From an uncultured Pseudomonadota bacterium (lineage in GTDB: Bacteria; Babelota; Babeliae; Babelales; RVW-14), in the NCBI GenBank assembly GCA_964534555.1, contig CAZHRK010000003.1, forward strand, positions 1-64,000: a stretch of DNA of 64,000 nucleotides. Reading direction: 5' to 3'. The notes beneath the pieces are model-generated. The model had not been told where the DNA came from. It saw nothing but the letters and a program-made list of their open reading frames with translations, and searched no databases. Made by a program: the position numbers and the translations under genes. How positions within the stretch are numbered: the stretch's first letter is position 1; the number at the start of each line of letters is the position of its first letter. This document shows positions 1 to 64,000 of the stretch, in pieces.

Positions 1-18095: not shown

Positions 18096-19976
18096 ATGTT
18101 CATAACACAGTTTAAGCAGGCAAAAAAGTCAGCTCGTTTATTGCTTGCATTAGTTACATGCTCTTTTATTTCATTAGCCGCAATAACAGCGCAAGATGCA
18201 GATGATCTTGAGCTTGTTAGCTGCCGCCACAAAGAGGGTAAGGCTCTTGCTGATGTGATTGCTCAACCAGCAACATCACTTGGCCGCGCTGCGCTAGCCT
18301 CTTTTATTATTTCACCAACAGACGATGCACATGTTATCAGCGTTCGTCAGGACTTTATACGTCGTATGATCAGCCAGCAAAAGGGTGTATCATCAAGCCT
18401 GAGAGATGTAGCGGCGTTAGATGTGGCGCTTTCTGCTTTTGTTTTAGCTGGCTCTGAGAGCAAGATTGAACAAGAAGCTGTTAAAGAGTTTTTCTTTACG
18501 AGTAATTTTGCACTAACGCATGATCTTGTTGGCAGCCTTAATACAAATAAGAGTGCTTTGACAATTAAGCACTTATTGAGTCAAGCAGCGCTCTTTAATC
18601 CGCTTATTGAGTATCTTTTGATTCACGTTGGGGTTGATAACCTTAAGGGGGTTTTGCAGAAGATGGGTATTAGAATAAAATCCCCATGTTCAAAGTGTGC
18701 CAAACACCGTAAGAAAGAAGAAGTCATAAGTGAATCAAAAAATACGCATGATCATGATCATGCGCATCATCATGATGACAATAAACACGAAAAGCCTCAC
18801 TCAGAGCATAAAAATCAATCTGGTCATAGCAATCATTCTGATCATAGTGGTCATAACCACAATAAGCTTATGATCGAGAGTGTCATAGATAATTCAGTAA
18901 AAGCTTTTCATATTGCGCACCTGATGTTGCTTCCTGCTACTTTCTACGAAATGTATAATCAGCTTGATCATAAAAATAAGCTTGTTCAGGCTGTTCATTT
19001 GCAAGTTATCCTGATTGCTCAAGCGCTGCGCAAGATTTCTAGTATTGCGCTTCCGCTTATGCAGGGATTAAGCAAGCAAGAGCTTGAAGTATTAGGACTT
19101 CAGCCTCTAAGCACGATTTTTGGCGATTCTGATGCGGCGCGTGAGTGTCAGCAGAACCTTATCGAAGCTGCTTTTAGTCAAAATGCTTCAACACTTATGA
19201 TGGGCACAACGCTTAAAGCGTATAAGACTATTGTTGATCATAAAGATCTTATTAAAGATGCGTTTACAAGCTTTGGTGCGCTTGATGCGTTTGCAAGTAT
19301 CGCTACAGAAGTTGAGTCTGGTAGATTAGTATTTGCAGATCAAGCAGAAGATGTTCTTGAGGCTGTTGGTTTCTACAATCCACTGGTTGAGAAAGATCAA
19401 GCTGTTCTTAATTCATTTTCATCTGTAGATGCGCCGCACCTAGCGCTTGTTACTGGTCCTAATGGCGCTGGTAAATCTACTATCATTAAAGCGCTTACCT
19501 ATAACGTGGTATTGGCCCAGTCTCTTGGTGTTGCTGCTGCAAAAAGCTTCAAAGCTCCTTTGTACAGCGATATTATTGCATACCTTACCGTGAGCGATGA
19601 TCTTACTCATAATATGTCACGATTTGTTGCTGCTTCTATGCGCGCAGATGATGTTCTTGAGCGTTTAGATGCTGCCCAAAAAGCAGGCAAGCGTGTATGG
19701 TGCTATATTGACGATGCTCTGTTTGAGGGAACCACGCCAGAAAAGCGCGCGCTTTTGAGTGTTGATTTTATTAAATCAATTACCGGCAATACTGTTGCCC
19801 AAACATTTGTCATTACGCATTTGGCTGAAGTTGCGCAGCTTGCTCAAGACAAGGCTCGTTATAATGCGCTTCATGTGCCAGTTATTAAAAGTGAGCAGGG
19901 CACTGTAGTCAGCTCGTATGAGCTTGCTCAAGGCATCAGCCCTGAAACTGATCCAACAATTCTTGTGATCAGATAA
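18096..19976 (+). CDS. signal-peptide protein with His-rich segment and C-terminal MutS domain-V-like ABC ATPase
   Basis: Start MFITQFKQAKKSARLLLALVTCSFISLAAITA (signal/anchor) and HDHDHAHHHDDNKHEKPHSEHKNQSGHSNHSDHSGHNHN tract. C-terminal LALVTGPNGAGKSTIIKAL, SRFVAASMRADDVL, YIDDALFEGT and FVITHL align colinearly with MutS ITGPNMGGKST / STFMVEM / DEIGRGT / FATHY. Confidence 0.6.
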   Translation: MFITQFKQAKKSARLLLALVTCSFISLAAITAQDADDLELVSCRHKEGKALADVIAQPATSLGRAALASFIISPTDDAHVISVRQDFIRRMISQQKGVSSSLRDVAALDVALSAFVLAGSESKIEQEAVKEFFFTSNFALTHDLVGSLNTNKSALTIKHLLSQAALFNPLIEYLLIHVGVDNLKGVLQKMGIRIKSPCSKCAKHRKKEEVISESKNTHDHDHAHHHDDNKHEKPHSEHKNQSGHSNHSDHSGHNHNKLMIESVIDNSVKAFHIAHLMLLPATFYEMYNQLDHKNKLVQAVHLQVILIAQALRKISSIALPLMQGLSKQELEVLGLQPLSTIFGDSDAARECQQNLIEAAFSQNASTLMMGTTLKAYKTIVDHKDLIKDAFTSFGALDAFASIATEVESGRLVFADQAEDVLEAVGFYNPLVEKDQAVLNSFSSVDAPHLALVTGPNGAGKSTIIKALTYNVVLAQSLGVAAAKSFKAPLYSDIIAYLTVSDDLTHNMSRFVAASMRADDVLERLDAAQKAGKRVWCYIDDALFEGTTPEKRALLSVDFIKSITGNTVAQTFVITHLAEVAQLAQDKARYNALHVPVIKSEQGTVVSSYELAQGISPETDPTILVIR

Positions 19977-20014
19977 TTTATTTTTCCTATAACAACCCAC
20001 GACAGTGTTATGCA

Positions 20015-20041
20015 AGAGGCCCGGAGTATCTCCGGGCCTCT
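20015..20041. terminator. bidirectional terminator
   Basis: agaggcccggag-tat-ctccgggcctct between ORFs ending 19976 (+) and 20056 (-). Confidence 0.6.
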
Positions 20042-20055
20042 TGTAATTTTGAGGG

Positions 20056-20925
20056 TTATTGTTTTTTCATGCCTAAAATCAGTGATGCAATAACGCAGAG
20101 TCCGCCTAGAGCTTTCCAGATTGATAGCGAATCTCCGAGCGTAAAATACGCTATGAAAAAAGCAAAAATAGGGAGCGTGCTAAAGACTAATAAGCTTGCG
20201 ATTGACGCTCCTAGCTCGCGTACTGATTTTGAGTAGAGCCATAGGCCTAGTGCTGTTCCTGGTATCCCGATATACCCCATCATAAGCCAGTCAAAACTGC
20301 TCATCGTTGTCATGCTTTGTAAAAAAGCAGAGGTAAGGCAAAACGGTAATAAAAAGAGCACGCCGCTGATTCCTGTTGCAGCGGATAAAAAAAGAGGCGA
20401 GTACTGACGACTCATTTTCTTTAAAAGCAAGGTATAAATCACTTGGCATAATACCGCACCCAGCATTAAAAACTCACCAGTGCTTGCCGTTAAAATTTCT
20501 CGTCCTACTTTGCCCTGTGTAATAATCATGCCAACCCCAACAAATGAGCAGACAAAAGCGATCAGCTGCATATTGCTTGGCTTTTTGCCAGAGATCAGGG
20601 CGCTTGTCAGCAGCGTGATAAGTGGGTGCATTGCTAGTATGAGGGCAACGGTTGTGGCGGTTGTGTAGTGAAATGCAGTAAAATAAAACATATTAAATAT
20701 TACGACTGCGCTCATGCCAAGCATGAAAAGCATGGGGAGGGATCTTAGTTTGAGATTGAGTATCTCTTTCTTAGAAATAAACGGAAGTAAGCAAACTGTC
20801 GATATAAGATAGCGTAAAAATGAGTATTGCAGGACAGATACGCCACCCGCAGCAGCTTTACTTGCAACGGTTGAACCCGCCCATAAGAGTGCGCACGTAA
20901 GTGCATTTAAAATGTGTAGAGACAT
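20056..20925 (-). CDS. DMT superfamily (EamA-like) transporter
   Basis: 289 aa, 10 TM, duplicated EamA halves. Confidence 0.75.
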   Translation of the reverse strand: MSLHILNALTCALLWAGSTVASKAAAGGVSVLQYSFLRYLISTVCLLPFISKKEILNLKLRSLPMLFMLGMSAVVIFNMFYFTAFHYTTATTVALILAMHPLITLLTSALISGKKPSNMQLIAFVCSFVGVGMIITQGKVGREILTASTGEFLMLGAVLCQVIYTLLLKKMSRQYSPLFLSAATGISGVLFLLPFCLTSAFLQSMTTMSSFDWLMMGYIGIPGTALGLWLYSKSVRELGASIASLLVFSTLPIFAFFIAYFTLGDSLSIWKALGGLCVIASLILGMKKQ

Positions 20926-21132
20926 ATACGTTCCTTACGGTAAATCAATAATTTCACATCTGTGAAAAGAAAAATTCTAGCGCTAAAATGCAGAGTAATA
21001 AAGCTCATAATGATTCATTTTTTAAATTTATATCGGCTGGATCGTGCCTTTCTGAGCCTATTGACGCGCTTTGTTTTTCTGATATATTATTCAGCAAGTT
21101 ATATCCATAAGCCCGTATTCGAAAGGGAGCTT

Positions 21133-21690
21133 ATGTTCGACGTATTGATCAATCTTTTTAATCAAAATATTTATACTCAGTCATTAGCTGTCGGTGTGAT
21201 GCTTGTAGCGCTGCGGGTTGTGTCTTTTTTTATCGGTGGGTTGTTTCATACTCATGATGATTTTTCTCACCATGATTTTGGGCACGATGATTATACCCTT
21301 TCACTGCAGACCCTTGCTGCTTTTACACTTGGGTTTGCTCTTGGTGGACTTATTGCGCAGCACTTTTTACTTGATGGGTTCAATCAGTCGCTGATTGCCT
21401 TGGTAAGTGGGTTTGTGTTAATGCGGATCCAGTTTTCTGTTGTTCGTGGTCTTGGCAGGCTTGCGAGTAATGGTTCTGAGTTTAAACTGAGCAGAGTGGT
21501 AGGCCTTGGTGGAGAGGTATATCTTTCGATTCCACCATCTGGTCTAGGTAAGATTCTTGTCACAGTTGATCATGTTGTCCGCGAAATCGATGCAGCATCT
21601 GCTGACGGTAGTCCTTTGCAAACGATGACAAAAGTTACTGTTGTTGATGTTTCGTCCTCTGGCCATGTTCTTGTAAAAGCTTTGCAATAA
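21133..21690 (+). CDS. NfeD-like membrane protein (OB-fold C-terminus), partner of flotillin
   Basis: Start MFDVLINLF (RBS aagggag). Two TM segments, a His/Asp-rich loop HTHDDFSHHDFGHDDY and a C-terminal beta-rich GKILVTVDHVVREID..VTVVDVSSSGHVLVKAL typical of short NfeD. Lies immediately upstream of the flotillin gene. Confidence 0.55.
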   Translation: MFDVLINLFNQNIYTQSLAVGVMLVALRVVSFFIGGLFHTHDDFSHHDFGHDDYTLSLQTLAAFTLGFALGGLIAQHFLLDGFNQSLIALVSGFVLMRIQFSVVRGLGRLASNGSEFKLSRVVGLGGEVYLSIPPSGLGKILVTVDHVVREIDAASADGSPLQTMTKVTVVDVSSSGHVLVKALQ

Positions 21691-21737
21691 GTAAAAAATC
21701 GCACAATTCAATTAACATTTTCATAAAGGAGATGACA

Positions 21738-23090
21738 ATGGAAATGATCATCTTGGGGATTCTGACGGTCGGTATCCTTATGTTTTTTACAACCATGTTT
21801 TGGTTGTCCCACTTCCACCGCTGCCCATCAAACAGAATTTTAGCTGTTTATGGTCGACTTCAAGGTAATAGCTCTGTGAAGTGTTACCATGGTGGTGGTG
21901 TTTTCGTGTGGCCTATTATTCAGGATTATGCATATATCGATTTAACACCGATGACACTGCATATTCCTCTTAAATCAGCCTTATCTATGCAAAATATTCG
22001 TATCAACGTACCAAGTACTTTTACTGTTGCTGTTGATACAACGCCAGAGGCGATGACTAACGCTGCAATTCGTCTGCTTGGTTTATCACGCAAAGATATT
22101 GAGCTTATGGCGAGCGAGATTATTATTGGTCAGCTTCGTTTAACGGTTGCGTCTTTAACAATTGAAGAAATCAATCAAGATCGTGAACGATTTTTACTTG
22201 CGATTCGCCAGCACATTGAGCCAGAGCTACGTAAGATTGGCTTAGCGCTCCTGAACGTTAATATCACAGATATTACCGATGAGTCTGAATATATTGAGAG
22301 CATTGGCCGTAAGTCTGTTGCTACTGCACTTAATCAGGCAAAAATCGATGTTTCAGAGCAAGAGAAGCGTGGTGATATTGGTAAAGCACAAGCTGAACGA
22401 GATCGAAAAGTCCATGTTGCAACCTTTACCGCTGACGCAGTAGAGGGTGAGAATGAATCTCGCGCTAAGATTGCCCAATTTAATGCGCAGCTTGCTATGC
22501 AAGAGGCTGCATCTGCAATGCAGTCTGAGATCGCGCATCAAAACGCTCAGGCTCAGATTAATACAGCAAAAAGCCTTGCAGAAGCAAAGCGCCTTGAGGC
22601 TGAACAACTCGTACCAAAAGAGATTGAGAAGCGCCGCATTGAGATAGAGGCTGAGGCAACAGCGTCTCGAGCTCGCCTTGAAGCTGAGGGGCAAGCAGCT
22701 GCGCACTTGGCTATCAAAGAGGCTGAGGCTCAAGGTGTGCTACGAGTGCTTAAAGCGAAAGCTGATGGGTACAAAGAGCTTATTAAAGCCTGTGATAACA
22801 ATCCGCAACAAGCAGCGACGATGCTCCTTGTTGAAAAGCTTGATGAGATGGTTAGGTTGCAAGCTGAAGCTATCAAGAACATCAAGATTGATAAAATCAC
22901 CGTATGGGAAAACGGTGGTGGTGAAAAGGGTAGCTCAACGGCAAATTTCATGAGCGGGCTGGTTAAATCGCTCCCACCCCTCCATGATATTGCTGCTCTT
23001 TCAGGCATCGACTTACCTGAGTATCTTGGCAGTGTTTCTGCTGATAAGCAGCGTACAGATACAAAACCAGCGACCAAAAGCACGCTTTGA
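21738..23090 (+). CDS. flotillin-like SPFH/band-7 protein
   Basis: N-terminal TM, SPFH domain, long EA-rich coiled coil (AEQLVPKEIEKRRIEIEAEATASRARLEAEGQAAAHLAIKEAEAQ); start either 21732 or 21738 (RBS aaggag). Confidence 0.8.
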   Translation: MEMIILGILTVGILMFFTTMFWLSHFHRCPSNRILAVYGRLQGNSSVKCYHGGGVFVWPIIQDYAYIDLTPMTLHIPLKSALSMQNIRINVPSTFTVAVDTTPEAMTNAAIRLLGLSRKDIELMASEIIIGQLRLTVASLTIEEINQDRERFLLAIRQHIEPELRKIGLALLNVNITDITDESEYIESIGRKSVATALNQAKIDVSEQEKRGDIGKAQAERDRKVHVATFTADAVEGENESRAKIAQFNAQLAMQEAASAMQSEIAHQNAQAQINTAKSLAEAKRLEAEQLVPKEIEKRRIEIEAEATASRARLEAEGQAAAHLAIKEAEAQGVLRVLKAKADGYKELIKACDNNPQQAATMLLVEKLDEMVRLQAEAIKNIKIDKITVWENGGGEKGSSTANFMSGLVKSLPPLHDIAALSGIDLPEYLGSVSADKQRTDTKPATKSTL

Positions 23091-23216
23091 TTTGTTTCTA
23101 ACTGAATTATTAGCTTTACGCTAAGACTAAAAACCCCAGTTTTAATCTTACCTGATATCTATACAATGATTTAGGTGATTAGATTGGGGTTTTTTAGGTT
23201 TAAAGGGGCAAGTCAT

Positions 23217-24824
23217 ATGGTTTTTAATAAGCTTCTTATTTTTATGCTCATGGTTTGTCATCAGCTTTTACAGGCTGGTGTAGAGCTGCAAGTTTCTGAT
23301 AAAACAGTAAGTCATGAAGAAGCTGCTTATACTTTGCGCCGTAAAAAACGTATTGATGAATCATTTGCCAAACAGTTTGGTCTTGAGTCCTCATGGCGCC
23401 ATTACTTAGTTGGTACAAAAGCGCCTCGTGTTGCCCTCTGCTTTAGTGGTGGTGGGTGCCGCGCTATGTTGCAATCATTAGGTGCGCTTAAAGCAGCGCA
23501 GAATAATGGCTTACTAGACCTGACCACTTACATGTCGTCACTTTCTGGCTCAACATGGGCATTAATGCCATGGCTTGCATCAGACAAAACGCTTGATGAG
23601 TATATTTCATACATCCAAAAACGCCTGAGCATTTCTGTTGCATCACACTTGTATACTATTTTGACAACGAATAGTGATAAAATTAAATCCTTAAAAGGCC
23701 GCACAGATGCTGGGCTTGAGCTGAATGATATTTACGCAAGCTTATTGCTGAGCATTACGCTTAGGCATAGTGTCCATAATCCGTTTGATGTAACGCTTGC
23801 AGACATTGCTAAAAAGCGTTTTGCGCCAGAGTGTAGCGCTGATGTTCCGTATCCTTTTGCAACTGCAGTCTCAGGTGGGTCCAAGCTACACCATCATTGG
23901 TTTGAGTTTTCACCGTTTTCATTTGGACACTCAACAATCGGCCATATTCCATCAAATTGCTTGGGTAATACCTTCGTTAACGGTATTGGGGTAAAACAAC
24001 ACGCACAGCCAAAATTAGCCTATCTTATGGGGATGTGGGGAAGCGCTTATGCCGTTGATGGTTTGCGCCTTCTTGTTGAGCTTGGTTTTGGTTATAACCC
24101 GTCAAAAAATTTAGTTATAAACACCATAAAAAATATTATGCCATCAATACTGACCGGCGATGTGCTGGCTGATTATCTTGATGACGCACGTTTTAATCTT
24201 TTGCTTGATAAAAACCATTTTGCACCAGCGGTTAGAAACCCATTTTTTGCTAAAAAGAAGCCTGGCTTTATAAACCATTATTTTGGTAGCCAGACTATTG
24301 AGCTTGCTCATGTTGATGAGCTTCCGCTTGTTGATGGTGCTCATGACATGCTTTGGGCTGCATCAATAGATGGCACACAAAATCGTGGCTTTGCTATGAA
24401 CTTAGGTATTGTTCCGCTTTTGCACCCGAGCAGGGAAGTTGATGTCATCATAGCAATCGATAGCTCAGGAGACCTTGATGGTGCGCCATCATTAGTCGCT
24501 GCTCAGCTCAGAGCGCAGGAGCTTGGATTACCTTTCCCTAAAGAAAAAGTACTAGAGCAGTCAGCGGGGACAAAAATTCGTGTTTTAGAGGGTGACGCAA
24601 ACACTCCAACCATTATTTATGTTCCGTGCTTGCCTGTGGTAGAAGAGTTATCTCGAGTAAATTCTGCGCAGCCTGATTCTGATTACGCAGCAACAACGAA
24701 TTTTAGTTATTCACATGAGCACTCAGCGTATGTCATAAAACGAGGACAAGTTGCTCTTGAGGTTGCAATGCCAGTCATTAAGCACGTGATCTTTGATCGC
24801 TATAAGAAGTCAACGTACTTCTAG
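23217..24824 (+). CDS. secreted cytosolic-PLA2-type (PLA2_B / lysophospholipase catalytic domain) lipase
   Basis: Signal peptide. LCFSGGGCRAMLQSLGALKAAQNNGLLDLTTYMSSLSGSTW matches the cPLA2 GGGxR(A)M...G(I/L)LD..TY..GLSGSTW block, with oxyanion Arg and nucleophile Ser in GxSGS. Confidence 0.7.
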   Translation: MVFNKLLIFMLMVCHQLLQAGVELQVSDKTVSHEEAAYTLRRKKRIDESFAKQFGLESSWRHYLVGTKAPRVALCFSGGGCRAMLQSLGALKAAQNNGLLDLTTYMSSLSGSTWALMPWLASDKTLDEYISYIQKRLSISVASHLYTILTTNSDKIKSLKGRTDAGLELNDIYASLLLSITLRHSVHNPFDVTLADIAKKRFAPECSADVPYPFATAVSGGSKLHHHWFEFSPFSFGHSTIGHIPSNCLGNTFVNGIGVKQHAQPKLAYLMGMWGSAYAVDGLRLLVELGFGYNPSKNLVINTIKNIMPSILTGDVLADYLDDARFNLLLDKNHFAPAVRNPFFAKKKPGFINHYFGSQTIELAHVDELPLVDGAHDMLWAASIDGTQNRGFAMNLGIVPLLHPSREVDVIIAIDSSGDLDGAPSLVAAQLRAQELGLPFPKEKVLEQSAGTKIRVLEGDANTPTIIYVPCLPVVEELSRVNSAQPDSDYAATTNFSYSHEHSAYVIKRGQVALEVAMPVIKHVIFDRYKKSTYF

Positions 24825-24846
24825 CGTTACTTTAAGTTTTAGTAAA

Positions 24847-24871
24847 AAGGGCCCGTAAAATCGGGCCCTTT
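24847..24871. terminator. bidirectional terminator
   Basis: aagggcccg-taaaat-cgggcccttttttt between 24824 (+ end) and 24874 (- end). Confidence 0.6.
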
Positions 24872-24873
24872 TT

Positions 24874-25845
24874 TTATTGTTCTTTTGTCATAGCCAAATC
24901 AATTTCTGGTCCTGAGATTCCCAGGTGCCTGAGGCCTTGGGCATCACCTGTTGTGTGCATTAAAACACCTGTTCTAAAAATGTATTCGGCTGCAATAATT
25001 ATGTGGCGTATTGTTGAGCAGATTAAATGAAATGCTGCGAGCCAAAAAAGATTGATATGCAGGAATAATTGATTGTTCAGCGGCGTATCAACAAAGTCAC
25101 AGATTAAAAAAATGAGTCCCACAATGAAAAATAATGTAGGAATTGATTGCAGAGCGCTAAACACTGCTGTTCCTCCCAGAGAGTGCCCAAAGGTTGAGCT
25201 CATGAGTTTTACTGAGCTGCGAATGCTTCCTAGCGCGCTTTCTCGTTTGATAGCCATGAGTGGGATGCTAAGGTATGTTGAGAGCCCCCACCCAAATTCA
25301 AAAACACGAGCAGAATACTCTCTGACCATCATGATTGGTGAGTAGTCCTGCCCATTTTGTTTTCCTCTGATTATGCCAACAAGCATTCCTACTACGCTGT
25401 TAATAATCATGATCATAAAAAGACCAGGTGCGCGCTTTATGCCTTCAAAAAGGTGAAACGCAAAAGATTCATAATTCACTGATGAGACGCCACCTGCGTA
25501 GAGGCAAATTGCAAATTTAAAGATCATATCTATGATTCTGAGCATCACGATAGTTGCTAGTATGATCAGTACAATCTTAATAACGCTTATTATATCAACA
25601 ATACTAACTACATGGATGCTTTCGCTGTTTCCTTCTTGGAAGGGACCAATAATAAGCACTCCATTATGTATGGTTGGTCTAAAAATAAGTCTGGATGATA
25701 GTTTAACAATAATCATTGTTGCAAGCATGAATTTGATCATTGTTATAGCGACAGTCCAAACAAGAAGCGACGTATTACTTACAAGTTTTGTCCACGATGC
25801 TACAAAGATACCTATTCCACGCCTAAGTGACGATAAAAAATTCAT
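24874..25845 (-). CDS. polytopic inner-membrane protein, hypothetical
   Basis: 323 aa, about 8 TM segments, no recognisable catalytic motif. Confidence 0.5.
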   Translation of the reverse strand: MNFLSSLRRGIGIFVASWTKLVSNTSLLVWTVAITMIKFMLATMIIVKLSSRLIFRPTIHNGVLIIGPFQEGNSESIHVVSIVDIISVIKIVLIILATIVMLRIIDMIFKFAICLYAGGVSSVNYESFAFHLFEGIKRAPGLFMIMIINSVVGMLVGIIRGKQNGQDYSPIMMVREYSARVFEFGWGLSTYLSIPLMAIKRESALGSIRSSVKLMSSTFGHSLGGTAVFSALQSIPTLFFIVGLIFLICDFVDTPLNNQLFLHINLFWLAAFHLICSTIRHIIIAAEYIFRTGVLMHTTGDAQGLRHLGISGPEIDLAMTKEQ

Positions 25846-26008
25846 ATAACCCCTTTCTGATCATTTCATCCTAAGGACTGCCCATAACTTGTCGCAAGAG
25901 ATTGACATGACTTGTAGATAAAATATTTCGATTTGGTTGATTAAATTACTAAATGAGTGTAATTCATGGTGGACAATACAATACTGGAGTTCTAGGGTGA
26001 GGTTTTAC

Positions 26009-27817
26009 ATGAGACACAGAAATACTCTAAGGTTGGTAATAGCGTCTTTTTTCCTGCTATCAAGTAATGCGTACGGTGCTCTGGCATTTGAAGCTGTCAA
26101 AGGTGCTGTCTCTGCACTTGGTGGCGTAGTTGCTAGTGGTGCTGCTCGTCTTGCAGCAGGTGGTAGGACCTCATCAGGTCTTCCGCGTTTTGTAGCAGCG
26201 GAAGCTGATGCGCTTATTGAAAGCTGTCAATTTGACCGCTTGAGTAGCTACGTGCTTCAATTTGTTGATGCTGGCTCTCCAGCATACAGCGAAGATGCTG
26301 TAGCATGGCTTAGAGCTGTTAGAGTAGTGCCATGTTTGCCGATTAAGTATCTTTATACTCGAATGATATTTGGGCAAAACTCTCCTAAAAAAGAAGATGT
26401 TTTAGATGCGCTTGTTGATGTGCAGGCATCTTTATTATTATTTGTTGTTGATGCGTATATTTGCCAAAACGCAGGGCTATTTCCAGAGGTTAGCCCTTTT
26501 GCTGATGCGTATACAAAAGCAAGAACATCACTCTTGGCTCCTTGGGCTGGGTTAGTTGAATTTTTGCAAAACAAATTCTTTACACGTTTTATTGATTCAA
26601 AATACCCGCAGCTGGCTTCTTTGCTAGCGGAAAAAGAAAATGTAGATAACGAGTTTTCGTTTACGCAAACATACGCACGGCTTTGTGAGTATATCGCACG
26701 TCTTTCTGATGAAGATTTGTATATTCCCCCACAAGTGATGTGCAAAGTATATTTGCCTTCAGTAGCAGGGTGGTCTCATACAGGTAAGATGGCTGCAGAT
26801 GCATTATCAGCTATCAGAGTTGCAGATGTTGGGCTTCATTTTGGTAATAGTGAGCCTGATATACTTGCTCGTCTAAGATCAGGGATAACAGATCAAGCGC
26901 GTTTCAGGGGTTTTCGTGCATTGTTTACAAAAGCCACACTACGAATGTTTAGAGCTATTGGATCATGGGGTGATTTACTAACAACAAGGATTCCTGATCG
27001 CATGGCTGTTGCGCTTGACCGAGCTGAGTACAAAGAAACGCTGTTTCCGCTGCCAGACCGTGCTGCTGTGGTGGATGGTGGCGCCGCTGTTAGTGGTACA
27101 TTGTCATCACGCTTGAGTGCTGCTGGCAGTGAACGTCGTGGCCGTGCGCCATCAAGTGGTCTCACTGCTGCCGAGCCTCCTGCAGCCACAGGCTCTGTTG
27201 GTAGAGCTCCAGTCCCACATAACCCATTAAAAAAGACAATCGGCGGAGCTGGTTTACAAAGTGCTTATTCTGGGGCATTTGCAGGGCTGCCACCAGATGG
27301 ATATACATCTGGTGAAACGTCTGATGATGATGGCAGTGGGTCTGACAGCGATACTGCTGAAGGATCTCCTGTTGCTGCAGCTGCTCGCTCAACAAGATCT
27401 GTGCCAGCCTTAGCTGCCCCTTTAGCTCGTGGTGCTGCCCGGGGTGGTGGTCGCTTGGTCGACGCTAGTGGTAGCGCTGCTGTTGGTGATTTAGAGGCTT
27501 CGCTTGAAGCGCTTACGTTACATTCTGCGTCAGTGCCTACAGCTGAAGCTAATCCTATGGCTTCTAGCATGATGGTTGCGGCAGGAGATCTTGCTGGGTT
27601 GCGTGATGCTCGTGCAGATGTTCATGCGCTTACACCTACATCTGAGGGTGATGAGGCTGCCGATGGTGCAGGTGGTGAGGGTGCTGATGACAGTGGGACA
27701 TTGAGTGCTGCTGCGTCAAGCGTGGTTGATAAACCAGGAGATGGTCATGCTGGAGATGGCCATAGAAGTGGCGGTGGTGGCTCTGGCAAAAAGGGTAAAA
27801 AAAACAAGAAAAAGTAA
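26009..27817 (+). CDS. hypothetical secreted protein with long Gly/Ala/Ser/Asp-rich disordered C-terminal half and polybasic tail
   Basis: Start MRHRNTLRLVIASFFLLSSNAYGA (RBS agggtgagg); C-terminus ...GGGGSGKKGKKNKKK. Confidence 0.5.
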   Translation: MRHRNTLRLVIASFFLLSSNAYGALAFEAVKGAVSALGGVVASGAARLAAGGRTSSGLPRFVAAEADALIESCQFDRLSSYVLQFVDAGSPAYSEDAVAWLRAVRVVPCLPIKYLYTRMIFGQNSPKKEDVLDALVDVQASLLLFVVDAYICQNAGLFPEVSPFADAYTKARTSLLAPWAGLVEFLQNKFFTRFIDSKYPQLASLLAEKENVDNEFSFTQTYARLCEYIARLSDEDLYIPPQVMCKVYLPSVAGWSHTGKMAADALSAIRVADVGLHFGNSEPDILARLRSGITDQARFRGFRALFTKATLRMFRAIGSWGDLLTTRIPDRMAVALDRAEYKETLFPLPDRAAVVDGGAAVSGTLSSRLSAAGSERRGRAPSSGLTAAEPPAATGSVGRAPVPHNPLKKTIGGAGLQSAYSGAFAGLPPDGYTSGETSDDDGSGSDSDTAEGSPVAAAARSTRSVPALAAPLARGAARGGGRLVDASGSAAVGDLEASLEALTLHSASVPTAEANPMASSMMVAAGDLAGLRDARADVHALTPTSEGDEAADGAGGEGADDSGTLSAAASSVVDKPGDGHAGDGHRSGGGGSGKKGKKNKKK

Positions 27818-27827
27818 CAGTGTAAAA

Positions 27828-27850
27828 TAAGGGCGATTAACTCGCCCTTA
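27828..27850. terminator. bidirectional terminator
   Basis: taagggcg-attaact-cgccctta with flanking A/T runs between 27817 (+) and 27853 (-). Confidence 0.5.
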
Positions 27851-27852
27851 TT

Positions 27853-28734
27853 TTATTTAAACTCATCTTGATAAAAAATAACAAACCCGAATAAAACAAT
27901 CCCGAGCGTTGCGAAAAAGTCCCACCCAATAGCCTCTTTGAAATAAAGCCAGCTTGTAGCACTTGCACTTATCGGCGCGATTAAGCTGCCAAGAGACATA
28001 AGTGTTGCTGATGTTGTTTTGAGCAGGTGTGCGTAGAGCTGATACGTTATAACGTTCGTTAGAATCATGATAAGCGCAAGCCAGCATCCAAATTGTAAGG
28101 GCTCTGCGATTGTTGCGTACGGCTCCATAAACCACGATGTAGAAAGCGACATGATCCCGCCCAGCAGCATCGTGTGGCCATTAATCCAAAAAGCTGACCG
28201 TGTTGTCCATCCTACGAGTTGTTTCATGATAATCCAGCCAAAACAAAATGCTGAGACAGAGACAATCATTGCAAGCTCTGGCCATGAAATCTTCCAGAAA
28301 ATATCAAGGTTTGCTTCAGAGGCTGATTGCACCATGATAGATGGTACTATGCCGCAAAAACCGATAGTCACACCGAGTAATTTTTTCCAGGTAATGCGCT
28401 CGCTGAGCAAAAGCACTGAAAATATAAATGAAACAAACGGGCTTAGGTTATAAATGAGCGCTGTTTTGCCTACTGTCATGTATCCAAGCGCGTAATAACG
28501 CAGGACATAAGGTAGAAATATGCCAATACTGCCTATGAGCGCTAATGATTTGATCATCTCTTTTGAGTACACAAATCGCTCTTTTCTAAAAAAGCGTGCG
28601 TATGAAAGCAAAAGGGTTCCTGCAAGTGTCATTCTGATGCCGATTAGATAAAGCGGCGGGGCAAATTGAAGCAGGATTTTGCTTATGGTAAAGGTTGATC
28701 CATAAATAATGTTAAGAAGAATGATCGCGAGCAT
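27853..28734 (-). CDS. DMT superfamily (EamA-like) transporter
   Basis: 293 aa, 10 TM. Confidence 0.75.
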   Translation of the reverse strand: MLAIILLNIIYGSTFTISKILLQFAPPLYLIGIRMTLAGTLLLSYARFFRKERFVYSKEMIKSLALIGSIGIFLPYVLRYYALGYMTVGKTALIYNLSPFVSFIFSVLLLSERITWKKLLGVTIGFCGIVPSIMVQSASEANLDIFWKISWPELAMIVSVSAFCFGWIIMKQLVGWTTRSAFWINGHTMLLGGIMSLSTSWFMEPYATIAEPLQFGCWLALIMILTNVITYQLYAHLLKTTSATLMSLGSLIAPISASATSWLYFKEAIGWDFFATLGIVLFGFVIFYQDEFK

Positions 28735-28790
28735 AGTCTTTTTTGTCCTCTTTGTTAGACTAAACCCCTAGTCTAGCAGAAAGGAAGCAG

Positions 28791-29264
28791 ATGAAGAATA
28801 CACAAATTAAAACACATATTCTTTTGGCGTCATTACTTTTTGCCGGTTGTGGCAACGCACACGAGCAAAAAGCTGCTGAAACAGCCAAAGAGACAAAAAA
28901 AGAGGCTCCTATGACAGCAGTACAAGATCTAAAAATTGAAGTTTTAAATCCAGCGGCAGAAACAGCTCAAGCTGCAGTTGTTGGCAGAAAAGCGGTTGTG
29001 CATTACACAGGCTGGCTGCTTGAAAATGGTACACTTGGCCGCAAGTTTGATAGCAGTGTTGATCGTGGTGAGCCGTTTGAATTCATTCTAGGTGTAGGCT
29101 ACGTCATTAAGGGATGGGATCTTACAGTTGCTAAAATGAAAAAAGGCGAAAAAGTAAGAGCTACTATTCCTTCTCATCTTGGATACGGTGCTCGTGGTGC
29201 TGGGGCAGTGATTCCGCCTAATGCAACCCTTGTTTTTGATATCGAGCTTTTGGATATTAAGTAA
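28791..29264 (+). CDS. FKBP-type peptidyl-prolyl cis-trans isomerase lipoprotein
   Basis: Lipobox LLFAGCGN; FKBP domain VVHYTGWLLENGTLGRKFDSS...GVGYVIKGWD...LVFDIELLDIK. Confidence 0.8.
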   Translation: MKNTQIKTHILLASLLFAGCGNAHEQKAAETAKETKKEAPMTAVQDLKIEVLNPAAETAQAAVVGRKAVVHYTGWLLENGTLGRKFDSSVDRGEPFEFILGVGYVIKGWDLTVAKMKKGEKVRATIPSHLGYGARGAGAVIPPNATLVFDIELLDIK

Positions 29265-29287
29265 ATCTTAGTATTTTCAACAGTTTT

Positions 29288-29313
29288 AAGGGGCCCGCTT
29301 TAGCGGGCCCCTT
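29288..29313 (+). terminator. rho-independent terminator (11-bp stem)
   Basis: aaggggcccgc-ttta-gcgggcccctttt after stop 29264. Confidence 0.6.
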
Positions 29314-29505
29314 TTATTTAAAAGTGCAAAAAACGCTTATTTTTGTATCAAAAAGCACTATTTTGTTAGGTTTCTAAGCTGTTTTATACGTGTTAAACTT
29401 ATAGTGGTATTATTGATTCATAAGTTGATTCACGTAATTACAATCTCAATTTCTAAGCATTTTATACTAAATACGCTGTAGTTACAGAGCGAGGTAGGGG
29501 TAATA

Positions 29506-31446
29506 ATGATGGTACGTAATTTAAAGCTGGTTCTTTTGTGTGCATTTTTTGCACATGGATTTATGTATCCAGCATCCTCTTCACGAGGGTTCTTTTCGTC
29601 GATTTTAGATTTTTTAGGTTATGGGACATCGTTTTTTTCTACTGATGCTTTAAGGCCAGAGCCTGTCGATGACTCGCTTGTTATTTCGTATGTCGGTAAT
29701 GAACCAGTCGGACATCCATTTAGTGTGTTACCGTGTCTCCAGCAAAGACAAAGAATCAAGTCAGGTGAGCTTGCCTTAAAAGATGCCTCTTATAACGGCT
29801 GGGAGTGCGGTTTTTACTCTATTTATCACGCGCTCAAATCAGCAGGGCTGTATCCGGCGCCATCTGGTGCTGCCGGTGCTGCTAGTGCCGCTGCCGCAGG
29901 AGGAGCTGCCGCAGGTGCGCCAGCTGCAGGAAGATTTGATTGCCATGAGTATCGAGCTTTTTGGGATAACTTTGTTCAAAAAGACCGCGACTTGCGTGCA
30001 CGATACCCTGGCTGCAGAGTTCTTGATCCAACAGTTTATTCATTTGGAGCGCGCAGTACTGGTGGGATAGAGTTGCCAAATAGTGAGATTTTAAAACTTA
30101 TAGTTGGCTTAACGATTTTACCTGAGGCCACCCTCGATACGTACTATCGTAATCGATCAGACCTCGGACCTGCTGATGGTAGATTTCAAGAGTTGTGGGC
30201 ATCTGTACAAGCTGCTCACCCATCACTTTTTATTATAGACAAAGATCTTATTTTAGGACTTGCTGCAGGTGAGGATGTCCAACCAATTCTCCAATTAATG
30301 CGTGATCAAGGTGATGCCCTGCGTGTTATTATCTCTACTGGAGCTCATTGGATCTGTTTTGGGAAGATTCCTGGCGAGCAGGGGCTTTATTGTTTTGATT
30401 CGTATCAGACAGCTGGATTGGGTCGTGTTGGCCGAGATGTTACAGACTTAGGTGAGTTGCTTGCAGCGCGATTGTTTAGGCCTGCAGATGCTGCTACTCA
30501 TGCATTAGTTGATCGTATGAGGGAAGCGGCGCTTATGCCTCAAATGCAAGCGCTTTGGGATGCGGCAGAAGATAAAAGAAAAAAAGATGAAGCACTTAAG
30601 ACTGCTCTAGCAGCGTCTTCTGGTCCTGCTGTTTCTTTAGTAAGTGATGCGCCTGAAGAGCGTACACTAGCTTCAAAGCGCTCACGCGCTGAAGCTAATC
30701 TTGAAAAAGTTTCCCGACCTAAGGCAAAGCGATCACGTAAACTACAAACAACTATCCCGTTTTCTGTTGTTGAAACAGAGGCATCAGCTAAAGGAAATAC
30801 TCATGTATTTGCTGCAATTGCAGCCTACAGAGAGCTTATGGAAGATGATGCTATTACGCCTGATTCTATCTGTGCTGCTTTTGGCACCAGTGTTGATGCT
30901 TTATCTAAATATGATGCGCAAACCATTTTGGAAATGATTGATCACGAACATGATGTAATCATTTTTAATCAGCTGTTTCATGGTAACATTTCTCATGTTG
31001 TAAGAAATCGTTCATGGGTTGGAAAAATTCACCAACTACGACAAGCGCTTCGTTCTGGAGAGCGTGCTGTTTTTATTATGCCTGTAGCCGCTGATCATTT
31101 GGTTTGCTGTGTTCTTGATGAGGATACTACAACAGGTGAGATGGAAATTAAAATTTTTGATCCGCTTAATCCAACCGCAGCAGATGGTACGGTACTTGAT
31201 CCTATTTACACCGTCTTACAAAACCTATTATTACGCGACAAGTTTGTTACCCTTGACTCATTTGACTCACTAAACGCAGCATTAAAAAGAATTAAGCCAG
31301 GTGCGACATTGTCAGCAGCAAAAAGGGTTCTTGGTAAGACTAAATCAGAGCTTTTTTCAGCAGATGAATTGCGCGCACTCCTGCGTTCAGTTAATCCAGA
31401 AGAACTCGTTATAGACTCTGATTCATCAGAGAGCGATGACGAGTAA
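29506..31446 (+). CDS. secreted two-domain protein; N-terminal putative Cys/His papain-fold hydrolase (UCH/OTU-like)
   Basis: Signal peptide MMVRNLKLVLLCAFFAHG. NGWECGFYSIYHAL resembles the UCH Cys box NxCGx3(LI)(LI)HA(LI) and the OTU DGNCxFY; distal GAHWICFG His box. Ala/Gly-rich linker, Lys/Glu-rich central region, acidic C-terminal DSDSSESDDE. Paralog of 6097..7050. Confidence 0.5.
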   Translation: MMVRNLKLVLLCAFFAHGFMYPASSSRGFFSSILDFLGYGTSFFSTDALRPEPVDDSLVISYVGNEPVGHPFSVLPCLQQRQRIKSGELALKDASYNGWECGFYSIYHALKSAGLYPAPSGAAGAASAAAAGGAAAGAPAAGRFDCHEYRAFWDNFVQKDRDLRARYPGCRVLDPTVYSFGARSTGGIELPNSEILKLIVGLTILPEATLDTYYRNRSDLGPADGRFQELWASVQAAHPSLFIIDKDLILGLAAGEDVQPILQLMRDQGDALRVIISTGAHWICFGKIPGEQGLYCFDSYQTAGLGRVGRDVTDLGELLAARLFRPADAATHALVDRMREAALMPQMQALWDAAEDKRKKDEALKTALAASSGPAVSLVSDAPEERTLASKRSRAEANLEKVSRPKAKRSRKLQTTIPFSVVETEASAKGNTHVFAAIAAYRELMEDDAITPDSICAAFGTSVDALSKYDAQTILEMIDHEHDVIIFNQLFHGNISHVVRNRSWVGKIHQLRQALRSGERAVFIMPVAADHLVCCVLDEDTTTGEMEIKIFDPLNPTAADGTVLDPIYTVLQNLLLRDKFVTLDSFDSLNAALKRIKPGATLSAAKRVLGKTKSELFSADELRALLRSVNPEELVIDSDSSESDDE

Positions 31447-31521
31447 TTTTTCTCACAACAGGCTTGATATCTAGAGCAATTATTGCATAGCCTTCATGCA
31501 GACCTAATTAAAGGGGACAGC

Positions 31522-31950
31522 ATGAAGGCTTTTTTATTGTCCGCGCTTATACTATCAAGCTATGTAGACCTTTCTGCCTGTGCATCATGGTGCTCATGGC
31601 TATCCGCGTGCTGCTGTGCAGATCCAACGTATATCGAGATGTCAACGGGTTATCCGTTTAAGTATTCAGAGCTCTCTTATGCTCTTAATAAGTTAATGAT
31701 ATTACCCCCTGAGGCACTTGATCAAATAGGCGATTTATACTGGGGCGTCACTAGTTCCTTGGGTGAGCCAACAGCAAAATATCTTGAAGCTGAAGGAATT
31801 TTGCATGGTGGCTGTTTTGTATTTATTTTTGATTTGGCTATCAGGCGCGCAGTATTAAAGCATGAGATCTTTTATACTGACGGCCAATCAAGGTATCGGA
31901 TTGCTTCGATTGAATCAGTCCTTGCTCAGGCGGGAATCGAAGAGGCATAA
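31522..31950 (+). CDS. hypothetical secreted Cys-rich small protein
   Basis: MKAFLLSALILSSYVDLSACASWCSWLSACCCADP; RBS aaagggga. Confidence 0.45.
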   Translation: MKAFLLSALILSSYVDLSACASWCSWLSACCCADPTYIEMSTGYPFKYSELSYALNKLMILPPEALDQIGDLYWGVTSSLGEPTAKYLEAEGILHGGCFVFIFDLAIRRAVLKHEIFYTDGQSRYRIASIESVLAQAGIEEA

Positions 31951-32030
31951 TAAAAAATCTATGTTTAGCTGCTGCTCTTTGTGTAAAATCCCAACAGGGT
32001 AATTTTTTTACGTATGGGGTAGGGGTTCTT

Positions 32031-32765
32031 ATGAATAAAGTACGTTTATTAGGTTTTTCGCTGCTTGCTTTAGGCTGTTTTTTTTCAGGTCTTAAATCTG
32101 CTGCTGCGCCAGCGCCTGCAACGGTTGAGGCTGTTGATGCTGGATGTTGTGGTGGATGCGGCCTATGGGTTCGTGCTGCTGCGCCAGTTGCTTTTCAGAT
32201 AGCGGGGACAGTCGTAACTGCTGCGCTTGCAGCTGCAGCTGATGGTGGAGATGGTGCTGCAGTAGGTGAGGCAATCACAACAGCTCTATTTAGTAATGCA
32301 GATAAATTTGCAGCTACAGCTGTTAAAGGTGTAGAGCATGCGCTCAGAGAGCTTATGCGCACAAACCCTGGTCTTTTTAACAAGCTTAATGCTGTTGCAC
32401 GCGGTGCTTCAGGTGCATGGGAGAGTCTGACCCCAGTAGATCGTGCAAATCTTGTAAAAATTGGTCTTCTCCATGGAACAGCCGCTTCAGCAACATTGCC
32501 TGTTGAGCTTCGCGCTATGATTATGGCTCTGTGTGCTGATATCTCTGCAACAACGAGCCGTAGTGCAGCTGCAGGGTACACGCTGGTTGGTGTTGCTGGA
32601 AATGTGAATTTGGTTCCACTTCGTTCATGGGACGCCGGAGTATCTGCAGTAGCTACACGTAGCGCTGCGTATGCAGTCAGAGAAGGTCGTGAGGTTGGAA
32701 TGCTTCTTGGTGCAGTACTTGAAAGGTCTGTAACCGAGACTCATGCTGGCGAGCGCCGTAGCTAA
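32031..32765 (+). CDS. hypothetical secreted Ala-rich protein
   Basis: Signal peptide; Ala-rich, locally elevated GC; resembles 50264 and 50967 ORFs in composition. Confidence 0.5.
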   Translation: MNKVRLLGFSLLALGCFFSGLKSAAAPAPATVEAVDAGCCGGCGLWVRAAAPVAFQIAGTVVTAALAAAADGGDGAAVGEAITTALFSNADKFAATAVKGVEHALRELMRTNPGLFNKLNAVARGASGAWESLTPVDRANLVKIGLLHGTAASATLPVELRAMIMALCADISATTSRSAAAGYTLVGVAGNVNLVPLRSWDAGVSAVATRSAAYAVREGREVGMLLGAVLERSVTETHAGERRS

Positions 32766-32797
32766 GAGATTTTTTGCTGAATAAAGAGCATGAAAAA

Positions 32798-32820
32798 AGG
32801 GACCTGAATTTCAGGTCCCT
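32798..32820. terminator. bidirectional terminator
   Basis: agggacctg-aattt-caggtccct flanked by A6/T4 between 32765 (+) and rpmH stop 32831 (-). Confidence 0.6.
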
Positions 32821-32830
32821 TTTAAACTTT

Positions 32831-32965
32831 TTAAGCACCGAGGCGAACGCGACGAGCTGAACGACGGCGAGCGATAATCTTGCGGCCGTTTCTGGTTTTC
32901 ATTCTTGTACGAAAACCGTGCTTTTTTCTTCTGCGACGATTGCTCGGTTGGTATGTTACTGACAT
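32831..32965 (-). CDS. rpmH: 50S ribosomal protein L34
   Basis: 44 codons, [44 protein letters not shown] (too short for the ORF track); RBS aggaga. Confidence 0.85.
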
Positions 32966-33026
32966 AGTGTCTCCTGGTCCACTTCATTGATGTGATTACT
33001 TGTGCACAAATAATATCGATGCAGGC

Positions 33027-33055
33027 ATTCTACTGGAATCGCGGCCTTTTGGCAA
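33027..33055 (-). promoter_or_regulatory. candidate sigma70 promoter of rpmH
   Basis: On minus strand TTGCCA - 17 bp - TAGAAT, about 60 nt upstream of rpmH ATG. Confidence 0.35.
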
Positions 33056-33090
33056 GTCAAAATTACCGCAAAACATTACAGATAGAATTT

Positions 33091-34092
33091 TTACAAATAA
33101 GGGACAGGTCCATCATCGTCAAAAATTGATGATTCATCGCCTTCGCTCTCCACCGGGGTGTCTTTTATGCCATAAAGCTCTTCAAGTGTTTGTTGGGTAG
33201 TTGGGTCTGCTATTTCATCCTCAAGGCTATACCCTTGAGCACCCTCTGCGGGCTTCACTTTTGGCTTTTGGGCTACTTTTGAGGTTGCTGGATGAGTTAT
33301 GGTGGGGGTGGGCTCTGAAATCAATTCATCGTCAGCGTTGTCGGCTTCATCGTTTGTTTTGTTTTCTGGTGTTTGCTCACGTGAAAGCACACTGTCAAAA
33401 TCGCTTGATGCTTCAGCTGCGTCGAAAGGCTTTGCTTCATCTGGTTCTTCAGCGTCTTCATCAGTGTAGAAGGGACTTTGTTTTTTTGCTGCTAATGCTT
33501 GATCTGCAATGCTTTTTTTAATTTTTTCTAGCGAGCTGCCCATCGCATCAACAACTTTATCGCTTACAGCTCGTTTTGCTTGCTTGAGTGCTTGGCTTGC
33601 TGTTTTTGCCATTCGTTCTTGGGCCTGTTTTTTATTCCGGGCGCTATCTTCTTTGTACTCTTCAACTTTTGTTTTGGCAGTTTCTTTAACGTCGCTGACT
33701 TTGTCTTTAAGTCGATCTGTCAGACTTGGTCCTGTGGCACCATATTTTTCACCTCGTGCAGCACTGCGCGCAGCTGCCTGGGCATCTTTTTTTTCTTTTC
33801 GCTGTGCATCAATAACTTTTTGCTCTGCGGCCCGTATTTTGTCTTCTGTTCGCTCTTGGGCTGTACGACGTTTAAGCGCAAGCTCCTCTTTGTAGTCTCG
33901 CGCTGCTTCTGCTGCGCTTTTTTCTTTTGTCTCAGTTTTTACTTCTTGTTTGGGTGGAGCGACTGATTTCTTTCTTACGGAGATGCTCTCAACAGCGCTT
34001 GATGGTTCAAGCAGTTCATCATAATCAGTTGCGCACTCTATGGGTGAAAAGAACTGCAGCCCAATAAGTGCAGATAACAATTTTTTTTTCAT
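33091..34092 (-). CDS. secreted highly charged (Lys/Glu/Ala) coiled-coil protein with acidic C-terminus
   Basis: Signal peptide MKKKLLSALIGLQFFSPIECA; the codon bias of the K/E/A-rich body generates several antisense shadow ORFs (33201..33966). Confidence 0.55.
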   Translation of the reverse strand: MKKKLLSALIGLQFFSPIECATDYDELLEPSSAVESISVRKKSVAPPKQEVKTETKEKSAAEAARDYKEELALKRRTAQERTEDKIRAAEQKVIDAQRKEKKDAQAAARSAARGEKYGATGPSLTDRLKDKVSDVKETAKTKVEEYKEDSARNKKQAQERMAKTASQALKQAKRAVSDKVVDAMGSSLEKIKKSIADQALAAKKQSPFYTDEDAEEPDEAKPFDAAEASSDFDSVLSREQTPENKTNDEADNADDELISEPTPTITHPATSKVAQKPKVKPAEGAQGYSLEDEIADPTTQQTLEELYGIKDTPVESEGDESSIFDDDGPVPYL

Positions 34093-34109
34093 AATATTCT
34101 CAAGATCAG

Positions 34110-35468
34110 CTATTTAGAAATCATATGAATGATGTGATTGATCGTTTTCTCACGCGTTACAGTATGCAGCAGCGTGCCAAAGTTAATCGGCATATCTGCG
34201 TCTTCGATGTGATTAATAAGCGGCTTGAAATAAACGAATTCACGCAGGCGCTTATTTGAAATAAGGTGTAGGTAGTTAATAATGTCGCGTACGTCTGCCT
34301 GTATGTTTTCTGATTGACTGATCTGGTCAATAATAATTTCTTCTTTAAGTTGCTTTTCTGCAAGGAGTTGCACGAATTCTTCAAAGTCTCTCTGGGTTTT
34401 ATACACGTTGTAATCGGGCTGGCTAGAGAGCATGTTCATGATGAGCTCTTCTCTTCGAAGTACAAGGTGCTTCGGCACCTCAAATCTGTGCTTTGAGAGG
34501 AGCAAATGAAAGACTTCTTCTATAATTGCTTTTCTTTGGGAGATATCGTTTCTGTATGAGAAGATCTCCATTAGTTTGTTATGAATATCTTGTTTGCTCT
34601 TAAGCTTGTACGTTGATTTGAAGATATCAAGTGAGAGGATGCCGCCCTTAATAATCGTTTTGATTGTGATAAGAAATTTGTACGAGCGGTTATCAATAGC
34701 GTCATCAGGGTGAAGAACTAAGTCTGTGGTATAAAATTGCTCGTTAATTTTTTTGCCTATCATCTGGCATATAAATGCTTCAGAGGCATCTTGATGGCTA
34801 ATACGCACCCAAAAAGTGCTTTTAAGCGATGCATCAAGTGGATGGTTGTTTTTATCAACAATTTCAGACTCAAACATTACCCAGTCATTAGTTTCAACAA
34901 CAGAGCTTAAAATTTTATCGTTTGATGGCCTGCTATCAATAAAACTAATTACTTGTTTATCAAGGTCTTTATATTTTTTACGCTTTGGTGATTTGAACGC
35001 AAAATGACGCCACTCTTTTAAGTCGCCATTATCAGCAATTGAGATATCAAAATGAAATTTAATATCTTGATTTGCTGTTGTTTCTGCGCCTGTTAAGCGT
35101 GGGTAATTTGCCACAATAATTTTATTGCCAGCAAGTTCATGAAAAAGAAAATCAACGACATGATGGTTGAATAGGTAGTTTTTCATTGAATTCTTGATCT
35201 GACCACCGTATGTGGCTTCGATATGGCTATCAGGAAGTACGCTTCCATCAAAACCTTCAAGATACATGTCTTTGAAAAGAGATATTGTGTGCTTTTTTAT
35301 GATGTCGACAACATTTCCATTAACCGTAACCGTTGCTTTAACAAGGTGAGATGATAACGGAATAAATGTGAATGAAAGGTGCTGGTATGCAGCTGTCGCT
35401 AATTTAGTGGTAATGCTTGATTCTAGTGAGCCCTGCTCAGACGTCAAATGCTCAAGTATTTCGCTCAT
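34110..35468 (-). CDS. cytoplasmic protein, possibly a divergent trigger factor
   Basis: 452 aa, no signal peptide, size and weak GFDGSVLP (~GFRKGKVP) N-domain resemblance to Tig; assignment tentative. Confidence 0.4.
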   Translation of the reverse strand: MSEILEHLTSEQGSLESSITTKLATAAYQHLSFTFIPLSSHLVKATVTVNGNVVDIIKKHTISLFKDMYLEGFDGSVLPDSHIEATYGGQIKNSMKNYLFNHHVVDFLFHELAGNKIIVANYPRLTGAETTANQDIKFHFDISIADNGDLKEWRHFAFKSPKRKKYKDLDKQVISFIDSRPSNDKILSSVVETNDWVMFESEIVDKNNHPLDASLKSTFWVRISHQDASEAFICQMIGKKINEQFYTTDLVLHPDDAIDNRSYKFLITIKTIIKGGILSLDIFKSTYKLKSKQDIHNKLMEIFSYRNDISQRKAIIEEVFHLLLSKHRFEVPKHLVLRREELIMNMLSSQPDYNVYKTQRDFEEFVQLLAEKQLKEEIIIDQISQSENIQADVRDIINYLHLISNKRLREFVYFKPLINHIEDADMPINFGTLLHTVTREKTINHIIHMISK

Positions 35469-35485
35469 ACCTGGTCTCCTTTTTA

Positions 35486-35572
35486 TGGTGCAAGAGGGGG
35501 GACTCGAACCCCCATCCTCTTACGAGGGCTAGCTCCTAAGGCTAGTGCGTCTACCAATTTCGCCACTCTTGC
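35486..35572 (-). tRNA. tRNA-Leu (anticodon TAG)
   Basis: GCAAGAGTGGCGAAATTGGTAGACGC...CTTAGGA anticodon loop, long variable arm, TTCGAGT T-loop, encoded CCA; 87 nt. Confidence 0.85.
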
Positions 35573-35666
35573 ATTAAAACATTTGCTCTCCACTCTACAC
35601 AGCATCGGCAGGCGGGGCAACATTTTTAGTTGACCGTAGTATGTTCGAAAAATGTTAAAGATCATC

Positions 35667-35742
35667 TGGTGGGTCGCCAGGGACTCGAACCCTGAACCTG
35701 CAGATTAAGAGTCTGTCGCTCTACCGATTGAGCTAGCAACCC
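35667..35742 (-). tRNA. tRNA-Lys (anticodon CTT)
   Basis: GGGTTGCTAGCTCAATCGGTAGAGC...CTCTTAA loop...GGTTCGAGTCC...GCGACCCACCA, 76 nt cloverleaf. Confidence 0.85.
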
Positions 35743-35866
35743 TCAATTTGTGCTACACATTCTAACAGATTCAGTTTGTAAAGCAAGGCGTTTTCATGCA
35801 AAAGGGGGAAGCATTAGTGCGGCTTCCCCCTTTGATTAATCCTCGTGATCAATAAATGCGCTAATG

Positions 35867-38800
35867 CTATTTCTTTTTAGCGGCTTTCTTTGACGCTGCT
35901 TTTTTAGCCGCAGGCGCACCTTTTGTTGCTTTTTTAGGCGCTGTTTTTACTACTGTTTTTGCCGGTGCCTCTGCTTCTGATCTCTTTTCAGCTGCGCTAG
36001 CAGCTGGTGCTTTATCTTCAGCTGCTTCTTTTGCTGGGGCTGGTTTTTCATCGCTTTCATCAGGCACTGCCGCTTTAGGCGCAGCAACTTTCTTACCGCT
36101 GAGCAGCCTATTATTAAGCGTGATATTTCTGAATGTCACCGGTGTTTCCCAGCAGCTTAGTCCTATCCAGCTTATGCCTTCAATAGGATATGGGTCCGTC
36201 CATGTGAGCGTTGTGCCATTAGCAGCCTGAATCGTTATTGTTCCGCTGCGTAGTGTGATAGTGATTTTAGTTGGTTGGAATGCATTCAGCACACCACTTG
36301 CAAATGCTTTCTTTGTGACGGATTTAAATGCTTTGCCAAGGCTTTGTAGTCTCATCGCAAGACAGCTGTTATCAAATGCTCCGAAATGTAATTCATAAAG
36401 TTCTTTGCCTGAATTGCGCACCATGCTGCTATCATCAGCAAAACAAACCATAGCGTCTTTAAGTCCCTCGACTTCAAAGCTCAGTGAGAGTTCATTTGTT
36501 GTGTCGCTTGTTACTGGTAGCCAGATATACTCACCATAACATTTATCAATTCGTAGTGAGCTGCTTGTTCTTAAAATCTGGTGAGCCATTTTGTTTGCCC
36601 AAACATAAACAACCTCACGTTGGTCTGATCCTGCGGGAATAAGGAAGCTGTTATTAATCGCTGATAGTAGCAAGTTAAGCATGCTGTTGATAACGCGTGG
36701 GTTTGGTGTAGCTGAGTCATAAAGTGTTGGGTAGCTCGTGATCAAAAGCTCAATTATGTCATTTATTTTTTGAGCTACAAAATCAGAAACAACGTATGAG
36801 TGCGTTAGCAGGTAGATCACGTCTTGTGTCATAACGACAAGGCGCTCGAAGTTCTCTGGCGTAGTTGGTTGGAGTGAGCTTGTTGCTCTCAGTGTTGCCT
36901 CAGCTGTCTTACGATTATTTCTTGCATCCTCTGGCACCATCGCTTCTCCCAGTGGGATGCGTTCTGGTGCGTCGACAAACACATAGCTATCGTGGCTTTT
37001 GAATGCAAATTTTGCTTGTCCAGCGATAATGTTAGCATTAAATTTTGCTTGTGCGGCAGCGGTTTCTAATTCAAGCGCGCGCTGTTGTGCTGCAGCAGCA
37101 GATTCAGCGCCAGAGAGATCTCGTTGCGCGGCTGCGACATATGCTTGACTTGACATGCCTGCTGTAATAATAGCTGCAGTACCAGATGCGGCGGCAAATC
37201 CGGCACCCACACCGGCGATAATAATATTGTCACTCATTGCCAGCGCGCCACCAACCTTAGCACCCACCGTTGCGGTTGTATCTGCAATTTTAAGGAGCGA
37301 GTCTCCTTGAGCTCGACTCACATCACCTTGGGCGCGGGCGAGTTCTTTAAGTCTCTCACCATCAGCGCGCATGATGTCTGCTTTTTGTCGCTCAAGTTCT
37401 GCTGAAGCAGCAGCCTGCACGATCATCTGTTTGATTTTTATTTCTTGTGGGTTTTCAGGTGCTTTTGTCCAATCAAGCTTTGGCGCACCATCTGGCATAA
37501 CCGTGAGTGTAAAGTAATACAGTGCGCCTTGTTGCGGTGTTGCTCCGGCATAAAACGTGGTGTTGTTTACCATGTCGTCAAATTTTACAGACTCGTTTAC
37601 CTGAGAGACTCTGTATGAAAAAGGAAGGATGATGGTGATATCGCCTTCATAAATATTACTGTCGCTTGTAGCTGTTTTGCGTGCGTATTGGGTTGAGCGC
37701 TCGAGTATGAGCTGAACCGCATCAGCTATTTCAACTTCTTTAATAAGCGCATCAGGGGCATCGGTTGTAAATCCAACTTCTCTGATATCTGTAAGTGGGT
37801 TTACATCTTGGTAGACAAATGATGTATCGTTTCCGATATTGCCGTACCCAATAATAAAACGACCATTATTGTAGCTCACCCAAGGCGTAATCTCGCTGTC
37901 TTTTGACAGGTAAAGACCGTCTATTTCAACAACATCGCATGATCCGCGCTGGACGTACGCACCTTTAATGAATTTATAAATTACAATTTTCTTAAAATCA
38001 TCATCACCAAAGGTAATCTTGTAATGTGGTTTTGTAAGGTCTTGCCCTTGTGCCAAAATGAGGGAAGTTTTACCGCTTGCTTTTAGCGTAAAGCCAAGGG
38101 AGCCTTGATCGGCTATTCTGAGTGGTGTTTTGGTCCAAAGTGCCGCGCTTCCTCCAGCGGGAACAGTAAGTGTTTCAGTGCCTTCGTAATAAATACGATC
38201 CTGTGGTCTTGTGACGATTGGTCCATAAATTTGTATTTCTGCAAATTCAACAAGCGTTTTATTTGAGGCAAAGCCTATGCGGTTTACAAGTGGCATTGGA
38301 TCGTCTGTGCGATACGCCATAAAGACGTTCTCGCCCGGTAGCCCCATCCCGACAAGGATCAGTCCGTTGTCGTATGTCACCCAGTATGGTGTAAAGTTTC
38401 CAGGAGAAACAGCTGCTAGCGGGTTTTCTTTAACATCAATAACACACACGACATCGTCAACTGGTTCGTTGTTTTGTATTGTGCGCTGAATGATTGATGC
38501 TTGGGTGTTTTTAGCCCCACCAATAACAACTTTGTAGTCAAATGTATTATTCACCTCGTGGCCAAGGACAACCTGAATATCACCTTGATCATCAGCTTTT
38601 GCAACAAATCCAACGGTGCATCGATTATTAACTGGGAACGATTCATTAAGCCATGCTGCGCCTTTTCCAAGAAGCGGTTGCAGCTTAAGTGATGCTCCTT
38701 TTTCAAGCTTGATTGATGTTTGCGCTGATCCTGAAACTGTCGGTCTTTGGCGTACTGGAATTTCAAAATCAACAGAGTCTTGTGGTGGCACATTCCCGCC

Positions 38801-40822
38801 GTTTCCAAGGTCAATAATTTCAAACGCTACAGCAGAAAGATCCGATGGATCAAGAGCGCTGCCATCAGCATTTGTGGTAACTGCTATCGTAAGGTCACGC
38901 ATTTCTGTGCGCCCCGGAATAACTTTTTTAGTAATTCCCGCGCTGGTAGCAATTGTTGATAGCCATTGCTCTGATTTGTTCCAGCCTTTACCGTTCCAGG
39001 TGTAGAGCATTTGTTCTGCTGTATCGATCATATAAACCATCTCGTTGTTGCGAACCGAGATTTGTTTGATCTGTGGATTGCCTGCTGGAGCATCAACAAC
39101 AGCCCAGCTCTTAGCGTCGTAGTCATAGCGCCAGACACGGTTTTTATCATCAACTGCCCATACAGCGAGCTCTTCTGATGCAGACATAGTCACAATTTTT
39201 GCGCCTTGTGGCGATTGTGCTTTCCAGCTTTCACCGTTGTAGCTATAAATCGCGCCATCAACACCAAGGCCCCACATTTCACGGGGTGATATAATTGAAA
39301 TCTCTTTAAAACCAGGGCCTTTATCAAGCGGTGCCCAGCTATTATTTTGTCTCAAATAAGGCACGCCATCATTATCGAGCGTTACTGTTTGCCCCGCGCT
39401 GTTGACATCGACGTATTTAAATTTGAATGAAGATGGAATTTGCGTCCAGGTGCCGTTTTCAAATTTAAAGAGGCTTCCTTCCTGCGCTATTGCGTAAGCA
39501 ATTTCAGCCGATTGGAGCGCGAGTGATTGGAAGTAAATAAATGGCTCTTCATCAAGTACAGGATAGCTATTAAGCGTTGCAAGTGATCCTTCATCAGCGC
39601 CCGCACGAACGCTTAAAATACCGTTTTCGTTTAATAGTTTAAAAACCTGTTTAATGCTCATCTCATGACGAATTCTTATTTGTCCGTCGTCATCGGCAGT
39701 CCACCAGCCAAACTTGTTTGCTGTTCTGTCCCAATAATCACGACGTGCTGCGCCCCAGTTCCATGAGCTGTCTTGGCCATCATCTCTAAGGCTTTGAAGT
39801 GAAAAATCTGTGCAGTAGCGGAGCGGTTGGTTTGCAGGTGTTTTATTTATATCTTCATTATTCCATGTTGTTCTGAGCCATAGGCGCATTAATGTTCTGC
39901 CATCACCATTATTTGCAGGTTCTCTGTAACAAATAATATCCGCGTCGTTTTCACGAAATACAAAAAAGTTATTAAGGCCAGCATTTCTAAAATTAATATC
40001 ATGCCTGCTCAGCACTGCTTGTCCGTTTGTTTCGCTCTTGCCACCAAAAGTTACTGTATATTGAGCGTTTGGAGCGATATTACGAGCAATATCACCTTTA
40101 AGCGGTCTGTCATCACCATCATGGCGGTAGAATCGTTTTCTTCTTTGTGAGTAAATCGTTACTTTGTCACCGTATTTTACTTGCGGTTTATACACACCCC
40201 AAAGTGATGGTGAACGCAGAATTTGTTCGGTATCTTTTTCTACTTTAACCTCGACAGTCCCTTGATAAGGCATTAATACACCGCTCAAGCGATTTTTGAG
40301 ATGGCATTTGCCCAGATCTGAGCCAAGCAGTTCCCAGTGGGCGGCTTTGTCTTCATCATCGTCAAATGCTGTTGATGGGAAGCCTACAGGAGAGCGATTG
40401 CCTGGTGCGTACTGGCATGTAAGATCTTTTGTTATCGTGCTCTCAATCCCAATCCAATCTCTAAGTGGTGGTGATGAGAGCTTTCTTACGATGGTGAACT
40501 CTGTGGCTTTGTCGCTCGCATCGTTTGCATCAGCAACAAAGATCCATTTTTTATCGGCGTTTAACCTTGCTGCATAGTACTTTCCGCTTGCAATATGGCG
40601 TATGCGTACTGTTGTTCCATAAGGAAGGCTGTCATGTAATGTTTTTTCAAATGCGATTGATGCCGGATAAGGTGAGCCGTTTCTAATTCTATCAAGTACT
40701 GCATAACCAAATTTAGGCAGCTCAGCAAGAATGTCGGGAGTTTGAGTTGCGAATTTATTATTACTTTGCGGTATGAGCAAAAACGCTACACACCACAATA
40801 GCTTGAAGATATAATTTTTCAT
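35867..40822 (-). CDS. giant (~1650 aa) secreted protein with tectonin/tachylectin-type beta-propeller repeats, a duplicated ~130-aa domain and a histone-H1-like Lys/Ala/Pro tail
   Basis: Start MKNYIFKLLWCVAFLLIPQS (signal). W-x-G...VWGVN-like repeats (WAPLDKGPGFKEISII..MWGLGVDGAIYSY, WKAQSPQGAKIVTMSA..VWAVDDKNRVWRY, WAVVDAPAGNPQIKQISV..VYMIDTAEQMLYTW). Internal repeat ...FTPYWVTYDNGLILVGMG.. / ..ITPWVSYNNGRFIIGYG... C-terminal AAPKAAVPDESDEKPAPAKEAAEDKAPAASAAEKRSEAEAPAKTVVKTAPKKATKGAPAAKKAASKKAAKKK. Confidence 0.7.
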   Translation of the reverse strand: MKNYIFKLLWCVAFLLIPQSNNKFATQTPDILAELPKFGYAVLDRIRNGSPYPASIAFEKTLHDSLPYGTTVRIRHIASGKYYAARLNADKKWIFVADANDASDKATEFTIVRKLSSPPLRDWIGIESTITKDLTCQYAPGNRSPVGFPSTAFDDDEDKAAHWELLGSDLGKCHLKNRLSGVLMPYQGTVEVKVEKDTEQILRSPSLWGVYKPQVKYGDKVTIYSQRRKRFYRHDGDDRPLKGDIARNIAPNAQYTVTFGGKSETNGQAVLSRHDINFRNAGLNNFFVFRENDADIICYREPANNGDGRTLMRLWLRTTWNNEDINKTPANQPLRYCTDFSLQSLRDDGQDSSWNWGAARRDYWDRTANKFGWWTADDDGQIRIRHEMSIKQVFKLLNENGILSVRAGADEGSLATLNSYPVLDEEPFIYFQSLALQSAEIAYAIAQEGSLFKFENGTWTQIPSSFKFKYVDVNSAGQTVTLDNDGVPYLRQNNSWAPLDKGPGFKEISIISPREMWGLGVDGAIYSYNGESWKAQSPQGAKIVTMSASEELAVWAVDDKNRVWRYDYDAKSWAVVDAPAGNPQIKQISVRNNEMVYMIDTAEQMLYTWNGKGWNKSEQWLSTIATSAGITKKVIPGRTEMRDLTIAVTTNADGSALDPSDLSAVAFEIIDLGNGGNVPPQDSVDFEIPVRQRPTVSGSAQTSIKLEKGASLKLQPLLGKGAAWLNESFPVNNRCTVGFVAKADDQGDIQVVLGHEVNNTFDYKVVIGGAKNTQASIIQRTIQNNEPVDDVVCVIDVKENPLAAVSPGNFTPYWVTYDNGLILVGMGLPGENVFMAYRTDDPMPLVNRIGFASNKTLVEFAEIQIYGPIVTRPQDRIYYEGTETLTVPAGGSAALWTKTPLRIADQGSLGFTLKASGKTSLILAQGQDLTKPHYKITFGDDDFKKIVIYKFIKGAYVQRGSCDVVEIDGLYLSKDSEITPWVSYNNGRFIIGYGNIGNDTSFVYQDVNPLTDIREVGFTTDAPDALIKEVEIADAVQLILERSTQYARKTATSDSNIYEGDITIILPFSYRVSQVNESVKFDDMVNNTTFYAGATPQQGALYYFTLTVMPDGAPKLDWTKAPENPQEIKIKQMIVQAAASAELERQKADIMRADGERLKELARAQGDVSRAQGDSLLKIADTTATVGAKVGGALAMSDNIIIAGVGAGFAAASGTAAIITAGMSSQAYVAAAQRDLSGAESAAAAQQRALELETAAAQAKFNANIIAGQAKFAFKSHDSYVFVDAPERIPLGEAMVPEDARNNRKTAEATLRATSSLQPTTPENFERLVVMTQDVIYLLTHSYVVSDFVAQKINDIIELLITSYPTLYDSATPNPRVINSMLNLLLSAINNSFLIPAGSDQREVVYVWANKMAHQILRTSSSLRIDKCYGEYIWLPVTSDTTNELSLSFEVEGLKDAMVCFADDSSMVRNSGKELYELHFGAFDNSCLAMRLQSLGKAFKSVTKKAFASGVLNAFQPTKITITLRSGTITIQAANGTTLTWTDPYPIEGISWIGLSCWETPVTFRNITLNNRLLSGKKVAAPKAAVPDESDEKPAPAKEAAEDKAPAASAAEKRSEAEAPAKTVVKTAPKKATKGAPAAKKAASKKAAKKK

Positions 40823-40947
40823 AAGAAAGCCTTTATGGATCAGGAGCTTTGATTGATTAATTTGTCTCAATGTAAGAACCTGCTGCACTGTAAATCAAGA
40901 ATATGGTATGCTCATGGCCTAAAGTTTAGTAGGGCCTCTTAGGTAAG

Positions 40948-42000
40948 GTGCAGGCAGATATGGAGCTTTTATCACCAGTTGAGCTTTTGAGTCTTCAAGA
41001 GATGCAGGAAGACAAACAAATTACGTTTGAGCCAATGTCTTTTGATGAATATCTTGGGCAGCGAATCATTAAAGAAAAGCTTAAGCTCTACACTCAAGCT
41101 GCAAAAATGCGTCAAGAGCCAATGGACCATTTGTTGTTTTTTGGTCCGCCAGGGCTAGGCAAAACAACACTTGCTCGTGTAATGGCAAAAGAGCTTGGTG
41201 TTGGTATTAAGGTAACAAGTGCACCTATTCTTGAGCGCACCGGTGATTTAGTCGCAATTTTATCTGGGGTTGGTCCATCTGAGATTTTGTTTATCGATGA
41301 AATCCATCGTCTCCCAAAAAACGTTGAAGAAATTTTATACAGCGCAATGGAAAACTTTTGCGTCGATGTCATTATTGGTCAGGGGGCTGGCGCTAAATCG
41401 ATCAGATTGCCGCTTAATCGTTTTACTCTAATCGGTGCGACAACAAAGACATCTCTTGTTTCTGCTCCGTTGCAAACGCGATTTGGTATTGTTGAACGGC
41501 TTGATTTTTATGAGCCTGAAGAGCTGCGTGATATCGTGCTTCAGAATGCTCAGTTTCTTGGGCTTGCAATGTTGCCAGAAGCAGCCTTAGCCGTAGGTAG
41601 TCGTGCACGAGGAACACCTCGAATTGTAAAAAGAATTTTGCGTCGAGTTCGTGATTTTGCTCAGGTTAATAACCATTCGCTTGTTGATATGGATGTTGTA
41701 AATCAAGCCTTAGGCTTTTTGGGCATCGATGAAGATGGTCTTAATAAACTAGACCGTGAGCTTTTGAGCTTTATTTTGCGTGAGTTTGATGGCGGCCCTG
41801 CGGGTGTTGAAACGCTAGCAGCATTAACGGGTGAGGACAGAGAGACGCTTGAAGATGTTGTTGAGCCTTATTTGCTCCGCATGGGATTATTACAGAAATC
41901 ACCTCGTGGTCGCATGATCCCGCCTAAGAAAATTCCTTTGCTCAAGAAGAAGTTATTGGGAATTCAGGTTGAAAATGCGCAGAGTTTGCTTTTTGACTGA
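40948..42000 (+). CDS. ruvB: Holliday junction branch migration ATPase RuvB
   Basis: EYLGQ, Walker A FFGPPGLGKTTLA, Walker B ILFIDEIHRL, sensor and winged-helix regions; upstream start ambiguity. Confidence 0.85.
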   Translation: MQADMELLSPVELLSLQEMQEDKQITFEPMSFDEYLGQRIIKEKLKLYTQAAKMRQEPMDHLLFFGPPGLGKTTLARVMAKELGVGIKVTSAPILERTGDLVAILSGVGPSEILFIDEIHRLPKNVEEILYSAMENFCVDVIIGQGAGAKSIRLPLNRFTLIGATTKTSLVSAPLQTRFGIVERLDFYEPEELRDIVLQNAQFLGLAMLPEAALAVGSRARGTPRIVKRILRRVRDFAQVNNHSLVDMDVVNQALGFLGIDEDGLNKLDRELLSFILREFDGGPAGVETLAALTGEDRETLEDVVEPYLLRMGLLQKSPRGRMIPPKKIPLLKKKLLGIQVENAQSLLFD

Positions 42001-42299
42001 TGCTTTGCCATACTAAACGAAGTTTTATTATCACAATAACGCGCAAGGAGTACCCATGAACTCATTCAAAAATCATGGCCCTTGCTTGAAGCTCAATCCA
42101 AGCAACGGTCAGTCAGTACTAATAAACATTTCTAAGCGTGCAGTCTCTATGATTGTATCTCTTGTGAGTGTGGTGTCTGCTCATGCGTATTGCCGTTGTA
42201 TTAGTCATCATACGCAGGCCTGGCGGCTTATAGCTTCATAACCTCGCGTCTTCCTTCTGTTTTATATTTTGCTAACCCCTAAAAATTAAGGGGAATCTC

Positions 42300-43439
42300 A
42301 TGACTATTCGACTCGTTATGTCGACGGGCTTTGCCTTGTTTGCAATGCTTTTTGGTGCTGGAAATATTATTTTCCCACTCGTTCTTGGCGCTCATTCAGG
42401 AGATAAAGTTCTGTATGCGCTTGCTGGTTTTGCTATATCTGGACTTTGTATTCCGCTTATTGGTGTGATCGCTGCTCTTATGTATCAAGGCGATTATGAA
42501 AAACTTCTTAGCCATCTCGGTCGAGTGCCGAGCTCCGCGCTTATTGCGCTCTGCATGATGTTGATTGGACCTTTTGGGTGCATACCTCGTTGTATGTCCA
42601 TAGCTCACAGTGCTGTAAGCTGGCACATTCCTTCCCTACCGCTCCTTTTATTTAGTGCACTTGCTGCCGGCGTTGTGTATGTTTGCGCTGCCCAGCGCGG
42701 CGCGCTTGTAAATGTTTTGGGGAGTGTTTTGGGCCCTATAAAACTTACACTCTTGCTTGGGCTTGTTGTTATTGGTGGTGTGAATGCTGGTAAGATGCCC
42801 GCAGTTGATCTTGCAAAAAGCACGCTTTTTCTGCAGGGGCTATTTGATGGTTATGGCACCATGGATCTGCTCGGAGCGCTTTTCTTTGCAGGGATCTTAG
42901 CACGAGGCCTGAAAGGTAAATACCAACAAATATCACGACGCGACTTTATGCTTATGACTGTGGTGATAGGGGTTATCGGTATTGTGCTTTTGGGTATTGT
43001 CTATGGCGGCTTCTTTTTTGTTTCTGCAGCTTATGCGGGGCAACTTGTTCACCTTGAGCGAGGGCAGCTGTTGTCTGGCCTTGCCACGCTTGTCCTTGGG
43101 CAGTATGGTGGAATGGTGGCAAATATAACCATTAGCCTTAGCTGCTTAACAACAGCAATAGCGCTGACATCAGTTTTTTCTGACTATATTCGCGGGTTAA
43201 GCGGCAACAGACTTTCGTATAAAACCTGTGTTGCAGGGACTGTGTTGATTGCAACATGTATGACAACGCTGGGCTTTCAAAAAATTATGGAGCTCATTTA
43301 TCCTTTGATTGGCATGTGTTATCCAATCCTGCTTATTGTTGCGTGTGCTGGGCTTTTACATAAAGTTATTGGTGTAGTTGTTCCCCGCCACTCAATGTAT
43401 GCAGCATTTATGCTTTTAATGCTTATGAAATTGTTTTAA
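42300..43439 (+). CDS. brnQ: branched-chain amino acid transport system II carrier (LIVCS family)
   Basis: N-terminal GFALFAMLFGAGNIIFPLVLG hallmark, 12 TM. Confidence 0.8.
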   Translation: MTIRLVMSTGFALFAMLFGAGNIIFPLVLGAHSGDKVLYALAGFAISGLCIPLIGVIAALMYQGDYEKLLSHLGRVPSSALIALCMMLIGPFGCIPRCMSIAHSAVSWHIPSLPLLLFSALAAGVVYVCAAQRGALVNVLGSVLGPIKLTLLLGLVVIGGVNAGKMPAVDLAKSTLFLQGLFDGYGTMDLLGALFFAGILARGLKGKYQQISRRDFMLMTVVIGVIGIVLLGIVYGGFFFVSAAYAGQLVHLERGQLLSGLATLVLGQYGGMVANITISLSCLTTAIALTSVFSDYIRGLSGNRLSYKTCVAGTVLIATCMTTLGFQKIMELIYPLIGMCYPILLIVACAGLLHKVIGVVVPRHSMYAAFMLLMLMKLF

Positions 43440-43446
43440 TCAAAAA

Positions 43447-43476
43447 ATACCCCCAAGCAAATCAGCTTGGGGGTAT
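43447..43476. terminator. bidirectional terminator (12-bp stem)
   Basis: atacccccaagc-aaatca-gcttgggggtattttt between brnQ stop 43439 and minus-strand RING gene stop 43479. Confidence 0.55.
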
Positions 43477-43478
43477 TT

Positions 43479-43871
43479 TTATGCTATAAAGTTTTCTACG
43501 ACGGCGTAGGCAAGTGCTAAAATTATCAGTGCGGCCTCTTTCTTAAATGGTGGCCTTTTTTCTTTATAAAGCCGCCTGCGCTCAATCGTTTCTGTATACT
43601 GCCTGCACAAAGGACATTCATTCTTTCCTGATGCAGTAATCCATGCAGATAGGCATTCAGGGTGAATTATGTGGTGGCATTCGGTCATGTTTTCATCTAT
43701 CTCTTCAGCTGGTTCTAGACAAACGCAGCATCTATTTTCGTTTTCAAGGGATTGTTGACTAGCAGGGTGAATTGGCTGTGTTGTAAAGTTGACTGTAAAA
43801 AGTGATAGTGCAAAAAGAATTATAAGCATTTCGCTTTCGAAGGGGTATAAACTGACCGATATGATAAACAA
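43479..43871 (-). CDS. membrane-anchored/secreted RING-H2 zinc-finger protein (eukaryotic E3-ligase-like)
   Basis: CCVCLEPAEEIDENMTECHHIIHPECLSAWITASGKNECPLCRQ = C-x2-C-x14-C-x1-H-x2-H-x2-C-x14-C-x2-C. N-terminal hydrophobic segment; start may be TTG at 43871 or ATG at 43829. Confidence 0.7.
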   Translation of the reverse strand: MFIISVSLYPFESEMLIILFALSLFTVNFTTQPIHPASQQSLENENRCCVCLEPAEEIDENMTECHHIIHPECLSAWITASGKNECPLCRQYTETIERRRLYKEKRPPFKKEAALIILALAYAVVENFIA

Positions 43872-43970
43872 GGGCCGTAATTATATCAGTCTGATTGATC
43901 TCTTGCAATCATAAAGTAGCCCTGAATCAATATTTAGGACTACTTTATGACTATTGTCGACAGTTTAAAT

Positions 43971-45425
43971 TTAATTGATTTGTGATAATGCGAGTGTTAA
44001 AGCTTTTGCTATAGCATCTGTATTATGTGTGACAGCGTTTTCGATTGATTTATACAAGTCAAAAAACTCTTTGCCGGTATAGCTAAATTTACTTGTTGGG
44101 AAATCAAGCTTGTTCGGGACGTGGATAATAATTGGGGTCTGCTTATCTGTCGGGTCTGCCCAGATAGAGAGAGGTTTTTCAGCAAGCTGAGCATAGTCGA
44201 TTTTCGGGAATTTATAGCCGTGTGCTCGTGCCCAATTTTCAACTTCACGCATGTCAGTACCGAGTGCTGAATTTGCATCAGTCCCCGCGTCACAAACAAA
44301 ATAAATCTTTACGCCGCGTCTGAGCAGGGGAGGGAATGGAATATTTGTTGCCATACCAGCATCAACAAACGTTAGTTTTCCTGCTTTTCCTAGTGGGGCC
44401 TGCAGTCCATGAACAAAATTAGGTATTTCAGGCGCGCTTATCCGTGCATTATTTCCCCAAAACCAATTAAACCAGCTTGATGAAATATCGATGTTGTGGG
44501 AGACCTGGAGTCCTTCTTTTATAAACTGCAGTGCGTCTATGACGCTTCCTGCGTATGCAGAGCCAAATATTCCCATCATAAATGCAAGGTTTTCCCCGGG
44601 TGAGGTATCTTGTGTGATTCCATTTTTAAATGTTTTGCCGAAAAGTTGTGGTTGAATCCAGCCTTTAAAATAGGTGCTCCCGATCTCAAATGGTGAGTAT
44701 TCAACCCATTGGTAATCTGGATTTGTTTGACCAATAATTGAGGTGAAAAGTGGTACAGGGTAGTCGCCAGATAGCGTATGGGGTGCTAGGTCCTCAAGAT
44801 TGAGATCAAGCCCATGATTAGTTGGGCTTGATAGGAAAACATTACCTATCAGGTTGCCCCATAAATCATTCAGCCCAATTGATTTGCCCTGCCATGCTTT
44901 GCTCGCTATTTTTCTTGAGATCGCTTTTTCATCAATATTTTTTAAGCTAAAAGCTTCGTAAAGTTTGCTTTGTAAGCGTGAAGTAAGTGCAATTGGAGAA
45001 ACTTTATGTGTGTACCATGATGCGGTTGTCCAGGTTGATCCTGATAGGCTTGCAATATATGTCACAGCATCAAGGAGTCCAATCCGCTCAAGGCCTCTTA
45101 AGAGCCCGAGTGTTGCAATTGCAGCGCGAAACCCCCCACCACTTGCAGCTACAGCGATCATAGGGATATTTTGACCAAGCGGATACGATTGCCCTAAAAG
45201 TTTTTGTAGCGCGCTTCTATTGCGGCTAAGTCTGTTTCGTAGGGCTGCAAGTTCATTTATTGAAGGAGCATCCCCCTGACGAACTTGGCCAATAATAGGA
45301 CCAGTAGTTGCTTGTTGAGAAATTCCCTTTTTTTGATAATGAATAACTTTGCTGAGGGTGTGGCTGTACGCTTGGCTTGTGCTTAAAACTATAGCCATGA
45401 GCATGATCATGCATGTTGATAGCAT
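43971..45425 (-). CDS. secreted cytosolic-PLA2-type (PLA2_B) lipase, second paralog
   Basis: Signal peptide; IAVAASGGGFRAAIATLGLLRGLERIGLLDAVTYIASLSGSTW matches cPLA2 GGGFRAM...LSGSTW catalytic block. Confidence 0.7.
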   Translation of the reverse strand: MLSTCMIMLMAIVLSTSQAYSHTLSKVIHYQKKGISQQATTGPIIGQVRQGDAPSINELAALRNRLSRNRSALQKLLGQSYPLGQNIPMIAVAASGGGFRAAIATLGLLRGLERIGLLDAVTYIASLSGSTWTTASWYTHKVSPIALTSRLQSKLYEAFSLKNIDEKAISRKIASKAWQGKSIGLNDLWGNLIGNVFLSSPTNHGLDLNLEDLAPHTLSGDYPVPLFTSIIGQTNPDYQWVEYSPFEIGSTYFKGWIQPQLFGKTFKNGITQDTSPGENLAFMMGIFGSAYAGSVIDALQFIKEGLQVSHNIDISSSWFNWFWGNNARISAPEIPNFVHGLQAPLGKAGKLTFVDAGMATNIPFPPLLRRGVKIYFVCDAGTDANSALGTDMREVENWARAHGYKFPKIDYAQLAEKPLSIWADPTDKQTPIIIHVPNKLDFPTSKFSYTGKEFFDLYKSIENAVTHNTDAIAKALTLALSQIN

Positions 45426-45612
45426 AGACTCTCCTTAGACTGTGTTTATGACACGATGAATCAAGGCATTTGTAGCCTTTTTTTATCAAAATCAACAGCC
45501 TAATACAGCACAATCCAAGCGCTAATTGCAAGAGAGGTTGCGCTTTTTTAGGTTAGGTCTATACTACCACCCCCCAAATCACTAGGTTTATTCTCATAAG
45601 GAGCGATTATTA

Positions 45613-46386
45613 GTGTATCGACTGACTGTTAGTTTTATCTTTTTAGTGTCGTTTTTTCTCCCCAATATTTTATCTCGGTCTATTACAGGTTATGAGCATC
45701 CTCTGGGCACAACGCTCAACCGTGTAGAAGAAGTTCCTGAGCATGAGGTTGTCGTTGGTCAAATGATTGATGATCTTGATGGTGACGCTGCAGATGATAT
45801 GGGTGAGAACGAATCGCTGCAAGAAGATCACCAAGAAGCTCCAGTAGATGAAATATGTCTTTTTTGTGTTAATGAAATTACAGCTCTTAATAAACTCCTT
45901 GATGAGTTTTGTATTCTGTCATGTGGGCACAGTGTCCATAAAGATTGTTTGCTCGCATTTTTTCAAGAGCATACAGATACGATTGAAGAGGGTGATGATG
46001 CATTTGAATTTGTTTGCAATGCACATGAGGGACATTCTGAAGACGTTGTGTTTGACCTGCAAGACGCTTTAGATGCTGATCTGCCTGTGATTTTATTTGG
46101 GCTTCTGCAAAATCAAAATCCAGATCTTACACCAACATCGCTTGTTGATTTGGGTGCAGACTTTTTTGAAGGCATGCCATTTTGGTTGCTTTTTATTAGC
46201 AGAATTCTTCCTAAATCAGTTGGTTATTTATATGCCAATAATATTCCATTTTTGCACCACACGTTTGATAATAAAAACCCAATTGAGTGGGCGCATGAAT
46301 TAGGCTTTGAGGGTATTGCCCAAAGGTTTTCTGTGCTGAGAGATCAAGGTCGTTGTATTCCGATACCACTTCCAGATCAGAATTAA
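45613..46386 (+). CDS. secreted RING-variant zinc-finger protein with C-terminal ankyrin-like repeat, paralog A
   Basis: GTG start with AAGGAG RBS; signal peptide; CLFCVNEITALNKLLDEFCILSCGHSVHKDC...FEFVCNAHEGH (C-x2-C-x16-C-x1-H-x2-H-x2-C...C-x2-H); C-terminal NNIPFLHHTFDNKNPIEWAHELGFEGIAQRF. Confidence 0.5.
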   Translation: MYRLTVSFIFLVSFFLPNILSRSITGYEHPLGTTLNRVEEVPEHEVVVGQMIDDLDGDAADDMGENESLQEDHQEAPVDEICLFCVNEITALNKLLDEFCILSCGHSVHKDCLLAFFQEHTDTIEEGDDAFEFVCNAHEGHSEDVVFDLQDALDADLPVILFGLLQNQNPDLTPTSLVDLGADFFEGMPFWLLFISRILPKSVGYLYANNIPFLHHTFDNKNPIEWAHELGFEGIAQRFSVLRDQGRCIPIPLPDQN

Positions 46387-46416
46387 TAGGTTTGAAGATT
46401 ATTTACGGGGTGCACT

Positions 46417-47232
46417 ATGAAGGTGTTACATTTTATAGTATTGCTTAGTGTTACTATCTTGCATGGCTTTGATCTTCAAGCGCGTGTTAGGTTGCCTTGG
46501 CCCTTGGTTCCAGGGGCAAGCGTTGCGCTGCCAAGTCATGGCGCGCCGATTGAAGGCCCGCTTGTTGATGTTCTTCTAAATCCTTTCCCATTACCAGATG
46601 AGGATGAAGCACCGGTTTCTCGATGCATGTTTTGCACAGAGTCTTTTCTTGAAGGACAGGTAAAGGTAGTTTTTGAGTGCGGTGATAGTGGACATAAAAA
46701 TTGTTTGGTTAATTTCTTCCTTGAGCATGTTCATGAGGCATCTCAGTTTTTAGCCACGTTCAACTTTGCTTGCCATCATCATGAAGAGCCACATGATTTA
46801 TTTATTGATCTTGGGACTGCTTTAGCAATTGACTCACCCGAAATATTCTTTGTTCTCCTTGCATCGTCTGAAGACGGAATGGCAATGTCAGAGCTTTTGA
46901 ATCTGAATTTCCCAGGTGATCCAAAACCGTACTGGCTTAAGATTATAGAGTCTGAGGCGCGTGCTATTTTGTCATATATTACCAGCAATAATATACCGTT
47001 TCTTCATTATGTTTATGAGGGGAAAACTCCTGTAGAATGGGCAGAAGACCTAGATCTTGAGGATTATTATCTTGCTCTTTATAACCTGCAAGCAGCGGGT
47101 CGCTGTCTTCCTGCGCCGTCATCATCATTAGGGCTTCTGGTAGGTGGCTATAGTGGTCTTTATGGCGCTATTTCGCCAGTTTCAAGCGATGATGATTCGC
47201 TTTCGATCCATTCGCTTGATACAAATATTTAG
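46417..47232 (+). CDS. secreted RING-variant zinc-finger protein, paralog B (tandem duplicate)
   Basis: Signal peptide; CMFCTESFLEGQVKVVFECGDSGHKNC...FACHHHEEPH; C-terminal NNIPFLHYVYEGKTPVEWAEDLDLEDYY aligns with paralog A. Confidence 0.5.
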   Translation: MKVLHFIVLLSVTILHGFDLQARVRLPWPLVPGASVALPSHGAPIEGPLVDVLLNPFPLPDEDEAPVSRCMFCTESFLEGQVKVVFECGDSGHKNCLVNFFLEHVHEASQFLATFNFACHHHEEPHDLFIDLGTALAIDSPEIFFVLLASSEDGMAMSELLNLNFPGDPKPYWLKIIESEARAILSYITSNNIPFLHYVYEGKTPVEWAEDLDLEDYYLALYNLQAAGRCLPAPSSSLGLLVGGYSGLYGAISPVSSDDDSLSIHSLDTNI

Positions 47233-47373
47233 TAGCAATCTCGATATTCAGTGAGCAAAATCCTTTGTTGATCTTGTGAGTCGACAAAACAAAAACTGCT
47301 TTGTAAAATTACACGGTATGATTTTAAAGAAAATAAGCGATTGCAAAGATAATTTATCATTCAGGAGTCTGCC

Positions 47374-48096
47374 ATGTCCGGTCATTCCAAGTGGGCTACG
47401 ATTAAACATAAAAAAGCCAAAGAAGATTCTAAGCGCGGTAAGATTTTTACGAAGATTGTTCGTGAAATCACCGTAGCTGCACGTGAGGGTGGGGGTGATC
47501 CTGCTGGAAATCCTAAGCTCAGGCTTATTTTGGAAAAGGCAAAAGAGTGCAATATGCCAGCTGATAACGTTAGCCGTGCTATTAAAAAAGGTACGGGTGA
47601 GCTTGGTGGTGGCGCTATGTACGAGCCTTTTACTTACGAAGGGTATGGGCCTGCAGGTATCGCCGTTATGGTTGAGACGTTGAGTGATAATAAAAATAGA
47701 ACTGTCTCTGAGTTGCGCCATCAATTTACAAAAGCTGGTGGGAATCTAGGAGAAAACGGCTCTGTAGCCTGGATGTTCGAGCATAAAGGCGTAATCCGAG
47801 GCGTGACGTCAGCATCAGAAGATACTCTTCTTGAAGCATTAATGGATGCCGATATTGATGATCTTAAAGTTGTTGATGATAACGTTGTGATTATTGTTAA
47901 ACCGACATCGCTTGATGCTGCAAAGCGTCTTGCCGCTACTGTCGGTGTTAAAATTGAACAAGCTCAGCTTGAGTGGGTTGCTAAAAATCCGATCTCTGTG
48001 CCTGCGGGTGAGCAGGAAGACGTCGTCTTCAAATTTCTTGAAGCACTTGATGATCTTGATGATGTACAAAACGTTTATGCAAATATTGGCGATTAA
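47374..48096 (+). CDS. yebC: YebC/PmpR family DNA-binding transcriptional regulator
   Basis: MSGHSKWATIKHKKAKEDSKRGKIFTKIVREITVAAREGGGDPAGNPKLRL.. textbook YebC N-terminus. Confidence 0.85.
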   Translation: MSGHSKWATIKHKKAKEDSKRGKIFTKIVREITVAAREGGGDPAGNPKLRLILEKAKECNMPADNVSRAIKKGTGELGGGAMYEPFTYEGYGPAGIAVMVETLSDNKNRTVSELRHQFTKAGGNLGENGSVAWMFEHKGVIRGVTSASEDTLLEALMDADIDDLKVVDDNVVIIVKPTSLDAAKRLAATVGVKIEQAQLEWVAKNPISVPAGEQEDVVFKFLEALDDLDDVQNVYANIGD

Positions 48097-48117
48097 CGCT
48101 GACTTTAAGGAGGCTAT

Positions 48118-49005
48118 ATGCTGCGGAGTATGACTGGGTACGCGAGTAAAACGAGTCAGCTTGATCTTTCTGCTTTTGGGCAGGTGGGAATTTCTGTTGA
48201 AATTAAAACACTCAACAGCAGATTTTTTGAGGTGGTTTCAAAGCTTCCATCTACGTTAAGCCATTTAGAATTGCCAATTACAACAACCTTGCAAGAGCTT
48301 TTACAGCGCGGGCGTGTGTATTTAAATCTTAAGCTTGAGGATAGCTCCTCTAAACTTAAAACAGTTGCACCTGCGTGGTCTGTTCTTGATCAGTATTATA
48401 GTGCTGCTCAAGAGATTAAGAAAAAATATAATCTTGCAGATGATGTATCACTGCAGATGCTTCTTGCAAGACCAGATATTTTTGTTGAGCAGGACGTTAC
48501 CATAACTGCTGATGATGAGCAAAAGATTATTGACCTTGTAAAGTCTGTTGCAGAGCGCGTTGCGCAAATGCGTATTGAAGAAGGCAAACGCTTGCAGCGT
48601 GATTTTATTTCTATCTTCACAATATGCGCACAGAAGCATGCGCATATAACTGCTTCTTTTCAACAAGAAGTTGCTCGCCAAAAAGACCTTTTAAAAGAGG
48701 CGCTAGAGAGTGCGCCGTCATTAGATGCGCCGAATCCTGCTGTTGATGAGATTCAGAGCGTGTTGCGCAAAATTGATATTCATGAAGAAATCACCCGCTT
48801 TAAAAGCCACTTGGACGGTGTGATTCCGTATATTGATGGGCCAAGTACCGAAAAAGGTAAGCGTATTGATTTTATGCTTCAAGAGCTTTTGCGTGAGACT
48901 AACACAATGATGGCAAAATGCCCATCAGCAGAAGTCACTACCGCGTGTATTGATATCAAGGTTGAGCTTGAAAAAGCACGTGAGCAAGTGCAAAACATCG
49001 TTTAA
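48118..49005 (+). CDS. yicC: YicC family stress-induced protein
   Basis: MLRSMTGYASKT N-terminus (YicC_N) and C-terminal DUF1732-like EEITRFKSHLDG; RBS aaggagg. Confidence 0.75.
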   Translation: MLRSMTGYASKTSQLDLSAFGQVGISVEIKTLNSRFFEVVSKLPSTLSHLELPITTTLQELLQRGRVYLNLKLEDSSSKLKTVAPAWSVLDQYYSAAQEIKKKYNLADDVSLQMLLARPDIFVEQDVTITADDEQKIIDLVKSVAERVAQMRIEEGKRLQRDFISIFTICAQKHAHITASFQQEVARQKDLLKEALESAPSLDAPNPAVDEIQSVLRKIDIHEEITRFKSHLDGVIPYIDGPSTEKGKRIDFMLQELLRETNTMMAKCPSAEVTTACIDIKVELEKAREQVQNIV

Positions 49006-49019
49006 TAAGTGAGGAGAGT

Positions 49020-50180
49020 ATGAAGTCACTCATCAGTCCCCAGGAGCTTGCTCAGGCGGACAGAATACTATTTGTCACGCATCTTGCGCTTGGTGATTTT
49101 ACGTATCTTCAAAATTTTTTTTCTGCGTTGAGCCGAACATACCCACATCTCAAAATAGATTTATGGGTTGATGAAGTTCGTCGTACTCATAAGTTTTGGA
49201 AGTGGAAGCAGCTGAAAGCTTATAGCCTTTATGATTGGGTGCGGCAGGCTGGAATTTTTTCTAAAGTCTATGATCAAACCTACTCGCCTCGTTTGTTTGC
49301 AGCGTCTGTTAAAGAGGCTCAGCAGCAAAACTACGATTACGTTATCTCATTGTGCATAGTTCGCCCACATTTTTATGCGCGTCTTGTGCGTAAAATAGCA
49401 ACTAAAGGCAAAGCATTTTCACTTGTTGGCCAGACTAAGCTATGGAATATTATAAACAGATATCATTACAGCAAGCTTGACGGTAGCGTTGTAATTAAGC
49501 GCCCAGAAAAGGGTAGCCATATTACACAAACATATGCTGCATGGTTTAGAGAGTTTTTTGGTCTTGAGGTGTCACAGGCTGATCGTGCTGCGTATATTAC
49601 GATCCCTCGCCAGTGGGATGTTTGGGCTCGTATGCGCTTTATGAAGCTTGAGATTGATAAAACGTCTCATAAATTCTCAAAAGTTGTTTTTATTAATCCT
49701 TTTGCAAAAACAATTAAGCGTAGTTGGCCTATTGAGCGGGTGTATGAGCTTGTGAGCAGCATTAAGCGCCTTGATAAATGGAATGATGTCAGTTTTATTA
49801 TTAACGTTGTTCCTGAAGAGCTTAAGCGTATTGAGGCTTTCTTTAATAAACACCCAATGAAGGGTGTTCACCTTTTTAGCGCTACTCATAGCTTTTTCCA
49901 GCTACCAGCTATTCTTAATTTGTGTGATATCGTTGTAACGGTTGAGACATCAATTATGCATTTTGCCGCAGCGCTGGATATTCCCCAGATCGCTTTGATG
50001 CGTCAAAAAAATCCTGAGTGGGCGCCACTAAAAAGTGATTTAGCAACTATTATTACGACGCATAATAGAAACGCATGGATCAAAGATATTCCTGTTAAGC
50101 ATGTTATGGATGAGCTTGCAAAGAGATTTCACGATGGATCTCAAACAGACAGCTATCAATCTCTTGACCTTGGACAATAA
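49020..50180 (+). CDS. glycosyltransferase family 9 (LPS heptosyltransferase-like)
   Basis: ILFVTHLALGDFTYLQNFFSAL (GT9 N-terminal GD motif) and C-terminal TSIMHFAAALDIPQIAL. Confidence 0.6.
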   Translation: MKSLISPQELAQADRILFVTHLALGDFTYLQNFFSALSRTYPHLKIDLWVDEVRRTHKFWKWKQLKAYSLYDWVRQAGIFSKVYDQTYSPRLFAASVKEAQQQNYDYVISLCIVRPHFYARLVRKIATKGKAFSLVGQTKLWNIINRYHYSKLDGSVVIKRPEKGSHITQTYAAWFREFFGLEVSQADRAAYITIPRQWDVWARMRFMKLEIDKTSHKFSKVVFINPFAKTIKRSWPIERVYELVSSIKRLDKWNDVSFIINVVPEELKRIEAFFNKHPMKGVHLFSATHSFFQLPAILNLCDIVVTVETSIMHFAAALDIPQIALMRQKNPEWAPLKSDLATIITTHNRNAWIKDIPVKHVMDELAKRFHDGSQTDSYQSLDLGQ

Positions 50181-50263
50181 AGTTACTCATTGTGTTGCTT
50201 TATTTTAGTTCTTCGCTACGTTACCTACATGCAAAATAAATGTCTTATAAAAAAGGAGTAATA

Positions 50264-50926
50264 ATGATGACATTTCGACGCATTTCACTACACATGGTGG
50301 CAGTGTTTGGATTAGTTTTAACAGCTGGCATTCTTAATGCTGCAACATCACCAAAACCAGAGGCTGAAGCTGATGCCGCTGCGGCTGTTGGTGGTGGTAA
50401 TGATTCAGCTGATCGCGCTGCTTCACCTGTTAGAGCTCGTAGCGGTACTTTGCATAATGATGCCCCGGCTACTGGAGCGGCAGATGCAGATCAGGTTGTT
50501 GCACCAACTGCTCCTACTGACGCTAGCCATGAAGAAACTCAAACGCCTCCTCCGTCACCTGAAGCAACAGCGCTTGCTGCAAACAGACAAACTAGCAGAA
50601 TTTGGGCTGGTTTGACTAATGGTGGTAGAGCTGCTTGGGCTCAAGCAGTCGCTGGAACTGATTGGGTTAAACAGCACCCTGGTACATTTGCAGTGTATGC
50701 AACAACTGTGCTTGCTGCGGCATGTGCTGTTGTTGCAACCCAAACTCCTGAGTGTGCGGCTGCGCTTTCACTTGCAGACCTGCAAGTTTGCCTTGAGCAC
50801 CTTCCTGCATCAGCGTGGGCTCTTGGAGCATCTGCAGTTGTAGGTGTAACAGGCCTTGCAACAGCTGGCTACGATAGATTAGTAGCAGCTGGAACTTGGG
50901 CTGCACAAGGTCTAAGACTTGCTTAA
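50264..50926 (+). CDS. hypothetical secreted Ala-rich protein
   Basis: Start MMTFRRISLHMVAVFGLVLTAGILNA (RBS aaaggag); Ala/Pro/Thr-rich. Confidence 0.45.
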   Translation: MMTFRRISLHMVAVFGLVLTAGILNAATSPKPEAEADAAAAVGGGNDSADRAASPVRARSGTLHNDAPATGAADADQVVAPTAPTDASHEETQTPPPSPEATALAANRQTSRIWAGLTNGGRAAWAQAVAGTDWVKQHPGTFAVYATTVLAAACAVVATQTPECAAALSLADLQVCLEHLPASAWALGASAVVGVTGLATAGYDRLVAAGTWAAQGLRLA

Positions 50927-50966
50927 TAAGCATCAAGTAATAAGTCTTGATAGTTAAGGAGAATTA

Positions 50967-51587
50967 ATGAAAATGTTATTTGCACTAGTATTACTTGCTG
51001 TGAGCGCAAATCTTGCAGCTTCTAACGAAAATGCTGATGGCCCAATTGCAAGCCGTACAAGAAGACGCTCAAAAGCTGCTTCAGCGCCTAGCGCGCCTCA
51101 AAAACCAGCTCGTTCACATCAAGCTCTTACGCCTACCAGCGCTGTAGATTTAACTGCAGCTATGGACGCTGCTGTTGCCTCATCAGCTTCTGATGTTGAA
51201 ACCGCAGAAAAAGCAGCGGCAGCGCTGGATAGACTTGCTGAGCGTAAACCAGATTCAAGAGTAGCTGCTGTTTGGGCTGCGTGCAAAACAAGATCAGCAA
51301 AAGCTCTTAATCTTGTGCCATCTCGTACAGCTCTGTGGACAGCTCTTTGGGGATGCTGCCGTAGAACAAAAAATGTAGTTTTAAGCAAAGAAGCTGTCAG
51401 CGCGCTAGCGGTAGCATCATTCGTTACATTTGCTGCTGCATGTCCTGAGCTTCAGTCATTTGTTGGAGCGCACCTTCCAGAAACTGTAGCATTACAGGCT
51501 GTAAATGCTCTTACAACCCTTGCTGTGCCTGCTACATACGTTCTTTCAATTGTTAAATCAATACCAGCATCTTTTGTAGCTGCGTAA
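50967..51587 (+). CDS. hypothetical secreted Ala-rich protein
   Basis: Signal peptide MKMLFALVLLAVSANLAAS; Ala-rich; RBS aaggaga. Confidence 0.45.
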   Translation: MKMLFALVLLAVSANLAASNENADGPIASRTRRRSKAASAPSAPQKPARSHQALTPTSAVDLTAAMDAAVASSASDVETAEKAAAALDRLAERKPDSRVAAVWAACKTRSAKALNLVPSRTALWTALWGCCRRTKNVVLSKEAVSALAVASFVTFAAACPELQSFVGAHLPETVALQAVNALTTLAVPATYVLSIVKSIPASFVAA

Positions 51588-51608
51588 TTTTGATTTTTCT
51601 TGATGAAA

Positions 51609-51639
51609 AAAGCCCTTCTGTTTTTGGTGGAAGGGCTTT
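51609..51639 (+). terminator. rho-independent terminator
   Basis: aaagcccttc-(11 nt)-gaagggctttt after stop 51587. Confidence 0.55.
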
Positions 51640-51785
51640 TCTATTTGTAAGATTATCCCTTTTTCTACCCTAAAAAGCGCCTTTTCCCTTCTTGGCAGCC
51701 CCTATTAGACTAGTTCCATAGGTTCTTATTACTTATATTAAGCCTATAAGAATAGTTATTTTGATATACCGCCAAGGAGCTGTTT

Positions 51786-52793
51786 ATGAAACGCTTGTTT
51801 ATGATGGCGCTGGTGATTTTGTTTGGTGCTATGAGCAACCTTACGCACGCTGCAGTTGCTGTTCCAGCACCGCTTGCACCTCATGATAATCGCCCTGCGT
51901 ATACCGCTTGTAAAGATGAGTTGTATAGAGTTTTTGCGCGAGACGCTGTTTTAGTCGGTCAGGCCGAAAACATTGTTGCTGCTCGTAATGAGGCATATAC
52001 GGCTATGCAGAGCGCTTTAGAAAATATTCTTTCAGTTGAAGATGTATCGTACCGCCTTGTTGGTAACTCGCCGCAACATGGACCCTCGTTTGCACGCCTT
52101 CCTCAAGAAATGAAAAGCCTATGGGAAGAAGTGCGTTCATTCTGGTGTCATGCAATTTTGCGCTTTGATGCTCTTTCAAATACTGATTCTGTGGAAGATA
52201 CATTTGTTCATACAGGATTAAGTCAGCATGCGTTAGCAAATGAAAATTTTCAGCTCACCTCAGTTTATAATCCTGCATCTCATTCTATGATTATGCATGG
52301 TACCTTTGGTGATGCGTATTATAGTGTTTATAAATCTTTTATTAACCTTGCACTTGCACGTGGCTGGTTTAATGTTGGAGTGAATTTTTTACTTGCACTT
52401 ACTACCGCGACTGAAGGCGATTATAAAGATTTACTCAAGCAAGATTTGCTTGATTCAGCAAATGCATTTAACAATAATCTTTTCACACTTATTGTGAGAA
52501 ATGAAAGAACACGAAGAGCCTTTGTTGAGGTTTATCGTGACACTGATTTTTTTGATCGAAAATATGCACGTGAGCGCGCGTCATTATTACCGTGCTTTAG
52601 GCCTGTACGCGGTCTAGATTATTTTAATCATTCTGTGGTGCCAACCTTTGGAGCGCCTAGACCAGGCAGATTTGAAGGTTCTTTGAGTATGCTTAAAGAA
52701 GCTTTTTTGTATGCTGCGCCTATGCTTGCAGCAGCAGGTGTTACAGCCCTAGCTTCATATATATATAAGTATAATATCGCAATTCATGATTAA
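51786..52793 (+). CDS. hypothetical secreted protein with C-terminal hydrophobic anchor
   Basis: Signal peptide MKRLFMMALVILFGAMSNLTHA; C-terminal AAPMLAAAGVTALASYIY. Confidence 0.5.
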   Translation: MKRLFMMALVILFGAMSNLTHAAVAVPAPLAPHDNRPAYTACKDELYRVFARDAVLVGQAENIVAARNEAYTAMQSALENILSVEDVSYRLVGNSPQHGPSFARLPQEMKSLWEEVRSFWCHAILRFDALSNTDSVEDTFVHTGLSQHALANENFQLTSVYNPASHSMIMHGTFGDAYYSVYKSFINLALARGWFNVGVNFLLALTTATEGDYKDLLKQDLLDSANAFNNNLFTLIVRNERTRRAFVEVYRDTDFFDRKYARERASLLPCFRPVRGLDYFNHSVVPTFGAPRPGRFEGSLSMLKEAFLYAAPMLAAAGVTALASYIYKYNIAIHD

Positions 52794-52855
52794 TAAGCAT
52801 CGTTTGGTCTTTATATAAAAGACTTTTGCGCGATAACAAGTAATCAAACTACACT

Positions 52856-52892
52856 AAAAAAGAGCCAACGGTTAACTCCTTGGCTCTTTTTT
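52856..52892 (+). terminator. rho-independent terminator
   Basis: aaaaaagagccaa-cggttaactcc-ttggctctttttt. Confidence 0.5.
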
Positions 52893-52960
52893 ATTTGGGT
52901 AACAAGTATTATCGATTTCTTTGTTGACAGACTGCGTCTTCGGCGTCATGCTGCCTGATT

Positions 52961-53986
52961 ATGAAGATCTATAAGTCACTTGCGAATTTTATTACTATCT
53001 TAAGGCTGTGTGCAGCGCCTTTTGTTGCTTACAGCATCGTAACTATCTCTACGCCGGCAGATGCCCTGCTATCACTCGTATTTTTCTTTTTAGTCGCCCT
53101 TACGGATTATCTTGATGGCTTGTGCGCTCGATTTTTTGGAGCGTCAGCATTTGGTGCGTTTGCAGACCCTATAGCAGATAAAGCATTGATTCTATGTAGC
53201 ATGGGAGCTCTTTGGGGGCACGCTATTGTGCCGCTGGGCGCGCTCCTTATTGTCGCAGGGCGTGATCTTTGGATTACCTATATTCGCAGTGCTGCGTCAC
53301 TTCAAAAAATTCCTTTTACAACCTCTCGTATTGCAAAATACAAGACATTTGCCCAATGTATAGGCGTTTGTGTCTCATTGCTTGCGATTTATGGGGCGGT
53401 CCCGCTCTGGTTTAATGATATATTTTGGCTGGTTGTTGTGCTGCTAACGCTATGGTCTGGACTCAGCTACAGTATCACTTTTTTTAAGCATGTTGGGTTG
53501 CCTGAATGGTTTAAGTTGTTTGATATTAATACACTTATTGCTTCAGGGATTTTAAGCGGCTTTATTCCTCGTGCCCCCGGAACTTTTGGGACATTAGTTG
53601 GATGGTTTATCGTTGCTTACTTGCAGCAAGCGTACTCATTAGAGCTATTACGAGTAGCGCTTGTGCTTGTTTTTAGTATTGGTCTTCTTGCTTCGTACAA
53701 ATGCACGTTGTCAGCGCGTGATACTGATCCATCCTGGATTGTTATTGATGAGATTGTTGGCTTTTGGTTTGTATTGGTGTTTTTGCCGGTTCAGACGCTT
53801 GAGTGGCAATGTGCCGCATTTGTATTATTCAGATTTTTTGACATCTCAAAAGTAGGTTTGATTGGAACTGTAGATCGTCGTTTCAAGAATGCATTAGGCC
53901 TTATGCTTGATGATATGATTGCGGGGGGATATACAATTACCGTTCTCTGGATTATTAACCACATGCGTCTGTTGTGTGGGTTTTGA
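52961..53986 (+). CDS. pgsA-pgpA: bifunctional fusion: CDP-diacylglycerol--glycerol-3-phosphate 3-phosphatidyltransferase (PgsA) + phosphatidylglycerophosphatase A (PgpA)
   Basis: N-half carries the CDP-alcohol phosphatidyltransferase motif DYLDGLCARFFGASAFGAFADPIADK. C-half carries PgpA motifs PGTFGTLVG, IDEIVGFW, FRFFDISKVG and LDDMIAGGYT. Confidence 0.7.
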   Translation: MKIYKSLANFITILRLCAAPFVAYSIVTISTPADALLSLVFFFLVALTDYLDGLCARFFGASAFGAFADPIADKALILCSMGALWGHAIVPLGALLIVAGRDLWITYIRSAASLQKIPFTTSRIAKYKTFAQCIGVCVSLLAIYGAVPLWFNDIFWLVVVLLTLWSGLSYSITFFKHVGLPEWFKLFDINTLIASGILSGFIPRAPGTFGTLVGWFIVAYLQQAYSLELLRVALVLVFSIGLLASYKCTLSARDTDPSWIVIDEIVGFWFVLVFLPVQTLEWQCAAFVLFRFFDISKVGLIGTVDRRFKNALGLMLDDMIAGGYTITVLWIINHMRLLCGF

Positions 53987-54110
53987 TTGTTATTTCTCGC
54001 ATGGACAGCCTGATTTCTTGCAAGAATAACCACTTGCCAGTATCCTATATCTCTTACTTAATTTTGCATTAAAAATGATAACGAAAAGTTTGTTATAGGA
54101 AGGGAAGCGA

Positions 54111-56687
54111 ATGGCGATAACCGAAACAGGGAATAACCCGAAACCAACGTTTGGTGTAGCTTCGCTCTCAATTGAGAAAGAGCTTAAGACTGCGTTTCTT
54201 GATTATGCGATGTCGGTTATTGTAAGCCGTGCTTTGCCCGATGTGCGTGATGGCCTCAAGCCAGTGCACCGTCGTGTTTTGTATGCTATGCATCAGCTCG
54301 GTTTGTATAATGAGCGCCCATACCGTAAATCCGCAACTGTTGTGGGTGAGGTGATGGGACATTTCCATCCGCATGGTGATTCTCCGATTTATCAAACCAT
54401 GGTGGGAATGGTTCAAGATTTTTCTAAGCGTTACCCATTACTTGATGGCCAAGGAAACTGGGGATCTATCGATGGTGATAACGCAGCGGCTATGCGTTAT
54501 ACCGAAGTTAAAATGGCGCGTATTGCTCGTGAGCTTTTATCAGATATTGAGAAAGACACTGTTCATTTTGTTCCTAACTTTGATGAATCAACACAAGAGC
54601 CTGTTTTGCTTCCGAGCAAGATTCCAAACCTCTTGATTAACGGATCAACCGGTATTGCTGTTGGTATGGCAACATCTGTTCCGCCGCACAATTTGACAGA
54701 AGTTGTTAATGGTTGCTTAGAGCTTTTGAGAAACCCTGATGTTTCAGATGATCGCTTGTTTGAGATTATCCCTGCGCCTGATTTTCCAACCGGCGGTATT
54801 ATTTGTGGGCGTTCTGGAATTGTTAAAGCTTATCGTACTGGCCATGGTCAGTGCACTGTGCGCGCTGTAGTTGATATCGAAGAAACAAAGAAAAATACAG
54901 CTATCGTTGTTACAGAGCTTCCGTATCAGGTGAATAAGGCAGATTTGATTACCAAAATTGCTGACCTTGTTAAAAATAAAGTTATTGACGGTATCTCAAA
55001 TATTCGTGATGAGTCTGACCGCCGTGGTATTCGTGTTGTGATTGAGCTTCGTCGTGGTGAAGTGCCGCAAGTTATTTTAAATCAGCTTTATAAGCACACA
55101 TCACTCCAAACAAGCATGTCTATCATGATGCTTGCGCTCTATCAAAACAGACCAATGTTCTTTACCTTGCGTGAAATGCTTGAGCATTTCTTAATTCACC
55201 GTAAAGAAATCATTACTCGTCGCTCTGAGTTTGACCTTGCAAAACATAAAGCGCGTGCCCATGTTCTTCAGGGCCTGATTATTGCGCTCAGCAATATTGA
55301 TGAGATCGTTGCGCTTATTAAACGCTCACAAACAGCTGAAGAGGCGATGCGTGGTATGTTTGATCGCTTTGGTCTTTCAGATGCGCAGTCAAAAGCAATT
55401 CTTGAAATGCGCCTTCAGCGCTTGACAGGTCTTGAGCAAGGCAAAATTCATGCAGAGCTTGAAGATCTTGGTCGTACAATTGCGCGCTTAGAGCTTATTT
55501 TGAGCAATGAAGAAGAACTCAAAGGCGAAATCGTAAAAGAGCTTGAGCATATCAAGGCAACTTATGGTGATGATCGTCGTACCCGTATTGAAGGGCCGAT
55601 TGATAGCTTGAGTGAGGCTGACTTGATCCCTGACGAAGAGGTTCTTGTTACGCTCACAAGAAAAGGTTACATCAAGCGCGTTATCCTTGATACTTATGCT
55701 GTTCAGCATCGTGGTGGCAAAGGTAAGAAAGGCATGGCAGACCTTGAAGAATCAGATGATGTTATGCTTGATGCGTTTGTGACTAAAAACCATGACGAAC
55801 TGCTGTTCTTTACCAATCTTGGCAGAATTTACAGCCAAAAAGTCTTCCAGATACCTGAGGCTTCACGTACAGCTAAAGGTCGTGCAATTGTTAACTTGCT
55901 CCAGCTTACTGAAGGTGAGCGTGTTGTTAAGCTTCTTTGCACACGAGACATGGAAAACAAATTTATTGTGATGATTACACGTAACGGTGTGATTAAGAAG
56001 ACTTCAGCTGAAGAGTTTATGAAGATTCGTAGCACCGGTATCAGAGCGCTTAACTTGAATGATGGTGATGAGCTTGCATTCTGCGCAATGAGTGGCGGTA
56101 GTGATTCAATTATTATTGCTACATACCATGGTCAGGGCATTCACTTTAAAGAGACCGAAGTTCGTGCAATGGGTCGAAACGCTGCTGGAGTGCGCGGTAT
56201 TAGCTTGAGATCAAAAGATCATGTTGTTGGGCTTGAGGTAATTCCTGAGACAAGTGATGTGCTTATTGCAACATCTCAAGGCTATGGTAAGCGCGTTAAA
56301 GTTTCTGACTTTAGAGTCGCGCATCGTGGCGGACTTGGGGTACGTACTATTCCGTGTGATACACGTAATGGTTATGTGATCGGGCTTGTTCGTGTTACTG
56401 ATGAATCAAATCTTCTCTTGATTGATACGAATGGTAAGATTATTCGTCTTTCACCGCAAGAGATCAGAACAATGGGGCGTCAGGCTAAAGGTGTACGCCT
56501 TGTTCGACTTGATGCTGGTCAAGAGCTGATATCTGTTAAGGCGTTTGTTGGTTCAGAAGAAGATGATCAAACTGCTCATGTTGTTAATCCTCTTGAGACT
56601 GAACAGCGCGCACAGCAGGCACTGCCAATTGATGATCAAGTTCTTATGACTGACGATGTTATGATTGACGACTCAACTGAGGAATAA
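54111..56687 (+). CDS. gyrA: DNA gyrase subunit A
   Basis: YAMSVIVSRALPDVRDGLKPVHRRVLYAM, HPHGDS, active-site AAMRYTEVKM, GyrA-box-like C-terminal beta-pinwheel repeats; unusually divergent QRDR region (GNWGS). Confidence 0.9.
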   Translation: MAITETGNNPKPTFGVASLSIEKELKTAFLDYAMSVIVSRALPDVRDGLKPVHRRVLYAMHQLGLYNERPYRKSATVVGEVMGHFHPHGDSPIYQTMVGMVQDFSKRYPLLDGQGNWGSIDGDNAAAMRYTEVKMARIARELLSDIEKDTVHFVPNFDESTQEPVLLPSKIPNLLINGSTGIAVGMATSVPPHNLTEVVNGCLELLRNPDVSDDRLFEIIPAPDFPTGGIICGRSGIVKAYRTGHGQCTVRAVVDIEETKKNTAIVVTELPYQVNKADLITKIADLVKNKVIDGISNIRDESDRRGIRVVIELRRGEVPQVILNQLYKHTSLQTSMSIMMLALYQNRPMFFTLREMLEHFLIHRKEIITRRSEFDLAKHKARAHVLQGLIIALSNIDEIVALIKRSQTAEEAMRGMFDRFGLSDAQSKAILEMRLQRLTGLEQGKIHAELEDLGRTIARLELILSNEEELKGEIVKELEHIKATYGDDRRTRIEGPIDSLSEADLIPDEEVLVTLTRKGYIKRVILDTYAVQHRGGKGKKGMADLEESDDVMLDAFVTKNHDELLFFTNLGRIYSQKVFQIPEASRTAKGRAIVNLLQLTEGERVVKLLCTRDMENKFIVMITRNGVIKKTSAEEFMKIRSTGIRALNLNDGDELAFCAMSGGSDSIIIATYHGQGIHFKETEVRAMGRNAAGVRGISLRSKDHVVGLEVIPETSDVLIATSQGYGKRVKVSDFRVAHRGGLGVRTIPCDTRNGYVIGLVRVTDESNLLLIDTNGKIIRLSPQEIRTMGRQAKGVRLVRLDAGQELISVKAFVGSEEDDQTAHVVNPLETEQRAQQALPIDDQVLMTDDVMIDDSTEE

Positions 56688-57898
56688 TGAACACACAACA
56701 GCGGGTTATACACACCTTGTCGTTTATACCGCATGTGGGGGCGGGAAACACACTAAGACTATTGACTGGGTTGCTGCACAAGCAGCAGCCCAGCTCTTTT
56801 CCTACATTTGATGCATCTGATGAAGCTTCTGATATTAAGGCACTTTCATGGGATCGCGTTCTGAAGCATTTTGATACTCTAGATATTGAATCGCTTTTAT
56901 CTCTCTCAGAGGCTGAATTGCACCAGCTTAGGGTGCCGCTTCGGGTTGCCCAAAGTATTACCCAGTACAAGCAGTATGAAGAAAAAGCTTTGCGTGATTA
57001 TGATGCTGCGTATCAAAAGCATGCTCATATTATTACAATTACAGATTCGCGTTATCCACCACACTTACGGCATATTCCGCAACCTCCGCTGGTGTTGTAT
57101 GTTATGGGTGATCCATCGATTCTTTCACAGAAAGCTATCGCGTTTGTTGGCTCGCGTGACGCAAACCGTTATGGCCAGATGATAACAGATTCGCTGGTGC
57201 GGCCTCTTGCCGCTGCTGGCTGGGTTATTGTGAGTGGGGGTGCTCTTGGCGCTGATGCGATGGCGCATCAAGCAGCCCTTAGTGTTGCAGGTAAGAGTGT
57301 TGCTGTGCTTGGCAGTGGCCTTAACTTTCTTATGCCGACATCAAATAGTCATATATTCGATGCGCTTATCGATCATTCAGGTGCTGTTATTTCTCATTTT
57401 CCCATGCATACCCGCCCTGATAAAACTAATTACCCAGACCGCAACCGTATTATTTCTGGCCTGAGCTTAGGCACCGTGGTTATCCAGGCTGCTGAACGCA
57501 GTGGCGCTTTGATTACAGCGCACCATGCGCTTGAGCAGGGGCGTGGAGTTTTTGCTGTCCCTGGCCCTGTAGATGATCCCTTAAGCGTTGGTTGTCATGA
57601 TCTTATTCGACAGGGTGGTACCCTTGTTTACAATTGGCAACAAATCGAGCTGGAACTTATGGAGCCTGCGGGTGGGGTCCCTCAGCAGATGACAATTTTT
57701 GGTACTCAGCCTAATAAAAACACGGTTCAAGAGGTGGAGCAGCATCCCCTGTTGGCACATTTAGCCGCGCCTGCTACACTTGACGAGCTTGCGCTGAGCA
57801 CTGGACACGATTTTGATATGCTTCAACAAATGCTTTTTGCGCTGCAGCTTGAAGGAGTTGTAAAGCAAGATTTTACCGGCTCGTGGCAACGAGCATAA
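56687..57898 (+). CDS. dprA: DNA processing protein DprA (Smf)
   Basis: AFVGSRDANRYGQ...VIVSGGALGADAMAHQAAL...TVVIQAAERSGALITA Rossmann-like DprA core; overlaps gyrA stop. Confidence 0.8.
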   Translation: MNTQQRVIHTLSFIPHVGAGNTLRLLTGLLHKQQPSSFPTFDASDEASDIKALSWDRVLKHFDTLDIESLLSLSEAELHQLRVPLRVAQSITQYKQYEEKALRDYDAAYQKHAHIITITDSRYPPHLRHIPQPPLVLYVMGDPSILSQKAIAFVGSRDANRYGQMITDSLVRPLAAAGWVIVSGGALGADAMAHQAALSVAGKSVAVLGSGLNFLMPTSNSHIFDALIDHSGAVISHFPMHTRPDKTNYPDRNRIISGLSLGTVVIQAAERSGALITAHHALEQGRGVFAVPGPVDDPLSVGCHDLIRQGGTLVYNWQQIELELMEPAGGVPQQMTIFGTQPNKNTVQEVEQHPLLAHLAAPATLDELALSTGHDFDMLQQMLFALQLEGVVKQDFTGSWQRA

Positions 57899-57910
57899 AT
57901 AAGGATAGCA

Positions 57911-64000: not shown

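Follow-up and report, generated by a model that had tools for sequence, protein, structure and literature searches.

The gene at positions 18096–19976 on the forward strand of the DNA analysed here, a stretch of 64,000 nucleotides referred to as the window, encodes a 626-residue MutS-like ATPase that is predicted to be exported. The protein is built from a diverged MutS core/lever domain III followed by a domain V ATPase, and a disordered loop rich in histidine, cysteine and aspartate lies between its two lever helices, apparently at the position of the DNA clamp of MutS. The protein family to which it belongs is undescribed. We tentatively prefer to read the protein as an ATP switch of MutS fold that is exported by Sec, binds metal at its lever tips and does not serve mismatch repair.

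GyrA encoded in the window is 71–81% identical to Dependentiae, Babeliales and TM6 proteins. Judged from its sequence, the window derives from a member of the Dependentiae/Babeliales, an obligate intracellular parasite. Dependentiae are a widespread, barely studied phylum of protist parasites; close to half of their proteome is predicted to be secreted, and nearly all of this secretome is without an assigned function. For C. destructans, signal peptides and Sec export were predicted for 44% of the proteins (PMC6561590). N-terminal hydrophobic segments of the signal-peptide kind are found in 24 of the 52 ORFs of the window, and the cytoplasmic housekeeping proteins encoded there are without them.

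The gene is complete, running from an ATG at 18096 to a stop codon that ends at 19976 and is included in the coordinates, and an identical protein (P0001) occurs on three contigs. Its start is supported by a GAGG Shine-Dalgarno motif 7 nt before the ATG (18085–18088, forward strand, as for all features below), by the equivalent start position in family members, and by a T5/T6 indel between two strains, which throws the sequence ahead of the ATG out of frame and marks it as non-coding. Similar G-rich motifs also lie 5' of the ATG in the family members of loci L012, L013, L015 and L016. When compared with a strain variant, the whole gene has a dN/dS of 0.16 and is under purifying selection.

The gene stands alone, with a terminator-like element upstream and a convergent gene downstream. 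The upstream element (17874–17899) consists of the hairpin AGGGGAGCAATCGCTCCCCT with a T run behind it; it sits 3' of the Bax1-I gene, is kept in the strain variant L020, and suggests separate transcription of the target gene. No neighbour or operon partner is shared among six family contexts, and neither a shared upstream regulatory motif nor a Zur-like palindrome was found. The palindrome ATGTTTCAGTCAGAAACAT, the only one in the window, was considered as a regulatory site and rejected, as it is absent even from the strain variant. There are no kam genes near the target, and the neighbourhoods of family genes show no evident client metalloenzyme. The window holds neither mutL nor a second MutS-like gene, a check that the preliminary description of this DNA had proposed for the genome. 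The neighbours of family members include eukaryote-like proteins (UCH with a RanBP zinc ribbon, LRR and PLA2_B).

Domain III is divided into two halves by the loop. The first half (residues 33–192; 18192–18671), delineated by hhalign, Pfam MutS_III, conserved columns and the AF2 model, opens with the MutS motif D37-L38-E39-L, followed by T60..G63 and R84-Q85, and its lever helix (residues 168–189) bears a near-invariant E172, found in 34 of 36 family representatives. The second half (residues 258–410; 18867–19325), placed by the AF2 model, hhalign and conservation, contains the long lever helix 255–322 and the conserved residues H275, G370 and D397. Against MutS_III (PF05192) the query scores 28.8 bits and its relative P0029 scores 44.1, with a cut-off of 34.1. 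The relationship is clearest when the family is aligned with canonical MutS by hhalign, which gives a probability of 99.9 and an E of 4e-31 over 503 columns; the alignment opens at the beginning of domain III, closes at the end of domain V and pairs query residue 26 onward with MutS residue 257 onward. The query thus has the core/lever domain III that defines the MutS superfamily. The preliminary description had held the N-terminal 400 residues to be unrelated to MutS, a view that this alignment overturns. It had also allowed that a diverged MutS core in this region would make the protein an ordinary MutS paralogue; the diverged core is indeed there, but the ordinary paralogue does not follow from it. 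Overall, the AF2 model of the query has a pLDDT of 78 and a pTM of 0.73.

The remainder of the protein is a MutS domain V ABC-type ATPase (residues 411–626; 19326–19973), as judged by Pfam, PDB sequence matches (MutS2, MutS and MSH2) and hhalign. MutS_V (PF00488) matches residues 451–616 at 55.8 bits (7.5e-15), above its gathering score of 30.2, in agreement with the earlier assignment, and the motifs on which that assignment drew are all present: TGPNGAGKST (453–462), SRF..ASM (508–515), IDDALFEGT (538–546) and ITHL (573–576). Across the family, K460 of the Walker A motif GPNGAGKST (residues 454–462; 19455–19481) is invariant, as are Ser508 (19617–19619), at the position of the signature-like ‘STF’ motif of MutS, D539 of the Walker B motif WCYIDD (residues 535–540; 19698–19715), and His575 of the H-loop T574-H575 (19815–19820). 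The catalytic Glu position of MutS is occupied by D540, so that the query has D539-D540 where canonical MutS has the invariant D685-E686. The hhalign alignment stops at MutS residue 761 of 850, and the protein ends 10 residues past the MutS_V match. The C-terminal helix-turn-helix extension, which stabilizes MutS dimers, is therefore missing, and dimerization, although we infer it, is not assured.

At the other end of the protein lies a predicted Sec signal peptide (residues 1–32; 18096–18191), recognized from its charge and hydrophobicity pattern, its dN/dS and the AF2 model. The N terminus, MFITQFKQAKKSAR-LLLALVTCSFISLAAITA-QDADD, has an n-region of net charge +5, an uncharged h-region of 18 residues and a net charge of -3 thereafter, with small residues at -3/-1 in SLA|A and ITA|Q. 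Signal peptidase I likely cuts after A28 or A32. The dN/dS of residues 1–32 is 0.81 in the strain-variant comparison versus 0.08–0.14 in the folded domains, and such relaxed selection fits a signal peptide. In the AF2 model the region forms a separate helix of low confidence. Of the 36 family representatives, 33 have a hydrophobic N-terminal segment, whose uncharged part has a median length of 14 residues, and in all 33 the net charge is higher before than after it (means of +2.6 and -1.8). The three representatives without it may have mis-called starts. Sites resembling AxA are common among the family sequences. The signal-like N terminus of the preliminary description is thus borne out, and heuristics on charge, hydrophobicity and cleavage-site residues predict Sec export and signal-peptide cleavage, with the family probably working outside the bacterial cytoplasm. 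Two observations sit less easily with export. A normal periplasm offers an ATPase no obvious energy source. The mature protein also has five scattered cysteines, which is untypical of oxidized periplasmic proteins.

The apex loop (residues 193–257; 18672–18866), defined by AF2 disorder, hhalign and family comparison, is a 65-residue stretch between helices 168–189 and 255–322 that is rich in His, Cys and Asp and disordered, with pLDDT below 50 throughout. It appears to stand where MutS has its DNA clamp domain IV, as hhalign sets it beside and over the MutS_IV region (P0011 residues 418–511); the confidence of hhalign is low at the apex, so this replacement rests mainly on helix topology. Early in the loop lies a CxxC motif, C198-S-K-C201 (18687–18698), followed by the His tract noted earlier, HDHDHAHHHDDNKHEKPHSEHKNQSGHSNHSDHSGHNHN (residues 218–256; 18747–18863), in which 14 of 39 residues are His. 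Given the His frequency of 2.4% in the window, 14 His in 40 residues has a binomial P of ~5e-13, and the next His-richest ORF segment has only seven, making the tract unique within the 64 kb. Short repeats (CATGAT five times, an 18-mer 1.9 times) build part of it, and it evolves quickly in the strain-variant comparison (dN/dS about 0.5), as is usual for low-complexity spacers.

Although the loop varies between 15 and 80 residues across 36 representatives, its character is maintained, with a median of 11 His and a composition that in most members is acidic, rich in His and poor in Lys and Arg. The core of the tract, H220-x-H222-x-H224-x-H226, is His in 29–35 of the 36 representatives per column, and HxHxH is found in 31. 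At least one Cys is present in the loop of every representative and at least two in 31; a close pair (CxxC, CxC or CC) occurs in 19, in nine of them as CxxC. Profile searches gave only weak, compositional matches within residues 196–256, to Zip (0.019), SelP_N (0.065) and ZrgA (0.056), and there is no homology beyond composition to the His-rich metal binders concerned (ZIP loops, the SelP N terminus and ZrgA). Composition nevertheless suggests that the loop may bind metal.

The family was recovered solely by exhaustive search. A standard homologue search starting from the query recovered nothing beyond its own sequence, a single strain variant and remote canonical MutS proteins. In a search with family alignment A1 the candidate list was filled by MutS proteins sharing the Walker A motif, without family members, and a contig search by Walker A peptide gave only canonical MutS from cyanobacteria and archaea. 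The family comprises about 36 clusters that are 25–32% identical, and 26 representatives align co-linearly over their full length at E<1e-30. All sequences inspected have the same architecture. Features common to the family are the signal peptide, the HxHxH(xH) core with Cys and, in most members, the ‘DD’ Walker B. The gene is kept across deep Dependentiae lineages, where it sits among housekeeping genes. A literature search for MutS in connection with Dependentiae, signal peptides or histidine-rich architectures found nothing relevant.

A larger sister group (e.g. P0063, P0051), likewise uncharacterized, has members of 650–740 residues and is homologous to the His-type family over its full length (hhalign E 4e-101 over 567 columns). 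A signal-like N-terminal segment is present in 93 of its 114 representatives. The two groups differ in the loop, which has no His tract in the sister group, and in the active site: ‘DD’ is found in 27 of 33 His-type representatives, whereas 105 of 114 sister-type representatives have ‘DE’. The sister proteins also have GPNAGGKS as Walker A, an extra ~60–90 residues after the signal peptide and a longer C terminus. They occur in related small-genome bacteria (L017 versus L018: Rho 76% and TsaD 61% identical). A mid-protein hydrophobic segment of the sister group was considered as a membrane hairpin at the apex, but it aligns with the conserved amphipathic lever helix on the N-terminal side of the loop (‘P..EHL..H’), and the idea was rejected.

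Among known systems, the query shares with MutS1/MSH proteins (E. coli and Taq MutS; human MSH2, MSH3 and MSH6) the core opening motif (…DLEL… T.T..G … RQ), Walker A, the Walker B Asp, the signature Ser and the H-loop His. Unlike them, it lacks domains I, II and IV as well as the C-terminal helix-turn-helix, and has Asp for the catalytic Glu, a predicted signal peptide, and the His/Cys loop at the clamp position. No Pfam match to MutS_I, MutS_II or MutS_IV was obtained, as expected from the earlier statement that the mismatch-binding, connector and clamp domains are missing; for domains I and II the absence also follows from the core motif, which comes directly behind the signal peptide at residue 37, and from the non-coding sequence upstream of the gene. 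MutS2 (7vuf, 7qv3, 9kce) likewise opens with the core, having neither domain I nor domain II, and it is the best PDB sequence match of the query (1.6e-9). In contrast to MutS2, the query has no clamp, KOW or Smr domain, ends straight after the ATPase, and carries the signal peptide and His/Cys apex. The MutS3 subfamily (MutSac with or without MutSd) is similar in size, and its minimal architecture, domain V with or without domain III, is compatible with that of the query; its function has never been studied (Lin, Nei & Ma 2007; PMC2190696). More distant relatives of similar length (P0005, P0015–17) appear membrane-anchored, with hydrophobic hairpins and a C-terminal ATPase. Proteins of this ‘MutS-related’ kind, of ~600 residues (e.g. 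P0015, Tundrisphaera), have an ATPase region related to that of the query (E 1.5e-37) over only 247 columns at the ATPase end, and have paired hydrophobic hairpins, ‘DE’ and no His tract, whereas the query has a single N-terminal segment. The model for KamC, the MutS-like lysine 5,6-aminomutase reactivase (NF052383), gave 33.3 bits, below its cut-off of 300. An anti-phage defence ATPase was considered and rejected, as PADLOC gave only P-loop matches of 20–40 residues (best E 6e-6).

Several other explanations were weighed against the preferred one. That the gene encodes an ordinary mismatch-repair MutS or MutS2, mis-annotated or truncated, is suggested by the MutS_V and MutS_III signatures and by the best NCBIfam matches, which are mutS1 models. 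The scores, however, are only 64.8 bits for TIGR01070 (mutS1) against a cut-off of 641.7, and 36.2 bits for TIGR01069 (MutS2) against 400. The distance from start codon to core is too short for domains I and II, the frame-breaking strain indel makes the upstream region non-coding, and the architecture is common to the whole family. We thus regard this explanation as effectively refuted by the architecture; the MutS2/Smr-like function suggested in the preliminary description is not supported, given the second of these scores and the absence of Smr and KOW domains. A different possibility is that the N-terminal segment is an uncleaved anchor holding a cytoplasmic ATPase at the inner membrane, perhaps resembling the membrane-associated MutS3-like ‘MutS-related’ proteins and acting as a cytoplasmic metal sensor or chaperone. 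The cytoplasm would supply ATP and, as a reducing compartment, would suit the scattered cysteines, and the hairpin-bearing proteins do match the ATPase region of the family. That likeness, however, is confined to the ATPase end, and the family has a single short hydrophobic segment at the extreme N terminus. The charge is positive before and negative after this segment in 33 of 33 cases, which predicts an N-in/C-out orientation with the body outside the cytoplasm, and AxA-type cleavage motifs are frequent. We therefore consider anchoring rather improbable.

The His tract itself could be neutral, a low-complexity spacer made by slippage and left after the clamp was lost, in a generic exported or degenerate ATPase scaffold. 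Its weak tandem repeats, variable length, disorder and a dN/dS above that of the domains are all compatible with this. Neutrality nevertheless seems very unlikely, because His and Cys are enriched at the same position in all 36 representatives despite their low identity, specific HxHxHxH columns are conserved, and the window has no second such tract. Moreover, the sister group has the loop without His, which shows that the fold does not of itself bring His with it. Finally, the protein might be an effector directed at nucleic acid or ribosomes of the host, acting on DNA structures or on stalled or collided ribosomes in the cytosol or organelles, with the His-rich tip as a protein or RNA contact or a pH sensor rather than a metal site. 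The preliminary description had raised an effector or repurposed dimeric ATPase, and that general idea has gained plausibility, since the protein comes from a conserved family with signal peptides and from a phylum of intracellular parasites. The nucleic acid-directed version draws on MutS2 as the top PDB sequence match, on the very large predicted secretome of the parasite, on the eukaryote-like neighbours, and on the sister group, which combines a signal peptide with a catalytically competent ‘DE’ site. Yet the modules known to contact DNA or ribosomes (domains I, IV, KOW and Smr) are all missing, the loop is acidic with scarce Lys and Arg in most members, and the housekeeping surroundings and deep conservation in Dependentiae are unlike those of fast-turnover effectors. 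We judge it unlikely.

In the preferred reading, that of an exported ATP switch, the gene would belong to a family of Sec-exported MutS paralogues in Dependentiae-type intracellular bacteria. After removal of the signal peptide, the mature protein would begin at domain III and end with domain V. Two subunits would pair head to head, as in MutS, and would hydrolyse their bound ATP slowly, which would make the protein a switch and not a motor. Lever movement driven by nucleotide would then join or part the two His/Cys tips, which may bind a divalent metal of the Zn2+ or Ni2+ class. The metal could close a ring, as in the ‘zinc hook’ of Rad50. Rad50 has an ABC-type ATPase head and long antiparallel helices with a CxxC-type site at their apex that joins two subunits via Zn2+ (PMC5093744, PMC6969161). 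The query similarly has a CxxC and a His run at the lever apex, but the likeness is one of working principle and not of homology for the hook, the levers are much shorter, and a long, disordered loop rich in His takes the place of a compact hook at the apex. Alternatively, the tips could capture a metal and hand it over in the manner of His-rich NTPase metallochaperones. HypB, UreG/UreE and COG0523/CobW-type proteins are such metallochaperones, G3E GTPases that work in the cytoplasm. By analogy, the query combines a nucleotide switch with a flexible, His(/Cys)-rich stretch for metal binding, although the fold of these proteins is unrelated to the MutS/ABC ATPase of the query. The place of action would be one where ATP exists outside the bacterial cytoplasm, either in the cytosol of the host or in the periplasm, if the parasite imports ATP. 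Mismatch repair would not be the job.

A more far-reaching proposal, which we regard as somewhat unlikely, is that a phylum-wide extracytoplasmic family of the MutS fold has exchanged the DNA clamp for a His/Cys apex and so become an ATP-gated, metal-bridged clamp in the host cytosol or an ATP-containing periplasm. The catalytically degenerate ‘DD’ subunit of the His type may also pair with a competent ‘DE’ subunit of the sister type to form a heterodimer.

MutS proteins are the textbook sensors of DNA mismatches, and the paralogues with assigned roles that this analysis encountered (MutS2 and, by its NCBIfam name, KamC) are not known as exported proteins. If the more far-reaching proposal is true, the family would provide the first extracytoplasmic and the first non-nucleic-acid role for the MutS fold. 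A conserved family that retains the lever-and-ATPase engine, gains a secretion signal and trades the DNA clamp for a His/Cys loop would show that such an engine can be put to another use, be it the handling of metal or the manipulation of the host. Through metal binding, ATPase activity and localization, the family offers a testable handle on the Dependentiae secretome. It also raises a question for the enzymology of MutS and ABC ATPases, namely what role a family with a natural Glu-to-Asp change in the catalytic site plays.

The target gene runs from an ATG at 18096 to a stop codon ending at 19976 on the forward strand and encodes a protein of 626 residues. The coordinates agree with the preliminary description, and all of the motifs quoted there are present, namely Walker A TGPNGAGKST (residues 453-462), SRF..ASM (508-515), IDDALFEGT (538-546) and ITHL (573-576). 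The assignment as a MutS-type ATPase holds, with Pfam MutS_V scoring 55.8 bits against a curated threshold of 30.2. The His-rich tract, HDHDHAHHHDDNKHEKPHSEHKNQSGHSNHSDHSGHNHN (residues 218-256, nt 18747-18863, forward strand), is equally real: it contains 14 His in 40 residues (binomial P ~5e-13 at the window His frequency of 2.4%), whereas every other ORF segment in the 64-kb window has at most seven.

ATG 18096 is the true start. A GAGG Shine-Dalgarno sequence lies 7 nt upstream, and family members begin at the corresponding position, after comparable G-rich ribosome-binding sites. Moreover, a run of five T (18054-18058) is six T long in a closely related strain (locus L020); this difference shifts the reading frame 5' of the ATG, so that stretch is non-coding. 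In the strain variant of the protein (P0025, called at 662 residues), the length difference in the 5' leader led the gene caller to add 36 codons, an extension that is probably an annotation artefact. Upstream, the Bax1-I gene ends in a terminator-like hairpin (17874-17899), and the next gene downstream is convergent; thus, the target gene looks monocistronic.

The N-terminal region, previously described as unrelated to MutS, contains a MutS core. A Pfam MutS_III match, below threshold, spans residues 37-403, and a relative (P0029) passes the threshold (44.1 vs 34.1 bits). Profile-profile alignment of 19 family members with 14 canonical MutS proteins (hhalign probability 99.9, E 4e-31, 503 columns) pairs query residues 26-617 with residues 257-761 of a canonical MutS (P0011), a span that starts exactly where domain III does and stops where domain V ends. 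At the N-terminus of the mature protein stands the hallmark motif that opens the MutS core, …RDLELfs…T.T..G…L…L..P..D…L..RQ..I..L. Together, these results identify a diverged MutS core. Known MutS proteins also match, with scores and aligned lengths of 29.6 and 407 residues for MSH2, 28.8 and 414 for MSH6, 28.5 and 360 for Bacillus subtilis MutS2, 28.3 and 396 for MSH3, 27.2 and 390 for Taq MutS, 26.3 and 366 for T. maritima MutS2, and 23.5 and 352 for T. thermophilus MutS2. The best other ABC ATPase scores at most 11, and ATPase-only matches among the other hits typically align over ~160 residues.

Despite this core, the target is far from ordinary MutS. By Pfam and by profile alignment with canonical MutS, it lacks domains I, II and IV as well as the C-terminal helix-turn-helix, so the missing mismatch-binding, connector and clamp domains had been read correctly. 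The preliminary description had envisaged that the N-domain might prove to be a diverged core and the protein an ordinary MutS paralogue; the former is the case, but without domains I, II and IV the latter is not. Its MutS2/Smr-like proposal is not supported either, as Pfam and NCBIfam detect neither an Smr nor a KOW domain in the target. NCBIfam equivalog scores lie an order of magnitude under their cut-offs (mutS1, 64.8 vs 641.7; mutS2, 36.2 vs 400; KamC, 33.3 vs 300).

A word-indexed search recovered only the query, its strain variant (92% identical) and distant MutS proteins, whereas an exhaustive HMMER search found 26 representatives at E<1e-30 and many more below. Family members are 580-650 residues long, share 25-32% identity and are co-linear from residue ~16-36 to ~617. 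All are built alike: the N-terminus is hydrophobic, DLEL opens the core, the His/Cys-rich loop keeps its position, and TGPNKAGKSS and DDSLFkGT follow. K460 (Walker A), D539 (Walker B), S508 (signature position), R516 and T574-H575 (H-loop) are conserved in 31-36 of 36 representatives, which indicates from sequence that nucleotide binding is retained. In canonical MutS, the Walker B Asp is followed by the catalytic Glu (D685-E686, invariant); the target has Asp there, and this ‘DD’ occurs in 27 of 33 His-type representatives. Other ABC ATPases have such Glu-to-Asp degenerate sites, and by analogy we infer slow hydrolysis and switch-like behaviour.

The closest relative of the His-type family is a likewise uncharacterised sister group of 650-740 residues, homologous over the full length (hhalign E 4e-101, 567 columns). 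Signal-like N-terminal segments occur in 93 of its 114 proteins; it lacks the His tract and keeps ‘DE’ (105/114), whereas the His-type family mostly has ‘DD’ and the tract. The sister group comprises more than 100 representative clusters, including loci L018 (8001-10043) and L019 (1450-3609). The lineage that carries one of the sister-group loci is related to a carrier of the His type (Rho 76% and TsaD 61% identical), and the two types may pair. Hairpin-bearing ‘MutS-related proteins’ of ~600 residues differ in matching the family solely at the ATPase end (E 1.5e-37, 247 columns). Minimal architectures of this kind, without a known function, were described for the MutS3 and MutS4 subfamilies (Lin et al. 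2007, PMC2190696). Our literature search turned up no publication on a MutS paralogue that is His-rich or carries a signal peptide.

In the structure model, a lever helix (168-189) is followed by a disordered segment (193-257, pLDDT <50) and a 68-residue helix (255-322). In canonical MutS, the two lever helices flank an inserted clamp domain IV. The profile alignment places the query loop at and adjoining the MutS_IV region (418-511 in P0011), with low confidence in this stretch, so the modeled replacement of the DNA clamp by the His/Cys loop at the lever apex is a matter of topology, mostly of helix order. Among 36 His-type representatives, the apex loop measures 15-80 residues (median 35) and holds 5-23 His (median 11), with HxHxH in 31 and HxHxHxH in 23. 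All 36 loops have at least one Cys, 31 at least two, and 19 a vicinal pair (CxxC, CxC or CC); in the query, C198-x-x-C201 stands just N-terminal to the tract. The columns of H220, H222, H224 and H226 are His in 29-35 of the 36, and H238, H255, H275 and E172 on the flanking helices are likewise conserved. The query tract is partly built of short repeats (CATGAT x5, an 18-mer x1.9), so its length is lineage-specific while the His/Cys character and core are conserved.

By explicit sequence criteria, 33 of the 36 representatives have a strongly hydrophobic 10-mer in the N-terminal region, with an uncharged stretch of median 14 residues (range 10-26). The mean net charge is +2.6 before this stretch and -1.8 over the 15 residues after it, the former exceeding the latter in 33/33. 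From its end to DLEL the median distance is 18 residues, and textbook AxA sites are common (VQA|Q, ISA|Q, AVA|D, AWA|E, TSA|S). The other three start directly at the core, and their starts may be mis-called. As a control, GyrA, DprA, trigger factor (Tig), YebC and Maf of the window showed no signal-like segment. Between the two strains, dN/dS is 0.16 for the whole gene, 0.81 for residues 1-32 (signal peptide), 0.48-0.58 for the His tract/apex loop, 0.08-0.11 for the core and 0.14 for the ATPase domain; with small counts per region, this is the pattern expected of a functional gene with a signal peptide.

The closest relatives of the window GyrA share 80-81% identity with it; named relatives include ‘Candidatus Dependentiae bacterium’ (80%), ‘Candidatus Babeliales bacterium’ (75-76%) and ‘candidate division TM6’ (74%). 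Identity is 71% for the GyrA of CP064957.1, a complete 1.45-Mb genome that encodes a family member (P0239; QQR48616.1, ‘hypothetical protein’), which places the family in two or more deep lineages of Dependentiae. The six genomic contexts seen around family members have no neighbour in common; the genes stand among housekeeping genes, sometimes beside eukaryote-like proteins (UCH with RanBP zinc ribbon, LRR). Beside P0029, on a bacterial contig (L013, 6104-9891), are two tandem genes for eukaryote-like UCH-domain proteins, one with a RanBP-type zinc ribbon.

Within the 64-kb window there is no second MutS-like gene and no mutL; mutL/S are reported present in the Dependentiae isolate Chromulinavorax destructans (PMC6561590). 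In that organism, 44% of proteins are reported to carry signal peptides, with export thought to proceed via Sec; among these are presumed host-directed effectors and many proteins whose function is unknown (PMC6561590). In line with this predicted secretome, 24 of 52 window ORFs of at least 150 residues begin with a signal-peptide-like segment and are otherwise free of hydrophobic segments. The gene content of the window is in keeping with this, with many orphan signal-peptide proteins, a cPLA2-like PLA2_B lysophospholipase, DUF2608 and LPS heptosyltransferase-like genes.

Just 1 kb from the target gene, a 242-residue membrane protein (20962-21690, forward), which has a small patch of His and Asp (HTHDDFSHHDFGHDDY, around nt 21247), is followed directly by a Band_7/flotillin-like gene (21732-23090, forward); the two resemble an NfeD-SPFH pair (20962-23090). 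The signal-peptide protein at 23217-24824 (forward) has the PLA2_B domain (cPLA2-like lysophospholipase, E 1.1e-26); if this family is, as we take it, mainly eukaryotic, the protein would be a candidate host-membrane-directed enzyme. An orphan signal-peptide protein (25937-27817, forward) has a long Ala/Gly/Ser/Asp-rich low-complexity C-terminal half with a terminal Lys run and local GC up to 0.47 (~0.42 elsewhere). A 646-residue signal-peptide protein without a Pfam match (29506-31446, forward) has His…Cys motifs in both halves (e.g. AHWICFG…CFDSY) and might be a duplicated cysteine-protease or deubiquitinase-like fold. On the reverse strand, a 1673-residue ORF with a signal-like N-terminus (35867-40888) adjoins tRNA-Lys and tRNA-Leu (35486-35742) and a divergent trigger factor (76 bits vs cut-off 180).

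The analysis directly supports a MutS lever-plus-ATPase engine with a signal-peptide-like N-terminus and a His/Cys/Asp apex at the clamp position, as well as the family-wide Glu-to-Asp change and purifying selection. In the mechanism we propose, Sec would export the protein and the signal peptide would be cleaved. A MutS-like dimer would form, with the conserved signature Ser presumably working at a composite site that spans both subunits. ATP would be bound and then slowly hydrolysed, and the moving levers would join or separate two metal-binding tips. A heterodimer could also arise, pairing a degenerate His-type subunit with a competent one of the sister type. His-rich NTPase metallochaperones work comparably. 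So does Rad50, an ABC ATPase head with long helices whose apex CxxC binds Zn2+ and bridges two subunits (PMC5093744, PMC6969161).

The hydrophobic N-terminus could instead anchor a cytoplasmic ATPase in the membrane, but the charge asymmetry and short h-region disfavour this. That the loop is neutral low-complexity sequence is contradicted by its His/Cys conservation across proteins merely 25-32% identical and by the His-free sister group. Canonical mismatch repair was ruled out by the architecture. An effector targeting host nucleic acid or ribosomes is possible given the MutS2-like fold, although the target has none of the known contact modules.

The proposed metal-tipped lever ATPase would meet ATP outside the bacterial cytoplasm by one of two routes. 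The protein may get into the host cytosol. Alternatively, host ATP would cross the parasite's periplasm to inner-membrane transporters, which is plausible in an ATP-importing parasite, where it must traverse this compartment; C. destructans takes up ATP from its host (PMC6561590). The original observation is real and more general than could be seen from one sequence, and its interpretation was partly right: the family consists of MutS paralogues with a new architecture and, probably, a new location.

Follow-up and report, generated by a model that had tools for sequence, protein, structure and literature searches.

On the minus strand of the 64,000-nucleotide stretch of DNA analysed here (the window), a single gene at positions 35867..40822 encodes a protein of 1651 aa, its stop codon occupying 35867-35869. 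Counted from a GTG, the ORF would span 35867..40888 (-); translation from the ATG at 40822, before which an AAAGG stands, gives the N-terminus MKNYIFKLLWCVAFLLIPQ. The giant ORF of 1650 aa claimed in the original prediction is hence real, with one residue more, and it is unbroken in at least three independent assemblies. The same protein is found intact in two Logan assemblies, and additional copies are represented by a 1649-aa allele of 97% identity and by one NCBI copy, all of which excludes frameshift artefacts as a source of the reading frame or of a split in it. Immediately downstream, as had been predicted, two tRNA genes follow on the same strand, tRNA-Lys(ctt) at 35667-35742 (-), with the same arrangement in L003, L010 and L015, and tRNA-Leu(tag) at 35486-35572 (-), after which comes the trigger factor gene (34110-35468). 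This order (RuvB, giant gene, tRNA-Lys, tRNA-Leu, tig) is kept, and the position of the gene on the chromosome is fixed in at least five genomes. Insertion of a horizontally acquired island beside the tRNA genes was rejected, since the tRNA synteny is conserved, so that the adjoining tRNAs are no sign of an island, and the GC content of the gene (44-45%) is close to that of its surroundings (about 42%). Scans for promoters and terminators gave counts not above those of shuffled sequence, and a paralogue of the giant protein was not found within the 64-kb window.

In line with the secretion proposed originally, the first 24 residues (MKNYIFKLLWCVAFLLIPQSNN; 40751..40822 (-)) read directly as a signal-peptide-like N-terminus, and a comparably hydrophobic N-terminus is present in 71 of 81 long members of the family. 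A canonical lipobox is absent from it, for which reason a lipoprotein was rejected. The signal is followed by a conserved all-beta domain (aa 25-215; 40178..40750 (-)), for which AlphaFold predicts 13 strands at pLDDT >90 within aa 41-211 and which is kept in most family members. This domain is possibly a beta-trefoil of the MIR/IP3R type, as suggested by a match of its family profile to the N-terminus of IP3R1 (E 0.008) and by a Pfam MIR (PF02815) hit of 14.3 bits (E 0.04), the latter lying under the cut-off of 25.6; a fold search with the N-terminal model, comprising beta domain and propeller, listed propellers as matches. The adjacent Trp-rich region (aa 216-430; 39533..40177 (-)) is lineage-specific, its fold is not predicted (pLDDT <50) and a Pfam scan of it gave no match. 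It is common only to near-identical alleles, while relatives have other modules at this place, one of which matches Pfam Fascin.

A tectonin-type beta-propeller follows (aa 431-625; 38948..39532 (-)), confirming the corresponding earlier claim at the level of both profile and structure. The Pfam Tectonin model PF19193 matches aa 442-620 (E 6.7e-12, 45.8 bits at a cut-off of 30) over HMM positions 12-192 of 216, and is also matched by 20 of 25 relatives, with a best E of 8.9e-24. Instead of the at least four consecutive repeats of about 36 aa that had been noticed, five blade repeats of about 37-41 aa can be aligned on the pattern [FI]K.[IV]S...W/Y..D.dG..Y.Y.g..W, and AlphaFold does predict a propeller, with 20 strands at pLDDT >90. 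The best PDB match to this model is tectonin 2 from Laccaria bicolor (5fsb; E 3e-11, TM 0.74, 19% identity), with fishelectin likewise among the top structural matches. Hence, repeats and propeller are shared with the tectonin family, including Laccaria tectonin 2, the Physarum tectonins and fish-egg lectin. However, tectonin 2 and tachylectin-1 have six blades, whereas only five repeats are visible here, and unlike in these lectins the propeller is just one module within 1651 aa.

C-terminal to the propeller lies a small conserved beta domain (aa 626-700; 38723..38947 (-)) with the motif ..IEI..LG.GG.I.., whose strands are predicted at pLDDT 76-97 and which is conserved across relatives. It is followed by two consecutive domains of the PF12248 family (Methyltransf_FA), the first of which (aa 701-870; 38213..38722 (-)) is recognised by Pfam at E 2.6e-11 and 43.9 bits. 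The divergent second copy (aa 871-1035; 37718..38212 (-)) is apparent from its likeness to the first in blastp (22% identity over 165 aa, E 6e-11), and the Pfam scan of the entire protein counts it as a further stretch, the third. A third copy (aa 1423-1572; 36107..36556 (-)) is matched by Pfam at aa 1431-1566 (E 6e-14, 52.4 bits). The entire protein scores 101.4 bits against PF12248 (E 4.6e-29; cut-off 24.2). The module of about 130 aa said to occur twice is thus indeed duplicated, but it measures about 165 aa and is present in three copies. DM9, a further domain that had been considered, was looked for with Pfam both in the full-length sequence and in ten pieces of it; neither matched DM9/DUF3421, and a DM9 protein was accordingly rejected.

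The third PF12248 copy is modelled as a ConA-like jelly roll, a fold that would extend to the first copy by homology. Structural neighbours of the modelled domain are CBM66, galectins, legume lectins and SPRY domains, a Rossmann-type SAM-binding fold not being among them. On the basis of this model, the PF12248 domain is predicted to be a ConA-like beta-sandwich of the CBM66/galectin type and not a methyltransferase, which would make the Pfam name misleading. The kinship with CBM66 and galectin carbohydrate-recognition domains lies in the fold only, with sequence identities of just 7-12%. With arthropod FAMeT and other PF12248 proteins, the family match itself is shared, including a motif of the IGGW.N.K..I.R type. 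Unlike FAMeT, however, the giant protein is bacterial, exported and without a DM9/DUF3421 partner, and its PF12248 domains are embedded in a wholly different architecture. An enzymatic role as farnesoic-acid or other O-methyltransferase, for which the family name is the sole argument, is extremely improbable in view of the modelled beta-sandwich. Besides, FAMeT itself may not be an enzyme, as methylation has never been reliably demonstrated for it and hormone levels are normal in the Drosophila FAMeT mutant (PMC10015273). Fold and FAMeT literature together led us to reject the methyltransferase. The structural reading of PF12248 as a CBM66/galectin-like sandwich might be relevant to research on FAMeT and on animal thioester proteins as well.

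Between the second and third PF12248 copies, a further small beta domain (aa 1036-1124; 37451..37717 (-)) carries the motifs ILPF.Y..SQ and ATPQQGALY, its strands being predicted at pLDDT 82-88. Residues P1067, Y1070, Q1074, Y1102 and G1112 are invariant among relatives, and the two alleles show no difference at all in this domain. Adjoining it is a predicted helical hairpin (aa 1125-1273; 37004..37450 (-)) of two Ala-rich, antiparallel helices of about 70 residues each and about 10 nm in length, found at residues 96-166 and 171-244 of the AlphaFold model with pLDDT values of about 80-89. The pairing is taken from one model built on a 30-sequence alignment. In addition, the lengths of the two arms co-vary modestly among relatives (Pearson r 0.40, p 0.037; Spearman not significant), a correlation leaning partly on two long variants that are related to each other. 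The tip of the hairpin (aa 1190-1232; 37127..37255 (-); ..ALAMSDNIIIAGVGAGFAAASGTAAIITAGMSSQAYVAAAQ) is uncharged, Gly/Ala-rich and hydrophobic, with pLDDT <50, and is a candidate membrane-insertion element, albeit only moderately hydrophobic (Kyte-Doolittle maximum of 1.82 over 19 residues). Its uncharged run comprises 35 aa, and each of the 30 relatives examined has an equivalent run, rich in small-xxx-small motifs (median length 32.5 aa; Ala 26%, Gly 19.5%). Analysis of the charges flanking the tip gave no clear positive-flank rule.

The extended motif FAF(K/R)..DSYV(F/Y)VD.P.R..LG and a bundle of five short helices (aa 1274-1422; 36557..37003 (-)) complete the helical part; this segment is conserved, is predicted at pLDDT 84-96 and belongs to no known family. 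Searching PDB sequences with a profile of aa 1118-1425 built on 17 relatives gave nothing (best E 2.1), and Pfam scanning of the helical module of 17 members did not yield a relevant family. In both fold searches with the core model, the lists of matches were taken up by ConA-like folds. As deduced from sequence comparison, conservation is highest in the hairpin core, and the hairpin with its hydrophobic tip is probably the mechanistically decisive one. The hairpin does not appear in the original prediction.

The last residues (aa 1573-1651; 35870..36106 (-)) form a low-complexity tail with 25 Ala, 19 Lys and 8 Pro; basic residues (K+R) number 20 and acidic ones (D+E) 10. The Lys/Ala/Pro richness put forward originally and, with it, a composition over the last 79 or so residues like that of linker histone H1 and chlamydial Hc1 tails are evident, but the supposed histone kinship is not. 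Linker-histone and Hc1 models gave no match at E<=5 when scanned against aa 1420-1651 (Pfam), the sole match of the tail being to low-complexity sequence within a ValRS model. In contrast to H1 and Hc1, a globular histone domain is lacking, and the tails of relatives vary in charge, length and presence; among 64 relatives whose tail has at least 30 aa, it is basic in 18 cases, acidic in 29 and neutral in 17, and several others are tail-less. The likeness is, on these grounds, compositional only, and a histone-like DNA-binding protein was rejected, as neither an H1/Hc1 match nor conservation of tail charge and presence was found.

The core is common to more than 100 cluster representatives (clustering at 50% identity), all of them nameless or "hypothetical", and carriers with names are MAGs of Candidatus Babeliales/TM6. 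Detection of the family was achieved only by an exhaustive HMMER scan; word-indexed protein searches with the whole protein, with aa 430-1130 and with a 51-sequence alignment returned essentially the query alone, and a search of viral contigs for relatives gave none. To our knowledge, this large family has been neither named nor studied so far. It unites lectin modules typical of eukaryotes (tectonin and PF12248) and a helical module for which no relative is known. Despite its fixed place, the gene diverges at several times the rate of the genes around it: orthologues in this position share 34-39% identity, compared to 78-82% for RuvB, 70-73% for YebC and 54% for trigger factor. Comparison of the two near-identical alleles gives differences of 2-5% in the lectin domains and of 28% in the tail, the fastest-changing part, but of only 0-0.7% in the core of beta domain, hairpin and helical bundle. 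Moreover, N-terminal modules have been exchanged, lost or multiplied among relatives. Such a pattern, as far as it can be read from sequences, is consistent with a protein that faces the host and conserves a mechanical core.

Bacteria of the Dependentiae/TM6 are common in nature and live as obligate parasites of protists, and we know of hardly any molecular means by which they enter their hosts. Our preferred reading, held tentatively and with a little less than even confidence, is that the giant protein is Sec-exported and serves an intracellular protist parasite (Babeliales, Dependentiae/TM6) as a multivalent carbohydrate-binding host-contact protein with a membrane-inserting hairpin. The surface or host-binding role suggested originally is likewise the most plausible one. 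The signal peptide read from the sequence would carry the protein over the inner membrane, and its release or surface display might proceed via type II secretion, which TM6 genomes conserve together with Sec (PMC4776705). In Chromulinavorax, signal peptides have been assigned to 44% of proteins (PMC6561590). The gene neighbourhood fits this reading too, as eukaryote-like RING-H2 and cPLA2-type proteins are encoded nearby and, in one relative, ankyrin and RING-IBR proteins. Once outside, an array of the MIR-like beta domain, the five-bladed propeller and two ConA-like PF12248 domains may bind glycans displayed at the surface of the host cell or lining the food vacuole or phagosome on its luminal side. 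We infer glycan binding from these folds and from the activities of related domains, although lectin-type folds such as SPRY and laminin G may serve protein-protein binding as well. The core of beta domain, 10-nm hairpin, helical bundle and third PF12248 domain, the architecture and conservation of which are apparent from the data above, could then bring its tip, which resembles a fusion peptide or a glycine zipper, up to a membrane, presumably that of the host, and insert it, thereby anchoring the bacterium or perturbing this membrane. The tail would be a disordered, fast-evolving appendage which, being polybasic here, could add non-specific affinity for anionic surfaces. If correct, this function would make the protein a concrete candidate for attachment and vacuole-membrane engagement in Dependentiae. 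A bolder version, which we consider rather unlikely, sees in the core a previously undescribed, Dependentiae-restricted membrane-insertion device, a glycan-guided "harpoon" or pore-former for attaching to or breaching the protist food-vacuole membrane, with interchangeable lectin heads setting host range. The fixed position and apparent single copy of the gene are more core-gene-like than would be typical of an accessory effector and speak against the host-contact reading.

During Sec export, a hydrophobic hairpin within the chain could become stuck in the inner membrane of the bacterium itself, and together with the signal peptide it gives the topology expected of an inner-membrane-anchored periplasmic protein. 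The giant protein could then be a strut or tether with both large lobes in the periplasm, binding its own peptidoglycan or LPS by the lectin-type domains and so tying together the Babeliales envelope. Binding of bacterial LPS is known for tectonin-family lectins, a hairpin some 10 nm long has the dimensions of the periplasm and the place among housekeeping genes is fixed in at least five genomes. Also in favour is the TM6 outer membrane, described as degenerate (PMC4776705). Nevertheless, we regard the tether as improbable, as sequence change in the protein far outpaces that in its neighbours (34-39% versus 78-82% identity for RuvB), as exchange, loss and multiplication of N-terminal modules would be unusual for an envelope component with an invariant self ligand, and as the tip is Gly/Ala-rich and moderately hydrophobic, its median uncharged run of about 32 aa being short for two full spans. 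A run of this size (35 aa in the giant protein) is nearer to one span, as would be required in a single-pass receptor having the lectin array outside and the bundle, the third PF12248 domain and the basic tail, the latter at the membrane's cytoplasmic face, inside. This arrangement is, however, very unlikely, because AlphaFold pairs both 70-residue helices, the arm lengths change together among relatives, a ConA-like domain homologous to exported copies would lie in the cytoplasm, and the tails of most relatives are acidic or absent.

Somewhat less probable than the tether, though clearly ahead of the single-pass receptor, is a glycan-targeted alpha-helical pore-forming toxin, concentrated on host membranes by its lectin domains and putatively oligomerising there, so that the tips would form a channel or lesion for vacuole escape, nutrient access or lysis in the manner of ClyA/XaxAB or the glycine-zipper channel of VacA. 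Toxins of the ClyA/Xax/Yax type generally consist of a long coiled-coil hairpin with hydrophobic tip and an adjoining helical bundle, a layout which the core matches. In such toxins and in membrane-inserting hairpins such as chlamydial Inc proteins or the VacA glycine zipper, the predicted antiparallel stalk, the uncharged Gly/Ala tip with its abundant small-xxx-small motifs and the adjoining bundle find counterparts, and the core is the part most strongly conserved. In addition, infection by Chromulinavorax begins in the food vacuole, which is left early, host lysis following later (PMC6561590). However, the helical module has no detectable sequence relationship to ClyA/XaxAB/YaxAB, Inc or VacA, similarity to pore-formers being absent in Pfam and PDB, and the fold-search matches listed for the core model are ConA-like. 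The giant protein is also much larger and more modular than known alpha-pore-formers, is predicted to depend on Sec and not on type III secretion, and joins its hairpin to some 1100 residues of lectin-type domains.

On the minus strand, a single giant ORF extends from a GTG at 40888 to 35867. When read from the ATG at 40822, just preceded by AAAGG, its product (35867-40822) comprises 1651 aa and starts with a typical export signal (MKNYIFKLLWCVAFLLIPQSNN). An identical copy of the protein is encoded on two contigs assembled independently, and further copies are available as a 97%-identical 1649-aa allele and an NCBI copy, which rules out an artefact of assembly or frameshifting. Hence, the secreted protein of about 1650 aa of the original prediction is upheld, its frame being unbroken in independent assemblies.

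The presumed tectonin-type repeats were likewise recovered. When scanned alone, aa 430-640 match Pfam Tectonin (E 6.7e-12, 45.8 bits at a cut-off of 30), and a phmmer search of the PDB recovered Laccaria tectonin 2. Five repeats, each ~37-41 aa long, can be aligned to one shared pattern, while AlphaFold modeling with a 30-sequence alignment assigns 20 strands to aa 431-625 at pLDDT >90. The nearest solved structure to the modeled propeller is tectonin 2 (5fsb, E 3e-11, TM 0.74), with Ycf48 and fish-egg lectin ranking next. In contrast to the tectonin 2-type propeller, however, five blades are visible instead of six, though flanking strands may complete a sixth. Following a small beta domain (aa 631-690), aa 701-870 and 871-1035 are related at 22% identity across 165 aa (E 6e-11), confirming the proposed internal duplication but not its length of ~130 aa. 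Pfam assigns the module to PF12248 ("Methyltransf_FA"; E 4.6e-29 for the whole protein) and finds a third copy near the C-terminus (aa 1431-1566).

Besides these modules, AlphaFold confidently models an all-beta domain at aa 41-211, which is kept across the family and matches MIR/IP3R-type trefoils marginally (Pfam MIR, E 0.04; family profile versus IP3R1, E 0.008). The subsequent Trp-rich region of aa 216-430 (39533-40177, minus strand; for example, SSWNWGAARRDYWDRTANKFGWWTADDDG) is modeled at pLDDT <50 and is lineage-specific, being present only in near-identical alleles, while relatives carry other beta modules in its place, one of them matching Pfam Fascin. Behind the PF12248 pair, another small beta domain (aa ~1070-1118) precedes a pair of helices, each ~70 residues long (aa 1125-1195 and aa 1200-1273), for which an antiparallel hairpin is predicted, and a five-helix bundle (aa 1298-1419), with the strongly conserved extended motif FAF(K/R)..DSYV.VD.P.R..LG between hairpin and bundle. 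A profile of the hairpin/bundle region from 17 relatives found no match among PDB sequences, and none of the 17 shows a relevant Pfam family there. The hairpin tip (aa ~1190-1232) is an uncharged, Gly/Ala-rich stretch, a composition kept in all 30 sequences compared (median uncharged run of 32.5 aa, 26% Ala, 19.5% Gly), with numerous small-xxx-small motifs. Among relatives, the lengths of the two hairpin arms appear to co-vary, although the evidence is weak (r 0.40, p 0.037).

An exhaustive HMMER scan with aa 376-1575 against 1.84 billion representatives retrieved 494 proteins at E<=1e-3, 107 of them at E<=1e-30. Alignments with the best relatives (30-39% identity) span the propeller through the last PF12248 domain, and domain mapping reveals a common core of two PF12248 copies, beta domain, hairpin, helical bundle and a final PF12248. 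In most cases, the conserved N-terminal beta domain lies upstream, separated from the core by a variable stretch of one propeller, several, or other beta modules. A signal-peptide-like start is present in 71 of 81 long members, and all names looked up were either missing or "hypothetical protein". Where relatives in the genome collection bear an organism name, it is that of a Candidatus Babeliales or candidate division TM6 MAG, apart from a few generic or probably wrong labels; a search of viral contigs found no relatives. The giant protein is a member of a large Dependentiae family that is uncharacterised, and its central helical module lacks known relatives. As predicted, its C-terminus (aa 1573-1651) is rich in Ala, Lys and Pro. 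The histone-like reading, however, is ruled out as a family property, as tails beyond the last domain range from 0 to several hundred aa and those of at least 30 aa are basic in 18, acidic in 29 and neutral in 17 relatives.

The expected two tRNA genes, tRNA-Lys(ctt) and tRNA-Leu(tag), directly follow the giant gene on the same strand, then the trigger factor gene, while the divergently transcribed RuvB gene lies 5'. Three loci of relatives (L003, L010 and L015) share the order RuvB, giant gene, tRNA-Lys(ctt), tRNA-Leu(tag), and RuvB adjoins the homologue in L005 and L007 as well. Across the compared loci, identities amount to 78-82% for RuvB, 70-73% for YebC and 54% for trigger factor, versus 34-39% for the giant protein. 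The 64 differences between its two alleles are unevenly distributed, affecting 27.8% of the tail, 2-5% of the lectin-type domains and 0-0.7% of beta domain, hairpin and helical bundle. Judged from these sequence comparisons, the gene is vertically inherited and fast-evolving, with a tightly constrained core.

What has been shown concerns the domain folds, the export signal, the pattern of conservation and the organism; the function is inferred. Most economically, the protein would be exported; Sec and type II secretion are kept in TM6 genomes (PMC4776705). Multivalent glycan binding might then mediate contact with glycans of the host surface or the food vacuole, where Chromulinavorax infection begins (PMC6561590). 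Finally, the hairpin tip may engage a membrane. In composition, this tip is reminiscent of the fusion peptides of viruses and of the glycine zipper of VacA. The original prediction of a surface or host-binding protein is confirmed in its sequence observations and supported only in part in its interpretation.

Competing with this exported, glycan-binding and membrane-engaging protein are a tether of the bacterium's own envelope anchored in the inner membrane, a true pore-forming toxin and a single-pass receptor. An enzyme is very unlikely; for FAMeT, the arthropod protein of the PF12248 family, methylation is reported never to have been reliably demonstrated, and hormone titres are normal in the Drosophila mutant (PMC10015273). 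Among lectin-bearing bacterial host-contact proteins, the giant protein is a new architectural variant.

Several neighboring genes deserve mention. Between RuvB and YebC, which are adjacent in L005 and L015, the window holds a gap of ~5.3 kb (42300-47232 compared) with five genes, encoding a BrnQ-type transporter, a RING-H2 protein, a PLA2_B protein and two RING-like ORFs; it represents a variable effector-like insertion amid otherwise conserved synteny. The 130-aa RING-H2 ORF (43479-43871, minus strand) combines a hydrophobic N-terminus with a clear eukaryote-type finger (Pfam zf-RING_2, E 1.5e-8; zf-ANAPC11, E 9e-8) and is a candidate secreted E3-ligase mimic. The 484-aa ORF at 43971-45425 (minus strand) has a signal-like N-terminus and a PLA2_B domain (E 5.5e-25), i.e., a catalytic domain of the cytosolic-PLA2/lysophospholipase type; its orthologues (47-48% identity) adjoin RuvB in L007 and L010. 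The neighboring, paralogue-like ORFs at 45613-46386 and 46417-47232 (both plus strand) have hydrophobic N-termini, a Cys/His cluster and a common C-terminal motif (..NNIPFLH...P.EWA..), the former with weak RING matches (E ~2e-3). Elsewhere in the window, the products of ORFs 29506-31446 (+), 32031-32765 (+) and 33091-34092 (-) begin with signal-like sequences, contain low-complexity stretches rich in Ala/Gly or Lys/Glu and match nothing in Pfam; they are probably lineage-specific secreted proteins. Apart from the giant gene, a strongly basic C-terminus is encoded in the window only by the 626-aa ORF at 25937-27817 (plus strand; no Pfam match), with an Ala/Gly/Ser/Asp-rich C-terminal half, a polybasic end (..GGGGSGKKGKKNKKK) and a local GC content of up to 47%. 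In L009, from a TM6 relative, two ankyrin-repeat proteins with RING/IBR (244-3977, minus strand), a eukaryote-like RBR-type architecture, are encoded just upstream of the giant-gene homologue.

Follow-up and report, generated by a model that had tools for sequence, protein, structure and literature searches.

Stepwise filling of an accessory-gene hotspot between ruvB and yebC with candidate host-directed genes in a Dependentiae genome

Four genes of eukaryote-like character, encoding a RING-H2 finger protein (gene 1), a cPLA2-type lipase (gene 2) and a tandem pair that we call par3 and par4, lie side by side in the window analysed here, a 64,000-nt stretch of bacterial DNA. Did they arrive and do they act together? 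A preliminary description saw in them a compact island between two core genes, brnQ and yebC, and a host-manipulation unit targeting ubiquitin signalling and membrane lipids. The four ORFs on which it was built (43479-43871, 43971-45425, 45613-46386 and 46417-47232) are real, and the locus is organised as follows.

40948..42000, + strand: ruvB, the conserved gene that truly bounds the variable spot on the left (RuvB_N, AAA_lid_4 and RuvB_C domains)
42300..43439, + strand: brnQ-type branched-chain amino-acid carrier, accessory hotspot cargo (Branch_AA_trans 212 bits)
43443..43480, no strand: intrinsic terminator acting in both directions, where brnQ and the RING-H2 gene converge
43479..43829, - strand: RING-H2 gene, 116 aa (longest ORF reaches 43871)
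43880..43908, - strand: promoter-like site preceding the RING-H2 start codon (ATG), TTGCAA-17-TATAAT with TG extension
43909..43950, no strand: 19-bp hairpin (inverted repeat I3) just 3' of the lipase stop codon
43971..45425, - strand: cPLA2-family (PLA2_B) serine lipase, 484 aa (PLA2_B 88 bits)
45426..45612, no strand: divergent intergenic region between lipase and par3, 187 bp by coordinates
45613..46386, + strand: par3, 257-aa orphan with sub-threshold zf-RING_2 match
46417..47232, + strand: par4, 271 aa, tandem paralog of par3 (35% identity)
47374..48096, + strand: yebC, the conserved right flank (YebC/PmpR equivalog model 311 bits)

Results

The gene order was compared across 80 Dependentiae loci around yebC. 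The best relatives of YebC (75-54% identity) came from uncultured MAGs, and those named to phylum were nearly all TM6, Dependentiae or Babeliales; many of the records carry generic or different labels. The ancestral order is ruvB-yebC-yicC, with the three genes mutually adjacent in most of the 80 loci and yebC next to yicC in nearly all. yebC, which stands directly beside ruvB in most Dependentiae, is a conserved flank, but brnQ is no core flank: at this locus it occurs only in L081, L082 and (nearby) L014. Other genomes carry PLA2_B (7 ORFs) and SSF transporters (6) in the ruvB/yebC gap, and further A4 and trypsin peptidases, PP2C, MIP, Ank and one RING.

All four genes were found together only in the near-identical sister strain L081 (YebC 99%). 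L082, whose YebC is 85% identical, has brnQ and the lipase and lacks all three RING-type genes; relatives with YebC at 75-67% have one or two copies of the lipase and nothing else there, and in more distant genomes the gap is usually empty. Altogether, the lipase occupies the ruvB/yebC junction without a RING gene in at least nine related loci (L001, L003, L004, L007, L025, L082-L085). No tRNA, integrase or flanking repeat was found at the locus, nor any compositional break or GC shift. The region is an accessory-gene hotspot at an otherwise tight ruvB/yebC junction, filled stepwise. Because the lipase is old in the subclade, brnQ came later and the RING-type genes exist only in the window and L081, this is stepwise accretion between ruvB and yebC, neither a compact island nor a unit. 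A cPLA2-family lipase gene has long been settled at the junction and inherited vertically across the subclade; brnQ joined afterwards, and the last additions, confined to the lineage that the window shares with its sister strain, were par3/par4 and the RING-H2 gene, which has a promoter-like site of its own and a strong terminator. It is the site's tolerance of insertions, rather than any obligate functional unit, that makes the genes neighbours.

The terminator at 43443..43480 is a perfect 16-bp inverted repeat with an A-run on one side and a T-run on the other; its folding free energy of -27.1 kcal/mol (z -6.4) was matched by none of 200 shuffles. The promoter-like site at 43880..43908 had the top score of the scan (10/12 matches), in a region whose total count of such sites is not above chance; the same scan gave none convincing in the divergent intergenic region. 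Hairpin I3 (89% complementary arms, 4-nt loop) possibly splits the transcription units of lipase and RING-H2 gene. Given the hairpin, promoter-like site and terminator between and around them, the two genes are apparently transcribed separately.

Compared with the sister strain, each of the four genes shows purifying selection. Values of dN/dS were 0.23-0.34 for the RING-type genes (gene 1, 0.23; par3, 0.34; par4, 0.25) vs 0.002-0.04 for the lipase (0.025) and core genes, which puts the RING genes at about ten times the evolutionary rate of the genes around them; in dS and GC3 the RING genes resemble the neighbouring genes.

The assignment of gene 2 to the cPLA2 family holds, since the Pfam score (PLA2_B cutoff 23 bits), the sequence match to cPLA2-alpha (1CJY, E 4e-34) and the fold all point the same way, with invariant catalytic residues. 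Its GGGFR, SLSGS and VDAG motifs align with 1CJY, and Arg100 (45126-45128), Ser128 (45042-45044) and Asp355 (44361-44363) are essentially unchanged across 75 bacterial-type and 17 eukaryotic homologues. Structure prediction, proposed earlier as a check, gave an AlphaFold model with pLDDT 91.5 that matched 1CJY in Foldseek (E 5.5e-29, TM 0.75). By hydropathy heuristics, our only criterion for signal peptides, all four proteins have a signal-like N-terminus; that of the lipase (residues 1-21) agrees with the signal peptide described before, and 57 of the 75 bacterial-type homologues share this feature, while none of the 75 has a C2 domain. The bacterial-type PLA2_B sequences form one large, deep clade apart from the sampled eukaryotes. 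Most are unnamed metagenomic proteins and all with a name or context are Dependentiae; this secreted, C2-less cPLA2 clade of Dependentiae appears to be undescribed.

The lipase shares its catalytic domain and fold with group IV cPLA2 (cPLA2-alpha 1CJY; cPLA2-delta 5IZ5) and with fungal/eukaryotic PLA2_B lysophospholipases (PF01735), and keeps the equivalents of cPLA2 Arg200/Ser228/Asp549 and the GGGxR, GxSGS-like and DxG motifs. Unlike group IV cPLA2, it lacks a C2 domain, carries a signal-like instead of a cytosolic N-terminus, has a cap/lid insert of ~47 residues (~134 in cPLA2-alpha) and has Ser in place of the first nucleophile-elbow Gly (SLSGS). The patatin-like effectors ExoU, VipD and PlpD, secreted or injected host-membrane phospholipases, are Ser/Asp dyad lipases of the same superfold, but the likeness is functional: they are structurally distant (TM 0.3-0.4, E 8e-6 to ~1e-2), the Patatin Pfam model stays under its cutoff on the lipase, and they rely on T3SS, T4SS or T5SS and host cofactors, none of which is evident for the lipase. 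The enzyme is probably a phospholipase A or lysophospholipase with a Ser128/Asp355 dyad, constitutively active and independent of Ca2+ and C2. It would cleave phospholipids of host membranes, and so serve to remodel or leave the vacuole, to scavenge lipids, or both.

Gene 1 had been called a RING-H2 finger protein with an N-terminal hydrophobic anchor; the RING-H2 call stands, and there are hydrophobic segments at both ends. It scores 35.2 bits with zf-RING_2 (Pfam cutoff 27.3) and has eight zinc ligands spaced C-x2-C...C-x-H-x2-H-x2-C...C-x2-C. Translation most likely starts at ATG 43829 and not at TTG 43871; the public gene call P0102 is likewise 116 aa long. In the longest ORF, hydrophobic segments occupy residues 11-31 and, at the C-terminus, 111-130, so that the order is signal-like hydrophobic N-terminus, RING-H2 domain (DNA 43605-43730), basic stretch and C-terminal hydrophobic anchor. 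V50, W77, P87 and R90 fill the E2-contact positions, and among solved RING-H2 E3 ligases (match E 4e-6) RNF13, ARK2C/RNF165, Arkadia and EL5 are nearest; a close eukaryotic donor was not detectable. A protein of matching layout (signal/RING-H2/transmembrane segment) adjoins ruvB in L037, another Dependentiae MAG.

With the eukaryotic membrane-anchored RING-H2 E3s (RNF13/RMR PA-TM-RING, plant ATL/EL5, RNF24, Arkadia/RNF165) gene 1 has in common the canonical C3H2C3 spacing, the motif H-x2-C-[il]-x2-W...C-P-x-C-R, the E2-contact residues and the tie to a membrane anchor. It differs in being bacterially encoded, only 116 aa long and without a PA or GLD domain, and in its reversed order, the transmembrane segment preceding the RING in the eukaryotic proteins. 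Gene 1 may be a membrane-anchored mimic of these ligases with every E2-contact determinant, which would draw host E2~ubiquitin to the surface of a membrane. Its C-terminal hydrophobic segment could, however, fix it in the inner membrane of the bacterium, the RING pointing into the periplasm, a compartment that has no ubiquitin system.

That par3 and par4 are tandem paralogs was confirmed (E 2e-31). Each combines a signal-like N-terminus, an acidic disordered linker, a RING-H2-like cluster (par3 C82..H138, DNA 45856-46026; par4 C70..H122, DNA 46624-46782) and a novel helical domain at the C-terminus; the ankyrin-like C-terminal repeat formerly assigned to them found no support, the isolated C-terminal halves giving no Ank match even at E<=10. 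The Cys/His cluster proposed for both is present in par3, whereas in par4 Asp sits at ligand 4. Shuffling either protein 200,000 times with its composition preserved never produced the pattern of this cluster. Seven conserved ligand columns are common to both and fit RING-H2 spacing, and between strains the RING-like region of par3 is 99% conserved, its linker 74%. Against this, zf-RING_2 scores are sub-threshold (par3 18.5 bits, E 2.5e-3; par4 14.8 bits, E 0.036). Alignment of the paralogs with a RING-H2 profile (hhalign, 86% probability, P 5e-6) covers the first six ligand positions only. The main two E2-contact positions are hydrophobic (F84, F116); N/H stand in place of the RING Pro, and Glu in place of the linchpin Arg. 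The AlphaFold model of par3 (pLDDT 40) was unusable, and homologues were found neither in 5.8e9 clusters nor in 1.84e9 representative proteins. From sequence, RING membership is faintly indicated: par3 and par4 would be fast-evolving, lineage-specific proteins with a degenerate RING-H2-like zinc module and a novel C-terminal domain. Standard E3 ligase function is less likely for them than E2 binding, weak or atypical ligase activity or a part as substrate adaptors.

Discussion

RING and cPLA2 domains had been called eukaryotic inventions, which is only partly fair, as Pfam holds prokaryotic RING families and PLA2_B has its deep bacterial-type clade. RING proteins of the Dependentiae phylum (PMC4378268) and active RING E3 ligases of amoeba-associated bacteria (PMC12591485) are already in the literature. 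Babela massiliensis, of the same phylum as the window, encodes ubiquitin-system proteins (RING finger, F-box and C19 deubiquitinases), annotated at genome level only, and the report describes no cPLA2-type lipase, RING cluster or paralog pair (PMC4378268). Both would follow a common strategy of directing exported eukaryote-like proteins against host ubiquitin signalling. A comparable case is Simkania negevensis, an amoeba-associated obligate intracellular bacterium that has SneRING, a RING protein with atypical ligands whose E3 ligase activity was shown by experiment, and the tandem RING-like pair SNE_A08700/SNE_A08690 (PMC12591485). The phylum differs, no sequence relationship was detected, and unlike the Simkania RINGs the window proteins have Sec-type signals, with His as last ligand in par3/par4 and Asp at ligand 4. 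The four genes are most likely new examples among known kinds of eukaryote-like effectors.

The organism belongs to the Dependentiae (TM6/Babeliales) and is an obligate intracellular parasite of protists, which makes a host-directed role reasonable. Sec would export all four proteins. T2SS is the only secretion system of B. massiliensis (PMC4378268), and in Chromulinavorax 44% of coding sequences have signal peptides (PMC6561590). The four proteins are most likely Sec/T2SS-exported and host-directed. Of the proposed host-manipulation role, then, the function is plausible and the single unit is not: these are plausible host-manipulation genes, not one co-inherited module. As an overall explanation we consider probable a stepwise-filled hotspot with a Sec-exported, host-directed lipase, a RING-H2 E3 mimic and the atypical par3/par4. 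That par3 and par4 are no ubiquitin-ligase RINGs but orphan secreted proteins with a structural zinc module (generic treble-clef, PHD-like or an E2 decoy), their function lying in the novel C-terminal domain, is a real possibility, though not the reading we prefer. The sub-cutoff Pfam scores, the lost Pro and linchpin Arg and the six-position hhalign span fit it, as do non-significant top PDB profile matches that include both RING and PHD fingers, and a PHD-like C4HC2H reading of par3 via C100. That cysteine is absent in par4, however, and the seven shared columns, the hydrophobic E2-contact positions, the hhalign P-value and the precedent of an active bacterial RING with atypical ligands (PMC12591485) favour a RING. 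We think it unlikely that the lipase is mainly nutritional or housekeeping, scavenging fatty acids and lysolipids or remodelling the cell's own envelope in no functional relation to the RING genes. In favour of that reading, selection on the lipase is as strong as on housekeeping genes, its position is conserved through the subclade with tandem expansions, and Dependentiae lack complete metabolic pathways and take in host metabolites (PMC6561590). The family-wide signal-like N-terminus nevertheless points to an extracytoplasmic substrate, and scavenging host membranes is itself host-directed, so that this reading overlaps with the explanation we favour.

Least credible of all, to the point of being nearly negligible, is that the RINGs serve a bacterial-internal system (Ubl conjugation or anti-phage defence) or that the region is a eukaryotic contaminant or assembly chimera. 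Prokaryotic RING families do exist, and weak Prok-RING_4 (E 0.21) and Prok-RING_1 (E 0.11) matches were seen, but gene 1 fits the eukaryote-type zf-RING_2 model far better, no E1, E2, Ubl or JAB gene is a neighbour and PADLOC yielded nothing meaningful. The arrangement recurs in two independent assemblies, with neighbour-like dS and GC3 and intron-free genes that border on a terminator of bacterial type. A single host-manipulation module gained by horizontal transfer, with ubiquitin and lipid activities working as a unit, seems improbable, and the synteny largely refutes a single module or island: the lipase stands without RING genes in related loci, L082 is an intermediate, no other genome beyond the sister strain has the combination, par3/par4 have no homologues anywhere searched, mobility hallmarks and a GC break are absent, the evolutionary rate of the lipase is about a tenth of that of the RING-type genes, and hairpin, promoter-like site and terminator set its unit apart from that of the RING-H2 gene. 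What speaks for such a module is the tight cluster, with three RING-type genes flanking the lipase within 3.8 kb, the divergent arrangement of lipase and par3 across 187 bp, and the retention of all four genes in the sister strain. Three RING-type genes inside 4 kb are a striking local concentration, given only two other RING ORFs in ~1.3 Mb of related loci, and some functional linkage is therefore possible.

Gene content and history of the ruvB–yebC junction

The four consecutive ORFs reported between brnQ (42300-43439) and yebC (47374-48096) are present as described in the preliminary description, and a terminator was found beside the first of them:

43479-43871, minus strand: gene 1, encoding a RING-H2 protein (zf-RING_2, PF13639, 35.2 bits)
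43971-45425, minus strand: gene 2, encoding a cPLA2-type lipase (PLA2_B, PF01735, 88.2 bits vs a cutoff of 23)
45613-46386, plus strand: par3, encoding a RING-like protein
46417-47232, plus strand: par4, paralog of par3
43443-43480, between brnQ and the RING-H2 gene: perfect 16-bp bidirectional terminator (inverted repeat; -27.1 kcal/mol, z -6.4)

The best relatives of the YebC protein come from uncultured MAGs (75–54% identity). Nearly all of those named at the phylum level are assigned to candidate division TM6, Dependentiae or Babeliales (Vermiphilus among them), and the labels of many records are generic or differ. Members of the Dependentiae live as obligate intracellular parasites of protists (PMC4776705, PMC6561590, PMC4378268).

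The same description had interpreted the four genes as a eukaryote-mimicry island, a unit located between brnQ and yebC as conserved core genes. Comparison with 80 related Dependentiae loci led to a different picture. In most of these loci ruvB, yebC and yicC directly adjoin each other; thus, ruvB and yebC, rather than brnQ, form the conserved borders of the variable region. When the relatives were ordered by YebC identity, the content of the ruvB–yebC gap appeared nested, from the lipase only, through brnQ plus lipase, to all genes, without presence or absence of the four genes as a block.

Table. Content of the ruvB–yebC gap in related Dependentiae loci (locus; YebC identity; genes in the gap)
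L081 (sister strain); 99%; brnQ, RING-H2, lipase, par3, par4
L082; 85%; brnQ and lipase only
L001, L083/84, L003, L085, L004, L007; 75–67%; one or two lipase genes
L002; 70%; gap empty
L025; 63%; three lipase paralogs

The gaps of other Dependentiae carry unrelated cargo, such as SSF transporters, A4 and trypsin-type peptidases, PP2C, an aquaporin or an ankyrin protein. Acquisition as a single block would be expected to leave marks of mobility, and a profile search of the region detected no integrase, transposase or other mobility domain. Flanking repeats were short and at chance level only, and the closest tRNA gene is located about 8 kb away. There is no compositional break either: the GC content of the genes (0.39–0.45; GC3 0.28–0.39) matches that of the window (0.42). 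The nested distribution, together with the lack of mobility hallmarks and of atypical composition, led us to reject an island acquired in one piece. Nested content, varied cargo and missing marks instead argue for a permissive junction that was filled stepwise. Hence, the preliminary description was largely right in what it observed, and its interpretation of the island as a unit was not sustained.

The ruvB–yebC gap is a cargo site throughout the phylum, as seen in L019, L020, L024, L036, L052, L060, L066, L075 and other loci. The cargo includes three Peptidase_A4 ORFs, a family known mostly from fungi, and six SSF ORFs, in addition to trypsin/PDZ proteases, PP2C, MIP, DUF2807 and ankyrin proteins.

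The three RING-type genes of the window lie within 4 kb and constitute a notable local concentration, as the related loci, about 1.3 Mb in total, contained only two further RING ORFs. Their evolutionary rates are high as well, with dN/dS values of 0.34 for par3, 0.25 for par4 and 0.23 for the RING-H2 gene, vs 0.002–0.04 for ruvB, yebC, yicC, brnQ, the glycosyltransferase gene GT9 and the lipase. The lipase value (0.025) corresponds to selection as strong as on housekeeping genes. The genes par3, par4 and RING-H2 are real, constrained and quickly evolving; proteins that interact with a host often evolve quickly. A role in anti-phage defence was considered and rejected, as PADLOC returned just a 12.6-bit noise match; searches of the RING-type genes against prokaryotic RING families yielded no significant match (Prok-RING_4, E 0.21; Prok-RING_1, E 0.11).

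A probably secreted lipase with the cPLA2 fold

The assignment of gene 2 to the cPLA2-type lipases was borne out by the PLA2_B score and by sequence comparison with solved cPLA2 structures (1CJY, human cPLA2-alpha, E 3.7e-34; 5IZ5, E 1e-27). The motifs GGGFR, SLSGS and VDAG align with those around Arg200, Ser228 and Asp549 of cPLA2-alpha, placing Arg100, Ser128 and Asp355 of the lipase as the oxyanion/phosphate-binding Arg and the Ser/Asp dyad. These residues are conserved in 72, 75 and 74, respectively, of 75 bacterial-type homologs, mostly unnamed metagenomic proteins that form a deep PLA2_B clade apart from the sampled eukaryotes, and in all 17 eukaryotic sequences. A structural model built from an alignment of 82 sequences (pLDDT 91.5) had cPLA2-alpha or cPLA2-delta as each of its ten best PDB fold matches (TM 0.68–0.75, E down to 5.5e-29), and the patatin-like proteins PlpD, VipD, CapV/CapE and ExoU ranked after them with TM values of at most 0.39. 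The predicted fold is therefore that of cPLA2, distinct from patatin.

The protein is nevertheless not a cPLA2 in the strict sense of a calcium-regulated, cytosolic enzyme. A profile search found no match to a C2 domain, the alignment begins only at cPLA2 residue 160, and the cap comprises about 47 residues vs about 134. The N-terminus resembles a signal sequence instead, as it does in 57 of the 75 bacterial-type homologs. We infer that the enzyme, a phospholipase A or lysophospholipase, is exported in a constitutively active form and would act on host membranes, where it might serve vacuole remodelling, egress or lipid scavenging.

In a rough neighbor-joining tree, a single split divides the bacterial-type sequences from all ten sampled eukaryotic ones, and the copies located at the ruvB–yebC junction group in one subclade. 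This topology fits an old lipase family that was inherited vertically at the junction. The lipase is duplicated in tandem at this site in several relatives: L003 and L085 each have two copies, and L025 has three. This indicates a lineage-specific family expansion.

Literature searches on PF01735, phospholipases or cPLA2-type lipases in Dependentiae/Babelota or other bacteria found nothing relevant, and the large clade of secreted, C2-less cPLA2 proteins, with at least 75 bacterial-type cluster representatives, seems undescribed in the searchable literature. The clade parallels the patatin-like effectors in function. Among bacterial proteins, its members stand closest to the eukaryotic group IV enzymes, ahead of the patatin-like family of ExoU and VipD, and are thus useful for tracing the origin and the minimal requirements of the cPLA2 fold.

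The RING-H2 protein as a candidate E3 ligase

Gene 1 exceeds the zf-RING_2 cutoff (35.2 vs 27.3 bits) and also passes those of zf-ANAPC11 (32.5 vs 25) and zf-C3HC4 (24.6 vs 21); its ortholog in the sister strain received an identical annotation. The zinc ligands follow the C3H2C3 order with cross-brace spacing (C48-x2-C51-x13-C65-x-H67-x2-H70-x2-C73-x12-C86-x2-C89), and all eight are kept in the sister strain. Translation likely starts at the ATG at 43829, yielding a protein of 116 aa in agreement with the public gene call. A promoter-like site, TTGCAA-17-TATAAT, lies immediately upstream of the gene. Site counts in a promoter and terminator scan of the region were at chance level, and the bidirectional terminator between brnQ and gene 1, missed by the consensus scan, was spotted by eye and then confirmed by folding.

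From structures of RING–E2 complexes, we take the E2-contact positions to be a hydrophobic residue, an aromatic residue, a Pro and a linchpin Arg or Lys. All of them are filled in the RING-H2 protein, by V50 before the second Cys, W77 in the central helix, P87 after the seventh Cys and R90 after the eighth. The assignment of these positions agrees with a published analysis (PMC12591485). The best relatives with solved structures are RING-H2 E3 ligases, namely RNF13 (E 4e-6), ARK2C/RNF165, Arkadia, EL5, an RMR protein and RNF24. Judged from these sequence features, the gene 1 product should be a competent E3 ligase. With every E2-contact determinant in a protein of 116 aa, it represents a candidate that is amenable to in vitro assay. 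A word-indexed homolog search with this protein returned only the query itself.

A hydrophobic segment is located at each end of the protein, and the C-terminal one could function as a tail anchor in host membranes or retain the protein in the bacterial membrane. The type II system is the sole secretion system reported in Dependentiae (PMC4378268, PMC4776705), and vesicles have been proposed in this phylum (PMC6561590).

Another Dependentiae MAG (JAJCZE010000009.1; L037, 8083-8595, minus strand) encodes a 170-aa protein immediately upstream of ruvB. As in the RING-H2 protein of the window, a signal or transmembrane segment is followed by a RING-H2 domain and a C-terminal transmembrane segment, suggesting that this layout is a recurrent Dependentiae design. 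A further protein with a C-terminal RING is encoded in L016 (5673-6455).

Two RING-like paralogs with atypical ligands

The products of par3 and par4 are paralogs (35% identity, E 2e-31) with the common pattern C-x2-C...C-x-[H/D]-x2-H-x2-C...C-x2-H, in which seven of eight ligand columns are invariant between the two:

par3 ligands: C82, C85, C104, H106, H109, C112, C135, H138
par4 ligands: C70, C73, C88, D90, H93, C96, C119, H122

The RING-like Cys/His arrangement that had been noted for both proteins is real, although their zf-RING_2 scores (18.5 and 14.8 bits) remain below the Pfam cutoff of 27.3. The pattern did not occur in any of 200,000 shuffles of either sequence, and among 5,552 ORFs in 1.4 Mb of related DNA it was confined to the RING-type candidates. 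No support was found for the ankyrin-like C-terminal repeat, the other feature attributed to them: neither the full proteins (E ≤ 1) nor the isolated C-terminal halves (E ≤ 10) matched any Ank family.

These proteins might contain a RING-derived zinc module that binds E2 or acts as a weak or atypical ligase, or else an unrelated zinc module. A direct comparison with a small RING-H2 profile by hhalign gave a probability of 86% (P 4.9e-6), covering ligands 1–6 only, and hydrophobic residues occupy two of the E2-contact positions (F84, F116). Synoviolin, TRIM32, the PHD finger of KAT6A and RNF24 came first in a PDB profile search, where the best match, a RING, was non-significant (E 0.16). His as the last ligand and, in par4, Asp at ligand 4 depart from RING-H2. 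N or H replaces the Pro after ligand 7, and an invariant Glu takes the place of the linchpin Arg, so that two standard E3 determinants, this Pro and the basic linchpin, are missing and a conventional E3 ligase is the less likely reading. An AlphaFold model of par3 from a two-row alignment was too poor for a fold search (pLDDT 40). On balance, we regard the RING-derived module as somewhat more likely than an unrelated one.

The RING-like domain of par3 is 99% conserved between the two strains, vs 74% for the acidic linker. A word search among 5.8 billion clusters returned par3 itself only, and an exhaustive HMMER search of 1.84 billion representatives with the par3/par4 profile recovered just the two query proteins. 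Scans of viral contigs revealed no relatives of the paralogs or the lipase, and thus nothing that would point to exchange with giant viruses.

There is a slim chance that par3 and par4 found a new, fast-evolving class of bacterial RING-variant effectors, combining the C3-[H/D]-H-C2-H module with a novel substrate-binding domain and acting together with the membrane-anchored RING-H2 protein and the secreted lipase on one host membrane. Such joint action might involve recruitment or activation of the lipase by ubiquitin chains built locally, by analogy with ExoU, a patatin-like toxin activated by ubiquitin. Nothing in the present data supports a functional link between the RING-type genes and the lipase.

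Relation to known systems and neighboring genes

Babela massiliensis possesses eukaryote-like proteins of the ubiquitin system, including a RING finger (PMC4378268), and Simkania encodes an active RING E3 with atypical ligands as well as a tandem pair of RING-like proteins with degenerated ligands (PMC12591485). The RING part of the locus therefore belongs to an already known kind. The locus adds to the eukaryote-like proteins already known from amoeba-associated bacteria and leaves current ideas standing. Rather than a new principle, the region offers good candidate effectors and an uncharacterized family of lipases from a phylum about which little is known. Dependentiae are a widespread, almost uncultured phylum of protist parasites with scarcely known effector biology, for which this junction provides a worked example of how fast-evolving genes for host interaction accumulate at a permissive site of a reduced parasite genome.

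Several further genes of the window were recorded. A giant ORF of 1673 aa (35867-40888, minus strand), directly upstream of ruvB (40948-42000), contains three Methyltransf_FA stretches (E 5e-29), and Tectonin matches were found in its orthologs. Its position is kept in the sister strain (1649 aa) and in L083/L084 (2037 aa), and it has the appearance of a surface-located or secreted protein, eukaryote-like and of the lectin or beta-propeller type. Between ruvB and brnQ, a 61-aa ORF (42056-42241, plus strand) was called in the sister strain, too. Downstream of the GT9 glycosyltransferase gene, three consecutive ORFs on the plus strand (50240-50926, 50967-51587 and 51786-52793) have no Pfam match. 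Finally, a single fusion protein of 341 aa (52961-53986, plus strand) combines PgsA (CDP-OH_P_transf) with PgpA, as in L081 and L082, whereas L083/L084 encode them as separate adjoining genes of 180 and 149 aa.

Follow-up and report, generated by a model that had tools for sequence, protein, structure and literature searches.

The window (the whole 64-kb stretch of contig that was analysed) carries on its minus strand a short gene for a RING-H2 protein, located between a convergent brnQ-like gene and a gene for a PLA2_B lipase (Table 1).

The RING gene, its flanking signals and its genomic slot

In the initial annotation, the gene was taken as the maximal open reading frame 43479..43871(-), which has 130 codons counted from a TTG. 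This frame exists and contains the RING peptide quoted there (CCVCLEPAEEIDENMTECHHIIHPECLSAWITASGKNECPLCRQ), but its first 14 codons are probably non-coding. The database protein (P0001, 116 aa) starts at the ATG at 43829, and the sister strain (contig L083) differs by a 1-nt indel located 14 nt upstream of this ATG (ataCCCCttc vs ata-CCCttc). Since the upstream frames differ between the two strains, and both have the same frame from the ATG onward, the 14 codons are most likely a 5' untranslated leader, and the ATG at 43829 is probably the true start, giving a protein of 116 aa. Residue numbers below refer to this protein.

The promoter-like site upstream of the leader, read from 43908 to 43880, is a consensus match only, and sites of this kind are no more numerous in the region than expected from shuffled sequence. 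At the 3' end of the gene, direct folding of the RNA revealed a hairpin overlooked by the terminator scan (-27.1 kcal/mol, z = -7.4, 0/200 shuffles as stable), with the stop codon of the RING gene sitting inside it. In the sister strain, one pair of the terminator stem is altered on both sides, from A-U to G-C, a compensatory substitution. The hairpin is common to the RING gene and the convergent brnQ-like gene and, as judged from its predicted fold and the following U-run, is a bidirectional intrinsic terminator.

The RING gene is one of five genes in the 5.4-kb gap between ruvB (40948-42000) and yebC (47374-48096), a position where, in most Babeliales loci containing both genes, yebC-yicC directly follows ruvB. 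Among the relatives compared, this slot has no insert in one locus (L004) and PLA2_B only in three others (L005, L006, L007), and an ortholog of the RING gene was found in 0 of the 38 Dependentiae loci examined (ruvB neighbourhoods). In L005, an unrelated 168-aa signal/TM protein takes the corresponding place downstream of PLA2_B. The PLA2_B gene itself (Pfam PLA2_B, 88.2 bits), which is cPLA2/lysophospholipase-like and lies upstream of the RING gene, encodes a signal-peptide-like N-terminus and has orthologs at the same position in L005, L006 and L007. The two tandem paralogs share 35% identity (E = 2e-31), begin with hydrophobic, signal-peptide-like N-termini, and contain a degenerate RING-like motif (CxxC...CGHxxHxxC...CxxH), which matches zf-RING_2 weakly (18.5 bits, below cut-off) and a home-built RING-H2 profile at E = 2.7e-5 and 1.7e-4; no homologs were found elsewhere, either in the relatives' loci or by database search. 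The home-built profile matched 4 ORFs in the 64-kb window and 0 in 527 kb of the 38 other Dependentiae loci, a comparison in which the loci sample the ruvB neighbourhood only and the profile includes the query. The RING gene occupies a lineage-specific accessory slot together with other secreted, eukaryote-like proteins.

Searches of the 64-kb window by tblastn with ubiquitin and UBE2D2 returned nothing, and no ubiquitin, E1 or E2 gene is present there, so that host enzymes are the only plausible partners for the RING protein. This result bears on the idea that the gene is part of an endogenous prokaryotic Ub-like conjugation cassette, either a Caldiarchaeum-type Ub/E1/E2/Rpn11 operon or a bacterial Prok-RING system. 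Archaeal operons do hold small stand-alone RING-H2 proteins (PMC5654768, PMC11354881), and the present protein is alike in size and in ligand type (C3H2C3). However, the genes flanking it encode a BrnQ-like transporter and a PLA2_B lipase, neither of them an E1, E2, Ubl or JAB protein, the RING gene has a promoter-like site and a terminator of its own, and its score against Prok-RING_4 (see below) is far under the cut-off. With the empty tblastn searches added, we give this explanation almost no credence.

A second RING-H2 gene is located elsewhere in the window, at 10366..10726(-), with its RING in the +1 frame. A 46-aa signal-peptide-like ORF ends in ...VRECPYLS*, and a +1 shift after TGT CCC would continue it as ...RE-C-P-I-C-LDAIEAEQEETTLPCRHSFHAPCITQARRHLNKCPLCR... 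On zf-RING_2, this RING scores 48.6 bits when repaired, and 45.2 bits as an unrepaired fragment. The same frame arrangement was found in a same-strain Logan contig recurring in four runs, and it is also conserved in the sister strain. Reading in the RING frame, the window strain shows a TAA shortly before the RING and lacks a start codon downstream of this TAA; the sister strain has an ATG-started ORF of 96 aa in that frame. The out-of-frame RING has a pN/pS of 0.25 (p = 0.0025). This gene is either a case of programmed +1 frameshifting on CCC-U or a young pseudogene shared by the two strains.

Table 1. Coordinates of the RING gene, its parts and its neighbours in the window
Feature	Position	Strand	Basis
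RING-H2 CDS, 116 aa	43479..43829	-	ATG 43829, stop 43479-43481; database gene model
First 14 codons of the maximal TTG ORF (probable leader)	43830..43871	-	strain indel
Promoter-like site, TTGCAA-17 nt-(TG)TATAAT	43880..43908	-	consensus scan, 10/12 matches
Hairpin followed by U-run (predicted terminator)	43441..43483	.	RNA fold; strain comparison
N-terminal hydrophobic segment MLIILFALSLFTVNF, residues 1-15	43785..43829	-	Kyte-Doolittle, AF2
RING-H2 domain, residues 34-76	43602..43730	-	Pfam, 91-sequence alignment, AF2, Foldseek
Basic cluster RRRLYKEKRPPFKK, residues 84-97	43539..43580	-	read from sequence
C-terminal hydrophobic helix KEAALIILALAYAVVENFI, residues 97-115	43485..43541	-	Kyte-Doolittle, AF2
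Variable slot: brnQ, RING gene, PLA2_B, two paralogs	42001..47373	.	locus comparison
cPLA2/lysophospholipase-like PLA2_B gene	43971..45425	-	Pfam; orthologs
Two tandem paralogs, 257 and 271 aa	45613..47232	+	mutual identity, RING profile

RING domain, predicted fold and hydrophobic segments

The zinc ligands of the RING are C34, C37, C51, H53, H56, C59, C72 and C75, and their spacing (C-x2-C-x13-C-x1-H-x2-H-x2-C-x12-C-x2-C) is canonical C3H2C3, lying within the RING-H2 pattern that was applied (C-x2-C-x(9-39)-C-x(1-3)-H-x(2-3)-H-x2-C-x(4-48)-C-x2-C). The eukaryotic E3 spacing and the terminal CPLC pair reported in the initial annotation were thereby both recovered. Alignment to Pfam zf-RING_2 (PF13639), a check proposed there, gave 35.2 bits (E = 1.5e-8, gathering cut-off 27.3), and zf-ANAPC11 also matched (32.5 bits, cut-off 25). 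Of the Prok-RING families in Pfam, only Prok-RING_4 appeared at E<=1, with 12.0 bits against the 27 required, and assignment to a Prok-RING family was rejected. A sequence search of the PDB returned RING E3s only, namely RNF13 (4e-6), ARK2C/RNF165, Arkadia and rice EL5, with all eight ligands, the central-helix Trp and the CP-x-C-[RK] end matched in the alignments. W63 and P73 are each paired with an identical residue in RNF13 and ARK2C, and the Trp had been correctly placed at the E2-contact position.

From the matches of an exhaustive search (described below), a 91-sequence RING-H2 alignment was built, in which no variation is seen at C34, C37, C51, C59, C72, P73 or C75, and conservation is at least 90% at H53, H56 and W63. 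An AlphaFold2 (AF2) model computed from this alignment has a mean pLDDT of 80, with the RING core mostly at about 90, and residues 41-50 at 71. Comparison of the model with the PDB using Foldseek yielded RING E3 domains only, with an rmsd of 2.0-2.9 Å over 47-57 residues to RNF125, RNF165, TRIM21 and RNF13, and several of the matched structures were solved with E2 or E2~Ub bound. The protein is predicted to adopt a cross-brace RING fold. The initial annotation had named an AlphaFold model as a further check, and a ligand spacing incompatible with a cross-brace as grounds for refutation; the canonical spacing and the RING-like model both point the other way.

When all six-frame ORFs of the window and of related loci (about 0.5 Mb) were scanned with the regular expression C3[HC][HC]C3, matches were confined to the RING ORF, copies identical to it and a single ORF with no relation to them. 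The latter (L026 6731-7549) was rejected, having neither a Pfam RING match nor a match to the home-built RING profile. Taking pattern and profiles as the measure, the RING-H2 match of ORF 43479..43871 is well beyond chance.

Roles in E2~Ub binding are established for the hydrophobic residue at C1+2, the helix Trp, the Pro at C7+1 and the linchpin Arg in c-Cbl, RNF4, RNF38 and Arkadia. Putative contact residues of all four kinds are present in the 116-aa protein, as V36 (C1+2), W63 (central helix), P73 (C7+1) and R76 (C8+1), and at the level of sequence the domain possesses everything that a RING E3 requires for binding and activating E2~Ub.

The N-terminal hydrophobic segment, MLIILFALSLFTVNF, has a Kyte-Doolittle 15-residue mean of 2.37, and is modelled by AF2 as a helix at residues 2-10 (pLDDT about 70). 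It is short (about 14 residues) and signal-peptide-like, with neither a positively charged n-region nor a clear AxA cleavage site, and the N-terminus would therefore be an atypical signal peptide; by sequence, residues 1-15 could serve as the h-region of a signal-peptide-like sequence or as a short anchor. A polar linker, TTQPIHPASQQSLENENR, occupies residues 16-33. At the other end of the protein, KEAALIILALAYAVVENFI has a Kyte-Doolittle 19-residue mean of 1.85, is modelled as a helix at residues 97-115 with pLDDT above 90, reaching almost to the C-terminus, and is identical in the sister strain; it is predicted to be a transmembrane or tail-anchor segment. The basic cluster RRRLYKEKRPPFKK is located on the RING side of this helix, and the net charge over residues 77-98 is +4. 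The hydrophobic segment and polar linker described in the initial annotation are both present; the segment is short, and the C-terminal TM helix had been missed.

In a simple hydropathy scan of 151 sequences from the exhaustive search, the combination of N-terminal hydrophobic segment, RING and C-terminal TM at so small a size was found only in the query and its sister ortholog; several other sequences of the 151 combine a RING with a C-terminal TM. With eukaryotic zf-RING_2 E3s (RNF13, ARK2C/RNF165, Arkadia, the ATL-family protein EL5, RNF24/RNF122), the protein shares the C3H2C3 ligands and their spacing, the predicted fold and the residues that contact E2, namely Val/Ile after C1, the helix Trp and the CP-x-C-R end. 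Unlike these eukaryotic RING-H2 E3s, the present protein is bacterially encoded, has only 116 aa, and has its RING bracketed by two hydrophobic segments; unlike Arkadia and RNF165, it has no dimerisation tail.

ATL, RNF24 and RNF122 proteins have an N-terminal hydrophobic segment and one RING-H2, an arrangement shared by the 116-aa protein. The ATL family is defined by a TM, a GLD and a RING-H2, with Pro before C3 and a 10-residue C6-C7 loop. The N-terminal hydrophobic/TM region has its counterpart in MLIILFALSLFTVNF, but ATL membership was rejected on the remaining features: the linker has no GLD, Glu precedes C3, and the C6-C7 loop has 12 residues. The PA-TM-RING (RNF13-like) family, marked by a lumenal protease-associated (PA) domain ahead of its TM segment and RING, was rejected on the basis of only 33 residues before the RING and no Pfam PA match, and the bacterial U-box (LubX, GobX, NleG, AvrPtoB C-terminal domain), a RING-like fold held together without zinc ligands, on the basis of all eight Cys/His zinc ligands being present. 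The likeness to membrane-anchored RING-H2 E3s of plants and protists claimed in the initial annotation holds at the domain level, and does not extend to either of the ATL and PA-TM-RING architectures. Classified by sequence, the protein is a member of the RING-H2 family in a new phylum, with an unusual, two-anchor miniature architecture.

Organism, relatives and selection

The adjacent RuvB is 60-82% identical to that of 38 MAGs labelled TM6, Dependentiae or Babeliales, and less than about 53% identical to others; by this marker, the carrier of the RING gene is a Dependentiae/Babeliales (TM6) bacterium. Three Logan assemblies, covering two strains and different sequencing runs, show the gene in the same surroundings, and the gene has a GC of 0.405 and a GC3 of 0.333, compared with averages of 0.424±0.024 and 0.349±0.051 for the genes of the window. 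The identical neighbours across assemblies and strains, together with the genome-typical GC, disfavour host contamination or a chimera, and the base composition also argues against recent transfer. The RING gene is a real bacterial gene; with its Dependentiae-like RuvB neighbour and the hydrophobic, anchor-like segments of its product, the initial description of a RING-H2 finger in a bacterial anchored protein is supported.

Among 5.8 billion proteins, a word-indexed search found nothing beyond the RING protein itself and its 90%-identical sister-strain copy. The exhaustive HMMER search, over 1.84 billion representatives, gave 1322 matches at E<=1e-3, all of them RING-only, with the query itself alone below 1e-30. 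The top-scoring non-self matches are proteins with 2-5 RINGs, whose score is summed across domains. Three bacterial-looking multi-RING matches (P0003, P0009, P0031; all with signal peptides, on contigs of 0.7-6 kb) were considered as possible Dependentiae proteins, but nothing else in common with the Dependentiae loci compared was found. Scans of JGI metagenomes and IMG/VR also gave RING-only matches, at 34-62% identity, with IMG/VR reaching only 35% over the RING. The best non-self matches reach about 30-55% identity, confined to the RING, and single out no donor lineage. Giant viruses (Cafeteria roenbergensis virus, Bodo saltans virus, mimivirids, marseilleviruses), which are likewise parasites of protists, also have many small stand-alone RINGs, and these are the top matches in the viral structure library (E 1e-4 to 1e-3); the likeness is confined to the RING fold (19-38% identity), and direct relatedness is unsupported.

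The sister-strain protein, 90% identical, is the only ortholog found. The two gene copies differ at 13 nonsynonymous and 14 synonymous positions, over 272 and 76 sites respectively, giving a dN/dS of 0.23 (Fisher p = 3e-4) from a comparison of two closely related strains only. All eight ligands and V36, W63, P73 and R76 are unchanged, and the differences fall mainly in the N-terminal linker. On the basis of these two strains, the RING gene is under purifying selection. Its dN/dS is significantly below 1 yet above that of the housekeeping neighbours (0.00-0.04), and the RING-like paralogs have values of 0.25-0.34; the RING gene is therefore functional and evolving faster than core genes, a pattern from two strains that fits a host-interaction gene.

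These data also address the suggestion that the gene is a decaying or functionless remnant of a piece of eukaryotic gene gained by horizontal transfer, or else a chimera with host DNA produced by the assembly. Such an origin would agree with a protein that is an orphan outside its RING, very short and devoid of a substrate-binding domain, and with a dN/dS exceeding that of housekeeping genes. It agrees poorly with the significant constraint and the intact ligands of both strains, with the identical context in independent assemblies, with the genome-typical base composition, and with a bacterial terminator bearing a compensatory substitution 3' of the gene, and it is considered very unlikely.

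Proposed function in a parasite of protists

Dependentiae are widespread and almost uncultured; to our knowledge, no specialised secretion system is known for them, and we know of no host-manipulation protein of theirs that has been characterised. They are obligate intracellular parasites of protists (PMC6561590). In the cultured member Chromulinavorax, 44% of CDS have signal peptides, no metabolic pathway is complete, and the Sec system together with outer-membrane vesicles was proposed as an effector route (PMC6561590).

Other intracellular bacteria have horizontally acquired E3 domains, often in lineage-specific, fast-evolving sets (PMC3417536, PMC4209131, PMC3486910), including RING/U-box gene families in Neochlamydia (PMC4209131) and a putative RING ligase in Cardinium (PMC3486910). 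The 116-aa protein would follow the same logic as these effectors (Neochlamydia NEX1b, Cardinium CAHE_p0026, Legionella LubX/GobX, and those of Amoebophilus and Protochlamydia). It differs from this group in coming from another phylum, in being a canonical zinc RING-H2 and not a U-box, in having no LRR, ankyrin or TPR substrate-binding module, in the putative membrane anchors on either side of its RING, and in having no type III or type IV secretion context. A literature search of incomplete coverage found no report of RING E3s in Dependentiae.

Taken together, the identity of the RING, the E2~Ub-contact residues and the lack of Ub, E1 or E2 genes in the window favour a host-directed role, and the 116-aa protein is, in our moderately confident view, a minimal, membrane-anchored, eukaryote-derived mimic of a RING-H2 E3 ubiquitin ligase, directed at the protist host. 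Export or release through the Sec pathway, as proposed for effectors of Dependentiae, would be directed by the N-terminal hydrophobic stretch. Anchoring would fall to the C-terminal helix, with the basic cluster on its RING side, and may place the protein in a membrane of the host or of the vacuole so that the RING looks into the host cytosol, where it would recruit a host UbcH5-type E2~Ub, leading to ubiquitination of neighbouring membrane proteins or of itself. With no substrate-binding domain of its own, the protein would owe its specificity to where it is located.

Membrane topology counts against the E3-mimic reading, since in a bacterial inner membrane the positive-inside rule applied to RRRLYKEKRPPFKK would hold the RING in the bacterial cytoplasm. 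The protein could accordingly be pictured as a hairpin in the bacterial inner membrane (N-out, RING cytoplasmic, C-out), with the zinc finger performing a ubiquitin-free task in the bacterium, for example in protein-protein interaction, zinc handling or the quality control of membrane proteins. Hydrophobic ends flanking the RING, an N-terminus without a typical signal-peptide n-region, and the fact that no secretion machinery was identified in this analysis are all in keeping with a hairpin of this kind. It does not account for a domain of the eukaryotic zf-RING_2 type rather than Prok-RING_4, for the retention of V36, W63, P73 and R76, for a window with no Ub, E2 or other conjugation gene, or for a lineage-specific gene in an accessory slot among secreted eukaryote-like proteins of an obligate intracellular parasite (PMC6561590). 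An inner-membrane role is regarded as rather unlikely, and the host-directed E3 mimic is retained as the preferred reading.

A more far-reaching proposal, which we hold to be distinctly unlikely as a whole, is that the lineage has a private arsenal of small exported RINGs, made up of the 116-aa protein, the two degenerate paralogs and the +1-frame RING-H2. The 116-aa protein would then embody an effector design of a new kind, in which a minimal E3 is exported by Sec, enters the membrane of a host organelle in the manner of a tail anchor and ubiquitinates by proximity, with no substrate module or injection system, and the second gene would be expressed via programmed +1 frameshifting at CCC-U.

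The gain from a host-directed E3 mimic in this group would be incremental, the principle being well established for chlamydiae, Legionella, Amoebophilus, Cardinium and giant viruses. If true, it would extend the strategy of stealing the host's E3 domain to another phylum, one without a known injection apparatus, and a very small canonical RING-H2 that keeps every E2-activating residue would be an easy first candidate for biochemistry in Dependentiae.

Variable gene content around ruvB

Comparison of the window with ruvB-neighbourhood loci from other Dependentiae/Babeliales metagenome-assembled genomes (L003-L040) showed that the ruvB-yebC junction (window 42001-47373) forms a Babeliales-wide hotspot where gene content varies, with inserts of 0 to >5 kb that differ from lineage to lineage. 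Several relatives keep the 1673-aa protein beside ruvB, with identities of 26-36%, and in its sister-strain ortholog Tectonin was also recorded.

Features in the window and on three short metagenomic contigs (L084, L085, L086)
Feature	Location	Strand	Remark
Split RING-H2 gene	10366-10726	-	Broken by frameshift
302-aa protein	11092-12000	-	Adjoins split RING-H2 gene
PLA2_B protein	23175-24824	+	cPLA2/lysophospholipase-type
1673-aa protein	35867-40888	-	Methyltransf_FA domain at C-terminal end
PLA2_B protein	43971-45425	-	cPLA2/lysophospholipase-type; adjoins RING gene
Tandem paralog 1	45613-46386	+	35% identical to paralog 2
Tandem paralog 2	46417-47232	+	35% identical to paralog 1
P0003	L084 3891-5312		Metagenomic protein
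P0009	L085 271-1401		Metagenomic protein
P0031	L086 21-698		Metagenomic protein

RING-like paralogs and metagenomic RING-H2 proteins

Both tandem paralogs have signal-peptide-like N-termini and carry a degenerate RING-like motif, CxxC…CGHxxHxxC…CxxH, which fell under the Pfam cut-off, yet was picked up by the RING-H2 profile made in this analysis. They were orphans with the sister strain as the sole exception, and gave dN/dS values of 0.25-0.34. Among the top matches to the 116-aa RING-H2 protein encoded between ruvB and yebC were P0003, P0009 and P0031, which combine bacterial-type signal peptides with one to three RING-H2 domains in tandem.

A further RING-H2 gene split by a frameshift

A further small RING-H2 gene lies elsewhere in the window, where a signal-peptide-like 46-aa ORF, ending in AVRECPYLS and a stop codon, is followed by a RING-H2 domain in the +1 frame, which scored 48.6 bits on zf-RING_2 once one C was dropped from a CCC run. 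The same split-frame layout recurs in a same-strain contig from the Logan assemblies of sequencing runs and in the sister strain. For the out-of-frame RING, pN/pS was 0.25 (p=0.0025). Its GC3, at 0.526, departs from what is typical of the genome. The gene either undergoes programmed +1 frameshifting at CCC-U or is a young pseudogene common to the strains. The adjoining 302-aa protein has a signal-peptide-like N-terminus and a weak match to Zeta_toxin (kinase-like).

PLA2_B proteins

The PLA2_B domain, chiefly eukaryotic, occurs in two proteins in the window; in the one adjoining the RING gene, the N-terminus resembles a signal peptide. PLA2_B proteins were also found beside ruvB in other Babeliales genomes (L014, L015), in up to three tandem copies. 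Together, the PLA2_B proteins look like a phylum-wide family of secreted lipases.
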